NCBI GenBank assembly: GCA_903825315.1
Contig: CAIKAD010000003.1
Span: 11,053 to 75,052 of the forward strand
Source: an uncultured Candidatus Peregrinibacteria bacterium
Lineage (GTDB): Bacteria; Patescibacteriota; Gracilibacteria; Peribacterales; Peribacteraceae
Direction of reading: 5' to 3'
DNA: 64,000 nucleotides
In this document: positions 1 through 64,000 of the stretch, piece after piece
Position numbering within the stretch: position 1 is the first letter of the stretch
Layout of the letters: each line of letters opens with the position of its first letter
Translations under genes and position numbers: made by a program
Notes under the pieces: model-generated
The model's input: the letters and a program-made list of their open reading frames with translations, nothing else
Databases searched by the model: none
Told to the model about the DNA's origin: nothing

Positions 1-24
1 CAAAAGAAAGGATACCGCAAAGAA

Positions 25-99
25 CAGGAATAACAGCAGTTCCTCCGCCTCTTCTGCATCCTCTCCATCATCTGCTTCCTTTACTTCTTCTGCAGAAGC
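25..99. repeat. partial low-complexity element (GCAGAAG-type arm) at window edge
   Basis: cctccgcctcttctgcatcctctccatcatctgcttcc...cttcttctgcagaag. It overlaps the rumA-like stop. Confidence 0.55.
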
Positions 100-1532
100 G
101 CCACCGTCTCAATATGCGCAGTATGCGGGAAGAGGTCGACGGGCTGGACCGTCCGCAACTCATATCCCGCCTTGAGAAACTCCGCCAAATCGCGCGCGAA
201 CGTAGATGTGTTGCACGAGACGTACACAATCTTATCGGGATTGTGGGCCACTACCGCTTCGCGCGCCGCGGGATGGAGACCGGGCCGCGGGGGATCGACC
301 ACAACAACAGAGAACTTGTATTTGCCGCCCGCCTTGAGTTGATGCTGCAGGACCTGCTCCGCCTTGCCCTTGTAGAAGCTTATATTGCCGATGCGGTTCT
401 TGCCGGCGCTCGTGAGCGCATCCTCAATGGCGGAGGGATGGCTTTCCACGCCCACTACTTTCTGGCAGAAACGAGCCAAGTATTGGCCAATCGTCCCCAT
501 ACCGCAGTACGCGTCGAGGACAGTGTCGCGCATCGTGAGTTCCGCAACATCGGCGATGGCGCGGTAGAGCTTTTCTGCACCAAGGGTATTGGTCTGGAAA
601 AAGGAAAAGGGAGAAATCTCAAAAGTGAGATCAAACAGGCGCTCGGTGATGGTGTTCTTGCCGTAGAGCGTGTGGACCTTGGGGAAGTCCGGCTTGTCGT
701 GAAGACCCATGTGCTCCACGAGCAGGAGGGATGCCAGTTGCGGGCGCCCAGCAAAGGAGCGGATGAACGTCTGGAAGAGAGGCTCCAGTTCCTTCTTCCT
801 CGCCTGCACGAGGAAACAGATCATCTGCTCACCCGTGTGTACGCCACGCCTGAGCAGCATCTGCCGCAACATGCCCTTCTGCGTCTTGGGATTATAGACC
901 GGCAGGTTCGTCTCCTGCATAAACCGCCGCACGGTGGAGAGGAGCATGGGGAGCTGCTCGTCGTAGAGATGGCACTCGGTGACGGGGAACACAGTGGACC
1001 ACTGGCCCGGCTTGTGCAGACCGATAGTAGGATTTTCGTCGAAGAAGATCCGGCGCCCGTTATTCTCCTCCGTCCGCATGGACTCATAACCGAACGAGAA
1101 CTCCATCTTGTTGCGGTAGTGGAACACCTGCGGGCTGGGGATGATCTTGAGGACGCGCCCCGGAAGGTTCTTACGCTCCTCTTCCCCGATAGGCGTGAGA
1201 TGAAGAAGCGTCTCGCGCACGATCTCCTCCTTATAAGCGATCTGCTTGTCGTACGGAATGTTCTGCCATACGCACCCACCGCAGTCGTGAAAATGGGGGC
1301 AGCGCGCGGAAATCTCCTCCTTGGCCTTGCGGACAACCTTCTTCACCTTGGCCTCGGCGTAAGAATCCTTGAGCTTGGTGATGACAATTTCCAGCATCTG
1401 GCCCGGTATGGAATCCGGTACAAAGACAGGAAGGGTGCCGACGTGGGTCATTCCGGAGCCGCCAAAGGTGAGCTTTTCTATGGTCACCTGGTGCGACTGT
1501 CCTGGAGTAACCGTCTGGGGGGGTGTTGACAT
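81..1532 (-). CDS. 23S rRNA (uracil-5-)-methyltransferase, RumA/RlmD family
   Basis: 483-aa ORF. Cys cluster CPHFHDCGGC typical of the RumA Fe-S site. SAM-MTase motifs VLDAYCGMGTIG, VYVSCN and FPHTAHIE. Confidence 0.85.
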   Translation of the reverse strand: MSTPPQTVTPGQSHQVTIEKLTFGGSGMTHVGTLPVFVPDSIPGQMLEIVITKLKDSYAEAKVKKVVRKAKEEISARCPHFHDCGGCVWQNIPYDKQIAYKEEIVRETLLHLTPIGEEERKNLPGRVLKIIPSPQVFHYRNKMEFSFGYESMRTEENNGRRIFFDENPTIGLHKPGQWSTVFPVTECHLYDEQLPMLLSTVRRFMQETNLPVYNPKTQKGMLRQMLLRRGVHTGEQMICFLVQARKKELEPLFQTFIRSFAGRPQLASLLLVEHMGLHDKPDFPKVHTLYGKNTITERLFDLTFEISPFSFFQTNTLGAEKLYRAIADVAELTMRDTVLDAYCGMGTIGQYLARFCQKVVGVESHPSAIEDALTSAGKNRIGNISFYKGKAEQVLQHQLKAGGKYKFSVVVVDPPRPGLHPAAREAVVAHNPDKIVYVSCNTSTFARDLAEFLKAGYELRTVQPVDLFPHTAHIETVALLQKK

Positions 1533-1574
1533 CTAACCTAAAATGTAGTAATAATATCACCTTTTTGCCCCGTC

Positions 1575-2423
1575 ATGAAAACCTCGTACCTCCTCCGTTT
1601 CTGGCTGATAACGATGCTTGCAACGGGAGCATTCCTGCCGCAGAGCGTAGCACAGAAGGCCCTCCCTGCAAGGGAAAACGGCCTCCAAATGGCAGCAGCG
1701 GGCACTTCGGAAAAGCCTATGAATACCGTCGTAACGGTGGTGACGGGCTCCTCTTCCTCCTCGAGCATTGCACCCCGTACGGCGGGCTCCGCCCTCCAGC
1801 CCGAGCAGGCAAAGGCTATAGAGGAGATCGCCACGTACCTCCCGACACAGTGCAAGGGCATCATCCGCAACCTCTACGTCCGTTACGACCACCCGGAGCA
1901 ACGGGGGTTGGGAGGTAAAACGACCGTCATCATCAGTGGGAACCTTCCTCTTACTGAATTCCGCGCAGTACTCGTTCACGAGGTACTGGGACACGCGATG
2001 GATCTGGGATGCCTCACCGGTACGCAGAGCAGCGGCCCCACCCCGTACAAGGACGGGGGAGACCAGATGTACCGGGACGACCCGAGCATCAACTTTTACC
2101 GGCTCTCCTGGGCCACGTCCAAAACGCGCCTCCCGGAGTCGCAGGACGGGGACTTTGTGAGCAGCTACGCGCGCACCGATGCCTTTGAAGACCTGGCCGA
2201 GACCGTCACCTTCTATATGTTCCAACGTGAGGAATTCCGTCGCATTGCCAAGCATAACGCTCTCCTCGCTGCCAAGCTCCGGTGGATCGAAACGGTCGCG
2301 TACCCATCGGCACAGAACTACGCGCTTGGCACCTACCAGTGGAACTCAACCGATATCCCATGGGACACAACCATGTTGCAGTATGTATGGTTGGGACCGG
2401 CGGTGGCGTCTGTTCAGGATTGA
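1575..2423 (+). CDS. secreted hypothetical protein with a single HExxH zinc-peptidase-like motif
   Basis: 282-aa ORF. Signal-like N-terminus MKTSYLLRFWLITMLATGAFLPQSVAQ. Motif VHEVLGH. No family recognised. Confidence 0.5.
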   Translation: MKTSYLLRFWLITMLATGAFLPQSVAQKALPARENGLQMAAAGTSEKPMNTVVTVVTGSSSSSSIAPRTAGSALQPEQAKAIEEIATYLPTQCKGIIRNLYVRYDHPEQRGLGGKTTVIISGNLPLTEFRAVLVHEVLGHAMDLGCLTGTQSSGPTPYKDGGDQMYRDDPSINFYRLSWATSKTRLPESQDGDFVSSYARTDAFEDLAETVTFYMFQREEFRRIAKHNALLAAKLRWIETVAYPSAQNYALGTYQWNSTDIPWDTTMLQYVWLGPAVASVQD

Positions 2424-2432
2424 GCAAGTGAT

Positions 2433-2516
2433 GAGTATTAGAGTATTCGAGCATGCGAATATCGGGATTCTAGACTGCCCCAATATTCCATTATTCCTAT
2501 ATTCCGATATTCTTTC
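2433..2516. repeat. low-complexity element (GAATATTC units)
   Basis: gagtattagagtattcgagcatgcgaatatcggg...ccaatattccattattcctatattccgatattc. Confidence 0.6.
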
Positions 2517-2519
2517 TCC

Positions 2520-3332
2520 GTGCGCCCCAAGACTGTCATCCTCCTCTGGCTCGCCACCGACGCCCTCCTCTTCCTCGCAAGCTACGTCTTCGCTTACTTC
2601 TGGCGTGTGGGGTGGATCCTTTCGTCGGACCTCCCTCTGCGTCACTTTGTGACCGTGGTGACACTCGCTATTCCTCTGTGGCTTATTGTTCTCGGCGCTT
2701 CGGGAATGTTCCGCCTCGCTCGCCCGCAAGGCAGCATGCGGCTCTTCTTCACGCTCACCTTCGCCAACGCCGTGGGCGCCGCTCTCGTGGTACTCGGCTT
2801 CTTCTTCCTGCACCAGCGCGTCTTCAGCCGCCTCCTCCTCATCGCCGCCTTCCTCGCCTCCACGCTCGTCCTCCGTGTATGGCACCTCCTCTATGAGCGC
2901 ATCGCACGCGCCGCGCTTTGGAAAGATCCTCCCGCCTTTCCCACGCTCATCGTGGGCGTCACGCGGGAATCCAAGAGACTGATTGAACTTCTGCAGAAAC
3001 GGAAGAACCCGCTCCGCCCCGTTGCCGTTCTGGATGGTAGGGGAACGGCGGAAAAGGACATCGCCGGCGTCCCGGTACTTGGCAAGTTGGATAAACTGGA
3101 ATGGACGTTGAACAACCGGAACATCACCCATCTCATCCAATGCAGTGACCTGGAACAGTCTCTCAATCTCCTCTCCGCATGCCGGCAGCATAACATCACC
3201 TACCTCCTGCTTCCTTCCGTGCTGGGCGTCATTGAACGGGATGAGCGCGTGGAATCCCTAGAGGGCTTGGCGGTCACTATGGTGCGTCCGGAGCGGGGGA
3301 TACCCGCTCTCCGTAGCCTTTTTACCGTATAG
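2520..3332 (+). CDS. N-terminal (membrane + nucleotide-binding-like) part of a WbaP/WcaJ-type polyprenyl glycosylphosphotransferase; catalytic domain absent
   Basis: 270-aa ORF with a GTG start. Four or five hydrophobic helices are followed by LIVGVTRESKRLIELL...VAVLDGRG...IAGVPVLG. The ORF stops where the sugar-transferase domain normally begins. Confidence 0.55.
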   Translation: MRPKTVILLWLATDALLFLASYVFAYFWRVGWILSSDLPLRHFVTVVTLAIPLWLIVLGASGMFRLARPQGSMRLFFTLTFANAVGAALVVLGFFFLHQRVFSRLLLIAAFLASTLVLRVWHLLYERIARAALWKDPPAFPTLIVGVTRESKRLIELLQKRKNPLRPVAVLDGRGTAEKDIAGVPVLGKLDKLEWTLNNRNITHLIQCSDLEQSLNLLSACRQHNITYLLLPSVLGVIERDERVESLEGLAVTMVRPERGIPALRSLFTV

Positions 3333-3420
3333 GAAGAATGTGGAACGAAAGAGGGCTGCTGGATGGTGTTTGCTGTGAAGCGGTTCCAGCCATCCCTCGT
3401 GGATGTGCTACCCTTCCTCC

Positions 3421-4386
3421 ATGCGAGCCTTCATATTAGCCGGCGGATTTGCTACGAGACTGTGGCCGCTCACGGAAAAGCGCGCCAAGCCGCTGCTGCC
3501 CCTGGCGGGCAAACCGATCCTCACGCATCTCGTCGAGCGCATTCCTGCAAACATCCCCGTCACCGTGAGCACCAACGCTGCATTTGCGGAGGGGTTTGAA
3601 GAGTGGAAAACATCCCTGCCAGGACGGGACATCTCGCTGGTGATTGAGGGAAGCCAGAAAGATGACCACAAGCTCGGCGCACTTGGTGCAACGGCGGAGT
3701 GGATCAAAAGGGAACGGATCGATGATGATCTTCTCCTTTTGACTGGTGACAATTACCTCGGCTTCCCGCTTTCGCGCTTCCTCGAAGCTGCACGCCCGGG
3801 CGTAGCAGTCCTCGCCGCATTCGACATCAAGAGCAAGGAACAGGCATCGCTCTTCGGAACAGTCATCGTGGATGAAAAGGAACCGACACGTATTGTCGGA
3901 TTCGAGGAGAAACCCCGAGAAGCAAAGACGACATTGGTCAGCACCGGCTGTTCCCTGCTTCCCAAACAGACGCTCCCCGTCCTCCTCGACCTTGCGCAGC
4001 GGAAGCCGGACAACGTGGGCGGCCTCTTTGAGGAGTTCCTGAACAAAGGATTGGAAGTGGACTGTTTTACTTTTACGGAGCCCTGGCTGGACATAGGGTC
4101 ATTCGGTTCGTACCTGGACGCGCACCGGCTCCTGGTGGGAAAGCAGTCGCTGTTCCATCCTGAGGCGACCATCCTGGACGGTTCTTGCGAAGGAAGCGTC
4201 GTCGTGGGAAAGGGGAGCAGGGTGGAATCCTGCGACTTGGAAGACTGCATCGTGTTCGAAAACTGCGTGTTGCGGAACTGCGTCCTGAGAAACTGCATCA
4301 TCGATGACCGCTGTGCATTGGACGGCATTGACCTTACCGACAAAATGCTGCGCGCTGGAACAATACTGAAACGCCAGCAATCGTAA
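3421..4386 (+). CDS. sugar-phosphate nucleotidyltransferase with C-terminal hexapeptide-repeat region
   Basis: MRAFILAGGFATRLWPLTEKRAKPLLPLAGKPIL is the NTP-transferase signature. The C-terminus has repetitive LbH-like segments. An in-frame ATG at 3403 is an alternative start. Confidence 0.8.
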   Translation: MRAFILAGGFATRLWPLTEKRAKPLLPLAGKPILTHLVERIPANIPVTVSTNAAFAEGFEEWKTSLPGRDISLVIEGSQKDDHKLGALGATAEWIKRERIDDDLLLLTGDNYLGFPLSRFLEAARPGVAVLAAFDIKSKEQASLFGTVIVDEKEPTRIVGFEEKPREAKTTLVSTGCSLLPKQTLPVLLDLAQRKPDNVGGLFEEFLNKGLEVDCFTFTEPWLDIGSFGSYLDAHRLLVGKQSLFHPEATILDGSCEGSVVVGKGSRVESCDLEDCIVFENCVLRNCVLRNCIIDDRCALDGIDLTDKMLRAGTILKRQQS

Positions 4387-4469
4387 CTAAAAAAATCTCT
4401 TTTGGAGCATGCGTTGTACGGACGTCCCGCCGGAACGTCCCTACGATCCTTCTCTATCCTTCTTCTTCA

Positions 4470-4498
4470 TTGCATGGTATGCATACATTCCCTACACT
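4470..4498 (+). promoter_or_regulatory. candidate promoter of the lipoprotein-secD operon, short leader
   Basis: TTGCAT-17 nt-TACACT, then 9 nt to the ATG at 4508. Confidence 0.4.
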
Positions 4499-4507
4499 CC
4501 TTCCACT

Positions 4508-5356
4508 ATGAAACGCCTCTACGCTTTTCCTGTAGTCCTGCTTCTGCTGACCGCCTGCGTGCAGGCGAACACAGGATACACATTGACCTTTGACCAGCAG
4601 GGACAGTCTCATAAACAGGAACTCATCGACACAGCCACACGCGTCATTTCGCGGCGCCTGCAACAACTGGAGCTGGAACTGCGCGGAAAGAAAGTGGAAC
4701 AGACGGCGGATGGTGCCGTCATACGGTTTGCTCTCGCCGACACATCAAAGCGTACATTCCTAGACCAGCAACTCTCAGCGTCCATTGATTTCCGCGTGAT
4801 GGTGGAAACCACCCAGGACAAGGCGGACATTTGGAATGATCAGGATGCCATCGGCTTCCGCGCAACGGGCATTACGGAAAAGAACGTCACTTGGGCAACA
4901 GCTACGCCGGCTCCGGTCTCGTCAGTGGGCGCAGCGGCAGGGAATAAGAAGGGGGGCGTCGTGACTATCGCGCTCGATACGGAAGGGCAAAAGCTCCTTG
5001 CCAAGACTATCCAGGAGAATGAAGGAAAGAGGATGGGCATCTTTGTGCGCGGAGCGCTCGTCACGTATAAGCGCATCGCCACTACCGATAAGCCGGAAGC
5101 CATCCCCATCGACGCCGTTCCTTCTTATGAGCTCGCCATCGTCTTTGCCGATGACGTCAATCTTGGCGCGCATGCTACGTTCACACCACTCACTCCTGCA
5201 GGAAACCAGACATCCAGCACAGGCGCCTCTCCATCATCTGCAGAACCATCAGTTTCCTCTACAGGTTCCACGACATCTTCCGTTGCTGCCTCTTCTGCCT
5301 CCGGCGCCATCCTTCCATCCTCTGGAACATCGTCATCCCTTATCACTAATCCCTAA
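4508..5356 (+). CDS. lipoprotein with SecD-periplasmic-domain-like segments and a Ser-rich tail
   Basis: Lipobox in MKRLYAFPVVLLLLTAC. RVISRRLQQLELE...AVIRFALAD and GIFVRGALV resemble SecD P1 motifs by eye. The ATG at 4508 is preferred over the ORF-track start at 4409. Confidence 0.5.
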   Translation: MKRLYAFPVVLLLLTACVQANTGYTLTFDQQGQSHKQELIDTATRVISRRLQQLELELRGKKVEQTADGAVIRFALADTSKRTFLDQQLSASIDFRVMVETTQDKADIWNDQDAIGFRATGITEKNVTWATATPAPVSSVGAAAGNKKGGVVTIALDTEGQKLLAKTIQENEGKRMGIFVRGALVTYKRIATTDKPEAIPIDAVPSYELAIVFADDVNLGAHATFTPLTPAGNQTSSTGASPSSAEPSVSSTGSTTSSVAASSASGAILPSSGTSSSLITNP

Positions 5357-5382
5357 TCTCTCATCCTTAGTCCCTCACTCCC

Positions 5383-7839
5383 ATGTCACGCTCCCGCCCT
5401 TTCTACTGGCCAGTTATCGCGGTTATCCTCGGCACTCTCATGGTGATCATCGCCCTTCCGCAGGAATGGAAAACTTGGGCGCCTGACATCATCAAACAAC
5501 CCGCGCTCCACCTGGGACTAGACCTGGTAGGGGGCACCCAGCTCGACTTCCGCATCTCCGAAGAGGAAATCCAGCAACAGTTGCGGCAGCTCGATAAGGA
5601 TATGGAGGACCTTAAGGCCAAGAATGCCCCCGCAGGCGACATGAATAAGCTGCAGGCGCAAAAGTTCAGCATCCAGACCCAACAGCAAAGTATCGTGGAA
5701 GCCATCCGCACCGTACTGGAACGCCGCATCAATGCGCTCGGCGTGAGCGAGGCAACCATCACACCGTCCTACATCGGCAACGAGAAGCACCTCCTCGTGG
5801 AATGCCCCGGCGTGGTGGATACGCAGGAATGCATCAAGGTGGTGGGCAAGACCATCCAGTTGGAATTCAAGGAGGAATTCACCCAACCGACCGAGTCTTT
5901 TAAGACCGACGTCCGCGCCAAGGCGGACGCCATGCTCCGACGCATCACCCAAAGCGGCTCCTCGCTCCAGAAGGAAGGACAGGACGTGGGTTCGCAACTG
6001 GGGATGGGTTATCAGGACCGGCTTCTGCTCTACAAGGACACCATCCCCAAAGGTCTCGAAAGCCTGTGGGGCAAGCAGCGGGGGAAAGTGTACAAGCTGG
6101 AGGGCAGTATCGATACCACGCAGCAGGACGAGAACGGCCAGCCGAAGCAGCAGACCATACCGGGCATCTTCCTTGCGGAAGTGACGCAGCCTCTCACCAT
6201 GACCGGACGGACGGTAACGGAAGCAGCCCGCGCCTTTGAGGTCCTGGGACAAACCGAAACGGGCGCCACCAACACCCCGCAGCAGAACGTCCCCATGAGC
6301 AGCATCAACCCCCTTATTGCCTCCGCGCTCACGTCCATGAAGGCAGGCGATCTTAAAGCCGTCTCGACGGGCACCGGCGCGGCGCACGTCCTCTTTTTGA
6401 GCGGCATCACAAAGGGAAAGGAGGAGATGGATCTGAGTCATATCCTCATCGCCTACAAGGGCGCCACAGAGGCGTCCGCTTCGGTCACGCGCACCAAGGA
6501 ACAGGCCCTTGCTCTCGCCAAGGAGATCAAAGCAAAGATCGATGGAGGAGCATCCTTCGCCGACCTCGCCAAGACACAGTCCGACGGCGCCACGTCCAAA
6601 GAAAAGGGCGGAAATCTGGGAGCAGTACAACGGGGAGAGTGGCCGCCGGCTTTTGACTCCGCCGCCTTCTCCCTTGCTTCCGGCAAGGTGAGCGATCCGG
6701 TGGAGACGCAGTACGGCTATCACATCATCCGCAGCAACGGCCCCAAGAAGACCAATCCCGACCTCGCCACATACAATGACCTTTCCCTCACGGGCCCCAA
6801 CGCCGAAGCCCGCGCCAACCTCCTCATCGGCCAGCTCAAGGGCGGCCAAGTACGCACACGGGAACAGGCTATGGAGGTTCGCACGGTGTTCTTCTCCCTT
6901 CTGCCTTCGGGCTGGAAGGACACCCCGCTCGACGGCAAGCACTTCCGCTCTGCCGCGGTCACCATGGATCCCACCACCAACATCCCCGTGGTGCAGATTC
7001 TCTTCGATGACGAGGGAGGCAAGCTGTTCCAGGAACTCACCAAGCGGAATATTCAGAAGCGCATCGCCATTTTCGTGGGCGGCCAGCTCGTCTCCGCACC
7101 TACCGTACAAACGGAAATTTCCGGCGGCTCCGCCGTGATTACGGGGAGCAACAGCTTTGACGAGGCGCGCCAGCTGGCACAGGACCTCAATACGGGCGCC
7201 ATTCCGGCCCCCATCTACCTCGTGGGGCAATACACGGTAGAAGCCACCCTCGGAGCAGCCGCACTCCTTACGTCGCTCCAAGCTGCCTTCATCGGCACGC
7301 TCATCCTCATGGTCTACATGCTCTTCATGTACCGCCTGCTGGGCCTCATGGCAGACATCGCGCTGGCCATGTACGCCATTATGCTCGCTGCCATCCTCAA
7401 GCTCCCGCTCCTCCTCTTCTCGTCCAACTACATCGTCCTCACGCTCGCCGGCATGGCGGGAATCATCCTGAGCATCGGTATGGCCGTGGACGCCAACGTG
7501 CTGGTATTTGAGCGCGTAAAAGAAGAACTGCGCAAAGGCAAGCTTGTGCGGACTGCTGTGGAAGCCAGCTTCAAGCATGCCTGGCCGGCTATCCGCGATA
7601 GCAACGTCTCCACGCTCATCACCTGCGGCATCCTCTTTATCATCGGAACGTCGATTATACGCGGGTTCGCCATCACGCTCAGTATGGGCGTGCTCCTCTC
7701 CATGCTCACGGCTGTTATCGTAACCCGCTGGCTCCTGCGCCATCTCGCCCGCACCCCGCTCGCCAATCGTCCCGAGCTCTTCTGCGGACAGAAGCTGAGT
7801 ACCGCAGAAGATGTCGGCATGGTGGAAACGTCTGTTTGA
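5383..7839 (+). CDS. secD: protein translocase subunit SecD with an inserted PpiC/parvulin-type PPIase domain
   Basis: N-terminal TM helix, then LDLVGGTQLDF and ERRINALGVSEATI. C-terminal six-TM SecD core (GMAVDANVLVFERVKEE). Residues ~349-453 (nt 6427-6741) form a complete parvulin motif set: SHILI...FADLAK..SDG.S...GGNLG...YGYHII. Confidence 0.9.
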   Translation: MSRSRPFYWPVIAVILGTLMVIIALPQEWKTWAPDIIKQPALHLGLDLVGGTQLDFRISEEEIQQQLRQLDKDMEDLKAKNAPAGDMNKLQAQKFSIQTQQQSIVEAIRTVLERRINALGVSEATITPSYIGNEKHLLVECPGVVDTQECIKVVGKTIQLEFKEEFTQPTESFKTDVRAKADAMLRRITQSGSSLQKEGQDVGSQLGMGYQDRLLLYKDTIPKGLESLWGKQRGKVYKLEGSIDTTQQDENGQPKQQTIPGIFLAEVTQPLTMTGRTVTEAARAFEVLGQTETGATNTPQQNVPMSSINPLIASALTSMKAGDLKAVSTGTGAAHVLFLSGITKGKEEMDLSHILIAYKGATEASASVTRTKEQALALAKEIKAKIDGGASFADLAKTQSDGATSKEKGGNLGAVQRGEWPPAFDSAAFSLASGKVSDPVETQYGYHIIRSNGPKKTNPDLATYNDLSLTGPNAEARANLLIGQLKGGQVRTREQAMEVRTVFFSLLPSGWKDTPLDGKHFRSAAVTMDPTTNIPVVQILFDDEGGKLFQELTKRNIQKRIAIFVGGQLVSAPTVQTEISGGSAVITGSNSFDEARQLAQDLNTGAIPAPIYLVGQYTVEATLGAAALLTSLQAAFIGTLILMVYMLFMYRLLGLMADIALAMYAIMLAAILKLPLLLFSSNYIVLTLAGMAGIILSIGMAVDANVLVFERVKEELRKGKLVRTAVEASFKHAWPAIRDSNVSTLITCGILFIIGTSIIRGFAITLSMGVLLSMLTAVIVTRWLLRHLARTPLANRPELFCGQKLSTAEDVGMVETSV

Positions 7840-7844
7840 TTTGG

Positions 7845-7917
7845 GAAGAGTATTGAAATAAGGGAATAACAGAGTAACAGGCCCCCTGTTATTCCGTTAT
7901 TCTGTTACTCTGTTCCT
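7845..7917. repeat. long hairpin (AATAACAG units)
   Basis: The stem is centred on taacagg-ccc-cctgtta (7875-7891). It extends to about 24 bp with a few mismatches. Confidence 0.75.
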
Positions 7918-7928
7918 CCCCATACCCT

Positions 7929-8315
7929 ATGGACCGCCTCCAGCTCACCGATATTGAACTACAGACGCACATCGGCGTTCCGGATGAGGAGCGCTCCCAG
8001 CCGCAGACAATCCTCGTAACTGTTAATCTCGGTCACGACGCGTCCGGCATTGCCGCCAAAGATGATCCGTCGGCAGGCATGGACTATCAGCGGCTCGTTG
8101 ACGGGATCCGGGATCTGGAAAAGACCGAACGGAAAACCATTGAGCGCCTCGCGGAAGACATCGCCGCATACATTCTGAAGATGACGGGAACGACGGATGT
8201 GACCGTGACCGTCCGCAAGCACCCTCCGATAGAAGGCGTAAGGGAAGCGGCGGTAACGATCTCACGCTATCGCATTGTCCAGCCGCCAAGAGGGGAGAGG
8301 ACGCTGATTGCCTGA
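7929..8315 (+). CDS. folB: dihydroneopterin aldolase
   Basis: 128-aa ORF with FolB-like sequence LQLTDIELQTHIGVPDEERSQPQTILVTVNL. Overlaps folK by 1 nt (TGATG). Confidence 0.8.
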   Translation: MDRLQLTDIELQTHIGVPDEERSQPQTILVTVNLGHDASGIAAKDDPSAGMDYQRLVDGIRDLEKTERKTIERLAEDIAAYILKMTGTTDVTVTVRKHPPIEGVREAAVTISRYRIVQPPRGERTLIA

Positions 8316-8860
8316 TGCACCGGAATGCCCGGCTTCCCTCTGTTCTCCTCACACCTCCTCCCGCTACGCTACAAACGGTGCCCCACGTCTTCCTCAGTCT
8401 CGGCTCCAACATCGACGCGGAACGGAACCTCCGAACCGCAGCCGTGCTCTTGCGCAAAGAATGGTTAGAAGTCCACTTCTCCTCCGTCTACCGGACGGCC
8501 GCAAGGGAAGTATCCGACCAGCCGGACTTCCTCAATGCCATTGCGCATATTCAAACAACGCAGAATCCTCAGGAAGTGGTACCAATCCTTCAATCCATCG
8601 AAAAACAACTCGGCAAAGCGCCCCCCTTCCGCTTCGGCCCCCGCACCATCGACCTCGATCTTCTCCTCTATGACAATCTTGTCCTCAATGACGAAATAAT
8701 AATCCCTCACCCCCGCATGCAAAGCAGACGATTCGTGCTGGAACCATTGTGTGAACTGATTGACCCCCACGCCAGGCATCCAACCCTCAAACAGACGTGG
8801 GAGAACCTGCTGGCTGAAACACTTGAGCAGGAGTGTAATCTGACGCCGATTCTTCTCTGA
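8315..8860 (+). CDS. folK: 2-amino-4-hydroxy-6-hydroxymethyldihydropteridine diphosphokinase
   Basis: HPPK motifs VFLSLGSNI, FGPRTIDLDLLLY, IPHPRM and RRFVLEPL. A GTG at 8378 is an alternative start. Confidence 0.85.
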   Translation: MHRNARLPSVLLTPPPATLQTVPHVFLSLGSNIDAERNLRTAAVLLRKEWLEVHFSSVYRTAAREVSDQPDFLNAIAHIQTTQNPQEVVPILQSIEKQLGKAPPFRFGPRTIDLDLLLYDNLVLNDEIIIPHPRMQSRRFVLEPLCELIDPHARHPTLKQTWENLLAETLEQECNLTPILL

Positions 8861-8892
8861 ATCCGATACAATCATCCTTTTCCCCCTGTCCT

Positions 8893-9510
8893 ATGAAACG
8901 ACGCTTGGTGCTCCTGCATTTCCTGCTCACGTTGGCATTCCCTCTCGCATCGTTCGCAGACGGGATGACTGTCTCCCTCGTCCCTGCCCCGTCCCGCACG
9001 GAACATATCTTGGGACGCCGGAATGCGCCGGTGACGGTAATCGTCTACAGTGATTTTGAGTGTCCGGCGTGCAAATTCCACCATGCTACTTTACGTAGAG
9101 TAATCCGGAAATACCGTACTAAAGTGAACGTGGTGTACCGAAACTTTCCCCTCCCTATGCATTCCTTTGCCCGGGATGCTGCTGTGGCGGGAGAATGCAT
9201 TGCCAAAGAAAAGGGGAACGCCGCTTACTGGCAATACATCTATCTGATCTACGAAAACGGTACGGCGAAATATGCTCAAATGGCAGATGCTATGGCTTTG
9301 TCTCCACAGGATCTGGAAGCATGCAGGAATGCGGGAGAGGCGGATACCATTGTGGATAGACAACTCGCAGAGGGAAAGGCTGCCGATATATGGGGAACTC
9401 CAACGAACTTCATCTACAGCCGGAAAACAGGCTCCATGGTCAAACTGGGAGTAGCGGCCCCAGATATGGAAAAACTCACCAGCCTCATTGATAAGCTGCT
9501 TGTGGAATAA
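8893..9510 (+). CDS. secreted DsbA-family thiol:disulfide oxidoreductase
   Basis: Signal peptide MKRRLVLLHFLLTLAFPLASFA. Thioredoxin active site FECPACKF. Confidence 0.7.
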   Translation: MKRRLVLLHFLLTLAFPLASFADGMTVSLVPAPSRTEHILGRRNAPVTVIVYSDFECPACKFHHATLRRVIRKYRTKVNVVYRNFPLPMHSFARDAAVAGECIAKEKGNAAYWQYIYLIYENGTAKYAQMADAMALSPQDLEACRNAGEADTIVDRQLAEGKAADIWGTPTNFIYSRKTGSMVKLGVAAPDMEKLTSLIDKLLVE

Positions 9511-9514
9511 GCGA

Positions 9515-10027
9515 TCACTCTTTGAGCCATTTTTGTCCCTTGTCACAACGTTTCGTCTTTTTGCCGCACCCGCAAGGACAGGGATCGTTGCGGCCAAGGT
9601 TAGGATATTTTTTGGGAATGATTCGATGGGCTTTCCCTGCTGCCGCATGCATTGTCGCCTGTTTCGCTTTAAAGCGCTGCATAGCGGCGAGGAGTGCCGT
9701 GGTGTCCGACGCTTTCAGACCTTCTAGCTCCTCCAGTAACGCATCAGCTTCGGGAGTGTCCGCTTGTGCCAATTGCTGAGGAGAAATCATGCCTTGGAGT
9801 GCTTGGTTCACGACATCAAGAATCTCCGGCGGCTCCTCTTTCCCATCCTTGTTCTTCCCCAGCTTGATTGCCTGGGTGATGACTCCCAACTTCCCCATGA
9901 CCGCCCGGTAGAACCTCACACCAAAGTATTGCCGTATAAGATTGAACAATCCCGAATCCTGAACATCTGTTTCCAGCGTCTGCCGGAGCTCCGCGGGTGA
10001 GAGATCCCGACGATCAAGGGGGTGCAT
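9515..10027 (-). CDS. hypothetical protein with C-terminal SEC-C metal-binding motif
   Basis: C-terminus RNDPCPCGCGKKTKRC. The ATG at 10027 (MHPLDRR...) is preferred over the upstream TTG. Confidence 0.5.
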   Translation of the reverse strand: MHPLDRRDLSPAELRQTLETDVQDSGLFNLIRQYFGVRFYRAVMGKLGVITQAIKLGKNKDGKEEPPEILDVVNQALQGMISPQQLAQADTPEADALLEELEGLKASDTTALLAAMQRFKAKQATMHAAAGKAHRIIPKKYPNLGRNDPCPCGCGKKTKRCDKGQKWLKE

Positions 10028-10139
10028 GGATATACATTCCTGATTTTCGCACAAATGTTTTCCTTCGAGAAGTGCCAAATTATTCAGAGAATAGCGAATT
10101 CATTGATATTCAGAGTAAAAAATACTACGCTCCCTCCCC

Positions 10140-10679
10140 ATGCAGGATCTCTTCCACACCCTCCTCAGCAAGATCGGCGAGGACCCCCGGCGGCCCGGCC
10201 TCAAGGGCACGCCGCGCCGCATGGAGGAATCCTTCAAGTTCCTCACGACGGGATATAGCCAGGACCTCAGGAAAATCGTCAACGGAGCGCTCTTCCCCGT
10301 GGACACGGAAGGAATGGTGATCGTGAAGGACATCGAATGCTACTCGCTCTGTGAGCACCACCTGCTCCCGTTCTACGGCAAAGCGCATATCGGCTATATT
10401 CCGGACAAGAAAGTGATTGGCCTTAGTAAGATCCCACGCATCGTGGACATGTTCGCACGGCGATTACAGGTACAGGAACGTATGGGCCAGCAGATTTGCG
10501 ACGCGCTGGAAGCAGTCCTCAAGCCAAAGGGAATAGGCATTGTCCTGGAGATGAACCATCTCTGCATGATGATGCGTGGCGTGGAGAAACAGCATAGTGT
10601 GGCAGTAACAAGCCACGTGAAGGGAAGTTTTAAGCGGGACGCACGCACCCGCGAGGAATTTCTGAGATTGATCAAGTAG
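10140..10679 (+). CDS. folE: GTP cyclohydrolase I
   Basis: [31 protein letters not shown] and [12 protein letters not shown] are canonical FolE motifs. Confidence 0.9.
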
Positions 10680-10774
10680 CAGAACATACCATCCAAGCGG
10701 GTCTCATCCTGCCTGCCCGGCGTAGCCTTGGCGAAGACGGGAGCTTGTCGAAGGATGACGCTGATCGGGAGGAG

Positions 10775-11494
10775 TTAAGCAGCCAGCGCCAATGCATCCG
10801 GATTCTTCGTAAGCATCTTCTTTTGGAATGCATGGAGATTACCACTCGTCATTAGCTCTTCGACGTCCTGCCACGATGTCTTGCGCATAAGGTCCAACAT
10901 GAGGTCGTGCCCCTGTCGATAGACTTTGTCCGGCTGCCCCGTGCGATGGAAATCCAGGCTCTTACCCATCTTTCTGTTTGCATAGGCCTCCGCCCAGCCT
11001 TCCTGCATAAGTTCCTGAATATCTCCATGCACTTTCTCACGAAGCTGCGGTAACACGAGGGTTCCCCTGAGCTCCCTGGCTTCTCCGTGGCCGTTCTCAT
11101 GGGCCACCACTATGCCCATCTCCTCCGCGCTCTTCTCATCCCTCACGGCCGCCACCATATTGCGATTGAGCGTCATGTTGTCCGTCCCTCCACTGAGGGT
11201 GTTTGTGCCGCCTACATTCGGGGCATGATTCTCCAGCCTCGCATGGCCCGCATCCTTCAAGGCCCGGCGGAATAAGACTTTCCGGTCCTCTAATTGACGC
11301 ATTAGCTCGGGGGAGAGCGTCTGCGCTCTGTCCGACCCCATGATGTCGCGGACGCGCTGCTCGTACTCGCGCTGAAAATCTTGCGCAGTGGATGCTTTCT
11401 CAGCCGCGCCCTGTGCGACTGCGTCTACCAGTTCCGTCTCGCGTGCCGATGCTGTAGTGGTTTCAGGTGTCATAGTGCACGCACTATCAGCCAA
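10775..11494 (-). CDS. hypothetical cytoplasmic protein with an HExxH motif
   Basis: 239-aa ORF with motif VVAHENGHGE. No signal peptide and no recognised family. Confidence 0.4.
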   Translation of the reverse strand: MADSACTMTPETTTASARETELVDAVAQGAAEKASTAQDFQREYEQRVRDIMGSDRAQTLSPELMRQLEDRKVLFRRALKDAGHARLENHAPNVGGTNTLSGGTDNMTLNRNMVAAVRDEKSAEEMGIVVAHENGHGEARELRGTLVLPQLREKVHGDIQELMQEGWAEAYANRKMGKSLDFHRTGQPDKVYRQGHDLMLDLMRKTSWQDVEELMTSGNLHAFQKKMLTKNPDALALAA

Positions 11495-11556
11495 TGCACG
11501 GATCGTCTCAAACGCGAGAGTATCCGAAGATAGGATATACCTATTTATTGGCTTCC

Positions 11557-11588
11557 ATAAAATAAAAACACGACGGTCTCAAAGTCGT
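11557..11588 (-). terminator. candidate intrinsic terminator after folA
   Basis: On the minus strand: ACGAC-9 nt-GUCGU, followed by GUUUUUAUUUUAU. Confidence 0.45.
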
Positions 11589-11598
11589 CTTCCGGCGG

Positions 11599-12096
11599 TT
11601 ATCTCTTCCGTTCGTAGAGGAGGAAGGTATACGCGTAGAGATGCTTGGGATCGGACTCATGCTCGTCCCGCTCCACTTCTGCCCATTCATGGGGATCGAG
11701 AACCGGGAAGAACGCATCGCCCTCGATGTCCGCATGGACGCGGGTAAGGTAGACGCGGTCGGCTAAGGGAAGCGCCTGCTTGTACGTGAGCGCCCCGCCG
11801 ATGACAAACGCTTCCTTGGCGCCGGTTTGCGCGTCCGCGTAGCCGATGGCGTCGGCAAGGGTCCCGACCACGGTGCAGCCGGGAATTTTGACGTGCGGCT
11901 GCTCACTGATGACAATGTTCTCGCGGTTGGGAAGGGGACGACCAATGGACTGGTACGTCATCCATCCCATAATAACCGGCTTGCCCTCCGTGATTTTGCG
12001 AAAATGCTGGAGATCATTGGGAAGATCCCACGGGAGCGCATTCTTGATACCGATAGCATTGTTTTCCGCTGCGGCTGCTATTAGGGAGAGTCTCAT
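11599..12096 (-). CDS. folA: dihydrofolate reductase
   Basis: [32 protein letters not shown]...[19 protein letters not shown]. 4-nt ATGA overlap with thyA. Confidence 0.9.
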
Positions 12097-13013
12097 ACGG
12101 CAATGGGGGCTTTGATGGGAGGATACGGGTCATATCCCTCAATCACAATATCCTCAAATGTGAACGCGTTGATGTCTTTGACGGCAGGATTCAGCTTTAA
12201 TGTAGGCAAAGGCCGCGGCTCCCGTGACCATTGCTCCTTCGCCTGATCCAGATGATTGAGATAGAGATGCGCATCGCCAAACGTATGGATAAAGTCGCCC
12301 ACCTCCAAGCCCGCCACCTGAGCGATCATGTGCGTGAGGAGCGAATAGGAAGCAATATTGAAGGGTACGCCGAGGAACACATCCGCGCTCCGCTGATAGA
12401 GCTGGCAGCTTAGCTTTCCGTCGAGCACATAGAATTGGTACAACGTATGGCAAAGCGGGGGAGCGGACTTCTTGTGCGAGGCGACGTCCGCCGCATTCCA
12501 GGCAGACACGAGGATGCGGCGGGAGTTGGGGTTTTTCTTGATCTGTTCGATAGCCATCCCCAACTGATCATAGGTCTTTCCGTCCGGCCCTTCCCATCTC
12601 CTCCACTGCTTGCCGTAGACGGGACCCAGATCTCCCCACTTCTTCGCAAATTCCGGATCATCCTTGATCTTCTGGATGTACGTTTTTTTCTCTTCCTTCC
12701 ACGCCTCCGAGTAGGTCGGAAACTTTTCGCTCAGCCCGTTCGCCTTAAGATAATCATCAAACGGCCACTCGTCCCAGATATGGACATCGTTATCCGCCAG
12801 ATACTTGATGTTCGTATCTCCTTTGAGGAACCACAGAAGCTCATGGAAAATCGCTTTGGTAGCCATCTTCTTCGTGGTGAGCAACGGGAACCCTTCTTGT
12901 AAAGGAATCCGCATCTGGTAGCCAAAAATGCTGATGGTTCCCACGCCGGTCCGGTCCTCCTTCTTCACGCCGTTCTCCTGAATGTGCCGGACGAGATCGA
13001 GGTACTGTTTCAT
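12093..13013 (-). CDS. thyA: thymidylate synthase (ThyA, long form)
   Basis: [35 protein letters not shown] and PPCH..YQFYV motifs. Confidence 0.95.
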
Positions 13014-13065
13014 GGGAAGGCAAGAGTAGCATCAGAGCTTGGTGGGAGCCATAGGGAAGCCATGG

Positions 13066-13176
13066 GAGGATGCAGAAGATACAAGAGATGCAGAAGAATC
13101 AGAGGAGCAAATATTCAACACTTTCTCTGGCACATTCTCTTCTGCATCCTCTGCATCCTCTGCTTCTTCTGCTTCC
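13066..13176. repeat. low-complexity inverted-repeat element (GCAGAAG/GATGCAG units)
   Basis: ggaggatgcagaagatacaagagatgcagaagaatcagaggag on the left, ctcttctgcatcctctgcatcctctgcttcttctgcttcc on the right. Confidence 0.75.
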
Positions 13177-13179
13177 TTC

Positions 13180-14643
13180 TCACTTACACTTCTCCGGCCT
13201 CCTTGCCAGAGCCGCCTTCATTGCCGCATAGGTATTCCCGTAATTATTATTTGCATTCCAGAACGTGAACCCGCAGAGACCATTGTCGTACACACCGTCG
13301 ATCTCGTCGCCGATGCCTTTGGCATCCAGGTTGTACGCCTGAAGCCAGGGACGCAGCTTCTGTGCCTGGTCGGGACCAAGGCGGTCCACATAGCCCTTGA
13401 GCGTGCGCCACACAAGGAAGTAAGGACGGGTGCGCGGACTCTTGCCGGGAATGTAGTACGAGTTCTGTGCAAACGTATCGGGATACGCCATGGGTGCAAT
13501 GATGTCCACATAAGGCGCCAGCTTCACAAAATCCTGCCCCAAGGGCTCCACATTGACATCAAAGTCCCAGCCGAGAATGGCATACGTACTAATGCCGATG
13601 CGTGCGACGGGATTAATGGTGTCACGGGTGTCCCGCGCCATCTGCAAAAATGTCACGAGACGGTCGGCTTTCTCTTGCCCGGTAAGACCGGTGTCCTGCG
13701 GGCGCACGGCTGTGGAGAAGCGAATGTAATCGAACAGGACCTCATCAATGCCACCCCGTAGTAGGCTCTCCAGAATCTCCCGATTGTACGTGAGCGTCGC
13801 CTCCTTTCCCGGATCCGCCCAGGCAAGACCCAAATCCGCCCCGGTCTTTACGTTCTTGATCCGCGCTCCCGGCACGGCATCCACGAAGAGCTTATCCTTG
13901 AGCGCAATAAACCTCCCAATAGTGTAGAGATTGCGTTCCTTTGCTGCGGCAATGACAATCGGAAGATCGTAGGAAGGAATGGCCGTGCCGATCTCGTTGG
14001 CCATGGGTGCTTCCGTCGCAAAGTAGACGTACGTCCCTTTCACATCGAAGACCACTGCGCTGCCGCCCGACGCCTTGATGCTGTCCAGCGTGTCGAGGAA
14101 AAACTTCTCCCGTTTGACACTGCCCGGAGAGAGATACACGCCGGTGACGTTGTCCGCACGGGGAATGGGGCCGGCACTGACCGTCGGGTGAGGAAGCATT
14201 TTCCCCAGCTGCAGGGCACCCTTCCCCTTGCCCGCCCGCACCGCACGACGGACAGCCTCAGGATCGAGCAGGGCACCGGAAGCAGAAAGCACACCGCCGG
14301 ACGAGGGAACGGCAAAGCGGAACCGTGAATGGGAAGCGGGGAGAGGGAAGAGGGCACGGGGAGGACTCTTCTGTGTACGCGAGATCACTGACGAAGAACT
14401 GAATTGCAGGAGAGACGCAGGAGCGTTCTTAAAGCGGAAAAAAGCCTCTGCCGTTGTCCCCCGCGAAAAGGCGAGAATGAAAGCAAACGCGCCGAACATC
14501 AGGAATGCGATGACAAAAAGACCACGGGAAACCGCGGAGCCTTGGCGAAGCTCTGAGCGAAGACGGACGCCCCCCTGCCGTGACGCCCGGGAAATCTTCA
14601 CGGGTGTGCGGGTGCGACGGGATGAGGAACGCTTCATGGCCAT
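13180..14643 (-). CDS. membrane-anchored putative glycoside-hydrolase-like protein (GHL/DUF4015-type, from memory)
   Basis: 487-aa ORF. Basic N-terminus plus one TM helix. TIM-barrel-like segment FDVKG..YF, GRFIALKD, DEVLFDYIRF. Confidence 0.55.
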   Translation of the reverse strand: MAMKRSSSRRTRTPVKISRASRQGGVRLRSELRQGSAVSRGLFVIAFLMFGAFAFILAFSRGTTAEAFFRFKNAPASLLQFSSSSVISRTQKSPPRALFPLPASHSRFRFAVPSSGGVLSASGALLDPEAVRRAVRAGKGKGALQLGKMLPHPTVSAGPIPRADNVTGVYLSPGSVKREKFFLDTLDSIKASGGSAVVFDVKGTYVYFATEAPMANEIGTAIPSYDLPIVIAAAKERNLYTIGRFIALKDKLFVDAVPGARIKNVKTGADLGLAWADPGKEATLTYNREILESLLRGGIDEVLFDYIRFSTAVRPQDTGLTGQEKADRLVTFLQMARDTRDTINPVARIGISTYAILGWDFDVNVEPLGQDFVKLAPYVDIIAPMAYPDTFAQNSYYIPGKSPRTRPYFLVWRTLKGYVDRLGPDQAQKLRPWLQAYNLDAKGIGDEIDGVYDNGLCGFTFWNANNNYGNTYAAMKAALARRPEKCK

Positions 14644-14721
14644 GCGGGTGGGCTCACTGTAAAGGAATTCCTGAGGCTGTGAATCTCGGACAGAAATTTC
14701 CTGTTGCCATCCTTGATGTAT

Positions 14722-14800
14722 GGAGTACTGGAATATTCGAATACTAGATTACCTTGAAATTGTGTACTTCGTCCTCATATTCCAATACTCACATACTCCA
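14722..14800. repeat. low-complexity inverted-repeat element (GAATATTC units)
   Basis: ggagtactggaatattcgaatactag on the left, ctcatattccaatactcacatactcc on the right. Confidence 0.7.
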
Positions 14801-14808
14801 AAATGCAC

Positions 14809-15588
14809 TCACGACTTCCTGCGGCCCGCATACCTCCACGCCATCTCAAAGATCTGCCGTTGCGTCTCCGCCACCTCCGGACTTTCGATGATCACGGCAA
14901 AGACTTCATCCAGTGAGCCGAAGGAACTCGCATTCAAACCGCTGCCAAACGAGCAGATAGCTACTTTGTGATCGTAAATGTTGATCTCATTGGTAAAGTC
15001 GAAGTCTCTGGCAAGTACCAGACGGATCTCGCGCATCCGCCCCCGGTCCTCGCCGTGGACCTTGCGACCCGCCGCGTCGTCCGGCGCGATACCCCGAAGA
15101 TGGATGCCGCGCTTGACGCGCTGCGTCACGTACTCCTCATCGTACTTCGGCCAAAAGGTACGCACAGCGGCAGAGTTGGCAAAGTTGAGGAGCTCCGTTC
15201 CAGCTGTAAGCGTGTCTTCGTACACACGCCGCACGCCTTCCCAACCCTCAAAGAAACGGACCTGCGGCTTGCGATATGCCCCGCCGCGCAAGGACTTGAG
15301 TTCGGGAAGCGACCGCTCCAATTGCTCAACATTCTTGCGCGCATCCAGCGCGAGTAAATCGGGCGCCACGGGCGCGTAGTACTTGCCCCGTACTTTCTTT
15401 TCCACGGTAAATTGCCCCCGACGCACCAGATCCTCAAGCGTGTTGTACACCGTGATACGGTTGAGCCCCGTGCCTTTGGCATACTGGGAAGCAGGGGCGG
15501 ATCCTACTTCGAGACCATGGAGATAGAGCGGGGCTTCCTTGTCGTCGAAACCGACGGACCGGAGAATGGAGAGGAGATCTCTTGCCAT
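14809..15588 (-). CDS. TrmB-family transcriptional regulator
   Basis: The ATG at 15588 gives MARDLLSILRSVGFDDKEAPLYLHGLEVGSAPASQYAKGTGLNRITVYNTLEDLVRRG, a winged-HTH TrmB N-terminus. The upstream ORF-track extension looks non-coding. Confidence 0.65.
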   Translation of the reverse strand: MARDLLSILRSVGFDDKEAPLYLHGLEVGSAPASQYAKGTGLNRITVYNTLEDLVRRGQFTVEKKVRGKYYAPVAPDLLALDARKNVEQLERSLPELKSLRGGAYRKPQVRFFEGWEGVRRVYEDTLTAGTELLNFANSAAVRTFWPKYDEEYVTQRVKRGIHLRGIAPDDAAGRKVHGEDRGRMREIRLVLARDFDFTNEINIYDHKVAICSFGSGLNASSFGSLDEVFAVIIESPEVAETQRQIFEMAWRYAGRRKS

Positions 15589-15596
15589 GCTACCGG

Positions 15597-15626
15597 AGTG
15601 TACCAATCTGTTCTTATTTTTGACAA
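15597..15626 (-). promoter_or_regulatory. candidate promoter of the TrmB-family gene, short leader
   Basis: Minus strand: TTGTCA-18 nt-TACACT, then 8 nt to the ATG at 15588. Confidence 0.35.
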
Positions 15627-15729
15627 CACAAGATACTGAACACTTAGCCGACATTGTCCCAAATGCACTCCTGGCAATAAGCGACACCTGTACGGTGCTG
15701 GTGCCAAGCAACCGCTTCAAAAGTAACGA

Positions 15730-16386
15730 TTACTTCCCCGCCTTTCCGAGATCCTTCCTCCCCAACGCATTTGATGACGGACACTCTTTCCGAAAGGGAC
15801 ATACCTCGCACGTACGGTTCCTCGCTGTGCAGATGTCGCGCCCGAAGCTGATGAAGAGGGGATTGAGCTCGCCCCACTTTTCCCGCGGCACGGCTTTCAT
15901 GAGGTCCAGTTCCACCTTCTCCGGTGACGTCCCTTTGGAAAGTCCCAGCCGACGCGCCACGCGGAACACGTGCGTGTCCACGGCAATTCCTTCGCGCTTG
16001 CCGTACGCAACGAAGAGGATGATAGACGCCGTTTTTCGGCCGACACCCGGTAACTGCATCAGTTCCTCCATCGTGTCCGGAACGCGCCCATGGAACTTCC
16101 TGATGATCATCCGCGAAAGCTCCTGCAGATATCGCGCCTTGGTATTGAAGTAACTGCACGTCCGGATGTCTGCAGCAATCTGACGGAGCGGTGCACGGGC
16201 AAAGTCCTCAGGCATCCGGTACTTCTTGAATAATGACTGCGTGATGATATTCACCCGCACGTCCGTGCACTGTGCGCTCAGGACCGTCGCCACGAGAAGC
16301 TGGAACGGCGACTGATGCGTCAGAAAACTTTTGGGGGGCGTATAGCTCTTCTCGAGTACGGCAATGATTCTATGAATCGTAATCAT
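15730..16386 (-). CDS. nth: endonuclease III
   Basis: HhH-GPD motif LPGVGRKTA. Fe-S cluster C-x6-C-x2-C-x5-C (CTARNRTCEVCPFRKEC). The ATG at 16386 is preferred. Confidence 0.9.
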   Translation of the reverse strand: MITIHRIIAVLEKSYTPPKSFLTHQSPFQLLVATVLSAQCTDVRVNIITQSLFKKYRMPEDFARAPLRQIAADIRTCSYFNTKARYLQELSRMIIRKFHGRVPDTMEELMQLPGVGRKTASIILFVAYGKREGIAVDTHVFRVARRLGLSKGTSPEKVELDLMKAVPREKWGELNPLFISFGRDICTARNRTCEVCPFRKECPSSNALGRKDLGKAGK

Positions 16387-16389
16387 GAG

Positions 16390-16483
16390 AGGAGTAACAG
16401 AATAACAGAGTAAGAGAATAACAGGGATCCTCTCCGAACCCAGAAACCTGTTATTCTGCTCTTCCCTTATTCCATTATTCCCT
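16390..16483. repeat. low-complexity inverted-repeat element (AATAACAG units)
   Basis: gagtaacagaataacagagtaagagaataacaggg on the left, cctgttattctgctcttcccttattccattattcc on the right. Confidence 0.7.
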
Positions 16484-16540
16484 ACAATGTGAAGTAAACT
16501 CGCTCGATCCATCGAATTCCTCCGCTATTCTATCGCCCCC

Positions 16541-17119
16541 ATGCCACTCCCCCCTTTCACCGTCTTCGATGTGGAAACCACCGGCCTCGAGCCGCGGAAG
16601 GGGCACCGGATCATTGAGATTGCCGGAGTACGAGTGGAGAACGGTTCTATACTCTCTCAGGGCACTTTCTCCTCTTTCGTAAACCCCGAGCGGGAAATTC
16701 CGTGGGAAGCACGCCAGGTAAACAAAATCAGTGATGAGGACGTCAAGGACGCCCCGACAATCGACGTAGTACTCCCCCAATTTCTGGACTTCGCCAAAGG
16801 CTCCATCCTCTTCGCGCATAATGCCAGTTTTGACCTGGGCTTCCTGGAAGCGGAGAAAGAGTTCTGCTGGGGCTACGTGGAACTGCCGGAGGTGCTCTGC
16901 ACGATGCGCCTGAGCCAAGGACTCTTCCCCACAGAGTTCCGGCACAACCTGGACGTGCTCGCGAAAAAGTTCAACCTGCCCCTCGCCGAGAACCGCCATC
17001 GCGCCCTGGACGACACTCTTCTTGCTGCACAGGCGCTCCTTAAGATGCTGGAGGCAGGAAAGGTATCGTCGATGGAAAAGCTGAGGAAACTGGCTGCAGT
17101 GAGGCAGTTAGTAAGCTGA
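16541..17119 (+). CDS. DnaQ/epsilon-like 3'-5' exonuclease
   Basis: ExoI FDVETTGL, ExoII AHNASFDLGFL, ExoIII HRALDD. Confidence 0.8.
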   Translation: MPLPPFTVFDVETTGLEPRKGHRIIEIAGVRVENGSILSQGTFSSFVNPEREIPWEARQVNKISDEDVKDAPTIDVVLPQFLDFAKGSILFAHNASFDLGFLEAEKEFCWGYVELPEVLCTMRLSQGLFPTEFRHNLDVLAKKFNLPLAENRHRALDDTLLAAQALLKMLEAGKVSSMEKLRKLAAVRQLVS

Positions 17120-17168
17120 GAGAAGATGCCAACGATTCATCGGTCCCTGATTGAGAAAATGACTCATA

Positions 17169-17672
17169 ATGCGCTATAATCAGGATTCCATGGCCGTCCT
17201 CCCCATCGTCACCGGCGAGAATAACCCGATCCTCCGTACAAAGACGCGAAAAGCGGGGGGTATAACAGAAGAGGTAAAGACCCTCATCGCGGATATGCGG
17301 GACACATTGGCACAAGCAAAGGGCCTCGGTCTCGCGGCCCCGCAGGTGGGAAGCAACCTCCGCGTCTGCCTGGTCACGCTGGATGAAAAGACTTTCCCCC
17401 TCATCAATCCCGAGATCATCAAACGGAGCGCGCGGACAACAGTGGACGAAGAGGGCTGCCTTAGCCTGCCCAAACTCTGGCTTCCCGTTGCACGCGCCGT
17501 AGAAATCACTATCCAATACATGGACGAAAAGGGAAAGGTAAAGGAACGGACACTGGAAGGTTTTGATGCGCGCGTGGTGCAGCATGAACTTGATCACTTG
17601 GATGGGGTGCTGATTGTGGATTACCAAGTAAAGAATCTGTTGGTAGTACAAAATCGAGCGCAGAAGAATTGA
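17169..17672 (+). CDS. def: peptide deformylase
   Basis: GLGLAAPQVG, EGCLSLP and QHELDHLDG motifs. Confidence 0.9.
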   Translation: MRYNQDSMAVLPIVTGENNPILRTKTRKAGGITEEVKTLIADMRDTLAQAKGLGLAAPQVGSNLRVCLVTLDEKTFPLINPEIIKRSARTTVDEEGCLSLPKLWLPVARAVEITIQYMDEKGKVKERTLEGFDARVVQHELDHLDGVLIVDYQVKNLLVVQNRAQKN

Positions 17673-17773
17673 TGCGTCTGAGAAAGCCATGGATTGCAGC
17701 CAGTAGTTTGAAGTACATCCATGAGGAAGAGCTGGCAGTCGCGGTTCGTCTGACACCACCTGCCACCTACAAC

Positions 17774-19891
17774 CTATTCCGAACGGGCAGAACTCGACGT
17801 CGCACCCAGATTAAAGAAGGACGGCGGAAGCGTTGTAAGATTGCTGCCCGGCTGTGCTGAGCGTGAGGAACTGGAAGCGGCAGGATTGGGTTGGGGACCG
17901 TAGTGCGGCGTAGTCCTGGTCATCTCCTCCACCATCTGCTGAACGAGCGACTGCACCATGCTCGTCGTAACTCCGATGGGAACGGGGACCGCCTTTTCTC
18001 GTCCTGTCTCGATGTCGTAGAGATCCGCCCCTCCGTCCGGGAGGGCGTAGGTGACGAAACGTCCTTCCGTATCGGCAAAACGCGGTTCCAATGCCGTGCC
18101 GTCCTCCAAGGGAATTTGTACGATGTCCCCCGTGCGATACCAGATGAAGAGTTCTGACTTTGGGAAACGCACACTGCGTCGCACCCGGTCTCCCTGCACT
18201 TCATCCGGACGAGCGCGGAACACCACCTTAAGTCCGTTGCGTGAAATGGCGTCCTCCGCGCCCGTATTCCCTACGGGAGCGACCGCCGCAATGAACGTCT
18301 TGGTACCCTTCTCTGCATCGATGAGCCACAACATACCCTGGCAATCGGAGCGGCAGAACCACTGATACTCACGCACGGCAATAAACCTCCCATCAGCAGA
18401 AACTGTCGGCTGGCCGTACGCGCCGTACTCCAACGATGGTGCAGGAAGGATATCGCGGCGCATCCGCAGCGTATCCAGGCTATAGAGCGTGGTAACCACG
18501 CCGTTCTCCGTGGCACCGTAGATGAGAATGCGCCCGTCGGGTGTAGAGCTAAGCACGGCACGGTCACCCCAAGTAGCCACACGCTCCTGCGCATTGCGTA
18601 ACTCGTCGAACCCCACGTTCCCCTGCGTTTCCGCGGAGAGCGGCGGTGTCACGTACACGCGACGGTCGGGCTCCATACCTCCGCCCACGATCCACAGCCG
18701 CCCATTCCAGGAAACCGCACTGTGGTTCTTGAGTTTCTGCGGCAACAGCCCCTCGTCGCTCCAGAGCCGGCCGTCGAGTGTTGAATAGCTTTGTCGGAGG
18801 GACCTTTCGCCGCCCTCCCCACCCAGCACCCACAGCCGCCCGTCATGTATCGTGCTCGCCGCGTCCTGGGATGGAGCAGGAAGCGTGCCTTCTTTTTGCC
18901 ATTCAACACCATCCGCTGTTGTATACAAATCGGGAGAGGCGGGTATGCCACCAAGGATCCACAGACGATCATGGAATATCTCCGCCATACCCAATGCGAA
19001 CGCGCGCGGTAAATCCATCTCTGCCTGCCACCGCTCCGTGATGGTATCGTAGCTATAGATGCTGCGGGATACCTTGCCTTGTTCATCCTGCCCCCCCAGC
19101 ACAAGAATCTTGCCACCAAACACTACAGCGCGATGGCCGTACAGCTTGCGCGGGAGAGACGTTTCCTGTTCCCATGTGATCCCGTCCGAAGAGGTGTAGA
19201 CAAGCGCCGAAGCTTTGCCCCACTGGTCGCGTCCACCAATCACCCAAATCTTGTTCTCGTAGACGACAGCAGCAAGCAGAGAGATACGCACAGGCATCGA
19301 GCTCTGCAGCTCCCAGTTCCGTCCGTCATGCATCGCATAGACGGCACTTGCCGCATCGCCATCACCCGCCGAGCCACCTACCACCCACAATGCATCGTGA
19401 AATGTGAGGACAGCGGCATTACCGGTCTCCCGGGGGAGAGAGGGGGCTTCCTCCCACTGATGCGCGGAAACGGAAGAAATGACTGTTCCGGATGACGATC
19501 CAGCCGGATGCTCCCCAGACTGTTCGGATGCCCTGGAAGAAGAAACTGTCTCGGTCGACACACAACGACAGTACGTGCACAAGGACTGGTCCGGACACGT
19601 TGCATGGGATGTGTAGCGGACGCTGGGATACTCACACTGCTCATTATTGCCTCTGAGTCCGTCCCCGCAGAGAGACGGTACACAAATGCCGTCTGCGCAT
19701 GTGGAAAGCTCGTCACAGTCGCGGTTTTGCCTACAGGTCTGCGTCCCCCATTGCTTGATACCGCGCAAAAGACCCGCATCCATTAGCACATCCGCCCACC
19801 CATCCAAAAAAGTCTGTGCGAGGACAATCGACAGCACCGAGACCAGGCCAGTGGCCGCGAAGAGCGCGATGGGACGCTTGCGGGAGCGCAT
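17774..19891 (-). CDS. large secreted or anchored protein: Cys-rich repeat + Kelch beta-propeller + second TolB-like propeller
   Basis: 705-aa ORF with an N-terminal TM/signal segment. LCGDGLRGNNEQCE is a Cys-rich repeat. About 6 Kelch-like units (W.VGG.. / W..LGG). C-terminal WD/TolB-like repeats. Confidence 0.6.
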   Translation of the reverse strand: MRSRKRPIALFAATGLVSVLSIVLAQTFLDGWADVLMDAGLLRGIKQWGTQTCRQNRDCDELSTCADGICVPSLCGDGLRGNNEQCEYPSVRYTSHATCPDQSLCTYCRCVSTETVSSSRASEQSGEHPAGSSSGTVISSVSAHQWEEAPSLPRETGNAAVLTFHDALWVVGGSAGDGDAASAVYAMHDGRNWELQSSMPVRISLLAAVVYENKIWVIGGRDQWGKASALVYTSSDGITWEQETSLPRKLYGHRAVVFGGKILVLGGQDEQGKVSRSIYSYDTITERWQAEMDLPRAFALGMAEIFHDRLWILGGIPASPDLYTTADGVEWQKEGTLPAPSQDAASTIHDGRLWVLGGEGGERSLRQSYSTLDGRLWSDEGLLPQKLKNHSAVSWNGRLWIVGGGMEPDRRVYVTPPLSAETQGNVGFDELRNAQERVATWGDRAVLSSTPDGRILIYGATENGVVTTLYSLDTLRMRRDILPAPSLEYGAYGQPTVSADGRFIAVREYQWFCRSDCQGMLWLIDAEKGTKTFIAAVAPVGNTGAEDAISRNGLKVVFRARPDEVQGDRVRRSVRFPKSELFIWYRTGDIVQIPLEDGTALEPRFADTEGRFVTYALPDGGADLYDIETGREKAVPVPIGVTTSMVQSLVQQMVEEMTRTTPHYGPQPNPAASSSSRSAQPGSNLTTLPPSFFNLGATSSSARSE

Positions 19892-20033
19892 CTAGTGAGA
19901 GAGTATGTGTTCTATTTTGATTATACCATAATTTACATTATTTGTTAATACTCCCTTTCCTCGCCGGAACGCAGCCCAACCGCAAGAAGACCGCCTGTAT
20001 CTTGTTTCGCGTATCTTGTATCTTCAAGAGGTC

Positions 20034-21461
20034 ATGCAGGAACTAGAAGCCATCATCGGATTGGAAGTCCACGCGCAGATGAATACCAAGACCAAAATGT
20101 TCTGCGGGTGCGACAATGACGCATTTGGAAAGGAACCCAACACCACCGTGTGTCCCATCTGCATGGGCCATCCGGGAACGCTGCCGGTACCCAATGCTGA
20201 GGCTATGGAAAAAGCTGTACGCACCAGCCTTGCGCTCCACTGCACGGTGAACCCGGCGAGCCATTTCGACCGCAAGCACTACTTCTATCCCGATCTGCCA
20301 GCGGGCTTCCAGATTTCCCAGTACGATTACCCGCTCGCATCCAAAGGAACAGTGGATTACGAAATGGAAGGGGAGAAACATACATGCCGGATCACCCGGT
20401 TACACGTGGAGAACGATGCCGGCAAGCTGACGCACCGCGGCGACCTTACGCTGTGCGATTACAACCGTGCGGGGACGCCGCTGATGGAGATTGTGACGGA
20501 GCCGGATCTCCGCAGCGCCGACGAAGCGGTAGCTTTTGCGGAGGAACTGCGCCGCATGCTCATCGCTGTGGGCTCCAGCGACGCGGACATGTTCAAGGGA
20601 ATGATGCGCTTCGACGCGTCCATCTCCCTGCGGGAGAAGGGGACGACCAAGCTCAACCCGCGCAGCGAAATCAAGAACCTCAACTCCTTTAAGGCACTCG
20701 AGCGCGCGCTGATATTTGAAGGAAACCGCCTCAAGGACATCTGGGAAGAAACCGGCGGCCCGCTCAAGCACGATATTACCGTCGGCTGGCTGGATGATGA
20801 AGGCCGCACACGCCTGCTCCGCGACAAGGAAACGGCAACGGATTACCGCTACTTCCCGGAACCGGACATCCCGCCGCTGCAGTTCTCCGGGGATGAAGTG
20901 GAAGAGATACGTAAGTCACTGCCCCGGATGCCCGCGGAATTGAAGGCTGACTATTTGGCGCTGGGATTGATGGATGCCGAAGCGGCCATGCTCGTGGACC
21001 AGCCGCTCCTCCGTGCACACTTTGACGCAGTAAAGGACGTCACGGGCGACGCCAAGCGTGCCTCCAGCCTTGTCCTTACACAGCTCGTGGGATTTTTGAA
21101 AGCGGCTGACAAGTCACCGGCAGAGGGACCGGGCACCGATCACCTCCGTGACCTCGCCGCCGCCATCCGGGCCGGCACCATCTCCGGCAACGCGGGAAAG
21201 GACGTACTGGAGAAGATGGTGGAAACGGGAAAATCCCCCAGGGAGATCATCGAAGCCGCCGGCATGAAGCAGATCTCGGATACAGGCGCGATTGAAAAGC
21301 TTGTGGACGAGGCCATCGCAGCGAACCCCAAGGCAATCGAGTCCTTTAAGGCGGGCAAGTCCGCCGCCCTCGGCGCCATCGTGGGATGGGTGATGAAGGA
21401 GAGTAAGGGCCAGGCGAACCCCAAAATGGTAAACGAAATCCTGATGAAGAAGATTGGCTAA
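20034..21461 (+). CDS. gatB: Asp/Glu-tRNA amidotransferase subunit B
   Basis: EAIIGLEVHAQMNTKTKMFCGC and CPICMGHPGTLP. C-terminal YqeY-like tail. The ATG at 20034 has AAGAGG upstream. Confidence 0.95.
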   Translation: MQELEAIIGLEVHAQMNTKTKMFCGCDNDAFGKEPNTTVCPICMGHPGTLPVPNAEAMEKAVRTSLALHCTVNPASHFDRKHYFYPDLPAGFQISQYDYPLASKGTVDYEMEGEKHTCRITRLHVENDAGKLTHRGDLTLCDYNRAGTPLMEIVTEPDLRSADEAVAFAEELRRMLIAVGSSDADMFKGMMRFDASISLREKGTTKLNPRSEIKNLNSFKALERALIFEGNRLKDIWEETGGPLKHDITVGWLDDEGRTRLLRDKETATDYRYFPEPDIPPLQFSGDEVEEIRKSLPRMPAELKADYLALGLMDAEAAMLVDQPLLRAHFDAVKDVTGDAKRASSLVLTQLVGFLKAADKSPAEGPGTDHLRDLAAAIRAGTISGNAGKDVLEKMVETGKSPREIIEAAGMKQISDTGAIEKLVDEAIAANPKAIESFKAGKSAALGAIVGWVMKESKGQANPKMVNEILMKKIG

Positions 21462-22150
21462 CTCTTATCCTGCTCGTGCCATCGGTTCATTTTCCGCATC
21501 CCTTCAAATTCCGGCTGCCAGTAAGCCGTGGCGGTACCTCCCGGAATTTCCACGACTCTGAACGCATTGCGCTCATAGAACACTTTCTCCGTCGCATTAC
21601 GAATCGTTGCCGTTATGGTTTCGGCATGCTCATAACCGATCGATGCTGTCACAAACTTTTTCAATTCATGGAGTAGGACGTGGTACATCAATGCACGGAA
21701 CCGGAACTCCGCATCCGCCACAATGGACCGGATACTGAGTTCGTTCATGGTCGTTGACCACAAGATATGACCCACAGCCGGTGCCTCCGCTTCCCATTTG
21801 AAAAATGTATACGCGAGATCCTGAGTCAGATGGTAACAGATGCCCTCCCCGTTCTCTTCACCCGGGCGGGAAGAACAATACCGTCCGGGAAGAATGCCTC
21901 TGCGAGGAGGTCGCGTAAACTCAGGGCCAAGGAAATGCTCTTCAATATCGCACTTGGTCAGTGGCGTATCGGAACCGCGTCGCTCCGCGCGAAGAATGTA
22001 GTGCAAATCTTTTCGAGTACGGAGAAGTAATCCGTACCTCCTCAGCCAAGCTTCTTCCCCGGTCTCCGTGTCCCAAATCCTGAGAAGCCGGGAGTCTTGA
22101 TGAAATTGCTCCATAGAAAGAGCGGTATTGTAGTGATGCAGCAGGGACAT
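21458..22150 (-). CDS. hypothetical protein, possible GNAT-like fold
   Basis: 230-aa ORF. Only the C-terminal RNATEKVFYERNAFRVVE resembles the GNAT alpha4/beta5 region. Its 3' end overlaps the gatB stop convergently. Confidence 0.35.
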   Translation of the reverse strand: MSLLHHYNTALSMEQFHQDSRLLRIWDTETGEEAWLRRYGLLLRTRKDLHYILRAERRGSDTPLTKCDIEEHFLGPEFTRPPRRGILPGRYCSSRPGEENGEGICYHLTQDLAYTFFKWEAEAPAVGHILWSTTMNELSIRSIVADAEFRFRALMYHVLLHELKKFVTASIGYEHAETITATIRNATEKVFYERNAFRVVEIPGGTATAYWQPEFEGMRKMNRWHEQDKS

Positions 22151-22195
22151 TCAAGCCCTCCCACTGCAACCACGAAACGAGAAACCAACAGCGGC

Positions 22196-22762
22196 TCATC
22201 CCGAAACTCTCTCCATATATTCCCCTGTCTCCGTATTCACTTTGATCTTCTCTCCTTCGTTGATGAAGAGGGGAACGGTGACCTGGAGGCCGGTATCGGT
22301 GGTCGCCGGCTTGCCGCCGCCCGTGGCCGTATCACCACGGACGCCGGGGATGGTCTCCTTGATGGTGAGGACGACCGTGGACGGCATCTGGATGCCGATG
22401 GGGTTGCCGTCGTAGACCAATGCGTCCACTTCCAACCCTTCCGAGAGGTAATCCTTGATGCCTTCAACCGTATCCGGCTGCAGCGTGAACTGATCGTAGT
22501 CATCCAAATTCATGAACGTGTAGCCGGAATCCGCAGTACCGTAGAGGAACTGAACTTTCTTAAAGCCCACATCCGCCTCCTCAATCTTCTCCGAGCCCTG
22601 AAAGTTTCTGGCCACCACGGCGCCCGTCTTGAGGTTCTTTAATTTGCACTGCATGTTGGCCTTGCTCTGGCTCTTCCTGCCGAACTGCGAGGAAACAACG
22701 ATGTACGGCTGTCCGTCGAGAGTGATAGCCCGGCCGGGCTTTAAATCCGTGATGGTATACAT
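22196..22762 (-). CDS. efp: elongation factor P
   Basis: MYTITDLKPGRAITLDGQPY..., GVRGDTATGGGKPAT and VPLFINEGEKIKVNTETGEY. The ATG at 22762 is preferred. Confidence 0.9.
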   Translation of the reverse strand: MYTITDLKPGRAITLDGQPYIVVSSQFGRKSQSKANMQCKLKNLKTGAVVARNFQGSEKIEEADVGFKKVQFLYGTADSGYTFMNLDDYDQFTLQPDTVEGIKDYLSEGLEVDALVYDGNPIGIQMPSTVVLTIKETIPGVRGDTATGGGKPATTDTGLQVTVPLFINEGEKIKVNTETGEYMERVSG

Positions 22763-22820
22763 AGCCCTTAGAGTTTGCGTATGAACCTGGGGGAAGTCAA
22801 GGATGCCCAAGTAGAGAAAT

Positions 22821-22890
22821 TTGAAGAAGGAATTTTGTATCAAGAATAGAAAGGATTCCTAATTCATAATTCTTGATTCCAGATTCTTCA
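22821..22890. repeat. low-complexity inverted-repeat element (AAGAAT units)
   Basis: caagaat...attcttg are exactly complementary. Flanked by gaagaaggaat / attccagattcttc. Confidence 0.6.
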
Positions 22891-24849
22891 TTGCCCCTGC
22901 ACATTCTCCCTCACCCTCTGAAACTCCGTCCGGACATATTGGGCCAAACCGTTCTCCGGAAGGAAGTGGTACAGCTCACGAAGAATGCGGCCGCGGTCCG
23001 GGTTACCCTCGATATTGTGGAATTCCACCAATAGCTGGTTGTAGCGCGACCGGGCCATCTTGTAACTGTAGATGCGATCATACATCTGCCGAACAATAGC
23101 CTGCACTTCCTCATCCGTAAGGGTTTTGACAACCGGTGCAGGAGCGACTTCCTGGGGCAGGTACGGGGAGAGTTCCAATGCAATCGTAGCGCCGGTTTCC
23201 GACTTGCCGCCCTGCTCCCGCACTGCATCGGCAAAAAGTGCAAGCGCGACTTCTGTCTCCTTGCGCACGGTACGATCGCTCGTAGGCCGCTGTGCGTTCT
23301 GAAGGGATGGAAGGATCTCCTTAAATCCGTCCACAGCGCCAAGGATATCTCCCTCCTGCGCGCGCTGCGTGAGGGACGCCAGAGTATCCACCACCATAGT
23401 CTTCTGGACGTCCTCCGGCTTTACAACGCTGCCGGGGATTTCGGCGCTGGTCTCCAGCACCATCTTCTTGAGCGCGTAGGACTCGTCGTCGGGCAGGGCC
23501 GCGGAGACGTCCGCCACCTCGCTCATCACCTGCTGCTGCACGAGGGACTGCACATCCTGGCCGGACCCCGACGCCACCGCAAGAAGCGTCTGCCTGTATT
23601 CGTCGAGGGAACGCTGCGCTGCCGCCTCGGCTCCGGCCCCCGTGCCCGTAGTGAGGAGAGCAGCAGCCTCATTGAGGCGCGTGCTCGCCAGGTCCAGGCG
23701 CTTCTGCGTCCGCGCTTCCTCGCCGAACGTAAAGAGCATGTCCACCGCTTCCGCCACGCGCTTGACCGGATAGATGGGGGACGTGGGAAGGATGCCCGCC
23801 ACTTCGGCGCGGCGCTGCTGCTGGAGAAGCGCAATCTCGCGCCGGTGCACCGCATCGCGCTGCAGGTTCTGGACCACCCACTGCTCGCTCTCATCATTGT
23901 CTGTGAGCTTCCGCACGCCGGAGAGCTGTGACCCGATTACGCGCACACCTTCACCCGCCATGAGTACCGCATCCTCCGCACGGCCTATATCCTGCACATG
24001 GGCAAGACGGTCCCACACTTGGATATCCACCCTCTTCTCGGTACGGGTGACAGAAACACTCCCCTCATTGAGGAGCAGATTGCCGGCGCCAAATGCGAGC
24101 CTCCAACCCTGCCCCACGGCACCCGGAATAAGTCCCTGCGCCCAGAGGGTTCCCTGCTGCAGGGAGAACGTGGCGTTGTCGGAAAGGGGTACGGGACGGT
24201 CGGCAATATCGTGAACGGCAAACGTGGTGCCGGGGCCCAAGCGCACCACACCGTCGTCATGAACGAGGAGCGAGGCGTATCCATCCTTCCCGGTCCGGAT
24301 CTGCACGGAGCCATGGAGCGTCAGCTCTTCCGTAACCGGCTGCCAGAGGCCGCCGAGGAGAACGGACACATCACCCTGCGTGGGAACGAGGAAGACGGAA
24401 GAGTCGGCACGGCTCGGTGCGGCGACAAAGAGGAGGGGACTGGCGCGCACGGCCATAAGCACAAGCGCGGCCGCAACGCTCCAGCGGAGGAGGCGCGGCA
24501 TAAAAGCGTAGGCAGGCTGGGGCTCCAACCGGTCGAGGAGCTTCCCCCGGAGCCAGGATTGCATGTGAGACGGCGGCGTGAGCGACGCACGCAGGCGATC
24601 CCACACTCCCACCCCTTCGGGAACAATTCTTCCCAGAACGTTCACCTTGAGCCGCTCACGAACCGCATCGGCGGGAGTGGCCTCCTCTAAAGCATCCCAA
24701 ATTGCCTTGGGAGCATGTATACGATTGATAATGCGTTGTTTGAGTTCTTTTTGAATATCGTGACTAACCTTAACGCCTTCCCTCGCCTCCAGGAGGAGAC
24801 GTTCCAAAGGATCCGTCTGGCCGGTTTTTCGGGGGAAGAAGAAGGTCAC
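22888..24849 (-). CDS. putative anti-sigma factor: single TM, FecR-like domain, long helical C-terminus
   Basis: 653-aa ORF immediately downstream of the ECF sigma gene. TM helix at ~aa 120-140. FecR-like segment GSVQIRTGKDGYASLLVHDDGVVRLGPGTTF. Confidence 0.55.
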   Translation of the reverse strand: MTFFFPRKTGQTDPLERLLLEAREGVKVSHDIQKELKQRIINRIHAPKAIWDALEEATPADAVRERLKVNVLGRIVPEGVGVWDRLRASLTPPSHMQSWLRGKLLDRLEPQPAYAFMPRLLRWSVAAALVLMAVRASPLLFVAAPSRADSSVFLVPTQGDVSVLLGGLWQPVTEELTLHGSVQIRTGKDGYASLLVHDDGVVRLGPGTTFAVHDIADRPVPLSDNATFSLQQGTLWAQGLIPGAVGQGWRLAFGAGNLLLNEGSVSVTRTEKRVDIQVWDRLAHVQDIGRAEDAVLMAGEGVRVIGSQLSGVRKLTDNDESEQWVVQNLQRDAVHRREIALLQQQRRAEVAGILPTSPIYPVKRVAEAVDMLFTFGEEARTQKRLDLASTRLNEAAALLTTGTGAGAEAAAQRSLDEYRQTLLAVASGSGQDVQSLVQQQVMSEVADVSAALPDDESYALKKMVLETSAEIPGSVVKPEDVQKTMVVDTLASLTQRAQEGDILGAVDGFKEILPSLQNAQRPTSDRTVRKETEVALALFADAVREQGGKSETGATIALELSPYLPQEVAPAPVVKTLTDEEVQAIVRQMYDRIYSYKMARSRYNQLLVEFHNIEGNPDRGRILRELYHFLPENGLAQYVRTEFQRVRENVQGQ

Positions 24850-24884
24850 TGTGCGCTACGAGAAACGGAAAAAAGGAGATTCTG

Positions 24885-25463
24885 TTACGAAATGGAAGAG
24901 CGATATTCGGCTGGTAAAGCTTCCTGAAACTTCTTTAGCGCGCGGAATTTGAGGATGCGCACCGCCCCCTCGCTCAGCCGCAGTGCCCGCGCCGTTTCCT
25001 TGTGGCTCAACCCTCCCATGAAGGAGAGGAGGAGGACCTCGCGATAGCGGCGGGGCAGTTGCCAGAGTGCACGGCGGACCGCACGGAGCATGTCTTTCTG
25101 TTTAGTGGACGTATCGGCATGGTTGAGCACGTCGGTATCCGGCAGATCTTCCGGAACCTCATCGAACGACCGCTGTGTGCGGTACGCGTCTACGATGGTG
25201 TGCCGTGCAATGCGAAAGAGCCACGCGCCAAACGGCACATCCTTCCTCGTCTTATAGTGGTGCAACTTCTCCCACGCTTTTACGAACACTTCACTCACAA
25301 GATCTTCCACAAGCTCCTCAGGCGCACGGAACGCTGTGTAGCGGTAGATGGGAAGGAAGAAGTGGTCATACACCTGTCCAAAGGCTTCGGTGTTCCCCTC
25401 CTGTGCCTTCGCCACGAGGGACCGGATCATCTCCTCCGCCAGCGGTTGCGGCGCTTCCATCAT
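24885..25463 (-). CDS. ECF-type RNA polymerase sigma-70 factor
   Basis: Region 2 (YRYTAFRAP..EDLVSEVFVKAW) and region 4 HTH (LSHKETARALRLSEGAVRILKFRALKK). Confidence 0.85.
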   Translation of the reverse strand: MMEAPQPLAEEMIRSLVAKAQEGNTEAFGQVYDHFFLPIYRYTAFRAPEELVEDLVSEVFVKAWEKLHHYKTRKDVPFGAWLFRIARHTIVDAYRTQRSFDEVPEDLPDTDVLNHADTSTKQKDMLRAVRRALWQLPRRYREVLLLSFMGGLSHKETARALRLSEGAVRILKFRALKKFQEALPAEYRSSIS

Positions 25464-25564
25464 AGAAAGTTATGACGAGGAGTGCGGAGTATAGCAGACC
25501 CAGCGATATCCTGTGGATTCTCTGGACCGTATTGCTAGCCATCCGCAAACCTACGATATTGACA

Positions 25565-25592
25565 ATTATAATATATAGTATGATTTTGTACA
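25565..25592 (-). promoter_or_regulatory. candidate promoter of the sigma/anti-sigma operon
   Basis: Minus strand: TGTACA, 16-nt spacer, perfect TATAAT, inside an AT-rich stretch. Confidence 0.3.
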
Positions 25593-25682
25593 TAGGTTCA
25601 CATCCAAGATTCAGGAGCAATGGAGCCAATGCAAGAGCACGACTCTCCACCGAACAATTTGAGGGGGCACGGAATCCGAATT

Positions 25683-27503
25683 TCACTCCCACTCGATCGT
25701 CCCCGGAGGCTTTGAAGTAAGGTCAAGGAACACCATATCGATCCCCGGAATGCTCAGGATACGTTCGGTCATGCGCCGGATGAGCGTTGCGGGAAGCGCC
25801 GCGGCGTTGGCGGTCATCGCCTCCTGAGATTCGACGGGGCGGAGGACGATCGAGTGCCTGCCCACCGTAGCTTTAGCGGAGGCGGGCCCGCCATCCCTGG
25901 TCCCGAACGGAAGGAGAACGACCGGGAACTGCCACACCGTTTCGTAAAGGTCTGTACGGCGGAGTTCTTCGTGGACTACCGCGTCCGCCTCGCGGAGCAA
26001 GTCAGCACGCTCACGTGTTATGGCGCCGGGCGTAAAGACGATGGATGGCGGCTCGGCATGCGAGGTACAGAACACGACGCGGTTGAACGCAGGAACCGTA
26101 TTGGGGATGGTGGTGGCCATCGAGCGGAACGCGTGTGGGACGTTAAAGGTATCTTCAGATGCAGAGAAGAGCGCTACTGCGTGACGGTACGTGCGACCGT
26201 CTCCCTGCACACCCACGGAACGGACAGGAAGCACAAGATGCGGAATTGCAACGGAGCCCTTCTCTTTGGGCAAATTAGGCTCCTCCGCGCACAGAATCCG
26301 CACGCCCAGCCCCGGCCCGGGGAACGGGTGCCGCCACACGAGGTCGTGCGGCAGGCCCAGCTCCTCGCCAAGCTTGCGCACTTCGTCCTTATACAGATCC
26401 TTGAGCGGTTCAATGACGAGCCCCGCATCGATCATGTCCTGCACCGCCTGGACGCGGTTGTGGTGCGTCTTGATGTGGTCCGCGTGCTTGGTGCCACCTG
26501 TCTCGATGGTATCCGGATAAATCGTCCCCTGGCCGAGCATCCATCCGTCTTCCACCTTCAAATGCATTTCTTCGCTGACGCGCTTCTGGACTTTGAGGAA
26601 CAGATCACCGATACGCTTCCGCTTCTCCTCAGGATCATAGACACCCTTCAGAGCCGCAAAGAACTCATCCGAGGCATCTTCTATCCGGAGGTTGGTGATC
26701 TGGAGCGGCTCAAACGCCTCCTGGATGCCAACCACTTCGTTCTTCCTCATTAACCCCGTGTCCACAAGGAGGCCTTGCACGCGGCCCCTCCCCAGCACCT
26801 CATTCAGTAAGGTGAAGGCGACGGTGGAATCGACGCCGCCGGACACGAGCATGAACACTTTCCGATCCTTCACTTCTTCCCGGATCTGCCTGCCGATTTC
26901 CTTCGCATAACTTTCGATAGACCATGGCGCCGGCTTACACAAATCCACAAAACGTTTGAGCATTTCCATGCCATGCTGCGTGTGCGTGACCTCCAAATGG
27001 AACTGCACACCAAAGATGCGCCGCTCCTCGTTCCACATGGAAGCGATGTTGCAGGTATCCGAGCTTGCAGTGCAGATGAATCCAGCAGGAAGGACCTTCA
27101 CTTCGTCACCGTGCGACATCCACACGCCGTACATCTTCGGAAGGCCAGAGAAGAGGGGGGACTGCGGTTGCGTAATGGTGATGTCCGCATGGCCGTATTC
27201 TTTGATCTTCCCCGGCTTCACTTCCCCGCCAAGCGTGTGCGCAATCAACTGATGACCGTAGCAGATGCCAAGGACGGGGACTCCAAGATCGAAGATTACC
27301 GGATCGATCTGCGGGCTGCCTTGCTCATACACACTCTGCGGTCCGCCGGAGAGGATGATGCCAGCCGCGCCCGTAAGCTCCTTCGCCGATGTTTCGGCAA
27401 CGCGGATCTCCGAGAATGCCCCCAGCCGGCGCACGCGGTTACCGATTAAATGGGCGTATTGCCCTCCGCAATCGAGGATGACGATGGAACCTTTTCGAAC
27501 CAT
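25683..27503 (-). CDS. guaA: GMP synthase (glutamine-hydrolysing), long form
   Basis: GATase motif LGICYGHQL, ATP-PPase motif SGGVDSTV, C-terminal KPPGTIEWE. Confidence 0.9.
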   Translation of the reverse strand: MVRKGSIVILDCGGQYAHLIGNRVRRLGAFSEIRVAETSAKELTGAAGIILSGGPQSVYEQGSPQIDPVIFDLGVPVLGICYGHQLIAHTLGGEVKPGKIKEYGHADITITQPQSPLFSGLPKMYGVWMSHGDEVKVLPAGFICTASSDTCNIASMWNEERRIFGVQFHLEVTHTQHGMEMLKRFVDLCKPAPWSIESYAKEIGRQIREEVKDRKVFMLVSGGVDSTVAFTLLNEVLGRGRVQGLLVDTGLMRKNEVVGIQEAFEPLQITNLRIEDASDEFFAALKGVYDPEEKRKRIGDLFLKVQKRVSEEMHLKVEDGWMLGQGTIYPDTIETGGTKHADHIKTHHNRVQAVQDMIDAGLVIEPLKDLYKDEVRKLGEELGLPHDLVWRHPFPGPGLGVRILCAEEPNLPKEKGSVAIPHLVLPVRSVGVQGDGRTYRHAVALFSASEDTFNVPHAFRSMATTIPNTVPAFNRVVFCTSHAEPPSIVFTPGAITRERADLLREADAVVHEELRRTDLYETVWQFPVVLLPFGTRDGGPASAKATVGRHSIVLRPVESQEAMTANAAALPATLIRRMTERILSIPGIDMVFLDLTSKPPGTIEWE

Positions 27504-27521
27504 GGCTGTAGGATAGCATGC

Positions 27522-28928
27522 CTACGCGCCCTTGCGGGAAGGACATACAGGCTGGCAAATGCCCATAAGCAGCCATCCGGAGTAAGCCACCGACGCATCC
27601 TCCCAGGCGTGCAGGAACAATGCCGCAATGCTGACGCCCAGGAAAAAGAGGGCTGTAAAGACGCGAGATCTCGCGTCTTGCTCGCTGGCTAACCCCAACC
27701 GCCGCAGTACGAGCATCGTCAATGCCACGAACAGGGCGAACCCGATCCATCCGAGCTCCACGCCGATCTGCAGATACCAGTTCTCCGGAAGGAACGGACA
27801 GTTGCACGGATGATCCAGCGGCTGGACCTGGTTGGTGCCGAGGAACACGCACAGTTCCGGCTGGCTCTTTGCCCAGGAGGGATCGTCCTGCGGTCGGAGG
27901 AACACGCACGGCTCGCGTCCGCGGTTGGTCGCCGGTCCCGCGGAGCCCAGACCCTGCCCCAGCGGATGACGGACCATTTGGCCGATCGCCTGGAGCGGGC
28001 GCGTGAGGTGCCCGCGGCTGCTCGAAAGACGGAAGAAGACGGACGGGAAGAGTGCTGTGGCGGCGATACCCACCACGATCATCAATGCGACAGTGCCAAT
28101 GATCGCACGCTTAAACATCCGCCTTGGGAGAACCCGCGCGAGTGTGACCATCACCATCACAAACGCCGCAATCCACGCCGCACGGGAGAAAGTGAGAAAC
28201 AGCGCTGCACCCAAAAGAAGAAACAGGTACATCCACCAACCACCGAACACCCCTCGAATTCCCCGGTTTCCTCGGATTCTTCGGATTCCTTCGTACAATA
28301 CGACACTCAACGGCAGAAGCAGCCACACCCCCAGCTGATTAGGTCCGCTCATTGTCGATTGGACGCGCCGCACCCAGCTTTCTCCAATCTGTTGGTACGG
28401 TGCCAGAGGCTGGTTGGGTATATAGAGGGAATGAAGATCGGAGTAGCCCAACCACACAAAGAACTTCAATGGCAATAAGAAACTGACGATCCCAATTGCC
28501 GCAATGACTCCGCCGACAATCAGAATAATTTTCGGGAGAAAAGACTTGAACCATTCCGACCACGGCACACGACGGAGAATCAGAAAGGCGATCAGCGGAA
28601 TACAGTCATACCGCGCACCAAGAATGAACTCACCCAGCGGCCGCGGCGCAATCAGGAACTGAACAACAACTGATAGAACGACAAGACTGATGATCAACCC
28701 ATCCAATAGATCGATATGACGAAACAACGCCTGAAGGGTCGGCAAGAGTTCAATGATGGCAATCAGTAAGATCAGTGCGAGAAGAGCTTCTTTCCACAGT
28801 GCTAAAACAGTCAGCGGCGCATGACCGGGACCCAGAATAATGCGCGTCCCCGCCGTAACGAGAAGCGCATGAAAGGGGAGGAGTCCCAGCAGGAGGAGCG
28901 TCAGATATTCGCGAAGCTTTTGAAGCAT
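27522..28928 (-). CDS. O-antigen ligase / Wzy-like polytopic membrane protein
   Basis: 468-aa ORF with 10 or more hydrophobic helices. Wzy_C-like segment LFLTFSRAAWIAAFV. Confidence 0.6.
   Translation of the reverse strand: MLQKLREYLTLLLLGLLPFHALLVTAGTRIILGPGHAPLTVLALWKEALLALILLIAIIELLPTLQALFRHIDLLDGLIISLVVLSVVVQFLIAPRPLGEFILGARYDCIPLIAFLILRRVPWSEWFKSFLPKIILIVGGVIAAIGIVSFLLPLKFFVWLGYSDLHSLYIPNQPLAPYQQIGESWVRRVQSTMSGPNQLGVWLLLPLSVVLYEGIRRIRGNRGIRGVFGGWWMYLFLLLGAALFLTFSRAAWIAAFVMVMVTLARVLPRRMFKRAIIGTVALMIVVGIAATALFPSVFFRLSSSRGHLTRPLQAIGQMVRHPLGQGLGSAGPATNRGREPCVFLRPQDDPSWAKSQPELCVFLGTNQVQPLDHPCNCPFLPENWYLQIGVELGWIGFALFVALTMLVLRRLGLASEQDARSRVFTALFFLGVSIAALFLHAWEDASVAYSGWLLMGICQPVCPSRKGA
28251..28296. 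repeat. TTCCTCGGATT-type repeat embedded in the ligase CDS
   Basis: ccctcgaattccccggtttcctcggattcttcggattccttcg encodes the loop YEGIRRIRGNRGIRG. The same units occur in the spacer at 42371-42420. Confidence 0.6.
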
Positions 28929-28930
28929 TG

Positions 28931-29043
28931 GAGAAGAATTTGGAATCCGGAATGTAGAATTTTGAGAGCCATTACTACGCTTTTCATGATTGATAATTAC
29001 TCATTCCAAATTCAACATTCAAGATACTAGATTCCAAGTCTTG
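28931..29043. repeat. low-complexity inverted-repeat element (GAATTTGGAAT units)
   Basis: gaatttggaatccggaatgtagaatttt on the left, cattccaaattcaacattc on the right. Confidence 0.6.
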
Positions 29044-30358
29044 CCCCCTCATCCCTAAACACTTCCCCTTTCTTCAACACCTTATCGACATAGTCGATCG
29101 ACCTCTTACTCACGTCCTTGCCATAGATATTGGTGGCCTTGCGCATCTCCGCATTGTCCCACGCGTACTCAACGATCCGCTTTATGCCGGTAGCGTCCAC
29201 CGGCGGTGCAATAAGATTGCCGCCGGCCATCGCCGCCTCACTGCGATCGGACCCAAACCGGAGCGTCACACACGGCACGTCGAGGATATTCATCTCCTCC
29301 TGCATGGAACCGGAGTCCGTGGCGCACACGGAAGCCTTGCACATGGCAGCAATCACATCCACGTACTGCGGCCACACAGGCGAATAGATAAAGTTCTTGT
29401 GCTTCTCGGCCAGGTCCTCCACTTCCGCCTTGAGCCCCAGCCGCAGGAATGCGGCCTCCGTCTGAAAGAGCGAAATGAGAAGTACGCCGCGCCCCTCCTC
29501 GATGAGCGACTTCATCGCGCCGTAAATGGCAAGGAAACGCTTATCTGAGGCGCAGTTCTCGCGACGGTGAATGCAGAACCGCACAAAGTTCCCCTCGGCG
29601 AGCCGCGGATACCTGCTGAAAATCTCACTGTCTCCCGCACGGCTCACCGCCTCCATCGTGGCATCCGCCACCGAATTGCCCACAACACCGATGCGATCCT
29701 CGGGGAAGCCTTCACTGAGCAGGAATTCACGGTCCAGTTCTACAGGCGCCAAATGGATACCTGTGCCCGCCTCGCTGCAGCGCGTATTGAACTGCTCAGG
29801 ATAGGGCTCCAGGCTGCCTCGCTCCCAGTTCTTCCGGTCCATGAGGTACTGCCGCCATCCTGCCATGTCCCACGCAGCCGACGTCTGCAGGCTGAAATCG
29901 GACGCATACCGCGGCGTGAGCGTCCGGATGCCGGCTTCCACATGCACAGATGCAAATCCGTGGCAAAACCCGGCGTTGGATGCAGCCATGGCTGTGGTGG
30001 TATCGCCGTGGACGTAAGGGATCACGGTCTTTCCGCGCTCCTTCAGTTCCCCCAAAATCCATCCGAGTCGCCCGATGATCTGGCTCACCACCTCGTACAT
30101 CGATCCACGGACGTTAAGGTTAAAATCCGGCTCCACGCCGAACTCCTTGAGCATCCCACCGCTCAGGTTGTCCGAGTAGTGCTGCCCGGTGTGGCCCAGT
30201 AGGACCAGGTGCCCGCGCTTCTGCAGCTCCTTGTACATCGGCACCTGCTTGATGATATCGGGCTTGGTTGCAATCATGATCAAATGCACCCGCCGCTCCT
30301 TGCGGGAGCCCATGTCATCGAAAAATGTAGGTGAACGGAAGGTGACTTCTTTCATCAA
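29027..30358 (-). CDS. UDP-N-acetylglucosamine 2-epimerase (non-hydrolysing, WecB/MnaA family)
   Basis: IATKPDIIKQVPMYKEL..HTGQHYSDNLSGGMLKEFG and HVEAGIRT motifs. An ATG at 30313 is an alternative start. Confidence 0.8.
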   Translation of the reverse strand: MMKEVTFRSPTFFDDMGSRKERRVHLIMIATKPDIIKQVPMYKELQKRGHLVLLGHTGQHYSDNLSGGMLKEFGVEPDFNLNVRGSMYEVVSQIIGRLGWILGELKERGKTVIPYVHGDTTTAMAASNAGFCHGFASVHVEAGIRTLTPRYASDFSLQTSAAWDMAGWRQYLMDRKNWERGSLEPYPEQFNTRCSEAGTGIHLAPVELDREFLLSEGFPEDRIGVVGNSVADATMEAVSRAGDSEIFSRYPRLAEGNFVRFCIHRRENCASDKRFLAIYGAMKSLIEEGRGVLLISLFQTEAAFLRLGLKAEVEDLAEKHKNFIYSPVWPQYVDVIAAMCKASVCATDSGSMQEEMNILDVPCVTLRFGSDRSEAAMAGGNLIAPPVDATGIKRIVEYAWDNAEMRKATNIYGKDVSKRSIDYVDKVLKKGEVFRDEGARLGI

Positions 30359-30428
30359 AGAAAGAATAGCTGGGACTAGCCAGGAAAGGAACCCTATGCA
30401 GGATGCTCACAAAAAAGCGGCAGAGCGA

Positions 30429-31034
30429 TTACTTCCGCCGCAGCGATGCCACCCATTCAATGAACTTGCCCATAAAATGATCCTGCGCCTGACGCTGCTC
30501 CTGCGTGAGCGTGTTCACGATCTCATCTACTTTTAACTGGATATCAACCCCCTCCCACCGCTCCAAAAGCTTTGCGGAACGGAAGGGATGTTCACCATCC
30601 CAGTCCTCAGGGAACGTCCAGAACCCGTACGGTTGAAGCGGGGGATCCCATGTGAGATCCACGTCGATCCATTCGTCCTTGCTGTTCTTAACCTGTGCAA
30701 AGGTATGGTTTTGCGGCCAATGATGATCTTCGAGAAACTCCCTGAGCTCCTTTGGATACTGAATCTCCTCCTCGTGCCAATGGAAGGTGCTCACAACCGG
30801 TCGCGCTTCCATGCCGAGCTGCCGGCATCCTTCCAAAAAGACACGGTGTTTCCCGCGGCACGTCCCCATACCTTTCTGCAACACCTCAGGGATAAGCCGT
30901 GCCTCTCCCCATGGAATAGCGGCAACCGCATGCGCGAGCTCAATGAGCGCAATATCCGGTTCCAATCCTACGATGTCATTCTGCGCAAGGAATCCTGCGA
31001 CAAGATCGGCATCCTGATGAGGGGAGTGGGACAT
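30429..31034 (-). CDS. transglutaminase-like cysteine-protease-fold protein
   Basis: GTCRGKHRVFLEGCR...HTFAQV...DVDLTWD gives Cys-His-Asp spacing typical of the transglutaminase core. Confidence 0.55.
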   Translation of the reverse strand: MSHSPHQDADLVAGFLAQNDIVGLEPDIALIELAHAVAAIPWGEARLIPEVLQKGMGTCRGKHRVFLEGCRQLGMEARPVVSTFHWHEEEIQYPKELREFLEDHHWPQNHTFAQVKNSKDEWIDVDLTWDPPLQPYGFWTFPEDWDGEHPFRSAKLLERWEGVDIQLKVDEIVNTLTQEQRQAQDHFMGKFIEWVASLRRK

Positions 31035-31048
31035 GAGATGGAAAGAAT

Positions 31049-31717
31049 TCAGATACGGCCTTCACTGACCTTCGTCTCTTTGAGGGATGCGCCTTGCGTG
31101 ACAATGCCGGGGACTTCCAGGATTTCTTTCTGGATGACCTTGCCCCCTTCGACCTGATACACGTACGGCGTACAGAGACCGATCTCCAGTGTAGCCGCCT
31201 CCTCGCCGCTCAGCTTGTCGAACTCCTTGATCATCGGGCGAAGGCTGTTGCCGTGCGCCGCGATGATCACTGTTTCGCCCTTCTCCACGAACGGCAGAAT
31301 GTACTGGTGGAAAAACGGCGCCACCCGCCGCTCGCAGTCCTCATGGCTCTCGCCGTTGGGCGGACGCGTGGACCAGCTCCTGCGCCACAACTGCACCTGC
31401 TCCTCGCCGTACTTCTGGGCTGTCTCCGCTTTATTGAGCCCCTGCAGGTCGCCGTAGTGGCGCTCGTTGAGCGCGGAATCAAACGTGACCGGGTTCTTCT
31501 CCTGCCCCAGCGTCTTAAGGATAATATCCAGCGTCTCCGAAGCGCGGACGAGGCGCGAGGTGAAAGCGCGATCAATTTGATACTTCTTCAGCACGCCACC
31601 AACCGCGGCTGCATCCTTCCTCCCCCGCTCAGTGAGAGGCTGGTCGGCCCAACCGGTGAAGCGATTTTCCAGATTCCACTGTGACTGTCCGTGACGGATC
31701 AAAATGAGGGTACCCAT
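31049..31717 (-). CDS. gpmA: 2,3-bisphosphoglycerate-dependent phosphoglycerate mutase
   Basis: LILIRHGQSQWNLENRFTGW and AAHGNSLR motifs. Confidence 0.9.
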   Translation of the reverse strand: MGTLILIRHGQSQWNLENRFTGWADQPLTERGRKDAAAVGGVLKKYQIDRAFTSRLVRASETLDIILKTLGQEKNPVTFDSALNERHYGDLQGLNKAETAQKYGEEQVQLWRRSWSTRPPNGESHEDCERRVAPFFHQYILPFVEKGETVIIAAHGNSLRPMIKEFDKLSGEEAATLEIGLCTPYVYQVEGGKVIQKEILEVPGIVTQGASLKETKVSEGRI

Positions 31718-31757
31718 GTGGGGAGAATATCAGAGCGGGTGCGAATTTTCCTCCGTC

Positions 31758-31846
31758 AAAAATTCCAATGTTCAATGAACAATGATCAAAACGCTTCGTT
31801 CCCGGGATCGTTTTGGATCATTGGAATTTTGATAATTGGTCATTCT
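31758..31846. repeat. hairpin element, CCAATGATCA/TTGGTCATT family, conserved-loop subtype
   Basis: aaaattccaatg...aatgatcaaaacg CTTCGTTCCCGGGAT cgttttggatcattggaatttt. Confidence 0.75.
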
Positions 31847-31905
31847 GTAAGCAGATTTGTGTATGGAGATGAGAAAAGCAATGAATAGCATAAACTCTAA
31901 TAATA

Positions 31906-31914
31906 TGGTATAAT
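31906..31914 (+). promoter_or_regulatory. extended -10 promoter element (TGgTATAAT)
   Basis: TGGTATAAT lies 12 nt upstream of the ATG at 31927. Confidence 0.45.
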
Positions 31915-31926
31915 GTCAGTACAAAA

Positions 31927-32271
31927 ATGCACATCAGTCTCCTCTCTAAAAAGGGCTACCGCATCACGATGTTCTGGGCACTTCTGCTCTCAACACTGAT
32001 CGTGAGTATTTCAGCAACCCTTGCGCGGGCAACACTCACGCTGAGCGGGGCGCTCGTGGAAAAGCCGGACATCGCGATTTATCTGCTCATGGAACAGCAA
32101 GAAGTGGGGCGTACGGAGCTCCTGCGCGACGACAAAACCATTCGCGATTACCTTGCAGAGACCAAAGACGGCCCCAAGCTCGTCCGCCTCAAGCGCGGAC
32201 CCAACCAGTGGTATATCGAAATGGAGGAAAGTCTCCATGAAGATGAAACGGGGAGCGGATCAGGGATATAG
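31927..32271 (+). CDS. hypothetical small membrane/secreted protein
   Basis: 114-aa ORF with hydrophobic segment MFWALLLSTLIVSISATLA. No family recognised. Confidence 0.35.
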   Translation: MHISLLSKKGYRITMFWALLLSTLIVSISATLARATLTLSGALVEKPDIAIYLLMEQQEVGRTELLRDDKTIRDYLAETKDGPKLVRLKRGPNQWYIEMEESLHEDETGSGSGI

Positions 32272-32285
32272 GTACGACTGGAGAG

Positions 32286-32362
32286 ATCAATGACCAAGTA
32301 AACAATGATCAAAACGCCCCTGCTGAGGATCGTTTTGGGATTTTGGAAAATTGGTTCATTCT
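32286..32362. repeat. hairpin element, same family, CCCTGCTG-loop subtype
   Basis: caatgatcaaaacg CCCCTGCTGAGGAT cgttttggg. Confidence 0.7.
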
Positions 32363-32363
32363 C

Positions 32364-33131
32364 TCAAGAGAGAGGTTCCGATTTCCCATACCGCACTACC
32401 AGCGACGGAAAAACGAGAACAGCATTCAGAATGCGCCGCGCGCGCCACGGCTCCCGCACAAGACGCCACGCCCACTCGCATCCGAGTTTCTGGACGATCT
32501 GCGGCGCACGCTTCTGGACACCGGTAAGAAAGTCGAACGCGCCGCCCACGCCCATCGCCACTTTGACGCTCGTGAGGGACGGGAGGTAGCGCCTGATCCA
32601 CAGCTCCTGCGCAGGCGAGCCGAACGCTACAAAGAGGACGGAAGGATTGGACGCATTGATGCGCGCAATGATTTCCCGCACGTCGCTTTCCCGCGGTGAC
32701 CCGGCATAGGTGCCGGCAATCTTGAGGCGCGCGTTCCGCTCCTTAAGGCGCAGCGCTGCTTTTTCCGCCACGCCCGGTTTTGCACCAAGGAGAAAAACAG
32801 GATGGTCCGGCGTTAGGACGCGGCACAGCTCCTGCATGGTATCCACGCCCGTCACCCTGTGGGGGAGTGACTGCCTGGTGAGTCGCGCCATCCAGAGCAG
32901 CCCCGCACCGTCCGGCAGATTGAGGCTCGACGACTGCAAAATGCGCCGGAACTCGCGGTTGCGAACGGCCTCCACCAGCATCTCGCTGTTGGGGGTAACC
33001 ACCTGATGCTGGCGATGGCTCTCCAGAAAATGAAGAACCCTCATCACCGCAGCATCCATGGTGAGGGAATCGATGGGAATCCCCAGTAGTGTGACTTTGC
33101 CCGCAGAATCATCGGAAGAATGGGCCACCAT
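32364..33131 (-). CDS. WecG/TagA/CpsF-family glycosyltransferase (ManNAc transferase-like)
   Basis: LLGIPIDSLTMDAAV, VVTPNSEMLVEA, LPDGAGLLW and GVGGAFDF motifs. Confidence 0.8.
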   Translation of the reverse strand: MVAHSSDDSAGKVTLLGIPIDSLTMDAAVMRVLHFLESHRQHQVVTPNSEMLVEAVRNREFRRILQSSSLNLPDGAGLLWMARLTRQSLPHRVTGVDTMQELCRVLTPDHPVFLLGAKPGVAEKAALRLKERNARLKIAGTYAGSPRESDVREIIARINASNPSVLFVAFGSPAQELWIRRYLPSLTSVKVAMGVGGAFDFLTGVQKRAPQIVQKLGCEWAWRLVREPWRARRILNAVLVFPSLVVRYGKSEPLS

Positions 33132-33159
33132 TCACAGCATAGCACTATGTCACCTTCAT

Positions 33160-33232
33160 CCCATATTCCCATCCCCCAATACGCCACTACTCGCATATTC
33201 GAATATTCCAATATTCTGATACTCTGTTACTC
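33160..33232. repeat. low-complexity element (GAATATTC units)
   Basis: catattccc...gcatattcgaatattccaatattctgatactc. Confidence 0.6.
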
Positions 33233-33239
33233 TTTCGTC

Positions 33240-33983
33240 GTGCACAAGCTTTTCCGTCTCGCCTCGGCCGTTCTCCTCCTGACAGCCCTTACAGGCTGCG
33301 CGCCACGGCCTCAGAGCTCCACGGACCGGACGGCGGATTTTCTGGCGCTCCTCAATCCCAATGAGCTCACCCCGGTCTCTTCTGCCTCATCACGCTCCAT
33401 TGCGACCAGCAGGACGCCTCCGGTGCCAGCGACCGTTCAGGTTTCCTCATCCACCAACCCCCCCGCTCAATCCCAGGACATCGAAAGCACCCTCAATGAA
33501 GGATCGAAGGATGCGCCGCTCGAACTCCTTGTCTTCACCAATCACTCCTGCGCCTACTGCCGCCAGTTTGAAGATGAGATCATGCCAAAATTGCGGGAGG
33601 CCTTCGTTACCAAAGGGAATGTGATGATCCGTACGGCGATCCTGCCCATCCGCAAATACCCCATGTCCACCACCGAAACGCTCTCCCTCTTCTGTGCGCG
33701 CGAACAGGGGAAGGGCGCCGAATTGCATCGCGCGCTCTTCACGTTGCCGCAGCATAACCTTGCCTCCATCATGGAAGCTGCGGCCCAATGGAAGATGGAC
33801 ACGCAGAAATTCGCCATGTGCCTCTCCTCCCAGCCCGCCCTCACATTTGCCAATGCGCAGAAGGATCTGGCGGAAAGCATGCAGGTTACCCTTGTCCCAA
33901 CGCTGGTTCTCAATGGCGAGAAGCAGCCCGGTCTCCAGCGCTACGCGGACCTGCGCGGATGGATCGAAAGTAAGATGAAGTGA
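33240..33983 (+). CDS. DsbA-like thioredoxin-fold lipoprotein
   Basis: The GTG at 33240 gives (M)HKLFRLASAVLLLTALTGC, which contains a lipobox. Active site SCAYCRQF. The upstream ORF-track extension runs through a repeat element. Confidence 0.65.
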   Translation: MHKLFRLASAVLLLTALTGCAPRPQSSTDRTADFLALLNPNELTPVSSASSRSIATSRTPPVPATVQVSSSTNPPAQSQDIESTLNEGSKDAPLELLVFTNHSCAYCRQFEDEIMPKLREAFVTKGNVMIRTAILPIRKYPMSTTETLSLFCAREQGKGAELHRALFTLPQHNLASIMEAAAQWKMDTQKFAMCLSSQPALTFANAQKDLAESMQVTLVPTLVLNGEKQPGLQRYADLRGWIESKMK

Positions 33984-33997
33984 TGTATATACATTGT

Positions 33998-34270
33998 TTA
34001 TACAGATCGCGTGATGCGGACGAGCTTCCTCCGGTTCCCCCCGCCGCTCAGGAGTTCTATCTGTGAAGAATGAACATCGAATTCTTCGGCAAGAAAGCAG
34101 ACGAGCTCTTCATTCGCCTTACCCTCTTCTGCAGGGGCGGCGAGATCGATTTTGACACTGCCGTCGTCCATCACATTCTTGATCATCGTCCTGGGTGCAT
34201 TGGGGCGGGCGCGGATGGAGAGTGTGACAAAACCCTCACGCTGGAGCTGGCTGACAAATGTATCTAGCAC
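33998..34270 (-). CDS. DUF167/YggU-family protein
   Basis: FVTLSIRARPNAPR...IDLAAPAEEGKANEELVCFLAEEF...IELLSGGGNRRKLVRI. A GTG at 34270 gives the usual ~90-aa length. The ORF-track start at 34435 crosses a terminator hairpin. Confidence 0.6.
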   Translation of the reverse strand: MLDTFVSQLQREGFVTLSIRARPNAPRTMIKNVMDDGSVKIDLAAPAEEGKANEELVCFLAEEFDVHSSQIELLSGGGNRRKLVRITRSV

Positions 34271-34287
34271 AGGAACAGTGTAGCAGC

Positions 34288-34317
34288 CAAAAGGTGCCCC
34301 CGCGCAGAGGCGGGGGC
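34288..34317 (-). terminator. intrinsic terminator
   Basis: Minus strand: GCCCCCGC-CUCUGC-GCGGGGGC (perfect 8-bp stem), then ACCUUUUGG. It lies 12 nt after the stop of the 34330-34527 ORF. Confidence 0.7.
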
Positions 34318-34329
34318 GACGATTGAACG

Positions 34330-34527
34330 TCAGGAAGCGCGTATGCGTCGGGAAGTATAACTGTTCCGGCGCATCATTCGGTCTTGAGAGAGCTTCCTGT
34401 AGCCTGGCAGCACCGCTTGCCACGCCGGTTGCCACTCCGGTTGCAGCCGTCGCCGTGAAGGTGCAATAGCCTCAGCGACAGGCCACAGAATGAGCGGGCA
34501 GAGCAGTGATAAGGCGAGCGATCCCAT
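34330..34527 (-). CDS. small secreted/membrane protein (65 aa)
   Basis: Perfect SD AAAGGAGG lies 4 nt upstream of the ATG. Signal-like MGSLALSLLCPLILWPVAEA. It has its own terminator. Confidence 0.5.
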   Translation of the reverse strand: MGSLALSLLCPLILWPVAEAIAPSRRRLQPEWQPAWQAVLPGYRKLSQDRMMRRNSYTSRRIRAS

Positions 34528-34608
34528 GGTACCTCCTTTGGACGAGTGCTCTCAGGAAGGAACAACCGTTTTAGGAAGAGTAGCAGTGGGTTCCTGCCTT
34601 TCAAGGCC

Positions 34609-35274
34609 TCATTGCAGCTGTTCCCGACGCCATTTCTCAATCTCCGCATGGTTTCCGGAGAGAAGGACGGATGGAACCTTTGTGCCCCGGAATTCCTCTG
34701 GACGCGTGTAGTGCGGATACTCCTTTTTACGACCCAGGGATTCCGAAAAGCTCTCCTGCGATGCGGATTCTTCCTTGCCGAGAACGCCGGGAATTTGCCG
34801 CGCCACCGCATCGACAAGGACCATGGCAGGCAATTCGCCGCCGGTGAGGACGTAATCGCCGATACTCATCTCTTCATCAATCCATCCGTCGATCACGCGC
34901 TGGTCAATGCCTTCGTAGCGGCCGCAGAGAAGGAGGAGCCAGGGCTTTTTCGCCAGACGCTCGGCCTTGGCCTGCTTGAGCTTTCTTCCTCGCGGGGAAA
35001 AATAGATGCGATGCGGCTTGCGGCGGGGGAAATCCTTCCGTCCAAGCTCCGTGACTTTCTCGATGGCCGTAACGAGCACGTCCGCGCGCATAACCATTCC
35101 TGCCCCACCGCCATACGGCGAATCATCCACCTGATGGTAATTCCCCAAACCGAATTCCCGCAGATCGTGAAATTTGATCGTCAGGAGTCCTTCCCCCTGC
35201 GCACGCGCGAGAATGCTCTCGGTAAGAGGGCCCTGGAACATCACCGGAAACAGTGTGAGGATATCGACGCGCAT
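34609..35274 (-). CDS. trmD: tRNA (guanine37-N1)-methyltransferase
   Basis: MRVDILTLFPVMF, DDSPYGGGAGMVM, LLCGRYEGIDQRV and GDYVLTGGELPA motifs. Confidence 0.9.
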   Translation of the reverse strand: MRVDILTLFPVMFQGPLTESILARAQGEGLLTIKFHDLREFGLGNYHQVDDSPYGGGAGMVMRADVLVTAIEKVTELGRKDFPRRKPHRIYFSPRGRKLKQAKAERLAKKPWLLLLCGRYEGIDQRVIDGWIDEEMSIGDYVLTGGELPAMVLVDAVARQIPGVLGKEESASQESFSESLGRKKEYPHYTRPEEFRGTKVPSVLLSGNHAEIEKWRREQLQ

Positions 35275-35358
35275 GCGAGGATTGTAGCGGAATTTGGTGG
35301 GGGTTCCGAGGCATCGTAGAACGTCCATTATGGCTTTGGACTGCGTTTATTCAAACCA

Positions 35359-36249
35359 TTATATGAACGCCTTCATATACTCTGACACGTCGTACAGCCG
35401 CACCTCCTCCGCCGGCGTCGTCTCCCTGCCCTGCCGCGGTTTGAGCTCCTCATAGAAAGAAGGCACATCCTCATTCTGGTACAGAATGCCCGTGGCAATC
35501 TTCCCCGACGTGTCGACGGCGAGGGCACGGGCCTTAGCGACATCCTTCGCGTCATGGTTGATCGTTGCAACGTCGTAGCACTTCTCCAGAAGATACTCAT
35601 GCGTGGCAAAGTGGTTGTAGCTGGGACACGCCTGAAGGACATCAACAAACGCAAAACCGCGATGCGCCACGGCCTTTTTGAGGACTTCCGTAAGTTGAGG
35701 GATGTTGCCGGAAAACGCGCGGGCCACAAAGGTGGGCTCGAGGGAGAATATGAAGTCCATGGAGGGAAGCGTGCGTTCGGGAATGCCGTTGGGGCTTGTG
35801 TTCATCTTCTGCCCGCGCGGCGTAAGGGCGCTTGCCTGGCCGGTGGTAAGTCCGAAGTTGGCATTGTTGTGCAGAATGAACGTGATGGGATAGTTGCTGC
35901 GCACGGCGTGAACGAGATGGCTCACACCTTCGGAAAAGCTTGCGCCGTCCCCGCCCACGGCAATCACAGGAACCTTGGGATTGGCGATCTTGGCGCCTGC
36001 GGCAAAGGGAATCACCCGGCCGTGCAGGCCATGCGCCCTGTATCCGCCGATTTTGTCCGCCATGTTGCCGTGGCAACCGACGTCGTAACAGAGGAGGATC
36101 TCCCACGGCTGAATCTTCATCTCCACCAACGCGCTTCGGAGTGCCGTCCAGATACCGTAGTTACCACACCCGTCACACCACGTGCACTGCACTTCGGATG
36201 CGTAGTCCTTCATGCTCACGATGCCGTTGCTGTCGAAAGGAATAGCCAT
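35359..36249 (-). CDS. 2-oxoacid:ferredoxin oxidoreductase, beta (TPP-binding) subunit
   Basis: WCDGCGNYGI and GGDGASFSEGVSHLVHAVRSNYPITFILHNN motifs. Confidence 0.85.
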   Translation of the reverse strand: MAIPFDSNGIVSMKDYASEVQCTWCDGCGNYGIWTALRSALVEMKIQPWEILLCYDVGCHGNMADKIGGYRAHGLHGRVIPFAAGAKIANPKVPVIAVGGDGASFSEGVSHLVHAVRSNYPITFILHNNANFGLTTGQASALTPRGQKMNTSPNGIPERTLPSMDFIFSLEPTFVARAFSGNIPQLTEVLKKAVAHRGFAFVDVLQACPSYNHFATHEYLLEKCYDVATINHDAKDVAKARALAVDTSGKIATGILYQNEDVPSFYEELKPRQGRETTPAEEVRLYDVSEYMKAFI

Positions 36250-36251
36250 GA

Positions 36252-38060
36252 TCAGCGGGAACGGGTGGAACGGGATTTGGATGCAACAGTCTTTGTACCG
36301 GGCACGTCAGAGGTAAGGATCGTGACAATCCTCTCACGCAATTCATCATAATAGAACGGGCGGCCATCGTATTTGAGGATCCTATCGGTGATTGCCAGGC
36401 CGCACTCCATCCTGATCAACTGCCCCAGTTGCCCCTGGTGGTTCACCTCGATGAGAACAGTCCGCTTCGCCTTTTCTGCGAGTGCCATCAACCGCCCGGT
36501 TTTGAGCGGCCAAAGGTACGCGTAGTGGAGGAAACCAACCTTCTTCCCTTCGAGTGCTGGATCCCTCAGAAGATCCTCTATCAAGGTCTTATTGCTCCCC
36601 CAACTCACCAGCAGGATTTCCGGATCCTGCGCACCCAGAAGCTCCGGCTCCGGTAGGGACTTCTGTAGCGCTTCCATCTTTCGCAGGCGCTTCTCTGTTT
36701 GTTGAAGCGCATTCTCCGCGCCCTCAATGGAATCACCCTGGCCGTTATGCTCGTCACCCTGCGCACAGAAAACCGGCGCCTTCGTCCCCGGCAGCCAGCG
36801 CTTGGAAACGCCCTCAGAAACAGAGGGATCATACCGATCCGATGACTTCAGTTTGGAAAGTTCGGCGGGATCGGTGACGAGCTTGCCGCGCCTGAGCGCC
36901 GTGCCGGACTGGTCGTACGGCGCCTGGGTGTAGAGCGCTTCGCCAAGGTGCTTATCGGAAAGGTAAATGACGGAAAGCTGGAACTCCTCCGCAATATTGA
37001 ACGCCTCCGCCATCAGGTGGAACGCATCCCCGCCGTCTCCCGCCGCCATCACACAACGCGGAAACTCGCCGTGCGCCATGTGCACGGCCATGAGCAGGTC
37101 GGCCTGCGCCGTCCACGTAGGAAGCCCTGTTCCGGGGCCCGGCCGCTGTGCCAGCACGAATACCGTAGGATTTTCCAGAATTCCATTGAGGGACAGCGTC
37201 TCGCCCATCAGATCGAATCCGCCGCCGGACGTGGCCGTAAGTGAGCGGGCGCCCATAAGCATTCCGCCGCTGACCATTTGAGCCGCCGTGATCTCGTCCT
37301 CCGCCTGCTTGATTGCCATACCGGTCTGGTTCTGCAGCTCTGCAATATACGAAAGAAGGGGACTCGACGGCGTCATGGGATAACCTGCGTAAAAACGCAC
37401 GCCGGCATGGACGGCGCCCAAGCCCATCGCCTGGCTACCCGTGAGGAGCATCTGCTTCTTCCACTGCTCCTGCGCAGGTGGGAGCGCGACGCTGACATCC
37501 CCGACGTTCGGATCAGAAAAATCAAATCCTTCATCGATACACCGCATGTTCAGCTCAAGGAGATCCTTCTTCTTCGCAAAGCGCTCCCCCACGAATGTCT
37601 TCAATTCATTCCGGTCCTTCGCCAGTACTTTCCATACGAATGCGGCAATGAGAACGTTCGCCAAGATCGGCTTGGCCTTGAGCTTCTGCAAAATGGCATC
37701 GACGGGAAGCAGTACAACGCGGATCTTCCGCTCTTTGAGGAGCACCTCATCCTCCGGCGTAAACTTCCATCCCGCCGTAGAGTGGATGAGGACACCGCCA
37801 TCTTTGAGATCACGGAGATTCTGCTGCAGGCCGTGATGATTGAGTGATACGAGGACCTCCGCCTTCCGTTCGCTGCTTCCCACACGTTCATCACTCACAT
37901 CAATCTGGTAACTCGCATGTCCTCCTTTGATAAGTGACGGGTACTCGCGGTATCCGAACACGCAATAACCGCTGCGCTTGAGACCCTTGGCCAGAACTTC
38001 CCCGATGGAATTGATGCCCTGACCGGAAGCGCCGACGATCTTAAGGACAACGCGCGTCAT
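36252..38060 (-). CDS. 2-oxoacid:ferredoxin oxidoreductase, fused gamma-alpha subunit
   Basis: 602-aa ORF. N-terminal gamma-like GASGQGINSIGEVLAK, then alpha-domain YAGYPMTPSS. Confidence 0.85.
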   Translation of the reverse strand: MTRVVLKIVGASGQGINSIGEVLAKGLKRSGYCVFGYREYPSLIKGGHASYQIDVSDERVGSSERKAEVLVSLNHHGLQQNLRDLKDGGVLIHSTAGWKFTPEDEVLLKERKIRVVLLPVDAILQKLKAKPILANVLIAAFVWKVLAKDRNELKTFVGERFAKKKDLLELNMRCIDEGFDFSDPNVGDVSVALPPAQEQWKKQMLLTGSQAMGLGAVHAGVRFYAGYPMTPSSPLLSYIAELQNQTGMAIKQAEDEITAAQMVSGGMLMGARSLTATSGGGFDLMGETLSLNGILENPTVFVLAQRPGPGTGLPTWTAQADLLMAVHMAHGEFPRCVMAAGDGGDAFHLMAEAFNIAEEFQLSVIYLSDKHLGEALYTQAPYDQSGTALRRGKLVTDPAELSKLKSSDRYDPSVSEGVSKRWLPGTKAPVFCAQGDEHNGQGDSIEGAENALQQTEKRLRKMEALQKSLPEPELLGAQDPEILLVSWGSNKTLIEDLLRDPALEGKKVGFLHYAYLWPLKTGRLMALAEKAKRTVLIEVNHQGQLGQLIRMECGLAITDRILKYDGRPFYYDELRERIVTILTSDVPGTKTVASKSRSTRSR

Positions 38061-38112
38061 TCAGGGGGGATTTTGACGGAAAACGAAGTGGAACGAAAGA
38101 GAGGAAATGGCA

Positions 38113-38224
38113 GAAAATCCCAATGATCAACTATCAATTCTCAAAACGCTTCGTCGCCCGGACCGTTATTGATCATTGAAGATTGACAATTAATCATTCG
38201 ATATGTCGGCATTTGGTCATTCTC
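38113..38224. repeat. hairpin element, CCAATGATCA/TTGGTCATT family, conserved-loop subtype
   Basis: cccaatgatcaa...tcaaaacg CTTCGTCGCCCGGAC cgttattgatcattg...ttggtcattc. Confidence 0.7.
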
Positions 38225-38241
38225 ACGTAACGTTCTAAGCT
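38213..38241 (+). promoter_or_regulatory. candidate promoter, short leader
   Basis: TTGGTC-17 nt-TAAGCT, then 6 nt to the ATG at 38248. The -35 hexamer is part of the repeat arm. Confidence 0.3.
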
Positions 38242-38247
38242 TTCTCC

Positions 38248-39225
38248 ATGCCGGGATCAGTCAGCATCCTCATTCCCACCTACCAGCCGAACACAGCCTT
38301 CCTTCGGGAAGCAGTCCAATCGGTGCTCGCACAGACGCACACGAACTGGCAACTCCTCATTCACGATGACGCGTCGGATGTGGATGTCATGGACGGCATC
38401 GCACCTTTTCTATTGGATCCCCGGATTCGCGCGGAGCGGAACATCATTCGTCTGGGAATCGGCGGAAACTGGAATGCCTGCCTTCAACAGGCTTCGGGGG
38501 ATTACGTCGCCTTCCTCTTCCAAGATGATGTGTGGCATCCGGAGTATCTCAAGGAAGCAGTGGCAGCATTGGAACGGGAACCGCGCGTGGGACTTGTTGC
38601 CTCCTTTCATGCGTACCAAACGGACGGGAGCGCCGAGGCGGCAACATTTCTCAAGACCGCCGGCTTCGATGCTGTGCAGGAAACACGGCGCCATGCCATG
38701 CAACCGGGACAATGTGACGGCAGGGTATTTTTGAAGATGTGGACCGGGCGCGGCCTGCATCCCAACCTCATCGGTGAGCCGAGCTTTGTGGTGCTGCGGA
38801 AATCCGTTGTGGACAAGGTTGGCTTCTTCCGCGAAGACATGCCGCAAGGATTGGATCTGGAATACTGGACGCGCGCTCTCCTGGCGAGCGACCTCTTTAC
38901 CATCACCCGGGAATCCGGTTTCTTCCGCGTCCATCCTTCCGCTGCAAGCATGCAAAACGACCAAACCGGCGCCGGCCTCACCGACCGTTTGCGCTGCATC
39001 GAGTCGTTGATGTCAGCATCCACGACACCACGCGATCTCAAGGATATCGCGCGCCAAACCTTCTCCTTCCAGCTCTCCATGATGTTCCGCAAAGCGCGCA
39101 AGCGTCGGGAAGAGGGGAAGAGCATGGGGAAGGGGAACGCTCGATCGGTCTTGCCGATCCTCTTGCATCATCCACTTCTGACTCTTCAATCACTCGTAAT
39201 GTCCGGGCAGAAGAATCAGGAATAG
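38248..39225 (+). CDS. family-2 glycosyltransferase
   Basis: VSILIPTYQPN....AVQSVLAQTHTNWQLLIHDDASD. Confidence 0.75.
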   Translation: MPGSVSILIPTYQPNTAFLREAVQSVLAQTHTNWQLLIHDDASDVDVMDGIAPFLLDPRIRAERNIIRLGIGGNWNACLQQASGDYVAFLFQDDVWHPEYLKEAVAALEREPRVGLVASFHAYQTDGSAEAATFLKTAGFDAVQETRRHAMQPGQCDGRVFLKMWTGRGLHPNLIGEPSFVVLRKSVVDKVGFFREDMPQGLDLEYWTRALLASDLFTITRESGFFRVHPSAASMQNDQTGAGLTDRLRCIESLMSASTTPRDLKDIARQTFSFQLSMMFRKARKRREEGKSMGKGNARSVLPILLHHPLLTLQSLVMSGQKNQE

Positions 39226-39306
39226 TGAATCATGAATCAAGAACGTCGCTTGATCCGATTCTTCATTCTTACTTCTACATTCTTTATTCCTAATACCTGA
39301 TTCTTC
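39210..39306. repeat. low-complexity inverted-repeat element (AAGAATC units)
   Basis: The outer arms agaagaatcagg / cctgattcttc are exactly complementary. The inner part carries gaatcatgaatcaagaa / attcttcattctt units. Confidence 0.7.
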
Positions 39307-39315
39307 GGCCTCCAT

Positions 39316-39344
39316 TTGATAAACCATCATCAACATGCTATTAC
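39316..39344 (+). promoter_or_regulatory. candidate promoter
   Basis: TTGATA-17 nt-TATTAC. This argues against the ORF-track ATG at 39316 as the start. Confidence 0.3.
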
Positions 39345-39372
39345 TGCAAATGAGCTCCTACCCCCACCGTAC

Positions 39373-40350
39373 ATGAAACTGCGCAAACTCATCGAACTCG
39401 CCGTGGATAACGCAATGGATGTTGACCCGCGCGGGCGGAAATCCATCGAAAAGCAACTCAAGAAACTCAAGGACAAATTCGACAAAATGGAGGGGAAGGA
39501 CAAGGAATACTTCGATACCGAACGCCTGTGGAACCCGTACCCGGACTCCCGCATTATTGCTGGAACTGGGGATGAGGATATCGAGACAGTAATGGTCGGC
39601 ATCGACATCGAGACGCCAGAAATCCTCCTGGCGGACCGCTTGCGAGAGCGCGGCAAAAAGATCGACTGCATTTTGATCCACCATCCGGAGGGACGGGCAC
39701 TCGCAGACCTGGACAAGGCAATGGGCCTGCAAGTGGAAGTAATGACGGCAGTGGGCGTGCCTGTGAACCACGCGGAGGGACAGCTGCGGCCACGTATGGA
39801 CCGCATCTGGCGCGCCATCCATGCCGACAACCTCTTCCGCACGGAACGCGCGGCGGAACTACTGGGATTTCCCGCGGTCTGCTGCCATACCGTAGCAGAC
39901 AACCTCGTGTGGAATTTCGTCGAGAAGAACATCTGCAAAAAGGAATTTGATTCCCTTGATGACATCGTCAACGCACTCCGCGAAATCCCAGAGTACGCAC
40001 ACTACGCCAAGAAGGGGAATCCCCCTATCATCGTGAACGGTTCCGGGAGCAACCGCCCCGGCAAAGTCGTCGCCACGGAGTTCACGGGCGGGACCAACGG
40101 TCCGGAGGAGTTTCTGGCCGAGCAGTCACGCGCCGGCGTGGGGACCATCCTCTCCATGCACGTCACCGAGAAGACGCTCGACGAGGCCAAGAAGCACAAC
40201 GTGAATATGATCCAGTGCAGCCATATGGCCTCGGATGCCATCGGCATCAACCTGCTGCTCGATGAACTCTCCAAAGCCGAAAAGAATCTGAGCGTGATTG
40301 AGGCGGCTGGTTTTATCCGCATAAAGCGGAGCAGTAAGCGCTCCCGTTAA
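39373..40350 (+). CDS. NIF3 (DUF34)-like dinuclear-metal-centre protein
   Basis: CILIHHPEG and C-terminal CSHMASD resemble the NIF3 HHP and GHY.SE metal-ligand motifs. The call was made by eye. Confidence 0.5.
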   Translation: MKLRKLIELAVDNAMDVDPRGRKSIEKQLKKLKDKFDKMEGKDKEYFDTERLWNPYPDSRIIAGTGDEDIETVMVGIDIETPEILLADRLRERGKKIDCILIHHPEGRALADLDKAMGLQVEVMTAVGVPVNHAEGQLRPRMDRIWRAIHADNLFRTERAAELLGFPAVCCHTVADNLVWNFVEKNICKKEFDSLDDIVNALREIPEYAHYAKKGNPPIIVNGSGSNRPGKVVATEFTGGTNGPEEFLAEQSRAGVGTILSMHVTEKTLDEAKKHNVNMIQCSHMASDAIGINLLLDELSKAEKNLSVIEAAGFIRIKRSSKRSR

Positions 40351-40398
40351 TCCCGATCCTCTGGCTCCCGCTTGCCTTTCTGAGTAGAATTGCGCTCC

Positions 40399-41268
40399 AT
40401 GGCAAAGCAGAACACCTACGCGCCGGTCCGGATCCTGCAGGAATCGTGGGAATACCTGCGCAAGCAGCCAGTGTTGAGCTGGGTTCTCGTGTGGCTCCTC
40501 ATTCTCCCCACCGTCCTGTCGTCGTGGGTGGACCGCGTCTGGAAGGCGCAGCGGGGATTTGTCCCAGGCAACGCACTGCACTTTGAGCCACTGGACCTGT
40601 TCTACCTCTCCCTCTCCATCTTCTTCGCCCTCCTCACACTGTGGGGCGTGAGCGCTGTGCTGCTCGTAGGCAAGCGCATGGTAGTACGCCGCGCGGGAAG
40701 GACCCGCTCTTCCTTCCGGCGCGTTATCCTCGACGCTCTACCCATGGTCTTCCCGCTCCTCCTCACCTCCATCCTCCAGCAGTGCCTCGTGTTCTACCGC
40801 GCACTGCTCTACATCATCCCAGTGGGAATGGCGTTCTATGTCATCCACCGCGCCCTCCTGGGCCCTGCCGACGCAGCGCGCGCAGCCTTTCTGTCACTTC
40901 TCATTCTCTCACCCCTCCTCATTCCCGCGGTCGTGTACTGGCTGCGGACCATCCTCTTCCCCGCCGTATTCGGCTGCGAGGAGAAGGCATACCGCGAGGC
41001 ACTCCAACGGAGCAGCGCACTCATACGCGGGCGTTTCGGCCCGGTAGTGCTCACCATCCTTGCCCTCGCACTCCTCACCTTCCTTCCTGCCATAATCATT
41101 TCGTGGGTCACTGCTCTTCTTACGCCCGCTGGCCCTGTGCTGTTGCCCTACGCTATGGATATCATCCATGCCGCCCTCTCATCCACCGCGCTCCTGATGT
41201 TCATCCTGGCCATGACCGGACTGTACGGGAGGCTCAAAGAGAATGCGCCGAAGCATGTGGAGGTTTGA
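40399..41268 (+). CDS. polytopic membrane protein, unknown function
   Basis: About 6 hydrophobic helices. ATG at 40399 (MAKQNTY...). Confidence 0.5.
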   Translation: MAKQNTYAPVRILQESWEYLRKQPVLSWVLVWLLILPTVLSSWVDRVWKAQRGFVPGNALHFEPLDLFYLSLSIFFALLTLWGVSAVLLVGKRMVVRRAGRTRSSFRRVILDALPMVFPLLLTSILQQCLVFYRALLYIIPVGMAFYVIHRALLGPADAARAAFLSLLILSPLLIPAVVYWLRTILFPAVFGCEEKAYREALQRSSALIRGRFGPVVLTILALALLTFLPAIIISWVTALLTPAGPVLLPYAMDIIHAALSSTALLMFILAMTGLYGRLKENAPKHVEV

Positions 41269-41270
41269 TA

Positions 41271-41358
41271 CAATGAACCAATAGTCCAAAATCCCAATTC
41301 CCAAAATGACCCTGCTGTCATTCGTTTTGGTCATTGATAATTGGTCATTGGTCATTCG
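41271..41358. repeat. hairpin element, same family, CCCTGCTG-loop subtype
   Basis: ccaaaatcccaattcccaaaatga CCCTGCTG tcattcgttttggtcattgataattggtcattggtcatt. Confidence 0.7.
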
Positions 41359-41361
41359 TCC

Positions 41362-41565
41362 TCACAACGTCTTGGATGTGTAGTCGTTGAGCACCGAAGT
41401 CAAACCCTTAATGACAACCTGGGGAGGCATGTCGTGCGCGGAGTAGGTGATGCCGAACTCATCGTCGCTCTTCGGCCATCCGAAGACAATGAACCCGGGG
41501 CGCCCGAGTTCCCGGAGAAACGCTTCGCACTTCTGCTGGATTTCCTGCTCACTGTCGTCAGTCAT
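41362..41565 (-). CDS. small hypothetical protein (67 aa)
   Basis: ATG at 41565 (MTDDSEQEIQQK...). Downstream of rplT on the same strand. No family recognised. Confidence 0.35.
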   Translation of the reverse strand: MTDDSEQEIQQKCEAFLRELGRPGFIVFGWPKSDDEFGITYSAHDMPPQVVIKGLTSVLNDYTSKTL

Positions 41566-41710
41566 GGAAGATGGGGGATGTCTGTTCAGGATACGCGATG
41601 GGTGCGTGATACTCCACGAAATTCCGGAGGAATCCGAGGGTATCCACGAAGCCAAAGAACACTTGCAACGTTCGTTCCCGTCTCCAAAGAACTACCCCCA
41701 TCGTTTTCCT

Positions 41711-42052
41711 TCACTTCACCTCAGCCAACACCTTTGCAAAAGCAACCGGATCGTGGATCGCCAGCTCGCTCAGCACCTTGCGATTGAGAAGAATGTTCTT
41801 GGTCTTGAGACCTTTGATAAAGGCGGAGTAACTCACACCCTGTGCGCGGAGAGCTGCGTTGAGGCGGATGATCCACAGGCCGCGGAAATCGCGCTTCTTA
41901 AGGCGGCGGTCCTTGTAGGAGTTTACACCGGCGCGGATAACGGCTTCGTTGGCCTTGATGAACGTGGCGCTCCGCATCCCGCGGTAGCCCTTGGCGAGCT
42001 TGCGGATCTTCTTGTGCCGACGATGACGGACGATACCGCGTTTAACGCGCAT
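41711..42052 (-). CDS. rplT: 50S ribosomal protein L20
   Basis: [25 protein letters not shown]... is canonical L20. Confidence 0.95.
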
Positions 42053-42067
42053 GGTTCAGGTGTGAAT

Positions 42068-42262
42068 TTAAAGCGAAGGAAGGAGTGCAACCAGCGCCCG
42101 CTCGTTGGTGGAATGCGCAACGACAGTGCGGTTGATCCGCTTCTGGCGCTTGTTCTTCTGCATGAGAAGGTGGTTGCGGCTGTGGCGCTTGAACGCAAAC
42201 TTGCCGCTGCCGGTCTTCCAGACCCGCTTCTTGGCGCCGCTGTGGGACTTAAGCTTAGGCAT
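42068..42262 (-). CDS. rpmI: 50S ribosomal protein L35
   Basis: MPKLKSHSGAKKRVWKTGSGKFAFKRHSRNHL. Confidence 0.9.
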   Translation of the reverse strand: MPKLKSHSGAKKRVWKTGSGKFAFKRHSRNHLLMQKNKRQKRINRTVVAHSTNERALVALLPSL

Positions 42263-42331
42263 TGACGCGGTAGTATAGCCATTTTCTGGTCTAAAGCAAA
42301 ACAATTTTTGCGTCTGGGAAAGTAGCCGAGG

Positions 42332-42425
42332 GTACCCAAATAACCGATGAAAATGAAGATACTCTGAAAATTCCTCGGATTCCTTGGTTTCTTCGGATTT
42401 CTCGGTTTCCCCTTCGGGTTACCCT
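42332..42425. repeat. low-complexity element (TTCCTCGGATT units)
   Basis: ttcctcggattccttggtttcttcggatttctcggtttccccttcggg, between infC and rpmI. Confidence 0.6.
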
Positions 42426-42432
42426 GAACTCC

Positions 42433-42975
42433 CTATCGCTTTGGCCTCAGGATCGCAATGAACGAATCGCCCTGCCGTTTGACGTCCTGCTCAACTTCGG
42501 AAACATCGGCCAAGCTGCGAAGAATTCCCTTAAGCTTCTGAATCGCAAAGTCCTTATTGGCCAGCTCCCTTCCGCGCAGACGCACGGAGAACTTGACCAG
42601 GTGGCGCTCGGTAAAGAACTCGCGCGCGCGCTCCGCAAGACGGTCGATGTCATGCTTGTCGGTGCGGAACCCGAAGCGGAGCATTTTGACTTCCACCTGC
42701 TTACTGTGAGAGCGCTGCTTCTTCTCCTTCTTCTGGAGCTGGTAGAGGTAGTGTCCAAATTCCCCGATCTTCACGACGGGGGGCTGTGCCTTGGGTGATA
42801 CTTCGATGAGGTCGAGCTCCTGTTCCTTGGCACGCGCAAGAGCGGTTTCTACGGGAAGGACTTCCGTGATGCCATCTTCCGTGACCAGCATCACCGGGGA
42901 AACACGGATCTGCTCATTGATGCGCGGTCGGCGCTCCTGCTTGGCATGGGGGACATATCGCGATCGTTGTCTCAG
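42433..42975 (-). CDS. infC: translation initiation factor IF-3, non-ATG start
   Basis: The conserved N-terminal RINEQIRVSPV is encoded upstream of the first ATG/GTG (42894). The frame stays open up to the TAG at 43006-43008. Candidate starts are CTG at 42975 and ATC at 43002. Confidence 0.85.
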   Translation of the reverse strand: MRQRSRYVPHAKQERRPRINEQIRVSPVMLVTEDGITEVLPVETALARAKEQELDLIEVSPKAQPPVVKIGEFGHYLYQLQKKEKKQRSHSKQVEVKMLRFGFRTDKHDIDRLAERAREFFTERHLVKFSVRLRGRELANKDFAIQKLKGILRSLADVSEVEQDVKRQGDSFIAILRPKR

Positions 42976-43002
42976 ACGGGGAGAGGGGAAAAGGCATCGG
43001 AT

Positions 43003-43030
43003 ACTCTAAAGTAAGCTGTATCAGTGTCAA
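43003..43030 (-). promoter_or_regulatory. candidate infC operon promoter
   Basis: Minus strand: perfect TTGACA, 16-nt spacer, TAGAGT. Confidence 0.35.
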
Positions 43031-43153
43031 GGAGCCGACACTCCTATCCGGAAAGCTATCCGTCGTCAGTCATGAGCGATCCGACAATTTTTCTTCAGTG
43101 AATTGATGGTTGTAAAACTGACAGCTGACCACTGACCAGGCACCCCCCACACA

Positions 43154-44038
43154 TCACTCGCGGCCATACGCTTCAAGCGTAACCGTTAACTTCGCCCAAC
43201 CGTCAGCCCCGTCCTCCTGTTTAAGGGACGTGATGGAAAGGTAGGGAAGCGGCCACATCTTCTGGTCCTGCAGATAGTGCCCCACGCTGCCACGAGCAAG
43301 CGCAGATCCCTCCCACACAAGATCCGATTGCTCAAAGCGCCGCAGGAACAATACGATGGTATCCGATGGAAAGGATTGACGGAGCTTCTCCTCCGCGGTT
43401 CCCGGTTGGCGGAGATAGGAGAAAAGATCGGTGGAGAGAAACTCCTTGAGCGCCCCCACCTGCTCCGGGTCACCCTCTTCGGAAGCATGAAGGAGGATGT
43501 CACGGTCGTCAGCGGAGAGGACGTCGTCCAGCGTAAGGAGCCCAGCAATGTCGAGGAGGCGGAAAAAATCCTTGTACCCCTCGCCCTTGAGCTGAAGCGA
43601 GAACGAGAGGGAGCGCTTGGTAAGCGGTGCACTCGCGACGGTAACAGTGGTGGAATCTCCCGTGGCGATAGGGGACACATCCTTTGCGGTCCCTTCCTTG
43701 CTCCACAGTTCAAACGCCCCGGAGAGCATGGAGATAGCACGCCCCACGTCATCGCCGTGCGGAAGGACGAAGAGGCGCAACTGCTCTTCCTCGGTACCTC
43801 CATCCAGCGACGCGCGCATTCTGGATGTCTCCACCTGTTTCTGGAGGATGCCCTCCCGCTGTTCCAGCTGCGTGGTTTCCTGCACGAGCGGCAACCCCTG
43901 ATCGCGCACTGCTGCCAGGGCCTTGCCGTGCTCCTGGATCAGCACGCCCGAGTAGGAGAGCATCAGGCATCCCACCGTGAGCAGGAGCGTAGCTGCCATG
44001 TAGGTAATGGGCCGGTCGGAAACGGAGATATCGGACAT
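43154..44038 (-). CDS. bitopic membrane protein, unknown function
   Basis: 294-aa ORF. One N-terminal TM helix, a coiled-coil-like segment, then a globular C-terminus. 1-nt TGATG overlap with the upstream gene. Confidence 0.45.
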   Translation of the reverse strand: MSDISVSDRPITYMAATLLLTVGCLMLSYSGVLIQEHGKALAAVRDQGLPLVQETTQLEQREGILQKQVETSRMRASLDGGTEEEQLRLFVLPHGDDVGRAISMLSGAFELWSKEGTAKDVSPIATGDSTTVTVASAPLTKRSLSFSLQLKGEGYKDFFRLLDIAGLLTLDDVLSADDRDILLHASEEGDPEQVGALKEFLSTDLFSYLRQPGTAEEKLRQSFPSDTIVLFLRRFEQSDLVWEGSALARGSVGHYLQDQKMWPLPYLSITSLKQEDGADGWAKLTVTLEAYGRE

Positions 44039-44703
44039 CAGTTGAGACGCAGGACGATACGGAAGGGGGAGTGGACGCCTACGACGGGATCATCCTTGCG
44101 GGTGTAGAGCGGGGGTGTTACGGAAGCGGTGAAGGAAAAATTTTTGCACCCCTCCGTGAACTCCGAGAGCAGCGTGAGGCTGCGCGGTCCCACGTTGCGC
44201 ACGTCTCCTTCCAGCACCAACGTCCCCTGCTCCAGGGTGATGGCATTGAGGTGGATGGCATCGTCGACAGGGGAGAGTGACTTTGCCGAATGGATGACCT
44301 CCTCGCGCATGGCGATGAACGAGCTGGGAGTGCGGCGCTCCGCCTTGAGCGCGTCGTACGCAGGATCATTGAGCGGCAAGACGGATGTATCGCGCTCCAG
44401 CTCCAACGTGGCTACCTGCGCTGCGAGTTGCGCTTTGTATGTGAGGAGCGAGCGCGCATCGCGCTCCACGCCAGCCACCTTCACCTGCGTAAAGAGCGGC
44501 AGGAAAAGCGTAATGGAAAGCAGAAGAAGAGCTGTGAGAACCGCCGCAAATATGAAAAGCGGTATGGAAACACTATGCAGAATCATGCGTAGCCGCGGCA
44601 TAGCCGTAGGCGAAGACGGACACGTTTCGGCAGAGCCGGACGGTTCAGAGCCACCGACAGGTGGCCCTAGCGCGGGCACAGAAGGAGGAACGGTGTCTGG
44701 CAT
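44038..44703 (-). CDS. bitopic membrane protein, unknown function
   Basis: 221-aa ORF. Pro/Ser-rich N-terminus, one TM helix, a coiled-coil-like segment, then a small C-terminal domain. Confidence 0.45.
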   Translation of the reverse strand: MPDTVPPSVPALGPPVGGSEPSGSAETCPSSPTAMPRLRMILHSVSIPLFIFAAVLTALLLLSITLFLPLFTQVKVAGVERDARSLLTYKAQLAAQVATLELERDTSVLPLNDPAYDALKAERRTPSSFIAMREEVIHSAKSLSPVDDAIHLNAITLEQGTLVLEGDVRNVGPRSLTLLSEFTEGCKNFSFTASVTPPLYTRKDDPVVGVHSPFRIVLRLN

Positions 44704-44775
44704 GTGTTTTCTTGATAGTATAGCGGAAAATGATGATTTGGTGAAGGTGGGGAATCTTGACAGCCTGAAGATGTA

Positions 44776-44898
44776 GAGGAAACGAAGGAATCAGAGGATG
44801 CAGAAGAGAAATCCCTCAGGAATACGATAAATGACCTCTCCTCTGCTTCTTCTGCATCATTTGCTTCTTCTGCGTCTTTTGCCTCCTCTGCATCCTCC
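44776..44898. repeat. low-complexity inverted-repeat element (GCAGAAG/GATGCAG units)
   Basis: ggaatcagaggatgcagaagag on the left. ctctgcttcttctgcatcatttgcttcttctgcg...cctctgcatcctcc on the right. Confidence 0.7.
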
Positions 44899-44958
44899 CA
44901 AGTCCTATCACTATCACCACCGAACCTGTACCATAACCCCAGTCCTTACTCCGTTCCT

Positions 44959-46045
44959 GTGGAAGAACTCCTCCAGAAAATCACCGAGCTTCAGTCCGCC
45001 GTGAATACGGGGAAGGACTCACTTTGAGGCGAGAAACGTGCCAACACAGATCGCGGAGTTGGAGCGCCAGACATTGGAGCCCAGTTTTTGGAATGACCAG
45101 AAGGCGGCACAGGGCGTTTTTGCCAAGTTGAAGGGGTTCAAGAAGCTGTGGGATCCGGTCTCGGAACTGGCACAGGGCCTCCAGGAACTTTGGGAGCTTA
45201 CACAGCATGCCGAGCCTGGCGATGTCCCCAGCCTCGAAGAGGAATACCGGCGGTACCAAGAGTTGTGGAAAGGAACAGAAGTGCAGCTCTACCTCGGTGG
45301 AGAGTTCGACCTGGGAAATTGCTATCTGACGATCAGCAGCGGCGCCGGCGGAACAGAAGCGCAGGACTGGGCATCGATGCTTGTGCGCATGTACCTGCGC
45401 TACTGCGAACGGAAAGGATGGAACGCCAACCTCATGGAAAAAACGGACGGCCAGGAGGCGGGCATCAAGACCGCTACGTTCCACGTGGCCGGTGAAATGG
45501 CGTACGGGAACTTGAAGTGTGAGCGCGGGACGCATCGGCTCGTGCGGCTCTCCCCCTTCAACGCCAAGAACCTCCGCCAGACAAGCTTTGCCCTCGTGGA
45601 AGCGCTGCCGGAGATTGAGGAGACGGACGAGATCGACATCAACCCCAACGATCTGCGCATCGATACCTACCGCAGCGGGGGAGCGGGCGGACAGAACGTG
45701 AACAAGGTGGAGACGGCTGTGCGCATCACACATCTTCCCTCAGGGATAGTGGTCGCCTGCCAGACGGAACGCAGCCAACTCCAGAACCGCCAACGGGCGA
45801 TGAACCTCCTGCGCGCCAAGCTCCTGGAGAAGCAGAGAAGGGAAGAAATGGAACAGAAGGCGGAGCTCAAAGGCGCCACGCAGTCCGCAGACTTCGGTCA
45901 GCAGATCCGCAGCTACGTCCTCCATCCGTACCAGATGGTCAAAGACCTGCGAACGGACACGGAGACGAGTGACACGACAGGCGTTCTCGATGGCGACATC
46001 CAGCAGTTCGTGGATGCGGAGCTAAAGAGGGAAGCCCGGGAATAG
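44959..46045 (+). CDS. prfB: peptide chain release factor 2, requires programmed +1 frameshift at 45022-45028
   Basis: Frame 0 runs from GTG 44959 ([22 protein letters not shown]) to CTT TGA at 45022-45027. The +1 frame continues as [13 protein letters not shown].... SPF and GGQ motifs are present. Confidence 0.9.
45008..45028 (+). other. RF2 recoding site
   Basis: GGGGAAGG (SD-like), 6 nt, then CUU UGA G. Confidence 0.8.
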
Positions 46046-46058
46046 TACGGATAACAAA

Positions 46059-46083
46059 AATGGCACCTCATGGAGGCACCATT
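46059..46083. terminator. imperfect hairpin shared by convergent prfB and the histone-fold ORF
   Basis: aatggCAcctc-atg-gaggCAccatt. The stem has a 2-nt internal mismatch. A-run on one side, U-poor on the other. Confidence 0.4.
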
Positions 46084-46108
46084 CTCGTTGTCAGGTTAAA
46101 CCGGACGA

Positions 46109-46279
46109 TTAAAGATCGTACGGGCGGACCGTTACGCGGCCGTTGTCCTTGGCGCGCTTGACGGCCAGGGCCAATGCCTTCTCGAGGGACGCGGATGCGG
46201 CCTCCGGGAAATCGCCGGCCGTCATCATGCCCTGCTTCTTGAGGTAGTCCTTGATCGCAGATGCTACGACGTAACTCAT
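46109..46279 (-). CDS. 56-aa histone-fold DNA-binding protein (bacterial singlet-histone / DUF1931-like)
   Basis: Not in the ORF track because it is under 60 aa. Sequence MSYVVASAIKDYLKKQGMMTAGDFPEAASASLEKALALAVKRAKDNGRVTVRPYDL. It has GC3-rich codons like its neighbours and a GR.TV...D signature. It displaces the Arg/Pro-rich 95-aa ORF in another frame. Confidence 0.6.
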   Translation of the reverse strand: MSYVVASAIKDYLKKQGMMTAGDFPEAASASLEKALALAVKRAKDNGRVTVRPYDL

Positions 46280-46309
46280 AGGAATGGGGTAAAAGGGTAA
46301 AACAGAGCG

Positions 46310-46337
46310 ATTGTAGGGGCGACTTTGGCCTCTGCAA
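46310..46337 (-). promoter_or_regulatory. candidate promoter of the histone-fold ORF
   Basis: Minus strand: TTGCAG-16 nt-TACAAT, about 30 nt upstream of the ATG. Confidence 0.3.
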
Positions 46338-46602
46338 GTGCATTTTCCTCAACAAATCGCCAATTGCACAAAGAGAGGATACGACTATGAATATCTTACT
46401 TTTACTCTATATAAAGCCAAAATGTCCTATTTTCCAGGCCTGAATTTTAGATTTTTAAGTACTATTTTAAATATTTAGTCAATGAATGAAGACCTGCTAC
46501 GCAGATGGCAGCGCCACGTAATCGCGAGCAGCCACGTAAAGCTCGCTTCGCTCGCCACGTGGCTCGTCAAATCGCTTCTTGCTTCGCTGCGAGCGATTGT
46601 AC

Positions 46603-46723
46603 TGGCGGTGGGAGAGGCCGGCTTCGCCTTCGGCTACGCCGCGCCATGAGCGCTATAACATGAACAAACCGCAAGCCAATCGCAGCGTAGTTCGCAAACG
46701 AAGCCGGATGGCGGTGGGAGAGG
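46603..46723. repeat. 15-nt direct repeat (tRNA-Ser 3' end) flanking a 91-bp mini-palindrome
   Basis: tggcggtgggagagg occurs at 46603-46617 and 46709-46723. The insert 46618-46708 has 9-bp termini ccggcttcg / cgaagccgg. Confidence 0.8.
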
Positions 46724-46799
46724 GATTCGAACCCTCGAACCCCTTTTGGGGGTTACGCGATTTCGAGTCGCGCGCCTTCGACCACTCGGCCATCCCACC
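46709..46799 (-). tRNA. tRNA-Ser (anticodon CGA), CCA encoded
   Basis: The 91-nt cloverleaf was read manually. Acceptor GGTGGGA/TCCCACC. Anticodon stem CGCGA/TCGCG with loop CTCGAAA. Long variable arm CCCC-CAAAA-GGGG. T arm GAGGG-TTCGAAT-CCCTC. Discriminator G followed by CCA. Confidence 0.9.
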
Positions 46800-46888
46800 G
46801 GAAAAAGTGTATCACGAGATTGCGGGAGACAGAACGTCAACACGGGCTCGCACGCAAAAAGGAGTGCTTCCGTGTACAGTGACCGCCG

Positions 46889-47998
46889 ATGCGCCTGCGT
46901 TTCCTCATTCCATGCGTCGGATTCTGCCTCACCCTCGCGGCATGCGGGCAGCAGCCCGAAGCACGGCAGAAGAACCTCCCACAGGAGCCCGTCGTCCGTT
47001 CCGTTCACATCTCGGCTGGCACGGTGGAAACGCCGCCGGAAGACCTGGCGTTTCTCGACCGCTACCAGGTGACGGACCGCAACCTCCTCGGTTTTGTGGA
47101 ACTCACGCCCGCCCCGGCAGAGCGACTCGTGCGCGCCATGTGGTATATGCCCGACGAACGGCAGCCCATGCTAGGCAGCGCCAGCGTGATCCTCACCCCC
47201 AATGCCTTCCTCACCCGCTTCATCCTGTCGAACCCGGAAGACTGGAAGCCCACCCCGCTCCTCCTGCGCGTTACGGTGTCCAAACCCCGAAGCAAGAAGA
47301 CGGTTCTCGGAAGCGGAAGCGTCCAGGTGTACATGGGAATGGACGACGCGGCGGTCACCCAGTACACAAGCGAATACAACGACTGGGTGCGGCGCATGAC
47401 GGAAGGGGAGGAAGCACTGCAACCGGAAGGCGCGCAGGAACGGGAGCTCCTCACGATTGCACAGGAGTACCTGCGGGCACCATCGCCTATCCTCGCGCTG
47501 CGGGTGGACCTCAACGGCGATGCCGTGCAGGACGACCTCTTCCTCGACACGCGCGGCGAGCCGCCCTTCCGCCGCTCCCGCGATCCGGCCATTCTCCTCA
47601 CCGCGCGAGTACGGCAATTCGTAGCGCTCAACGAAAAGGGCGTCGCTCTGCTGCTCCTGCGCGAAGAGGGAAACGGAAGCGGCCGCGTGCTTCGCACCCA
47701 GAGCTGGCCCCTCGGGGCTCCGCTCCCCTCCGCCTCCACCCCCATCACGCTCACCGTCTCCCCGTCGCTGCGCTTCTCCCTCTCGTGGCCGGAACGGAGC
47801 AGGACATGCTCCATCATCGTCGTCCCCCGGGAGAAAGGCTTCCAACAGGAAGCCACCACCGCCTGTGAAGATCCATCCAAGCCCGAAGTACCACCGCAGC
47901 CTTCCAATATGGAGCAGCTCCTCAAGCTTCTTACGTCAGAAATCGTCATGGTGCTGCAGAAGCCCATGAATTTGTTGGGTTCTGTTCTCCCTGAATGA
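46889..47998 (+). CDS. lipoprotein, unknown function
   Basis: MRLRFLIPCVGFCLTLAAC contains a lipobox. 369 aa with normal composition, preferred over the overlapping Arg-rich 429-aa ORF. Confidence 0.55.
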   Translation: MRLRFLIPCVGFCLTLAACGQQPEARQKNLPQEPVVRSVHISAGTVETPPEDLAFLDRYQVTDRNLLGFVELTPAPAERLVRAMWYMPDERQPMLGSASVILTPNAFLTRFILSNPEDWKPTPLLLRVTVSKPRSKKTVLGSGSVQVYMGMDDAAVTQYTSEYNDWVRRMTEGEEALQPEGAQERELLTIAQEYLRAPSPILALRVDLNGDAVQDDLFLDTRGEPPFRRSRDPAILLTARVRQFVALNEKGVALLLLREEGNGSGRVLRTQSWPLGAPLPSASTPITLTVSPSLRFSLSWPERSRTCSIIVVPREKGFQQEATTACEDPSKPEVPPQPSNMEQLLKLLTSEIVMVLQKPMNLLGSVLPE

Positions 47999-48007
47999 AC
48001 AACTGAC

Positions 48008-48099
48008 GAATTGAAAATTGAAAATGAGAAATGGAAAATTCTGAAAGCTATTGAAATCCCGAATGACTTCCATCATTTTCAATTTTTCATTTCCCATTC
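48008..48099. repeat. low-complexity inverted-repeat element (TGAAAAT/GGAAAAT units)
   Basis: ttgaaaattgaaaatgagaaatggaaaat on the left, catcattttcaatttttcatttcccattc on the right. Confidence 0.7.
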
Positions 48100-49069
48100 A
48101 CAAAAGATTCCCTGTTCTCTTCGGGGGATCAATCTTCGGGACATCCAATGCTTTATAGATATCCTCCTCTTCTTTGCTCGCGATCACTCTGTCTCCCTCA
48201 AACAACCCATACTCATTCAACTTCCAGCCTTTTTGGATCGCCTTCTTGCGGAGCGTGATGTTGTGTTCCTTGTCTCCCGTAAAGTAGAGGAGCGCCGCGC
48301 CCCACTGGTCCGGCTGGACAAAGCGGACGTCCACGCGGAGGCCGGACTTCAAATCGAACGAGACTTTGGTGCCGCCGTGTGCAACCACCCGAACAACGAT
48401 GGGTAAAGCGGCAACGGCGTCCGCCACCTTCTGCGTATCCCTGCCGATTACCACAATATCCACATCACCCACCGTCTCTTTGTGCCTCCGGAACGACCCC
48501 GCGGCCTCCACACGTTCTACGCCCGGGATGCTCTCGAGAGTCTTCAAAAGCTTCGCGACATCATCTTCAACATCCTTGCGCGGAAACCGGCGCGAGCGCG
48601 ACTGCACGTTGCGCGCGTTCTCCAGAATCTTCTTCTCCATGAGCTCGGAGAAGCGGGGGAGCGTGCGGAGCTTTCCCGCTTCGGCTGCCTTGATAAGGTC
48701 GGCGACCGTCTGGATGCCCAGTTCCTTCTGGAGGACCCGCGCTCGCCGGGGGCCGAGGTCATCAATCATCAACAGATCCGGCGAGATGCCGCCCTGCTGC
48801 GCGAGGAGATCATCGAGTGCCTTGATTCTCCCCGTCTCGCGATACTCCAGAATCTTCCCCGCAATCGCCTCGCCAATGCCGGGCAGTTCCATCAATTCCT
48901 TCTCGCTCTTGAAGGTCGAAACATCCTGCGGCAGATCCTCGATCACTTTAGCCGCCTTAAAGTACGCAGCCGGTTTAAACTGCACACCCTGCTCCTGCAA
49001 GAGAACACCGATCTGACGGAGGAGCATCCCGATCCCCTTATTTTCCGCCTTCTGCTCATTCTTTGCCAT
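48098..49069 (-). CDS. family X (Pol beta-like) DNA polymerase core, no PHP domain
   Basis: HhH motifs LPGIGEAIAGKI. Nucleotidyltransferase motif GSFRRHKETVGDVDIVV. The ORF ends at the ...IDPPKR linker, where bacterial PolX normally continues into a PHP domain. Confidence 0.75.
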   Translation of the reverse strand: MAKNEQKAENKGIGMLLRQIGVLLQEQGVQFKPAAYFKAAKVIEDLPQDVSTFKSEKELMELPGIGEAIAGKILEYRETGRIKALDDLLAQQGGISPDLLMIDDLGPRRARVLQKELGIQTVADLIKAAEAGKLRTLPRFSELMEKKILENARNVQSRSRRFPRKDVEDDVAKLLKTLESIPGVERVEAAGSFRRHKETVGDVDIVVIGRDTQKVADAVAALPIVVRVVAHGGTKVSFDLKSGLRVDVRFVQPDQWGAALLYFTGDKEHNITLRKKAIQKGWKLNEYGLFEGDRVIASKEEEDIYKALDVPKIDPPKRTGNLL

Positions 49070-49136
49070 GGGAAAAGTATAGCAGTTGAGAAGCGTGATC
49101 TTCTACAAGCAGCAATTGATCTGGCTCTAATAGAAG

Positions 49137-49174
49137 CCGGTCCCCTGAATCTCAGGGGATGAGAAGGGGACCGG
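49137..49174 (-). terminator. terminator-like hairpin with two alternative pairings
   Basis: CCGGTCCCCT...AGGGGACCGG forms a 10-bp outer stem. TCCCCTGA-atc-TCAGGGGA forms an alternative inner stem. Located downstream of the 49201-49395 ORF. Confidence 0.5.
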
Positions 49175-49200
49175 CGAAGTTGGCAGAAAAGGTACATGCG

Positions 49201-49395
49201 TCACTGTTTGCGAACGAGGTTCTCGCCACGAATGAGACTCTCGCCATCAAAGATGACATCACCCTTATCCACGCAGAGGTGCCGACTGGCGCGCTTCCGT
49301 TTCACCTTGCCCTGGCAATGAGGGCAGATGAGCTGCACATTTCCGTGCATCCGTTCCGACGAGGACTCCCGCTCGCGTGCATCCACGATACTCAT
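49201..49395 (-). CDS. small hypothetical protein (64 aa) with one CxxC
   Basis: The ATG at 49395 has AAGGA 9 nt upstream. Sequence MSIVDARE...LICPHCQGKVKRK.... Followed by a hairpin. No family recognised. Confidence 0.35.
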   Translation of the reverse strand: MSIVDARERESSSERMHGNVQLICPHCQGKVKRKRASRHLCVDKGDVIFDGESLIRGENLVRKQ

Positions 49396-50313
49396 GCTGC
49401 GCATTCCTTATACAGGCTGCCAACGATAGTGCCTCCCTTTTATGCAAGGACTTTCTATCCAAGAAAGCCAAGAGACACATCAATTGCTACGACGATAGGA
49501 AAGATCAACTACGAGAAACCCGCTTCGGGGGTCGCGAAATATCTTGATGATGTTATATGTATAATTGTCAATATGTCAAGTATGGATACGTACTGCTAAA
49601 CAAGAAACGCTTACGGAAGCGCAAATATCCCCCTTAGCATCAACATCCCACACAATACCTATGGGCAACGAAGAATACCGAGAGGTACAGAATGGCTGCG
49701 ACTGAATCTGATCTCCAAGGGAGAGCCCTCGACGCACACGAGGCGCGCCGAGGGCAGGGGGGGCGGAAGGAGCTAGTAGCCCCTTTTGTGGTGCATGTTC
49801 CGATGGCTCTTGTGATTCTCGGGATTTACCGGCACTCCGCATTTGGAGCACCGATTACCGGGAAAGTTGATGACCACTTTCGTGGTAACTACCACGGCAC
49901 CAGGTGAACCGCCATTCCTGTTCCTGTCGCGGCGCTGCCGCCGCTGAAAACCGTTTAACGATTTGTGGACGGACACGCAACAGCTCCTTTCGTATTACAA
50001 CAAGGGGGGAGAACAGGTTCATACGCAGAGAACATTGATGGCAAAGACCGCAGAAGGCTCTACATCTACCGTAGGAAAAAAACCTCACCACCGGAAAGTA
50101 CATTCGCTTGTAGATTTTAAAGATAATCTTTTATATCTGTCAATGGTGGCGATGTATCGATACACAGGTACGCCATGGGAAGAGGTCCATTCATTCTTTC
50201 GAAAGACCCCCTTCCATCATCAATGGCACGAAACTTTCTCTGCCTACGCACGTTTCCGCTGCATTGCTCCTGCCGGTAAGGGCAGGGAAGGCAAAGTGGT
50301 TGGAGAAAGGGGA

Positions 50314-51567
50314 TCAGGTGCCCTCCTGCCAGCTACTGAGGTACTTCTTCTGTTCCTCGGTGAGTTCGTCGATCGCAATACCCATCACCTCCAGCTGCGT
50401 CGTGGAAATGAAGTCATCGATCTCCCGCGGAAGCGTGATGACGGTGGGCTTCATGTTTCCCCTGTTCTTCACGAGATACTCACATGCGAGCACCTGGCCG
50501 CAGAAACTGAGGCTCATGACTTCGCTGGGATGCCCTTCTGCCGACGCGAGATTAACCAGCCGCCCTTCGCCGGCAACATACAGAACACGGCCGGACGGCA
50601 TCTTGTATTCGTCAAGGTAATGACGCACGCGACGCTTGGACTTGGCTGTTTTTTCCAGATCCACAAGATCAATTTCGCAGTCGAAATGGCCGGAGTTGGC
50701 GAGCACGGCCCCATCCTTCATCTTCTCCATGTGTTTCACAGTGAGCACGTGGATATCGCCTGTAACGGTGACAAAAATATCGCCCCAGCAGGCGGCATCT
50801 TCCATCTTCATCACCAAATGGCCGTCCATGGCGGCCTGCATCGCCTTGAAGGGATCAACTTCGGTCACTATCACCCGTGCCCCCAACCCCTTCGCGCGCA
50901 TCGATACGCCCTTGCCGCAACTCCCATACCCGGCAACGACGACTGTTTTTCCCGCCACGAGGATATTCGTGGAGCGGAGGATGCCGTCGAACGTGGACTG
51001 GCCCGTGCCGTAGTAGTTATCGAAGAGGTGCTTGGTCTTGTTGTCGTTCACCGCGATCATTGGGCACTTGAGCACGCCATCCCGCTCCATCGCACGCAAC
51101 CGGATAATGCCGGTAGTCGTCTCCTCGCACCCGCCGATCAGGCCGGACAACAGTTCCGGATGCTTGGTATGCAGGAGCGTGACAAGATCACACCCGTCAT
51201 CGATAGTAATGTGTGGCTTGGTCTTTAATACTTCCTCAAGGTACGTGTAGTAGTCCTCCTTCGATTCGCCTTTGTACGCCCACACCTGCACGTCCTTCTC
51301 CTCCGCAAGAGCGGCAGCCACATCATCCTGCGTGCTGAGGGGATTGCACCCGGTGATGGCCACCTTCGCCCCGCCTGCAACAAGAGTCTTGACCAGTATG
51401 CCTGTCTCCTTGGTCACGTGCAGCGCCATGCCGATGGTGAGCCCTTGGAAGGGCTTCTCTCTGGCAAAACGCTCACCAAGCTTGAGCAGCGCACCCATGC
51501 GCTTTTCGGCAATTTCGAGATTGAGGCGGCCTTGCGCCGCTAAAGAGGGATCTTTGACGGAAGACAT
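50314..51567 (-). CDS. ahcY: adenosylhomocysteinase
   Basis: 417-aa ORF with CNPLSTQDDVAAAL, GYGSCGKG and HFDCEID motifs. Confidence 0.95.
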   Translation of the reverse strand: MSSVKDPSLAAQGRLNLEIAEKRMGALLKLGERFAREKPFQGLTIGMALHVTKETGILVKTLVAGGAKVAITGCNPLSTQDDVAAALAEEKDVQVWAYKGESKEDYYTYLEEVLKTKPHITIDDGCDLVTLLHTKHPELLSGLIGGCEETTTGIIRLRAMERDGVLKCPMIAVNDNKTKHLFDNYYGTGQSTFDGILRSTNILVAGKTVVVAGYGSCGKGVSMRAKGLGARVIVTEVDPFKAMQAAMDGHLVMKMEDAACWGDIFVTVTGDIHVLTVKHMEKMKDGAVLANSGHFDCEIDLVDLEKTAKSKRRVRHYLDEYKMPSGRVLYVAGEGRLVNLASAEGHPSEVMSLSFCGQVLACEYLVKNRGNMKPTVITLPREIDDFISTTQLEVMGIAIDELTEEQKKYLSSWQEGT

Positions 51568-51578
51568 GGAACGAGTGT

Positions 51579-51670
51579 AATGGAAAATGAGAAATTGGAA
51601 ATTGAAAATGACAGAAACAACTCAAGAAACAATCATAACTTCCAAATTTTCCATTTTGCATTTTCAATGT
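51579..51670. repeat. low-complexity inverted-repeat element (GGAAAAT/TGAAAAT units)
   Basis: aatggaaaatgagaaattggaaattgaaaatga on the left, ccaaattttccattttgcattttcaatg on the right. Confidence 0.7.
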
Positions 51671-51705
51671 TCATGCGTCAACGCAACAAAGAATCAGACA
51701 ACTGA

Positions 51706-52653
51706 TCAGGGCAACGCAGGGAGCGCCTCCCCATACGCCGTCTCCGCACGGCTGAGGACATCATTCAAATCGAGCTTATCGAGAAGCGTCCCTTCCTGTT
51801 CCACGACAAAGGACGCAACCGAGGCGCCGAGCATACCGCATTGCTTCAAACCCCATTTGGCAGACATCCCCGTAAGGAAGCCTGCGCGGAACGCATCACC
51901 AGCCCCCGTGGGGTTCATGACCTTCTCGGGCTTGCATGCAGGCAACACGATCTGCCCCTTGGAATTGTAGATCGTAAAACCATCCTCCGCCTGCGTGATG
52001 ATGAGGAACGGCGCATGCTCCAGGAGTTGCTCGATACTGAACGATGTTCGCTTGGAAATCAGACTCCACTCGTACGCATTGGCGATGACGCCGGCAGACT
52101 TGTCGATGGCACGCACGAGCTCTTCTTCGGAAAGCGCCATCACTTGCTGACCAGGATCGAAAAGGTAGGGGACTGCGTACTGCTGGCACCATGCCACCGC
52201 CTGCACCATCACACGCGCATCGCGCGGACTGATGATACCCACGCCCACATCGTCGCGTTCCTCGGAAAGGTCAGGGAAACTCCCCGCCGCATCCGCGCCG
52301 GGATGGAAGAACGTAATCTGGTGTTCACCGGAGTCGGTGGCAACAATGGCCGTGGCTGTCACATGGGCCCTCTGCACTTCCACCCGGTTCGTGGCAATGC
52401 CCTTCTCCTCGAGCAAAGCCGTGTACGCACCACCGTCATTCCCTACCGTGCCTACGAGCAGAGGGTCTTGGTTGAGCAGCTTGAGGTTCCACGCAATATT
52501 TGCCCCCGTGCCGCCGTGGTGCCTGGCAAACCGACTCGTGACGAATGCCATGCTCAGTTCATCGAGATGCGCGGGATCGATGGCTTCCGGAAAGGAGCCG
52601 TCGTACTGGAGGAGGAGGTCGTAGGCGATGGAGCCAGATACTAAGATCTTCAT
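51706..52653 (-). CDS. PfkB-family ribokinase-like kinase (adenosine-kinase-like by context)
   Basis: MKILVSGSIAYD and GGTGANIAW. C-terminal NPTGAGDAFRAGFL is the PfkB signature. The ATG at 52653 is preferred over the ORF-track start inside the repeat. Confidence 0.75.
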   Translation of the reverse strand: MKILVSGSIAYDLLLQYDGSFPEAIDPAHLDELSMAFVTSRFARHHGGTGANIAWNLKLLNQDPLLVGTVGNDGGAYTALLEEKGIATNRVEVQRAHVTATAIVATDSGEHQITFFHPGADAAGSFPDLSEERDDVGVGIISPRDARVMVQAVAWCQQYAVPYLFDPGQQVMALSEEELVRAIDKSAGVIANAYEWSLISKRTSFSIEQLLEHAPFLIITQAEDGFTIYNSKGQIVLPACKPEKVMNPTGAGDAFRAGFLTGMSAKWGLKQCGMLGASVASFVVEQEGTLLDKLDLNDVLSRAETAYGEALPALP

Positions 52654-52662
52654 GCAACGGAG

Positions 52663-52691
52663 AGTGTGCCTGTTATTTGTGCGTCTGGCAA
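52663..52691 (-). promoter_or_regulatory. candidate promoter (kinase side)
   Basis: Minus strand: TTGCCA-17 nt-CACACT, then 9 nt to the ATG. The same boxes occur in cassette copy 2. Confidence 0.4.
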
Positions 52692-52820
52692 AGGATGCAA
52701 AGGTTGCAGAAGATGCAGAAGAGGCAGAGGAATGATGATACATCGCTTCGAAAGCAGGGTGATGACTATTCCTCTGCATCCTCTGCTACCCCTGCATCTT
52801 CTGTATCTTTCCTGTGGTCG

Positions 52821-52849
52821 CTGACAACCTCCCACACACCCGCTACACT
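52821..52849 (+). promoter_or_regulatory. candidate promoter (ugd side)
   Basis: CTGACA-17 nt-TACACT, then 6 nt to the ATG at 52856. The same boxes occur in cassette copy 2. Confidence 0.4.
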
Positions 52850-52855
52850 CACAGC

Positions 52856-54178
52856 ATGAAGATCGCCGTCGTCGGAACCGGCTACGTAGGATTAGTCAGC
52901 GCCGCTTGCTTTGCGGAACTGGGCCACACAGTCACCGGCGTGGATATCGACGAAAAGAAAATCGCCATCCTCAAGGGGGGCAAGAGCACGATCTATGAAC
53001 CGGAGCTGGAGGAGCTGATTCAAAGGGGGCTCCAGAGCGGACACCTCTCCTTTACGACGGACCTGCAGAGCGTATTGCCCAATGTGGAAATCGTCTTCTC
53101 CGCAGTAGCGACGCCACCGGGCGAGGGCTACAAGGCCGACCTGCGCGCCGTATTCACCGTGGCCGAGACCGTGGCAAAGAACGCAACGCGGGGTCTTCTC
53201 TTCGTGAACAAGTCCACCGTACCCGTGGGCACCGGACAGAAGTGTGAGGAAACCATCACGCAGATTCTCAAGGATCGTGGCGCGCCATTCTCCATCCCCG
53301 TCGTCAGCAACCCGGAATTTTTGCGGGAAGGACTCGCCGTTCCGGACACGCTCATGCCGGACCGGATCGTCGTCGGTATCAATGCGAACGAGAAAGCACG
53401 GGAAATGATGGAAGAACTCTACAGGCCCTTGACCCGTGTAGGGCGCCCCCTCCTCTTTATGAGCCGCGAGAGCGCGGAAATTGTGAAATACGCCAGTAAC
53501 TCCTTCCTCGCCACCAAGATCAGCTTCATCAACATGCTCACGGAATTCGCAGAAATGACGGGCGCCAACATCCGCCACATCGCCGCAGGCCTGGGGCTCG
53601 ATAACCGCATCGGACCCAAATTCCTCCATGCGGGCATCGGCTACGGCGGCAGCTGCTTCCCCAAGGACGTCAAAGCTCTTCTTCAGACCGCCAAGGAGTA
53701 CGGCGTTGCGTTCGACATTATCGAGGCGACTGACGCCATCAACACGCGCCAGCGCTTCCGCTTCTTCGACAAAGTGCTCAAGGCGCTTCCCAAGAAGGCG
53801 ACTGTCGCGCTGTGGGGATTGAGTTTTAAGCCACGGACGGACGACATGCGCGAAGCGCCGAGCCTCGACTTCATTCCGCTTCTCTTAAAAGCCGGCCACT
53901 CCGTCAACGCATTCGACCCCGCAGCGATCGAGAATACCAAAAAGTTCTTCCCGCGCGAGATCACCTACGCGTCATCTCCGATGGAAGCCGCGACCGGAGC
54001 CGATACTGTCGTGGTCCTGACGGAGTGGGACATGTTCCGGGGGCAGGACCTGAAGGAACTGAAGAAGGTCATGAAGGGAAAGAATTTGTTTGATGGACGG
54101 AATGTGTACGAGCCATCAGAAGTAAGAGAGGCAGGACTGACGTATCATGGAATTGGAATCGGGGGATCCGAATGCTAA
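52856..54178 (+). CDS. ugd: UDP-glucose 6-dehydrogenase
   Basis: MKIAVVGTGYVGLVSAACFAELGH and GGSCFPKD motifs. Confidence 0.9.
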   Translation: MKIAVVGTGYVGLVSAACFAELGHTVTGVDIDEKKIAILKGGKSTIYEPELEELIQRGLQSGHLSFTTDLQSVLPNVEIVFSAVATPPGEGYKADLRAVFTVAETVAKNATRGLLFVNKSTVPVGTGQKCEETITQILKDRGAPFSIPVVSNPEFLREGLAVPDTLMPDRIVVGINANEKAREMMEELYRPLTRVGRPLLFMSRESAEIVKYASNSFLATKISFINMLTEFAEMTGANIRHIAAGLGLDNRIGPKFLHAGIGYGGSCFPKDVKALLQTAKEYGVAFDIIEATDAINTRQRFRFFDKVLKALPKKATVALWGLSFKPRTDDMREAPSLDFIPLLLKAGHSVNAFDPAAIENTKKFFPREITYASSPMEAATGADTVVVLTEWDMFRGQDLKELKKVMKGKNLFDGRNVYEPSEVREAGLTYHGIGIGGSEC

Positions 54179-54262
54179 ATGCACAATTTGAAATACGAAA
54201 TAAGCCGAAGATTTAACTGACATTTTGCATTTTGCGTGTCTCATTTTCCATTTACTCATTCC
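54176..54262. repeat. low-complexity element (GAAAT/CATTTT units)
   Basis: caatttgaaatacgaaataag on the left, cattttgcattttgcgtgtctcattttccatttactcattcc on the right. Confidence 0.6.
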
Positions 54263-54289
54263 TCTCATAACAGGCACAATCTCAGACGT

Positions 54290-55237
54290 ATGAAAATTCT
54301 CCTCACTGGCGCGGCCGGCTTCATAGGCTTCCACACTGCGCAACAGCTTCTCGCCCGCGGCGACGAGGTGATAGGCCTCGATAACTTTTCCCCGTACTAC
54401 GATCCGAAATTGAAAGAGGCACGGGCGGCGCAGCTGGAAGGAAAGAATGGATTCCAGATGATCCGTGCGGACATTCTGGACCGGGACGCAGTAAGCAAGG
54501 CAATGAAGGGATGCGACCGGGTGTGCCATCTCGCCGCGCTCGCCGGCGTGCGCTACGCCTTTGACCATCCCGACGAGTACATCGACATCAACATCCGGGG
54601 ATTCTTTAATGTATTGGATGAAGCGCGCAAGCAGGAGATTGCGGGGATGACCTATGCCTCCTCGAGCTCAGTGTACGGCGGCAACACTAAAATGCCGCTC
54701 GCCGAGACGGACCGCACCGATAACCAGCTCTCACTCTACGGCATGAACAAGAAGGACAACGAGCTGATGGCGCACGCGTACCACTCGCTCTACGGCCTTC
54801 CGGTTACCGGACTCCGGTTCTTTACGGTGTACGGCCCGTGGGGGCGGCCGGACATGGCACTCTTCCTCTTTACGGACGCCATCCTCCACAACCGCACACT
54901 CCAGATCTACGGTCAGGGAAAGATGCAACGCGACTTCACGTTTGTGGACGACATCGTCTCCGGCATCGTCGCGTCTATCGACAAGAACTTTCCTGAGGAA
55001 GTCTTCAATCTGGGCTGCGGCCGCACAGAGGAGTTGATGGACTATGTCGCCGCCGTGGAGAAGGCTTGCGGCAGGGAAGGGAAGAAGGAGTTCCTCCCCA
55101 TGCAGCCGGGTGACGTGGTGCGCACGGAAGCGGACATTGCCAAGGCAAAGAAGATGCTCGGCTTTGACCCCAAAACGCAGATCAAGGAAGGCGTGCCACG
55201 GTTCGTCGAGTGGTATAGGAAATACTACGGACTCTAA
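54290..55237 (+). CDS. UDP-glucuronate 4-epimerase-like SDR
   Basis: MKILLTGAAGFIG and YGMNKKDNE (YxxxK). RFFTVYGPWGRPDMA is typical of the GAE/LpsL/Cap1J group. Confidence 0.8.
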   Translation: MKILLTGAAGFIGFHTAQQLLARGDEVIGLDNFSPYYDPKLKEARAAQLEGKNGFQMIRADILDRDAVSKAMKGCDRVCHLAALAGVRYAFDHPDEYIDINIRGFFNVLDEARKQEIAGMTYASSSSVYGGNTKMPLAETDRTDNQLSLYGMNKKDNELMAHAYHSLYGLPVTGLRFFTVYGPWGRPDMALFLFTDAILHNRTLQIYGQGKMQRDFTFVDDIVSGIVASIDKNFPEEVFNLGCGRTEELMDYVAAVEKACGREGKKEFLPMQPGDVVRTEADIAKAKKMLGFDPKTQIKEGVPRFVEWYRKYYGL

Positions 55238-55242
55238 AAATA

Positions 55243-55326
55243 GCCAATTGTCCAAAATCCCAATGACCAAAAACGGTCCGGGGGACGAAGTGTTTTGGTT
55301 GTTGAACAATTGGTCATTGGTCATTT
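55243..55326. repeat. hairpin element, CCAATGA/TTGGTCATT family, conserved-loop subtype (inverted orientation)
   Basis: ccaattgtccaaaatcccaatgaccaaaaacg GTCCGGGGGACGAAG tgttttggttgttgaacaattggtcattggtcatt. The right arm encodes the last codons of the GT-C gene. Confidence 0.75.
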
Positions 55327-56516
55327 TCCCTCACCCACACCTCCGTCGGAAGATTGGGCAGCGTGACCCAGCCATCCCGCTTCTTCATGTCGTCACACTG
55401 ATCCAGGCAGACCACGGCTTGCGCATTGGTGAGTAAGGAAGGATGGAACCTCAGGACAGGGAAGGAACTCTCGTACTGCCAGTCATGCCCGAATGATCCG
55501 GCGATAAGGACGGTGCCCGTCTTACCCTGGAGCGCAATCGACTGCATCACGGCGCGGGACGCACCAGGCTTAAGGGACGGCGGAAAAAGCCCAACGCAGA
55601 GGACGGTAATGAGCGCGACGGGGCCGAGGACGGAGACAGGACTACTCCATGCGCGCCGAAGAAAGAGGACCATCCCCGCAACTAAGAGCGGCGTGAAGAG
55701 GATGGCGTAGTACATCCGGAAGGAGACGTAGAGGAACGCCGCAACGAGAGCCAAGCTCAGGAACATCGCCCACTGGCGATCCAGAGCCATGCCCACAATG
55801 CCCACAATTCCGATGAGGATGCTCCCGCCCACGCACCACGCCTGAAAAAGGGAGAGAGCCTTGTCCATGGGCGTAAGGGACGTATTGAGCGCGCCTGCGT
55901 TGACAAAGCTGGCCAAAATCGCGGGTTCCGCAATGCCGAAGAGAAGTGCGAGCGGAAGCGGTGCGAGAACATACAACGCTTTCTGCCACCACGGGAAACG
56001 GAGCGGGAGGAAGAGCGCGACGACGATGGGAAAGTAGAGGACGGCCTGGTACGCAGTGAGGAGCGAGACAAGCCACAGAAGCCCCGCTCCAAACGCTTGC
56101 CACGGCCCCCAGTTCTCGGGATTGCGTCGCGCTTCAAAGAGCAGCGCGAGAAAAAGGAGACCCTCCAGCGCCGTAAGGGGTGCCATCATCACCGAGCCTG
56201 CTTGCAGCACCACCGCGGCACAGAGGAGCCAAGCCGCCATCGTGGTAACGCGCTGATCGCGGGAGAGTTCACGCGCCATCCACCACACAATCCACGCCGC
56301 CTGCACCACAAGCGTGGCAAAGATGACGCGCCACAGGAGTTCCTGGTACGGGAAGCGCGATGTGAGCGCGATGAGGGACCGCGCGAGCGGCGGATGCGGG
56401 TACGGAATATTGAGGAGGTACTTCGCCTCGTCTGTGCGGACTCCGCCGATGGCCTGCACCCACGCAAGGAGCAGCGCATACAACTCGAAAAGAATGGCGT
56501 ACATCAGCTTCCGCAT
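55314..56516 (-). CDS. GT-C-fold membrane glycosyltransferase (ArnT/PMT-like, GT39/GT83-type)
   Basis: 400-aa polytopic ORF. First-loop motif RTDEAKYLLNIPYPHPPL. Confidence 0.6.
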   Translation of the reverse strand: MRKLMYAILFELYALLLAWVQAIGGVRTDEAKYLLNIPYPHPPLARSLIALTSRFPYQELLWRVIFATLVVQAAWIVWWMARELSRDQRVTTMAAWLLCAAVVLQAGSVMMAPLTALEGLLFLALLFEARRNPENWGPWQAFGAGLLWLVSLLTAYQAVLYFPIVVALFLPLRFPWWQKALYVLAPLPLALLFGIAEPAILASFVNAGALNTSLTPMDKALSLFQAWCVGGSILIGIVGIVGMALDRQWAMFLSLALVAAFLYVSFRMYYAILFTPLLVAGMVLFLRRAWSSPVSVLGPVALITVLCVGLFPPSLKPGASRAVMQSIALQGKTGTVLIAGSFGHDWQYESSFPVLRFHPSLLTNAQAVVCLDQCDDMKKRDGWVTLPNLPTEVWVRENDQ

Positions 56517-56812
56517 GGGTGCAGTTCGGAAGTGGCAAACGTAAAGGCGAAGCAGGCGGGAGGATCGGGATTGCGGCGGTGTTCACGATGGAGGAACGCC
56601 AGACCATCGGTGGTCACTTCCCGGATTTCCATATCCGAGAGATTCCATCCCTGAGACGTGGAGACCTGCTGCAAGGCAACATTCGCCTTGTCCCGTACGG
56701 ATGCATCCAAGTACAGCGGACGTATCCGCCACGCACGCACCGCCTGCGGCCCCGCGAGAGCAAGGATCAGCACAAGGAAGAGGAGGGCCGGAACGCGGGA
56801 AGGACGATGCAT
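56504..56812 (-). CDS. small secreted protein
   Basis: The ATG at 56812 gives MHRPSRVPALLFLVLILALAGPQAVRA. It overlaps the upstream GT2 stop by 1 nt (TGATG) and the downstream GT-C start by 13 nt. Confidence 0.4.
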   Translation of the reverse strand: MHRPSRVPALLFLVLILALAGPQAVRAWRIRPLYLDASVRDKANVALQQVSTSQGWNLSDMEIREVTTDGLAFLHREHRRNPDPPACFAFTFATSELHPCGS

Positions 56813-57519
56813 CAGACTGACCGGGTGAAAATACGCCGCACGGCTGCGCCGAGGAGCGATGCCAGGAACTGCCATTGTACGCGCAGCGACAACTTGCTCG
56901 CTCCCGCCGTGCGCGTGCGGAACGTATACGGGACTTCCGCAGCCGGCGTACGCGCCGGGACGCGAAGGAGGATATCAAAAAGAATCTTGAACCCTTTGGG
57001 ATGCAGGGTTGGAGCAATAGCTTCAAAGACTTTTCGGTCCACCGCGAAGAAACCACTCATGGGATCTCTGACCTTCACGCGGCACAGCGCAATGGAAAGG
57101 CGCGTGGCCACGCGACTGAGCACATGGCGGCGCTCGTCCCACTCACCCACGCTGCCACCCGGAACGTAGCGCGAACCGACCGCGATGCCACTCTTCTCTT
57201 TCACGATCCGATACATCTCGGGGAGGATACGCAAGTCATGCTGGCCATCGGCATCGGCTGCGGCGAGCACATCACCACGCGCCACAGCAAAGCCCTCCAT
57301 CACCGCCGTCGAAAGCCCCCGCCGTCCCACGCGTCGGATCACCCGAACGCGCAGGTCGGTACCGGAGAGCCTTTCCGCCACCCGCCACGTGTGGTCCGGC
57401 GAATCATCATCCACCACAATAATCTCGTACGGCAGGTCCTTGAGAATCTCCGCCAATTCCGGAAGGACGCGCGGCAGGTTCTCAGCCTCGTTGTACGTGG
57501 GCAGGACTAGCGAAAGCAT
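56812..57519 (-). CDS. polyprenyl-phosphate glycosyltransferase (DPM1/Ppm1/ArnC-like GT2)
   Basis: MLSLVLPTYNEAENL, IIVVDDDSPD and DADGQHD motifs. Confidence 0.8.
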   Translation of the reverse strand: MLSLVLPTYNEAENLPRVLPELAEILKDLPYEIIVVDDDSPDHTWRVAERLSGTDLRVRVIRRVGRRGLSTAVMEGFAVARGDVLAAADADGQHDLRILPEMYRIVKEKSGIAVGSRYVPGGSVGEWDERRHVLSRVATRLSIALCRVKVRDPMSGFFAVDRKVFEAIAPTLHPKGFKILFDILLRVPARTPAAEVPYTFRTRTAGASKLSLRVQWQFLASLLGAAVRRIFTRSV

Positions 57520-57528
57520 ACTGTTGAT

Positions 57529-57558
57529 AGTGTAGCGGGTGGGGAGGGAGGTTGTCAG
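57529..57558 (-). promoter_or_regulatory. candidate promoter (GT2 side)
   Basis: Minus strand: CTGACA-18 nt-TACACT, then 9 nt to the ATG at 57519. Confidence 0.4.
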
Positions 57559-57696
57559 TGACCGCTGGAAAGATGCAGAAGATGCAGGGGTAGCAAAGGA
57601 TGCAGAGGAATGGTCATCACCCTGCTTCCGAAGCGATTTACCATCATTCCTCTGATTCTCCTGCATCTTCTGCATCTATTGATCCCCCTGCATCCT

Positions 57697-57725
57697 TTGC
57701 CAGATCCATCCTCCACAGGCACACT
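57697..57725 (+). promoter_or_regulatory. candidate promoter (SDR side)
   Basis: TTGCCA-17 nt-CACACT, then 8 nt to the ATG at 57734. Confidence 0.4.
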
Positions 57726-57733
57726 GTCCGTGC

Positions 57734-58651
57734 ATGAAAATCCTCGTGACAGGATCATCGGGAACCATTGGCACGCGCCTCTGCGAGACGCTCCTTGAGC
57801 ATGGGGACGAGGTAATCGGAATCGACTGGGTGGCCAACAAGTGGAACGAGAACGTGGAAGCGGTCACGCGCCACATTGATTTGCGGGACGAAGTAGAGGT
57901 GGCAAACCTCGACCTCCCCAAGGATATTGATGCCGTGGTGCACCTGGCCGCCAATGCCCGTGTGTACGAGCTCGTGGAACACCCGGACCGCGCCCGCGAC
58001 AACTTCGTGACGCTCTTCAACGCGCTGGAGATGGCGCGGACCACGGGGATCCCGCGTTTCCTCTTCGCTTCCTCACGCGAAGGATATGGGAACATCCAGG
58101 CAAAGCAGTACACGGAAGACCTCGTACGCGTGGAGAACTGCGAAAGCCCCTACACCGCGAGCAAGGTGGGCGGCGAAGCATTGGTGGAGGCCTATACGCG
58201 CTGCTACGGAATCGACCACGTGATCTTCCGCTTCAGTAATGTCTACGGAATGTACGATGACTCGGTGCGCGTGGTGCCACTCTTCATCCGCAAAGCACGC
58301 AAGAATGAGCCGCTCATGGTGTACGGCAAGGAGAAATGCCTCGACTTCACATACATCGACGATGCCATCGACGGCATCCTCAAAGCCCTGGATAACTTTG
58401 AGCACGCCAAGAACGGCACGTACAACGTCGCATACGGCGAAGGAACGACCATCGTTCACCTCGCAGAGCGCGTCAAGAAACTACTCGGAAGCTCCTCCCC
58501 GCTCGAAGTCGGTGTGCCGCGCACAGGGGAAGTGGTCCGTTACGTGGCAAACATCACCAAGGCCAAGGAAACCTTCGGCTACGAACCCCGGGTACCGTTT
58601 GAAGAGGGGATCGAGAAGGCGGTGGCGTGGTACGAGGAACATAAGGTCTGA
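57734..58651 (+). CDS. NAD-dependent epimerase/dehydratase (SDR)
   Basis: MKILVTGSSGTIG and YTASKVGGE (YxxxK). Confidence 0.75.
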   Translation: MKILVTGSSGTIGTRLCETLLEHGDEVIGIDWVANKWNENVEAVTRHIDLRDEVEVANLDLPKDIDAVVHLAANARVYELVEHPDRARDNFVTLFNALEMARTTGIPRFLFASSREGYGNIQAKQYTEDLVRVENCESPYTASKVGGEALVEAYTRCYGIDHVIFRFSNVYGMYDDSVRVVPLFIRKARKNEPLMVYGKEKCLDFTYIDDAIDGILKALDNFEHAKNGTYNVAYGEGTTIVHLAERVKKLLGSSSPLEVGVPRTGEVVRYVANITKAKETFGYEPRVPFEEGIEKAVAWYEEHKV

Positions 58652-58685
58652 GAAAGGCCATTGTGTATAGACATTTGTATATACA

Positions 58686-58771
58686 GAAAAGAATCATGAA
58701 TACAGAATCAAGAATCAAGATATTCATTATTCTTAATTCCTAATTCTTAATTCTTCTTATTCTCCTCGTGA
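58686..58771. repeat. low-complexity inverted-repeat element (AAGAATC units)
   Basis: gaatcatgaatacagaatcaagaatcaaga on the left, attcttaattcctaattcttaattcttcttattc on the right. It overlaps the 3' end of the FAD gene. Confidence 0.7.
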
Positions 58772-60315
58772 TATTCCTCCTCCAAATTCACCTCCCACAG
58801 GTTGGATTTGTCCGTGCGCCCCGCCACGATGTTGTCCACCGCGAGCATGGCCGTAAGCATGGAGTGATCCTGATTGTTGTAACGGTGCATACCGTTCCGT
58901 CCGATTAAAAAGAGATTGGAAATACCATCCACGTACTCCCGCACGACCGGCAATTGATGATAACTGCCGAAATAACCGGGATACGCCTTGGGAACACGCA
59001 GAACGCACGCGTCCAGTACATCTTGCCGACGGGCAAAGCCGATCTTCTCCATTTCGGACACACCGAGCTCAATCATGTCCTTGTCCGGCTTCACCCAGAG
59101 GTCACCGCCCTCATAATCGAAAAACTCCAGGCCGATCCATACGCTGTTCTTGCGGTCCGCCACCATGTAAGGGCTCCAGTTATTAAAAATCTGTATGCGC
59201 CCCACGCGCACATCGCGCTCCTGCACGTAAATCCAGTTATCAGGGACGTTCTCCTTTACGCTCTTCCCCTCGCGGACGGAGAGCTTTTGAAGAAGCAAAC
59301 CGACGGTAAGAAAATCGCGGTACTGCAGACCTTCGGCCACCTCGATGACAGAGGAGGGTGGCTGCGGATGGACCATACCGATGAGCTGCTTGATGGGCGC
59401 TGAGGAGAAGAAGAAGTCGCACGCCATGTCTTCCGTTTTGCCGCTATCGACATGCTCAAGCGTAACGCCGGTAACTTTGCCGTCCTCAATCTTGATGCCC
59501 GACACGCGCGTCTTCATGCGGACTTCTCCCCCGCGGGCTTTCACGTCGCCCGCCACCGTTTCCCACAGCTGGCCGGGGCCGTACTTGGGATAGTAGAAAC
59601 GGGTGATGAGGCTCGTCTCGCGCGCCTCCTGTTGCTTCTTAAAATCGCTGGAAAGCAGGTCCTTGATCGCGTGTACCACAGCACGCCTGAGGGAAAGGCC
59701 TTTAACGCGCTGCGCGCCCCAGTCCGAGCGGATCTGCGAGCAAGGCATGCCCCACACTTTCTCCGTGTAAGCCTCGAAAAACATTTTGTAGAGCCGCTCC
59801 CCGAAACGATTGATGTAGAACGCGTCGAGCATGGATTCATCCTTCCGCGGGAAGACCTGCGCCCTGATGTAGCTGAGACCGATGAGAAACGTATTGATGA
59901 TTCCAAGCCGCCATGCCACACGGAGCGTGATACTGAGGGGATACGGGAAGAAGTTGCGCTGGAAAAAGATGCGGCTCAGCCGTGGCCGCTGCAGCATCAC
60001 CCGCTCCTCCTTTTCGGGATCGGGTCCGCCGGGCGCGTAGTCGATCTCATGCTTCTTCTCCACATTGTCCGCCGCGGGATACCCCTGCAGCGGAAGAATG
60101 GAGAACCACCACTGCATCACACGGTCGCTCTTGCTAAAGAAGCGGTGCCCGCCAATGTCGATACGGTTACCCTTGTAGTTAAACGTCTGCGCGATGCCGC
60201 CGATCATGTCGGTCTGTTCGCAGACAATGGGCACGATATCCGTCCGCTGCAGCAATTCGTAAGCCGCAGTCAGTCCTGCGGGCCCGGCACCGGCAATAAC
60301 CGCAACGCGTTTCAT
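58747..60315 (-). CDS. FAD-dependent oxidoreductase (UDP-galactopyranose-mutase/amine-oxidase-like Rossmann fold)
   Basis: [21 protein letters not shown]...GGIA...IDIGGHRFF. Confidence 0.6.
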
Positions 60316-60387
60316 GCCGTGGCACTATAAGAGAGGATGCCGTTGAATGCCAATGGATTGGACATGGAGACGCAGGATATTGCGTCA

Positions 60388-61674
60388 TCACGCCGAGGCG
60401 CCAAGCCATCCCAGATCACGTAGGATCCGCTTCCACTCAGCCATGGAACGAGGCATTCCGAGGAGCATCCACGACAAGAGGGCAAGGATATCCACCATGA
60501 ACGGAACGAAGAAGATCGAATAGTCCATAAAATACGTGCCCCGACCCCAGAGCCAGATGTAGAAAAATGACAGATGGAACAATGCGAGAACAAGAGGGAG
60601 AAGCAGGCGATGTCGCGCCACGAACGGGAGCGAGGCGAGCGTGAGGAGGAGGACGGACGTCTCCATATAAAAGTGATCCATGTGGTCCAGGGCGGCCGCC
60701 AAACTGAACGCGATGAGCGCGGTCAGTGCAATGGCACGAGCCAGGCAAATATCCTTCCAATTCTCCCGCGGGTAGAGGAGCGCAAAGACGCCAAACGCCA
60801 CGAGCAGCGGCGAGGTGTGCATGATGTTTCCGGGTCCTGTTTTACCAGGATCGGGGAAGTAGTAGTTGTGCACCGAGAACATCATCTGCAAGCCATGCGC
60901 GGCGTTGAGCGGCATGCGCCACCACAAGAAGACGTTCGACTGGTCCAGATTGGCATGTGATCCCACGATGACATGGCCCACCTGTGCATATTGCAGCGCG
61001 ACGTACAGAACGGGGATCGGAAGCGCAAAGAGAATCTGAACCCAGCCCTTGGACCACCACGATACGCGGCTGGATCGTTTCCAAAATGCGAACCGCACCC
61101 ACCAGCCCTGAGCGTGTCGATTGGCATCGTTGGTGCGGGACGGATGCCAGAGTAGGAATAGGGGGAAAAGCGCAATCGAGAACGGTTTGGTGATCACGGA
61201 GAAGGCCCACGGGAGGAACGCCCACGCTGAACCCCGCGCTCGCAACCACAGCGTGAGAAGGATGAGGAGCGTAAAGGACGGGAACGTAAAACCGCGAAAG
61301 GCGATGAACGTGAGATAAGGCGAGAGCGCAATGACGTAAGAGAAGAGCACGGCCTGGAACCGATCTTTCAGCAAAGCCTGAGCGGCAGCATATCCAGCCA
61401 GAGGCAGGAGCAACGCGCAGAGAAGTTGAACATAGATGTTCGTGAGTGGCGAATGCGTGAGGAGGTAGAGAGGTAGGGCAAGGAAGGAGGCACCCTGGAA
61501 CCCGGGAATGGAAAGGTCCAAACGCCCGGATGCCAATGTCTCGATGAACTTCTGATAATGGAAATGATCATCCTGCGGGGAGATTTGCGTCCGCAGGAAC
61601 ACCATGCCGAGAAGCAGCGTGAGAAGGACAATGTGGAAAGCCGGTGCACGCAAGAGACGCCGTATGAATTGCAT
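60388..61674 (-). CDS. polytopic membrane protein, putative GT-C-like glycosyltransferase
   Basis: The ATG at 61674 gives MQFIRRLL.... About 11 hydrophobic helices and an early DDHFHY loop. The ORF-track N-terminal extension overlaps the upstream GT2 gene. Confidence 0.45.
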   Translation of the reverse strand: MQFIRRLLRAPAFHIVLLTLLLGMVFLRTQISPQDDHFHYQKFIETLASGRLDLSIPGFQGASFLALPLYLLTHSPLTNIYVQLLCALLLPLAGYAAAQALLKDRFQAVLFSYVIALSPYLTFIAFRGFTFPSFTLLILLTLWLRARGSAWAFLPWAFSVITKPFSIALFPLFLLWHPSRTNDANRHAQGWWVRFAFWKRSSRVSWWSKGWVQILFALPIPVLYVALQYAQVGHVIVGSHANLDQSNVFLWWRMPLNAAHGLQMMFSVHNYYFPDPGKTGPGNIMHTSPLLVAFGVFALLYPRENWKDICLARAIALTALIAFSLAAALDHMDHFYMETSVLLLTLASLPFVARHRLLLPLVLALFHLSFFYIWLWGRGTYFMDYSIFFVPFMVDILALLSWMLLGMPRSMAEWKRILRDLGWLGASA

Positions 61675-61678
61675 GGGA

Positions 61679-62422
61679 TCAGGCGGAATGAGTTGTCTGG
61701 ACGGAAGCGGACGAACGGCCGAACCGGATGCGCAACACGGAGAGGAACGCTTCGGAAATCTCCTTGAAGGAGAGGTTTGATTGGCCGCGGCGCCGGTTGA
61801 TGAAGAGCGTAGGCACTTCGCCCACCGTGAGCCTCTTGCGATACAACTGGTACGCCACTTCCGAAAGAACCACATAGCCTTTAGCAACGATACGATCCAT
61901 CTCCAGCGCTTCCACGGCGGAGCGGCGGTAGGCGCGGAAGCCGTTGGTGTAATCGTAGATGGGAATGCGGAGAATGGCGCGGGCGTAGCGGTTGGCAAGC
62001 GCGCTGAATATCGTGCGCCGCCAACCCCAACCGCGGATCTCACTCTTCCTGAGGTACCGCGATCCCACCACCCAGTCATACTGCGCAAGTGCCGCGAGGA
62101 GAGACGGAATCTCTTCCGGACGATGCGAGAAATCCGCGTCCATCTCCATCAGCGCCTGATAATCCCGTTCCAAACCGAACGTCAGTCCCGCCAGAACTGC
62201 GGAGCCTCTCCCCCCCTTGCCCGCTCTCTCGATAAGATGCAACCGGTTGAGATATGTTCCCTGCAGTTCCCGCACAATCTGCGCCGTACCATCCGGTGAC
62301 CCGTCATCCACAACGAGAACGTCCAGGGCAGGGGAGAGTGAGAGGTCGGCCTCAATCAACGACGCGATGTTCTCGCGCTCGTTGAAGCTGGGGATGATGA
62401 CCAGCGTGTGCGGTAGGTCCAT
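61679..62422 (-). CDS. polyprenyl-phosphate glycosyltransferase (DPM1-like GT2)
   Basis: LVIIPSFNEREN, VLVVDDGSPDGT, EMDADFSH and GSRY motifs. Confidence 0.8.
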   Translation of the reverse strand: MDLPHTLVIIPSFNERENIASLIEADLSLSPALDVLVVDDGSPDGTAQIVRELQGTYLNRLHLIERAGKGGRGSAVLAGLTFGLERDYQALMEMDADFSHRPEEIPSLLAALAQYDWVVGSRYLRKSEIRGWGWRRTIFSALANRYARAILRIPIYDYTNGFRAYRRSAVEALEMDRIVAKGYVVLSEVAYQLYRKRLTVGEVPTLFINRRRGQSNLSFKEISEAFLSVLRIRFGRSSASVQTTHSA

Positions 62423-62432
62423 GGAAAGAATC

Positions 62433-63344
62433 CTACCGTTGTGCGTTGTACCAGTCGAGCGTCCTCTTCAAGCCTTCCCCCAGCGGTGTCCATGCCATAC
62501 CGTTCAGAGATGGATGAGGTAACGGGAATTCCAATGCCAGCTTTCCTTCCGGCTTGGAATCGTCGAAGCGCAACTCTTTGCCCTGTGCAACGAGATCACG
62601 GATCTGCTCTGCGAGCTTTTTGACCGTCACGGTCTCCGGGGAAGCCAGATACTGAATGCCGGACGCTTCGGCTTCCGCAAGGACGATCAGCGCGCGTACG
62701 ACGTCTTCAACGTACAGGAACGACCGCTTCGCCTTGCCGCTCCCCCACACATCAATAATCTCCGATTCCTTCGCCTTGACCATGAGAGACGGAATGACGT
62801 TCCCCTCCAGACTGAAGAGATCCCGCGGGCCGTAGATGCCAACGGGCCGGACAGTAAGAAGAGGGAAGTGGTACTGCCGTGACGCAGTGAGCCAGATCAT
62901 CTCGCTTGCCGCCTTGCCAAGTGCATATCCATCGGTCTCCGATGCTTCGGATACGGAGAGAAGTGATAGCGGCTCCGGCACCGTTGCGCTGCTCACGAAG
63001 GTGACGGGAATCGGCTTCTGGGTGACAGATGCCGACAATGCGAGGGACATGCGGATATTGTCCGCGGCAATCTCTCCGGCAAGCCGGCGATGCTCCGCCA
63101 CGTTCTTCCGCCGTGAGGCGAGATGGAAGAGTCGATCCGCACCATCGAGAAGCTTCTGGCAGAAATTTGGATCACGCAGGTCGCCATCCAGAAATTCGAT
63201 GCCAGCGACGTTCTTCAGAAACCCCTGGTCACCCTTGAAGACCGGCACACGGACTACGGCACCACGCCGAAGAAGTTCCTCCACGAGAAAACTTCCCATG
63301 AATCCCGATCCGCCCGTCACGACGATACGTTCATCGGTGAACAT
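62433..63344 (-). CDS. NAD-dependent epimerase/reductase (SDR), possibly acting on the Gmd product
   Basis: VVTGGSGFMGSFL and YALGKAASE. Sits directly downstream of gmd. Confidence 0.65.
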   Translation of the reverse strand: MFTDERIVVTGGSGFMGSFLVEELLRRGAVVRVPVFKGDQGFLKNVAGIEFLDGDLRDPNFCQKLLDGADRLFHLASRRKNVAEHRRLAGEIAADNIRMSLALSASVTQKPIPVTFVSSATVPEPLSLLSVSEASETDGYALGKAASEMIWLTASRQYHFPLLTVRPVGIYGPRDLFSLEGNVIPSLMVKAKESEIIDVWGSGKAKRSFLYVEDVVRALIVLAEAEASGIQYLASPETVTVKKLAEQIRDLVAQGKELRFDDSKPEGKLALEFPLPHPSLNGMAWTPLGEGLKRTLDWYNAQR

Positions 63345-63347
63345 GAA

Positions 63348-64000
63348 TCAGGGGACGGAAGCGAACCGCTTGCTTCCCTTGCGCATCGGCAGGGAAGAGG
63401 AGACATCGGAACGGAAGGAGACGCCTTCGTGCGCACAATCCGCCCCCAGCATGATCGCTGCCAACTCGGAAAGCGATGTCTTGGCTTCCCAATCGAGGAT
63501 CCGCTTGGCCTTGGACGGATCTCCGATGAGCAGATCCACTTCCGCCGGGCGCCGGTAGCGCGTATCCACAGCCACAATCACCTTGCCGGAGCGCTTGTCG
63601 ACATAGTGCTCCGACGTGTCGTTCCCCTCGCGGACGAAGGGAATGCCGAGGTGCTGGAGACAGAGCTCCAGGAACTCGCGCACCGCAGCCGTGCGACCCG
63701 TGGCGAGGACGTAATCATCTGCCTTCTCCTGCTGCAGCATGCGCCACATTCCTTCCACGTACTCCGGCGCATAGCCCCAGTCGCGCTTGGCATCCAGGTT
63801 TCCAAGATACAAACACTCCTGCTTCCCGGCGAGGATGCGCGCGAGCGTCATGGTGATCTTGCGCGTGACGAAGTTCTCGCCCCGCCGCGGCGACTCGTGG
63901 TTAAACAGAATCCCGTTGACCGCGAACATCCCGTACGCCTCGCGGTAGTTGCGTGTCATGTGGAACGCGTACGCCTTGGCGCAGCCATAGGGGCTGCGGG
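63348..64000 (-). CDS. gmd: GDP-mannose 4,6-dehydratase (5' end beyond window)
   Basis: [48 protein letters not shown]. The frame stays open to the window edge. Confidence 0.9.

What the first reader, a model, noticed from the sequence alone, without database searches (positions are those of the whole stretch)
46109..46279. Untracked 56-aa ORF looks like a bacterial singlet histone-fold protein
Minus-strand ORF: MSYVVASAIKDYLKKQGMMTAGDFPEAASASLEKALALAVKRAKDNGRVTVRPYDL.

The pattern has a hydrophobic N-terminal strand, K..LKK.G.M, a helix, then AK.NGR.TV...D. It matches what I remember of histone-fold singlets such as the Bdellovibrio histone and DUF1931 proteins. This includes the R-T...D signature of the histone fold.

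Codon third positions are GC-rich like real genes. The competing 95-aa ORF in another frame is Arg/Pro-rich. The ORF is bracketed by a hairpin shared with prfB and by a TTGCAG-16-TACAAT box.

A histone-type nucleoid protein next to a genome full of AT-rich palindromes invites the idea that the two are connected. That link is pure speculation.
Basis: partly seen in the sequence, partly recalled or inferred. Interest (0 to 1): 0.65.

Follow-up and report, generated by a model that had tools for sequence, protein, structure and literature searches.

The report
Small bacterial histone gene in Peribacteria
The 56-codon ORF is a real, strongly conserved gene for a miniature histone-fold DNA-packaging protein in an uncultured Peribacteria (candidate phyla radiation) bacterium; it belongs to a recently described bacterial histone family and its close relatives were already listed in a published survey, so it is a correct call, not a new kind of thing.

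Summary
Against orthologs dN/dS is 0.08-0.36. The competing 95-aa frame has stop codons in relatives. The gene has its own conserved sigma-70-type promoter and a strong terminator hairpin. It keeps the slot polX -> gene -> <- prfB in most of 47 Peribacteria loci.

The best solved-structure match is the Leptospira perolatii histone HLp (profile E=1.7e-11), followed by Bdellovibrio HBb and archaeal HTkC. The AlphaFold model (pLDDT 86.8) has helix 1, a long helix 2 and a truncated C-terminus. All top 50 Foldseek hits are histones.

[quoted passage not shown] By homology it most likely forms dimers that pair into a tetramer and wraps about 60 bp of DNA non-specifically. Tetramer formation could not be tested here.

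Pfam and NCBIfam miss it. JGI already names cluster mates "histone H3/H4". Hocher et al. 2023 (Suppl. Table 1) lists the 56-aa Candidatus Peribacter riflensis ortholog.

Nothing supports a link to the intergenic palindromes. Interest is low to moderate.

The parts
46109..46279 (-). Coding sequence of a 56-aa alpha3-truncated (face-to-face-like) histone-fold protein. The stop codon TAA is at 46109-46111. Calculated pI 9.45, 6.0 kDa.
   Evidence: ORF list. Purifying selection, with stops in the other frames of relatives. Similarity to HLp, HBb and HTkC. AF2 model and Foldseek. pI and mass.
46310..46337 (-). Sigma-70-type promoter: -35 TTGCAG (46337-46332), 16-nt spacer, -10 TACAAT (46315-46310).
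   Evidence: Sequence. The same TTGC[NN]-N16(18)-TA[C/G]AAT lies 28-33 nt before the ATG in 43 of 44 distinct Peribacteria upstream regions. The hexamers are conserved and the spacer is variable. The generic consensus scan did not report it because TTGCAG matches TTGACA at only 3 of 6 positions.
46280..46309 (-). 30-nt interval from the -10 box to the ATG. It holds the C/T-rich 5' leader with TTTTACCC x2 (46287-46302) and no Shine-Dalgarno sequence.
   Evidence: Lack of an SD sequence is typical of this genome: about 6 of 60 crude gene calls have one.
46053..46089 (-). Intrinsic terminator hairpin followed by a U-run. It lies between the histone stop codon and the end of the convergent prfB.
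   Evidence: dG -27.7 kcal/mol, z -6.85 on the minus strand; -16.7, z -2.1 on the plus strand. Every ortholog locus has a strong hairpin (-20 to -33 kcal/mol) in the 70 nt after the stop, with differing sequences.
45038..46045 (+). Context: prfB (release factor 2), convergent neighbour. Its N-terminal part is joined through the canonical +1 frameshift site CTT TGA at 45022-45027.
   Evidence: ORF translation. PCRF/RF-1 domains in the syntenic genes. Frame analysis.
46709..46799 (-). Context: tRNA-Ser(CGA), upstream on the same strand.
   Evidence: ARAGORN. Rfam tRNA, 60.3 bits.

Best explanation
The ORF encodes a bacterial histone of the alpha3-truncated family, face-to-face (FtF) subgroup, in a Candidatus Peribacteraceae (Peregrinibacteria, candidate phyla radiation) genome.

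Shown here:
- It is a real gene under purifying selection.
- It appears to be its own transcription unit, with a conserved promoter and its own terminator.
- It is homologous to solved bacterial and archaeal histones, and its predicted fold is alpha1 (3-15), L1, alpha2 (23-45), L2 and a very short alpha3.
- It keeps every FtF signature residue.

Inferred by homology to Leptospira HLp and archaeal HTkC:
- Two chains form a handshake dimer.
- Two dimers join face to face. R42 bonds the C-terminal carboxylate (L56) of the opposite dimer, and N46 bonds R48, giving a ring-shaped tetramer.
- DNA is contacted without sequence specificity by the alpha1 N-terminus (A6-S7, K10, K14), L1 (T20, G22) and L2 (R48, T50).
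- About 60 bp wraps around the tetramer and compacts the small genome.

More speculative: that it is an abundant, perhaps principal, nucleoid protein.

The confidence of 0.7 is for the full statement including the FtF/tetramer assignment. That it is a real gene encoding an alpha3 histone-fold protein I put at about 0.95.
For: Gene reality:
- dN/dS is 0.08-0.36, differences are biased to third codon positions, and the other frames have stops in relatives.
- 62 clusters at 66-98% identity are nearly all 56 aa.
- The scan of one genome per GTDB species returned 43 loci, 41 labelled Peribacteria, Peregrinibacteria, Peribacteraceae or Patescibacteria group.
- Synteny polX -> gene -> <- prfB holds in most of 47 loci.
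- The promoter footprint is present in 43 of 44 distinct upstream regions, and there is a strong terminator.

Histone identity:
- Profile against PDB: HLp 1.7e-11, HBb 1.9e-7, HTkC 1.8e-5, with nucleosomal HMfA just below threshold at 0.4.
- AF2 pLDDT is 86.8. All top 50 Foldseek PDB hits are histones, led by HLp and HBb.

FtF assignment:
- The FtF profile's strongest residues are R48, N52, R54, T56 and D61 (R41, N45, R47, T49, D54 in Haloferax D4GZE0, whose chain ends at residue 55) (PMC11390915).
- They correspond with identical spacing to R42, N46, R48, T50 and D55 here. All five are invariant in 53 orthologs, and L56 is the last residue.
- HLp tetramer residues R49, N53 and R55 and clamp residue D62 map to the same positions (PMC12701072; alignment).
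- HBb has S and D at the R42 and N46 positions.

Dimer proxy:
- Natural 119-aa tandem doublets of the same fold (~50% identical) model at pLDDT 94.9 and pTM 0.86 as a handshake pseudodimer.
- Each half superposes on HLp at 0.7 A, against 1.5 A for HBb.

Wrapping, compaction and sequence-independent binding are experimental results for HLp (PMC12701072).
Against: - No multimer prediction could be run, so the tetramer, which defines FtF histones, is untested for this protein.
- Two basic DNA-contact positions of HLp and its relatives are neutral in this sub-clade: A8 where HLp has K15, and V49 in place of the K of RKT. Net charge is only about +2.5. The FtF profile also lacks a conserved K at the RKT position.
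- S52 and T61 of the HLp interface are D45 and a variable residue here.
- There is no expression, abundance or DNA-binding data for any Peregrinibacteria histone.
- Pfam and NCBIfam give no hit for this sequence.
- Whether the genome also encodes HU is unknown; only 64 kb was available.
Confidence: 0.7

Rival explanations
1. It is a histone of the 'bacterial dimer' (Bdellovibrio HBb-like) type. It stays a dimer and bends DNA locally, rather than forming a tetramer that wraps DNA.
For: HBb chains match the monomer model as well as HLp does (TM 0.73-0.74 against 0.72). The sequence match to HBb is significant (E=1.9e-7). Two basic residues used by HLp are lost. Tetramerisation was not tested.
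Against: Schwab et al. state that bacterial dimers lack R48 and N52 of the FtF profile. This protein and all 53 orthologs have both (R42, N46), whereas HBb has S and D there. The HLp match is about four orders of magnitude better. The chain ends immediately after D55-L56, as in FtF histones, whereas HBb continues. Halves of the related doublets superpose on HLp at 0.7 A and on HBb at 1.5 A.
Confidence: 0.2
2. It is a histone-fold protein that no longer binds DNA and serves as a protein-protein module, as proposed for DUF1931 pseudodimers.
For: The positive charge is modest (+2.5). V replaces the K of RKT and A8 replaces a contact lysine. Some orthologs give weak DUF1931 hits (15 of 53, best E=0.0046).
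Against: Most DNA-contact positions of HLp are kept and nearly invariant: S7, K10, K14, T20, G22, R48, T50. The calculated pI of 9.45 matches the 9.46 of the aligned 54-residue HLp segment. It is a singlet of 56 aa, not a ~150-aa pseudodimer. The window protein has no DUF1931 hit.
Confidence: 0.07
3. The ORF is not a gene: it is a chance open frame, or the overlapping 95-aa Arg/Pro-rich ORF (46068-46355, -) is the real product.
For: The ORF is short. No Pfam or NCBIfam hit. No Shine-Dalgarno sequence.
Against: dN/dS is 0.08-0.36, and the 95-aa frame is broken by stops in all three compared relatives. Length and sequence are conserved in more than 60 clusters. The promoter and terminator are placed for this ORF. 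SD sequences are rare throughout this window.
Confidence: 0.01

Closest known systems
HLp, face-to-face (FtF) alpha3 histone of Leptospira perolatii (PDB 9QT0/9QT1/9QT2; PMC12701072)
   Same: About 40% identity over the whole chain with no gaps. Same helix lengths. Same tetramer-interface residues (HLp R49, N53, R55 = R42, N46, R48), same RD clamp (R55-D62 = R48-D55), and a hydrophobic C-terminal residue directly after the clamp Asp. Same DNA-contact positions S14, K17, K21, T27, G29, T57 (= S7, K10, K14, T20, G22, T50).
   Different: No N-terminal extension (56 aa; the deposited HLp chain is 65 aa). A8 for K15, V49 for T56, D45 for S52, and a variable residue for T61. Different phylum (Peregrinibacteria/CPR, not Spirochaetota). 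Different gene neighbourhood (polX/prfB, not smc/map). No experimental data.
HTkC (Thermococcus kodakarensis, PDB 9F2C) and Haloferax D4GZE0, archaeal FtF histones (PMC11390915)
   Same: R-x3-N-x-R-x-T-x4-D-x-COOH spacing identical to D4GZE0. The profile match to HTkC is significant (1.8e-5).
   Different: Lower similarity. In the, 32 alignments HTkC needs a 2-residue insertion in L1 and has E at the N46 position. Archaeal hosts.
HBb / Bd0055, 'bacterial dimer' histone of Bdellovibrio bacteriovorus (PDB 8FVX, 8CMP, 9EZZ)
   Same: Alpha3-truncated singlet histone fold with an RxT...D motif. TM 0.73-0.74, profile E=1.9e-7.
   Different: HBb lacks the two FtF interface residues (S and D instead of R42 and N46), has a one-residue longer L1 in the alignment, and continues past the clamp Asp. 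It bends DNA as a dimer.
Peribacter/Peregrinibacteria singlet histones in the survey of Hocher et al. 2023 (Suppl. Table 1: Ca. Peribacter riflensis ALM10226.1, Peribacter sp. UBA1555/UBA6535, PJA68061.1)
   Same: Orthologs: 56 aa, same MSYVVAS start and ...RA..NGR.TVR..DL end. 63% identical to ALM10226.1.
   Different: Those proteins keep K8 and the K of RKT, whereas the window's sub-clade has A8 and V49. They were catalogued only. They are not mentioned in the main text of the three papers searched and have not been characterised.
DUF1931 (Pfam PF09123) pseudodimeric histones (Aquifex Aq_328 1R4V, Thermus 1WWI)
   Same: Histone-fold superfamily. The label 'DUF1931 domain-containing protein' is attached to the HLp deposition.
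   Different: DUF1931 proteins are ~150-aa two-fold pseudodimers, said to lack the DNA-binding signature residues. The window protein is a singlet with those residues and gives no PF09123 hit.

Membership tests
Alpha3-truncated prokaryotic histones (Schwab et al. 2024) | Histone-fold topology alpha1-L1-alpha2-L2-alpha3, with alpha3 cut to 3-4 residues and alpha2 shortened by 4-5 residues | tested here: met
   AF2 model at pLDDT 86.8: helices 3-15 and 23-45 (23 residues), then 11 residues with no long third helix. The related doublet model shows a 3-residue alpha3 in each half. Definition from PMC11390915.
Alpha3-truncated prokaryotic histones (Schwab et al. 2024) | RxTxxxxD motif (L2 loop and RD clamp) | tested here: met
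   R48-V49-T50-V51-R52-P53-Y54-D55. R48, T50 and D55 are invariant in 53 orthologs.
Alpha3-truncated prokaryotic histones (Schwab et al. 2024) | Significant sequence and structure similarity to solved members | tested here: met
   HLp 1.7e-11, HBb 1.9e-7, HTkC 1.8e-5. All top 50 Foldseek hits are histones.
Histone fold in general | Obligate handshake dimer with L1-L2 beta-bridges | not testable with these tools
Proxy only: natural 119-aa doublets about 50% identical fold as a handshake pseudodimer (pLDDT 94.9, pTM 0.86, beta-bridges in L1 and L2). They match single-chain H2A-H2B, viral doublets and HMk.
Face-to-face (FtF) histones | Torus-shaped homotetramer (the defining criterion of Schwab et al.; solved for HTkC and HLp) | not testable with these tools
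   No multimer prediction is available. Inferred only from the interface residues.
Face-to-face (FtF) histones | Conserved interface and L2 residues R48, N52, R54, T56, D61 of the FtF profile | tested here: met
   R42, N46, R48, T50 and D55 have identical spacing and are all invariant in 53 orthologs. They equal HLp R49, N53, R55, T57 and D62.
Face-to-face (FtF) histones | Chain ends one residue after the clamp Asp, so the C-terminal carboxylate can bond the interface Arg | tested here: met
   D55-L56-stop. All but one of the 53 orthologs (a 52-aa entry) end at D-L or D-I. [quoted passage not shown] The HLp interface uses F63, the residue after D62.
Face-to-face (FtF) histones | Conserved alpha1 lysine (profile K16) | tested here: met
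   K10 (= HLp K17) is nearly invariant and K14 (= HLp K21) also. The less conserved K14 position of the profile is A8 here. The position mapping is my own, derived from the HLp alignment.
Bacterial dimer histones (HBb-like) | Clusters by sequence with HBb and lacks the FtF residues R48 and N52 | tested here: not met
   Both residues are present and invariant. HBb has S and D there. The HBb match is about 10^4-fold weaker than the HLp match.
DUF1931 (PF09123) pseudodimeric histones | Two histone folds in one ~150-aa chain; hit to PF09123 above threshold | tested here: not met
   56-aa singlet. No PF09123 hit at E<=10. Only sub-threshold hits in 15 of 53 orthologs.
Archaeal nucleosomal histones / CBFD_NFYB_HMF (PF00808) | Full-length alpha2 and ~10-residue alpha3; Pfam hit | tested here: not met
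   No long alpha3. No PF00808 hit for this protein. HMfA reaches only E=0.4 with the profile.

The most novel reading that the evidence does not exclude
In these reduced-genome CPR bacteria the FtF histone is the principal chromatin protein, packaging DNA in tetramer particles. The unusual intergenic architecture of the genome then acts as positioning or exclusion signals for those particles. That architecture consists of short 7-9-nt tandem arrays, often mirrored into long AT-rich hairpins, in the spacers between genes. Nothing here tests this. The characterised homolog binds DNA sequence-independently, with a mild preference for 40% GC.
Probability: 0.05. Interest if true: 0.75.

Novelty: new member of a known kind. 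Interest (0 to 1): 0.3.

Why it matters
Bacterial histones were recognised only recently, and three have been studied experimentally (Bdellovibrio HBb, Leptospira interrogans and L. perolatii HLp). This locus shows that an FtF-type histone is a fixed, syntenic, independently transcribed core gene across the class Peribacteria of the candidate phyla radiation. It also shows that standard domain libraries (Pfam, NCBIfam/PGAP) still miss it, so NCBI records call it "hypothetical protein". This is useful for annotation and for choosing CPR histones for biochemistry. It does not change the current picture, because Peribacter orthologs were already in a published catalogue and JGI already labels them histone H3/H4.

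Tried and rejected
- Pfam and NCBIfam scans of the protein gave no histone hit. Scanning all 53 orthologs gave only sub-threshold DUF1931, Histone and CBFD_NFYB_HMF hits.
A natural doublet was used as a proxy.
- The generic promoter scan did not report the TTGCAG/TACAAT pair, and the terminator scan missed the hairpin. Comparative alignment and folding were used instead.
- Rfam on 44500-48200 found only the tRNA.
This is uninformative, because only 64 kb plus ~12-kb flanks were searched.
- Text searches for Peregrinibacteria or Patescibacteria together with histone found no relevant paper. There was no mention in the main text of the three key papers or in the Schwab supplements held as text. 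The only mention is in the supplementary tables of Hocher et al..
- The 95-aa alternative ORF was rejected as a gene.
- The palindrome link was examined only far enough to confirm that the repeats exist. The one short 8-nt x2 repeat in the histone leader resembles those of other genes and does not argue for a special relationship.

Full report
**1. The observation**

The minus-strand ORF at 46109..46279 exists exactly as quoted: ATG start, 56 codons, TAA stop.
- GC at codon positions 1/2/3 is 0.60/0.42/0.81.
- The competing 95-aa Arg/Pro-rich ORF is at 46068..46355 (-).
- The TTGCAG-16 nt-TACAAT pair lies at 46337..46310, 30 nt before the ATG.
- prfB (45038..46045, +) converges on the ORF, with a hairpin between them.
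- A tRNA-Ser(CGA) lies upstream on the same strand at 46709..46799.

**2. Is it a gene?**

Yes.
- A word-indexed search of 5.8 billion proteins found 62 clusters at 66-98% identity. Nearly all are exactly 56 aa. The named ones come from Candidatus Peribacteraceae or Peregrinibacteria metagenome-assembled genomes.
- The exact sequence is in public collections on 9 contigs.
- Against three orthologs of decreasing similarity, dN/dS is 0.08, 0.27 and 0.29.
- Differences by codon position are 2/3/14, 11/7/19 and 10/8/20.
- Both other frames, including the 95-aa ORF's frame, contain stop codons in the relatives.

**3. Transcription unit**

Promoter.
- Among 44 distinct upstream regions, 43 carry TTGC[NN]-N16 (39 cases) or N18 (4 cases)-TA[C/G]AAT.
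- The motif ends 28-33 nt before the ATG.
- Information content is high in the hexamers and low in the spacer, which is a phylogenetic footprint of a sigma-70-type promoter.

Leader.
- The leader is C/T-rich, carries TTTTACCC x2, and has no Shine-Dalgarno sequence.
- That is normal in this window. Only about 6 of 60 crude gene calls have an SD-like motif.

Terminator.
- The 59 nt after the stop (46050-46108) fold at -27.7 kcal/mol (z = -6.9), with a 17-bp stem followed by a U-run.
- The same DNA read on the prfB strand gives only -16.7 (z = -2.1). It is therefore mainly the histone gene's terminator.
- All 47 ortholog loci have a -20 to -33 kcal/mol structure in the 70 nt after the stop, with unrelated sequences in distant relatives.

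Position.
- The order S-adenosylhomocysteinase, family-X polymerase (polX), [variable], histone, then convergent prfB... IF3-L35-L20 is conserved.
- In four loci the histone gene alone is inverted within this slot, as expected for a self-contained unit.

**4. What the protein is**

Domain libraries.
- Pfam and NCBIfam give nothing for this sequence.

Solved structures, by sequence.
- phmmer against PDB finds 9QT0 at E=9.3e-8 over residues 3-55 without gaps. This is HLp of Leptospira perolatii.
- Weaker hits are 8FVX/8CMP (Bdellovibrio HBb) and 9F2C (Thermococcus HTkC).
- A profile of 53 orthologs raises these to 1.7e-11, 1.9e-7 and 1.8e-5. Archaeal nucleosomal HMfA sits just below threshold at 0.4.

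Structure prediction.
- AlphaFold2 with the ortholog alignment gives pLDDT 86.8, with helices at 3-15 and 23-45 and a short non-helical C-terminus.
- Foldseek against the PDB returns only histones in the top 50. HLp (TM 0.72, 39% identity) and HBb (0.73-0.74) lead.
- E-values are modest because the chain is short.

Wider family.
- An exhaustive HMMER pass over 1.84 billion representatives found 105 relatives at E<=1e-3.
- These share the pattern (V/I)VASK(V/I)K...G....GD......RA..NGRKTVR..DL.

**5. Which kind of histone**

Schwab et al. (PMC11390915) define alpha3 histones by a 3-4-residue alpha3 and a shortened alpha2. Within them, face-to-face (FtF) histones are defined by a torus-shaped tetramer.

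Signature residues.
- The strongest conserved FtF residues are R48, N52, R54, T56 and D61 of their profile. These are R41, N45, R47, T49 and D54 in Haloferax D4GZE0.
- The window protein has R42, N46, R48, T50 and D55 with identical spacing and ends at L56.
- All five are invariant in 53 orthologs, and all but one truncated entry end at D-L or D-I.

Mapping to HLp.
- In the HLp crystal structures the tetramer interface uses R49, S52, N53 / R55, T61, F63, and the RD clamp is R55-D62 (PMC12701072).
- With paper numbering equal to query numbering plus 7 (derived from the alignment), R49, N53, R55, D62 and F63 correspond to R42, N46, R48, D55 and L56.
- S52 and T61 correspond to D45 and a variable position.
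- HLp DNA-contact residues S14, K17, K21, T27, G29 and T57 are kept (S7, K10, K14, T20, G22, T50).
- K15 and T56 are A8 and V49 in this sub-clade. Peribacter riflensis retains K at both positions.

Contrast with the dimer type.
- "Bacterial dimer" histones such as HBb lack profile R48 and N52.
- HBb has S and D at those positions.

The protein is therefore best filed as FtF-like, not HBb-like and not DUF1931.

**6. Dimer proxy**

- The exhaustive search turned up 118-119-aa tandem doublets of the same fold, about 50% identical to the query. Both halves keep the N-x-R-K-T-x4-D motif.
- They occur in another Peregrinibacteria lineage, in Candidatus Altimarinota, and in one archaeal MAG, among others.
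- One doublet with its alignment models at pLDDT 94.9 and pTM 0.86, with L1 and L2 beta-bridges.
- The whole chain matches viral histone doublets, single-chain H2A-H2B, Methanopyrus HMk and the DUF1931 structures.
- Each half superposes on HLp at 0.7 A rmsd (TM 0.93-0.94) and on HBb at 1.5 A.
- This supports handshake pairing in this clade's fold, but it concerns a relative, not the window protein.

**7. Mechanism**

Shown: a real, conserved gene with its own promoter and terminator signals, encoding an alpha3 histone fold with intact FtF interface and most DNA-contact residues. Calculated pI is 9.45 and mass 6.0 kDa.

Inferred from HLp experiments: a stable tetramer, about 60 bp wrapped, compaction in tethered-particle assays, supercoiling introduced in topoisomerase assays, and sequence-independent binding with a mild optimum at 40% GC.

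Speculative: a role as a major nucleoid protein.
- The Leptospira interrogans homolog is described as abundant and essential, and that organism is said to lack HU.
- For Peribacteria neither abundance nor HU status is known.

**8. Novelty**

- The family is known (Hocher 2023; Schwab 2024; HLp paper 2025).
- The main texts list Spirochaetota, Planctomycetota, Bdellovibrionota and Myxococcota for bacterial FtF histones. They never mention Peregrinibacteria or Patescibacteria.
- Supplementary Table 1 and the singlet alignment of Hocher et al. already contain 56-aa proteins from Ca. Peribacter riflensis (ALM10226.1), Peribacter sp. UBA1555 and UBA6535, and a Peregrinibacteria MAG.
- The first of these is 63% identical to the window protein.
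- JGI/IMG labels cluster mates "histone H3/H4", while NCBI calls them hypothetical.
- The find is therefore a new member of a known kind. Increments added here: the FtF assignment, class-wide synteny, the promoter and terminator anatomy, and the A8/V49 substitutions.

**9. The palindrome speculation**

- The window does contain many intergenic 7-9-nt tandem arrays, several mirrored into long imperfect hairpins.
- Nothing ties them to the histone, and the characterised homolog is not sequence-specific.
- The idea is left as a low-probability possibility.

Noticed in passing
window 2480-2512, 5335-5375, 7847-7920, 13141-13177, 16391-16481, 22830-22886, 44839-44897, 52770-52807, 57580-57677, 58689-58755: Intergenic spacers carry short tandem arrays of 7-9-nt units (3-6 copies), with a different unit in each spacer. 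Several arrays are mirrored into long imperfect hairpins, for example 7847-7872/7886-7911 and 16391-16425/16447-16481. On the sense strand they form C/T-rich 5' leaders. Their function is unknown.
   Followed up: partly
whole window (60 crude gene calls): Only about 6 of 60 genes have a GGAG/GAGG/AGGA motif within 20 nt of the first start codon. Leaders typically end in C/T-rich runs such as CTCACTCCC-ATG. Translation initiation therefore seems largely independent of Shine-Dalgarno pairing.
   Followed up: partly
window 45005-45040: prfB keeps the canonical programmed +1 frameshift site CTT TGA (45022-45027), preceded by a purine-rich GGGGAAGGA. This is one of the few SD-like sequences in the window.
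   Followed up: partly
L012, L014, L015, L044 (histone at about 6001-6171, or 5596-5766 in L012): In four Peribacteria lineages the histone gene alone is inverted between polX and prfB, while the flanking genes keep their relative order.
   Followed up: no
P0063-P0066, P0179-P0247; loci L050 6001-6360, L051 6001-6360: There are tandem 118-119-aa doublets of the same alpha3 fold. Both halves keep the N-x-R-K-T-x4-D motif, and they model as a confident pseudodimer (pLDDT 94.9). In Peregrinibacteria bacterium Gr01-1014_25 the doublet lies in the same prfB / IF3-L35-L20 neighbourhood as the singlet, suggesting duplication and fusion in place. In a Ca. Altimarinota MAG it sits next to rpmH-rnpA-yidC. 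They look distinct from DUF1931 pseudodimers. I did not check whether they have been described.
   Followed up: partly
window 46505-46580 (minus strand): There are three copies of ACGTGGC within about 50 nt, in a GC-rich stretch between the tRNA-Ser and the AT-rich region upstream of the histone promoter. In a relative (L002) this interval holds a 112-aa GIY-YIG ORF. Not analysed further.
   Followed up: no
L048 2440-2598; L049 3660-3818 and 243-509: The closest relatives found outside Peregrinibacteria are in a Margulisiibacteriota MAG (62% identity) and a Bdellovibrionota MAG (49%). The Bdellovibrionota contig also encodes an HU homolog about 3 kb away, so histone and HU coexist there.
   Followed up: no

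What the first reader, a model, noticed from the sequence alone, without database searches (positions are those of the whole stretch)
52654..52855. A ~200-bp back-to-back promoter cassette is duplicated in inverted orientation upstream of glycan genes
The whole divergent spacer 52654-52855 (PfkB kinase <-> ugd) aligns by eye with the reverse complement of 57520-57733 (DPM1-like GT2 <-> SDR).

About 130 bp on the ugd/GT2 side are near-identical: aggaatgatgRtaMatcgcttcgRaagcagggtgatgacYattcctctgcatcctYtgctacccctgcatcttctgYatctttcc...ctgacaacctccc...cacccgctacact.

Both ends carry conserved -35/-10-like boxes. CTGACA-17/18-TACACT sits 6-9 nt from the ATG. TTGCCA-17-CACACT sits 8-9 nt from the ATG.

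Conservation is much higher than among the other palindromic elements. That suggests a recent duplication or a shared cis-regulatory module co-controlling the two envelope-glycan operons. The conserved central hairpin (AGGAATGATG...ATGACYATTCCT around CGCTTCGRAAGCAGGGTGATG) could be an operator or an RNA element.
Basis: seen in the sequence. Interest (0 to 1): 0.65.

Follow-up and report, generated by a model that had tools for sequence, protein, structure and literature searches.

The report
Duplicated two-way promoter spacer with palindrome
Two stretches between back-to-back sugar-envelope genes of an uncultured groundwater-type bacterium are real inverted copies of each other, most likely because one was recently copied onto the other by recombination rather than because they hold a conserved control switch.

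Summary
Spacer 52654-52855 aligns over its full length with the reverse complement of 57520-57733. Identity is 81% of 212 columns, and 90% over 127 columns from the loop to the ugd/GT2-side -10 box. No other pair of intergenic regions in the window comes close (score 232, next 77, median 17).

The genome is a Peribacteraceae (Peregrinibacteria, CPR) metagenome-assembled genome. Each spacer has two outward sigma-70-like promoters with -10 boxes 6-9 nt from the ATG. This leaderless design is general in the genome. Between them lies a ~120-130-bp imperfect palindrome of 9-nt units, one of many such intergenic palindromes.

In about 33 related genomes the promoter ends are conserved at the same positions. 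The palindrome is not: it is absent (spacers of 47-55 nt) or different, even in the closest relatives. One relative (L010) has its own cassette of unrelated sequence in three copies. Another (L008/L009) has the gene block between the two spacers inverted.

Best reading: recurrent gene conversion or recombination between divergent spacers of the same architecture ("promoter reuse"). A conserved operator or RNA element is not supported. Genome-wide copy number and transcription start sites remain untested.

The parts
52654..52855 (.). Spacer A: the whole divergent intergenic region between PfkB-family kinase (minus) and ugd (plus)
   Evidence: Gene starts confirmed by public gene calls and Pfam. 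Aligns with the reverse complement of spacer B.
57520..57733 (.). Spacer B: the whole divergent intergenic region between GT2 (minus) and SDR epimerase/dehydratase (plus). It is an inverted copy of spacer A.
   Evidence: (I1, I2).
52663..52691 (-). Type-1 promoter-like site of PfkB: TTGCCA (52686-52691), 17 nt, CACACT (52663-52668), then 9 nt to the ATG. Contains the motif ACAGGCACACT (52663-52673).
   Evidence: Read. Motif positions. The same motif is conserved upstream of orthologues.
52691..52810 (.). Palindrome A. The arms 52691-52733 and 52768-52810 are built of 9-nt units (GATGCAGAA type). The 5' arm is purine-rich and the 3' arm pyrimidine-rich. Loop 52734-52767.
   Evidence: I1: 43 nt, 74% complementary. 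DNA fold -27.9 kcal/mol, z = -4.2. Purine fractions 0.69 / 0.34.
52821..52849 (+). Type-2 promoter-like site of ugd: CTGACA, 17 nt, TACACT, then 6 nt to the ATG at 52856.
   Evidence: 2 matches in the window against 0.01 expected. The pattern lies upstream of ugd in many relatives.
57529..57558 (-). Type-2 promoter-like site of GT2: CTGACA, 18 nt, TACACT, then 9 nt to the ATG at 57519.
57571..57700 (.). Palindrome B. The 9-nt-unit arms are 57571-57609 and 57648-57700. The loop equivalent to A's is 57612-57645.
   Evidence: I4: 35 nt, 80%; I7: 30 nt, 87%. DNA fold -34.2 kcal/mol, z = -5.2.
57697..57725 (+). Type-1 promoter-like site of SDR: TTGCCA, 17 nt, CACACT, then 8 nt to the ATG at 57734. 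Contains ACAGGCACACT (57715-57725).
54270..54280 (+). Third copy of the type-1 core motif (ACAGGCACAAT), 9 nt upstream of the epimerase ATG at 54290. It has no palindrome of its own; an orphan pyrimidine-rich half-arm lies at 54217-54252.
   Evidence: (I11, I20). The motif is also upstream of this gene's orthologues in L006 and L014.
52856..57519 (.). The 4.7-kb block bracketed by the two inverted spacers: ugd(+), epimerase(+), 400-aa membrane protein(-), 102-aa protein(-), polyprenyl-phosphate-sugar-synthase-like GT2(-).
   Evidence: Pfam and NCBIfam. The gene order is conserved in almost all of the roughly 90 fetched loci that cover it. The block is inverted relative to its flanks in L008/L009.
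51706..52653 (-). PfkB-family sugar/nucleoside kinase gene, driven by the type-1 end of spacer A.
57734..58651 (+). SDR-family NAD-dependent epimerase/dehydratase gene, driven by the type-1 end of spacer B.

Best explanation
**What each spacer is.** Each spacer is a back-to-back pair of sigma-70-type promoters. Their -10 boxes sit 6-9 nt from the start codons, so the mRNAs are leaderless or nearly so. A long imperfect palindrome of 9-nt units separates the two promoters.

**Which parts are functional.** The promoter ends are old, functional and conserved at these genes across the family. The palindrome is a fast-evolving, dispensable filler. It belongs to a class that populates many intergenic regions of Peregrinibacteria genomes.

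**Why the two spacers are near-identical (inferred).** The identity comes from intragenomic copying: gene conversion, or inversion-linked homologous recombination. The two spacers lie 4.7 kb apart in inverted orientation. They already share the same architecture: the same promoter motifs at both ends, and MKIL-coding Rossmann N-termini on one side. These supply homology anchors. The palindrome itself is a likely break or stall site that starts repair from the other copy. In the window, the best-conserved tract (loop, right arm, ugd/GT2-side promoter) looks like a B-to-A conversion that left A's older left arm in place.

**Consequence.** ugd and the GT2 operon now have almost the same promoter and upstream DNA. 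The block between the spacers is flanked by 200-bp inverted repeats that can invert it.

**Shown and inferred.**
- Shown: the homology, the conservation of the ends, the non-conservation of the centre, recurrence in other genomes, and an inversion in a relative.
- Inferred: the recombination mechanism, the promoter activity and the leaderless starts.
For: 1. Similarity fills the spacer and ends at or just inside the start codons. The flanking genes on the ugd/GT2 side are not paralogues.
2. The within-genome similarity is an extreme outlier: score 232 against a next best of 77.
3. Orthologous spacers of the closest relatives (L006, L014; 86-87% protein identity) share only the promoter ends with the window. 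They carry different palindromes or none. L005 has a 52-nt spacer B in which the two promoters abut. So the centre is young.
4. Of about 34 genomes with both spacers, only the window (232) and L010 (216) score highly for A against the reverse complement of B. L077 is weaker (75). In the tree the window is sister to L006/L014 and L010 is sister to L012, so these are separate events.
5. The L010 cassette has 7-nt arm units and a different loop. It is present in three divergent spacers of the same cluster at 86-93% identity. That is similarity within a genome and difference between genomes, the signature of concerted evolution.
6. The high-identity tract has different ends in the two genomes. In the window it runs from the loop to the type-2 promoter. 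In L010 it runs from the type-1 promoter to the end of the hairpin. This fits conversion tracts and does not fit a discrete element.
7. In L008/L009, exactly the block between the two spacers is inverted relative to both flanks. Each gene keeps its proximal promoter end.
8. A's hairpin pairs less well than B's (74% against 80-87% complementary; -27.9 against -34.2 kcal/mol). This is expected if only part of A was overwritten.
9. The promoter reading has comparative support. It is also supported genome-wide: 15 of 28 ATG genes have TANNNT ending 4-12 nt before the ATG (shuffles: mean 4.6, maximum 10), and only 1 of 28 has a Shine-Dalgarno-like motif.
Against: - No direct evidence of recombination exists.
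- A and B still differ at 10-19% of positions, so the event is not very recent, or the palindrome mutates fast.
- The homology anchors are short and imperfect: about 20-30 nt at 80-88%. That is marginal for RecA-type recombination.
- Related palindromes are scattered at non-homologous places. The 9-nt-unit family occurs at 13066-13177, 44767-44903 and the left edge of the window. L061 has copies at 984-1155 and 8757-8929, and L008 at 810-899 and 8882-8964. So some transposition-like spread of the palindromes cannot be excluded.
- Three copies in L010, all at sugar genes, could also reflect selection for co-regulation.
- Only about 76 kb of a roughly 1.2-Mb genome could be searched.
- No inverted-orientation variant was seen among 10 contigs of this population.
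Confidence: 0.58

Rival explanations
1. **Mobile palindrome carrying outward promoters (Correia-, MITE- or REPIN-like).** The cassette, or its palindromic core, is a non-autonomous mobile element. It inserted separately into both spacers, and into three spacers in L010, bringing promoter boxes with it.
For: - Families of related palindromes are dispersed in the window. Five members of the 9-nt-unit family share arm sequence up to the loop. Three or four members of a CAAAACGCTTCG...CGTTTTG family share loops.
- Within-locus duplicates occur at non-homologous places in L061, L008 and L019.
- L005 looks like an empty site.
- In other lineages the palindromes enclose a 23S-rRNA-IVS-protein gene, and L057 holds a decayed remnant of one, as expected for autonomous and miniature forms.
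- The pair meets the operational definition of a 'putative mobile promoter'.
Against: - There are no discrete common ends and no target-site duplication visible against the L005 empty site.
- Similarity runs to the start codons, and into the coding sequence on one side.
- The high-identity tract has different ends in the window and in L010.
- The other family members share only the low-complexity arms with A and B, not the loop or flanks.
- Only two full copies exist in about 76 kb. The loop pattern was absent from the JGI metagenome collection.
- No transposase was found among the 36 window proteins scanned.
- The promoter ends are present at these genes in relatives that lack any palindrome, so the element did not bring them.
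Confidence: 0.22
2. **Selected shared regulatory module.** The whole cassette, hairpin included, is kept alike by selection. A lineage-specific factor would bind the palindrome (or its cruciform or RNA form) and co-regulate ugd, the GT2 operon, PfkB and SDR.
For: - The copies sit only at sugar-nucleotide and glycan genes, three of them in L010.
- The end motifs are conserved and specific to these genes.
- In L010 a small dyad next to the type-1 -10 box (TTTCTCGC-N3-GCGAGAAA) keeps its symmetry through a double change in the third copy (TTCCTCGC-N3-GCGAGGAA).
- The palindromes are more stable than shuffled sequence (z = -4.2 and -5.2).
Against: - The palindrome is not conserved between even the closest genomes and is missing from many.
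- The loop is no more conserved than the arms.
- The same kind of palindrome sits between unrelated housekeeping genes in every orientation.
- No regulator gene lies in or next to the cluster.
- Selection for 'sameness' without sequence conservation has no obvious mechanism.
Confidence: 0.17
3. **Chance resemblance or assembly artefact.** The match would come from two low-complexity spacers resembling each other by chance, or from misassembly.
For: - The arms are low-complexity 9-nt repeats, and such arms cross-match at 72-85% between unrelated elements.
Against: - The non-repetitive loop and the promoter flanks are also 87-88% identical.
- The pair scores three times higher than any other.
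- Sequences are identical in three independent assemblies.
- The two copies differ at 19% of positions, so they are not a collapsed or duplicated assembly path.
Confidence: 0.01

Closest known systems
Putative mobile promoters / promoter reuse (Matus-Garcia, Nijveen & van Passel 2012; PMC3575422)
   Same: Highly similar upstream DNA (at least 80% over at least 50 nt) lies in front of non-paralogous genes in one genome. The mechanism of spread is unknown. Most families described are pairs with about 92% identity.
   Different: Here the whole divergent spacer, with two promoters and a palindrome, is the unit. The copies are inverted and bracket a conserved gene block. The same two or three spacers have been homogenised independently in different genomes.
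Concerted evolution of inverted duplicates by gene conversion, with occasional inversion (for example tufA/tufB of Salmonella; from my own knowledge)
   Same: Two inverted copies in one chromosome stay alike within a genome while diverging between genomes. Recombination between them can invert the intervening segment.
   Different: The copies here are 200-bp non-coding spacers, not genes. The homology available to start exchange is short. RecA dependence is untested.
Correia elements of Neisseria and REP/REPIN/ERIC extragenic palindromes (PMC3116915, PMC3733652; Correia properties from my own knowledge and as cited in PMC3575422)
   Same: Intergenic palindromic repeats that can fold as hairpins and sit next to, or supply, promoter boxes. 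Family members are dispersed in the genome.
   Different: The Peregrinibacteria palindromes are long (arms of 25-50 nt) and built of tandem 7-9-nt units mirrored in the two arms. They are mostly unique or low-copy. They always have the purine-rich arm 5'. They have no GTAG/CGTC head, no visible TA duplication and no known transposase.
Divergent (bidirectional) promoter regions of capsule or glycan loci, for example the 134-bp syn-ctr intergenic region of Neisseria meningitidis (PMC12131743, abstract only)
   Same: One short intergenic region drives two oppositely oriented polysaccharide operons.
   Different: No regulator or RNA thermosensor is evident here. The transcripts appear leaderless. 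The region is duplicated.
23S rRNA intervening sequences with an IVS-protein ORF (Pfam PF05635)
   Same: In relatives (L001, L051, L058/L061, L079/L083/L084) the palindrome in spacer A encloses a PF05635 gene between long inverted flanks. This is the architecture of rRNA intervening sequences excised by RNase III.
   Different: The window's two palindromes have 34-nt loops and no ORF. They lie between protein genes, not in rRNA. Processing is untested.

Membership tests
Sigma-70-type back-to-back (divergent) promoter region | Two outward-facing -35/-10 hexamer pairs with 16-19-nt spacing | tested here: met
   CTGACA-17/18-TACACT passes the consensus scan on both spacers (2 matches against 0.01 expected). 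TTGCCA-17-CACACT is present on the other side of both spacers, but its -10 box matches only 3 of 6 consensus positions.
Sigma-70-type back-to-back (divergent) promoter region | Boxes conserved at orthologous positions in related genomes | tested here: met
   The type-2 pattern lies upstream of ugd or GT2 in about ten other lineages. ACAGGCACAMT lies upstream of PfkB, SDR, epimerase or amine-oxidase-like genes in seven other lineages.
Sigma-70-type back-to-back (divergent) promoter region | Mapped transcription start sites | not testable with these tools
   No transcript data are available. The leaderless reading rests on -10 boxes lying 4-12 nt from the ATG in 15 of 28 genes, and a Shine-Dalgarno-like motif in only 1 of 28.
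Putative mobile promoter (PMP) pair | At least 80% identity over at least 50 nt in the -150 to -50 region of two genes in one genome | tested here: met
   The region upstream of ugd and GT2 is 90% identical over 127 columns. The definition is taken from PMC3575422.
Putative mobile promoter (PMP) pair | Adjacent coding sequences are not paralogous | tested here: met
   On one side the genes are ugd (UDPG_MGDP_dh) and GT2 (Glycos_transf_2). On the other they are PfkB and an SDR epimerase. Only the first ~14 nt (MKIL) are alike on the PfkB/SDR side.
Concerted evolution by gene conversion between inverted repeats | Copies are more alike within a genome than orthologous copies are between genomes | tested here: met
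   Window A against B gives 232, and L010 A against B gives 216. In contrast, window against L006/L014 matches only the promoter end (32 bits or less).
Concerted evolution by gene conversion between inverted repeats | Independent recurrence and variable tract ends | tested here: met
   The two cases fall in separate clades of the tree. The tract ends differ between the window and L010. L010 has a third copy.
Concerted evolution by gene conversion between inverted repeats | Dependence on homologous recombination functions | not testable with these tools
   This needs genetics. recA and ruv are reported for Peribacter genomes (PMC4736985).
REP / REPIN | Short (20-40 bp) palindrome with a conserved GTAG or CGTC head | tested here: not met
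   The arms are 43-50 nt and the whole element is 120-130 nt. No such head is present at the arm ends (sequence).
REP / REPIN | High copy number and an associated RAYT transposase | tested here: inconclusive
   Five 9-nt-unit relatives occur in 64 kb, but they share arms only. None of the 36 window proteins scanned is a transposase. The rest of the genome was not seen.
MITE / Correia-like element | Discrete ends with terminal inverted repeats and a target-site duplication | tested here: not met
   Similarity decays gradually and reaches the start codons. No duplication is visible when spacer B is compared with the 52-nt spacer of L005. L005 is only a 62%-identity relative, so this is weak evidence.
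Site-specific invertible segment (fimS, hin, Bacteroides PS-promoter type) | Short inverted repeats plus a nearby recombinase, with both orientations present in one population | tested here: not met
   No recombinase lies in or next to the cluster. All 10 contigs carrying the PfkB gene show one orientation. The inverted order is fixed only in another species (L008/L009).
Intrinsic terminator | GC-rich hairpin followed by a T-run at the 3' end of a gene | tested here: not met
   The scan finds no terminator-like site in either spacer. Both flanking genes point away from the palindrome.
Any described RNA family (Rfam 15) | Match at the gathering score | tested here: not met
   The only hit in the window is a tRNA. 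The permissive scan gives only sub-threshold plant miRNA-precursor hits (23 bits against a gathering score of 62-64), caused by the long hairpin shape.
IVS-like element with a PF05635 gene | 23S-rRNA-IVS-protein ORF between long inverted flanks | tested here: not met
   tblastn with the L001 protein finds no hit in the window. The loops of A and B are 34 nt long.

The most novel reading that the evidence does not exclude
Peregrinibacteria (CPR) may carry an undescribed class of intergenic elements. These are long palindromes whose two arms are mirrored arrays of 7-9-nt units, always with the purine-rich arm 5'. They turn over quickly, sometimes enclose a 23S-rRNA-IVS-protein gene, and sit against leaderless promoters or start codons.

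Under this reading they act as copy-and-paste cassettes. They would move promoters between divergent spacers of the envelope-glycan cluster. They would also create inverted repeats that flip the gene block. When transcribed, they might act as RNase III processing sites that generate 5'-terminal AUGs for leaderless translation. The window's pair would be one caught instance of such a system.
Probability: 0.2. Interest if true: 0.7.

Novelty: new variant of a known kind. Interest (0 to 1): 0.45.

Why it matters
Almost nothing is known about promoters, transcript architecture or non-coding DNA in the Candidate Phyla Radiation.

- **Promoter evidence.** This locus gives comparative evidence across about 35 genomes for sigma-70-like promoters placed 6-9 nt from the start codon, that is, a leaderless design.
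- **Exchange between non-coding spacers.** It is a clear example of whole divergent spacers being homogenised inside a genome. This happened independently in two lineages, and a relative carries an inversion of the bracketed gene block. This shows how co-regulation of envelope-glycan genes can be rewired without regulators in very small genomes.
- **Caution for motif hunters.** Within-genome similarity of spacers is not evidence of an operator.
- **The palindromes themselves.** The surrounding class of periodic-arm palindromes, and their link to IVS-protein genes, may deserve a study of their own.

Tried and rejected
1. **Known RNA families.** The Rfam gathering scan of the window and a permissive scan of 52400-58000 gave nothing relevant.
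2. **Copies in JGI metagenomes.** An exact-pattern scan for the loop (CGCTTCGNAAGCAGGGTGATG) gave 0 hits. Copy number elsewhere stays unknown.
3. **Reference genomes.** The scan with the 400-aa protein returned only one distant locus (L001, 46% identity).
4. **Inversion polymorphism in this population.** All 10 contigs with the PfkB gene have the same neighbours.
5. **A sigma-54 reading of the type-1 end (GGCAC...TTGCA).** Rejected. The GG-to-GC spacing is 14-15 nt instead of 12, and the epimerase copy lacks the TTGC.
6. **A conserved shared core in palindrome loops.** CGCTTCG occurs 25 times in the window against 16 expected and is present in only a few loops. Not pursued.
7. **Compensatory changes between A and B in the arms.** Not informative, with only two sequences and an ambiguous pairing register caused by the 9-nt periodicity.
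8. **A strict self-complementarity score for all 36 intergenic regions.** It highlights A and B (z = 7.8 and 7.0) but is too strict for the other imperfect palindromes. The census of the class therefore rests.
9. **Literature.** Searches for a description of these palindromes in Peregrinibacteria or the CPR found none.
10. **The 400-aa protein.** No Pfam, NCBIfam or PDB match.
Full report
**What is in the window.** The region 51.7-58.7 kb holds a sugar-nucleotide and glycan cluster:
- PfkB-family kinase, 51706-52653 (-)
- ugd, 52856-54178 (+)
- an SDR epimerase, 54290-55237 (+)
- a 400-aa membrane protein with no known family, 55314-56516 (-)
- a 102-aa protein, 56504-56812 (-)
- a polyprenyl-phosphate-sugar-synthase-like GT2, 56812-57519 (-)
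- a second SDR epimerase/dehydratase, 57734-58651 (+)

The two divergent spacers are A (52654-52855) and B (57520-57733). Homologues of the 400-aa protein are named only from Peregrinibacteria and Candidatus Peribacteraceae. The window's 57% G+C matches the 58.5% reported for Peribacter genomes of 1.25 Mb (PMC4736985). The window therefore comes from a CPR bacterium known only from metagenome assemblies.

- A aligns with the reverse complement of B from start codon to start codon. The ungapped core is 136 nt at 89%.
- By segment, the whole spacer is 81% identical (172/212 columns). The stretch 52724-52849 (loop, right arm and ugd/GT2-side promoter) is 90%. The right arm is 96%, the loop 88%, and the left arm 68% with a 9-nt indel. 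The 10 nt at the -35 end of the spacer between the -10 and -35 boxes on the PfkB/SDR side are only 40% identical.
- Among all 630 pairs of intergenic regions in the window, this pair scores 232. The next best is 77 and the median is 17.
- A profile of the pair finds just these two full-length copies in the window. It finds none in another ~12.5 kb of the same genome.
- Independent assemblies of the same population give identical spacers.

**Anatomy of each spacer.** Each spacer has three parts.

1. *Type-1 end (PfkB and SDR side).* TTGCCA-17-CACACT lies 8-9 nt from the ATG and is embedded in the motif ACAGGCACACT. This motif occurs exactly three times in the window. The third copy is 9 nt upstream of the epimerase at 54290.
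2. *Type-2 end (ugd and GT2 side).* CTGACA-17/18-TACACT lies 6-9 nt from the ATG.
3. *Central palindrome.* Between the two -35 boxes lies a long imperfect palindrome. Its arms are arrays of 9-nt GATGCAGAA-type units. In A the arms are 43 nt and 74% complementary. In B they are 30-35 nt and 80-87% complementary. As single-stranded DNA they fold far better than shuffled controls (z = -4.2 and -5.2). As RNA they fold equally well on either strand.

**The genome's general design.**
- The -10 position is not special to these genes. Of 28 ATG genes with at least 40 nt upstream, 15 have TANNNT ending 4-12 nt before the ATG (shuffles: mean 4.6, maximum 10). Only one has a Shine-Dalgarno-like motif. 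The genome therefore appears to use mostly leaderless transcripts.
- The palindrome is not special either. Local inverted repeats of the same style occur in at least 11 intergenic regions and about 18 by folding. Their arms are made of 7-, 8- or 9-nt units, and wherever the arms are skewed the purine-rich arm is 5'. They lie between tandem, convergent and divergent genes, most of them housekeeping.
- Other members of the 9-nt-unit family (13066-13177, 44767-44903 and the left edge of the window) share only the arm motif with A and B, not the loop or flanks.

**Comparison with relatives.** I fetched about 90 loci around orthologues of the 400-aa protein. The gene order amine-oxidase-like / SDR / <B> / GT2 / 102 aa / 400 aa / epimerase / ugd / <A> / PfkB / AdoHcyase is conserved throughout Peregrinibacteria. 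Three results matter.

*First, the promoter ends are conserved at orthologous positions.* CTGACA-N17-19-TACACT lies upstream of ugd or GT2 in about ten other lineages. ACAGGCACAMT lies upstream of PfkB, SDR, epimerase or neighbouring sugar genes in seven. The shortest spacers (47-49 nt) consist of just two -10 boxes back to back.

*Second, the palindrome is not conserved.*
- Spacer lengths range from 30 to 856 nt.
- L005 (62% identity for the 400-aa protein) has a 52-nt spacer B in which the TGGCAA box directly abuts the GCTACAAT box.
- The closest relatives, L006 and L014, have unrelated palindromes or none. They match the window's cassette only at the type-1 end.

*Third, similarity between A and B within a genome is rare but recurrent.*
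- Among about 34 genomes with both spacers, only the window (232) and L010 (216) score highly. L077 is weaker (75). All others score 12-45.
- The L010 cassette has 7-nt units and a different loop. It is present in a third divergent spacer of the same cluster, ugd-paralogue <-> amine-oxidase-like, at 86-93% identity.
- In a tree of four flanking proteins the window groups with L006/L014 and L010 groups with L012. The two homogenisations are therefore separate events.
- In the same clade, L008/L009 carry exactly the block between the two spacers in inverted orientation relative to both flanks. Each gene keeps its proximal promoter end.
- The PfkB<->GT2 spacer of L008 is the only foreign spacer that matches the window's cassette along its full length (51 bits).

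**Interpretation.**
- The pattern is alike within a genome, different between genomes, recurrent, with different tract ends in the window (loop to type-2 promoter) and in L010 (type-1 promoter to end of hairpin). This is the signature of concerted evolution by gene conversion or reciprocal recombination between inverted repeats. The L008/L009 inversion shows that exchange between these two spacers does happen.
- The conserved promoter motifs at both ends, and the similar MKIL-coding N-termini on one side, offer homology anchors. Long palindromes are known break and stall sites, which would start repair from the other copy. This last step is inference.
- In the window, A's hairpin pairs worse than B's. 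That fits a B-to-A conversion that replaced the loop, the right arm and the ugd promoter but left A's older left arm.
- The pair meets the operational definition of a 'putative mobile promoter' (PMC3575422). The net effect is that ugd and the GT2 operon now share nearly the same promoter and upstream DNA.

**Rivals.**
- *Correia/MITE-like mobile palindrome with outward promoters.* This cannot be dismissed. Palindrome families are dispersed. Duplicates occur at non-homologous places in L061, L008 and L019. In other lineages the palindrome of spacer A encloses a PF05635 IVS-protein gene, with a decayed remnant in L057. However, the A/B similarity has no discrete ends, reaches the start codons, and includes promoter ends that exist in relatives without any palindrome.
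- *Selection for a shared operator.* This is weakened by the lack of any between-genome conservation of the palindrome and by its presence at unrelated genes. The symmetric dyad next to the type-1 -10 box in L010 keeps its symmetry through a double change. It is the best hint of a protein-binding site, but it has no counterpart in the window.
- *Chance or assembly artefact.* Excluded.

**Limits.**
- Only about 76 kb of this genome could be read, and the loop pattern was not found in the JGI collection. Genome-wide copy number is therefore unknown.
- Promoter activity, leaderless starts, the structural state of the palindrome and the recombination mechanism are all inferred.
- No orientation variant was seen among 10 contigs, but consensus assemblies would hide minor variants.

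**Verdict.** The finding is real and is more than a curiosity of low-complexity sequence. Its most likely explanation is ordinary in kind: intragenomic copying of a divergent promoter spacer. The central hairpin is very unlikely to be a conserved operator or RNA. The interest lies in what the locus shows about CPR promoters, about recurrent spacer homogenisation and block inversion in a conserved glycan cluster, and about the undescribed periodic-arm palindromes that fill these genomes.

Noticed in passing
window 2430-2520, 7847-7920, 13066-13177, 14726-14800, 16391-16481, 28936-29037, 31759-31844, 32290-32367, 38114-38198, 39206-39310, 41265-41349, 44767-44903, 48009-48091, 51564-51673, 55239-55318, 58690-58755: Many intergenic regions hold long imperfect palindromes whose arms are mirrored arrays of 7-, 8- or 9-nt units. 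In 11 of the 18 measured (A and B included) the 5' arm is clearly purine-rich and the 3' arm pyrimidine-rich; none shows the opposite skew. They occur between tandem, convergent and divergent genes. Several end 5-8 nt from the next start codon. Similar elements with other units occur in most related loci, including the 35% G+C locus L001. I found no description of them in the literature.
   Followed up: partly
L001 13617-13976; L051 20209-20562; L058 13688-14044; L061 13654-14010; L079 5712-6053; L083 5733-6074; L084 13742-14083; remnant in L057 6028-6220: In at least four lineages the ugd<->PfkB spacer holds a 23S-rRNA-intervening-sequence-protein gene (PF05635, E = 8e-40). It sits in the loop of a periodic-arm palindrome, and the PfkB ATG lies only a few nt (under ten) after the right arm. 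L057 is 92-95% identical to L058 in coding DNA. It keeps only the 3' part of the ORF, between different arms. ORF-less palindromes may derive from such IVS-like cassettes.
   Followed up: partly
L008 7900-15086 (= L009 2723-9909): The block GT2 ... ugd is inverted relative to both flanks (AdoHcyase-PfkB on one side, SDR-amine-oxidase-like on the other). Both breakpoints lie inside the two divergent spacers. All other loci that cover the region share the window's order.
   Followed up: yes
L010 6017-6195, 8811-8989, 13680-13859: A Peribacteraceae genome (GCA_028703835.1) has three copies of its own whole-spacer cassette, with 7-nt units and a different loop, at 86-93% identity. Each lies between a type-2 gene (ugd paralogue, GT2, ugd) and a type-1 gene (amine-oxidase-like, SDR, PfkB).
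   Followed up: yes
L010 8830-8848 and 6158-6176: A perfect 8-bp dyad lies next to the type-1 -10 box: TTTCTCGC-N3-GCGAGAAA. In the third cassette copy it reads TTCCTCGC-N3-GCGAGGAA. This double change preserves the symmetry, which suggests a dimeric protein site or a small hairpin. The window has no equivalent.
   Followed up: no
window 52663-52673(-), 54270-54280(+), 57715-57725(+): ACAGGCACAMT occurs exactly three times in 64 kb, each time 8-9 nt upstream of a sugar-nucleotide gene start (PfkB, epimerase, SDR). It recurs at such genes in seven related lineages. It could be the -10 region of a small glycan regulon whose first -10 base is non-consensus.
   Followed up: partly
window, all genes with at least 40 nt upstream: Fifteen of 28 genes have TANNNT (often TGCTAYACT) ending 4-12 nt before the ATG. 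Only one has a Shine-Dalgarno-like motif. The genome appears to rely largely on leaderless mRNAs.
   Followed up: partly
window 31759-31845 vs 38114-38199 (and 55261-55297, reverse complement): This is the second-best spacer pair in the window, at 78-80% over 87 nt. The similarity includes the loop CAAAACGCTTCGT..CCCGG..CGTT. Both main copies lie in divergent spacers of unrelated genes, so sharing of palindromes beyond the arms is not unique to A and B.
   Followed up: no
window 54217-54252 vs 51579-51614: The ugd-epimerase spacer has an orphan pyrimidine-rich half-arm (CATTTTGCATTTTGCG...). It is 78% complementary to the left arm of the palindrome in the AdoHcyase-PfkB spacer, 2.6 kb away.
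   Followed up: no
window 55314-56516(-) and about 440 homologues: This 400-aa membrane protein appears restricted to Peregrinibacteria. Its invariant motifs are TDEAKYLL and IPYPHPP. It has no Pfam, NCBIfam or PDB match. It always lies next to a polyprenyl-phosphate-sugar-synthase-like GT2 and a 102-aa protein. It may be an unrecognised GT-C-type glycosyltransferase.
   Followed up: no
L061 984-1155 vs 8757-8929: A palindrome with a ~120-nt structured loop is duplicated at 86% identity. One copy is in spacer B and the other lies 7.7 kb away, downstream of a ugd paralogue. This is evidence that some of these elements spread to non-homologous sites.
   Followed up: no
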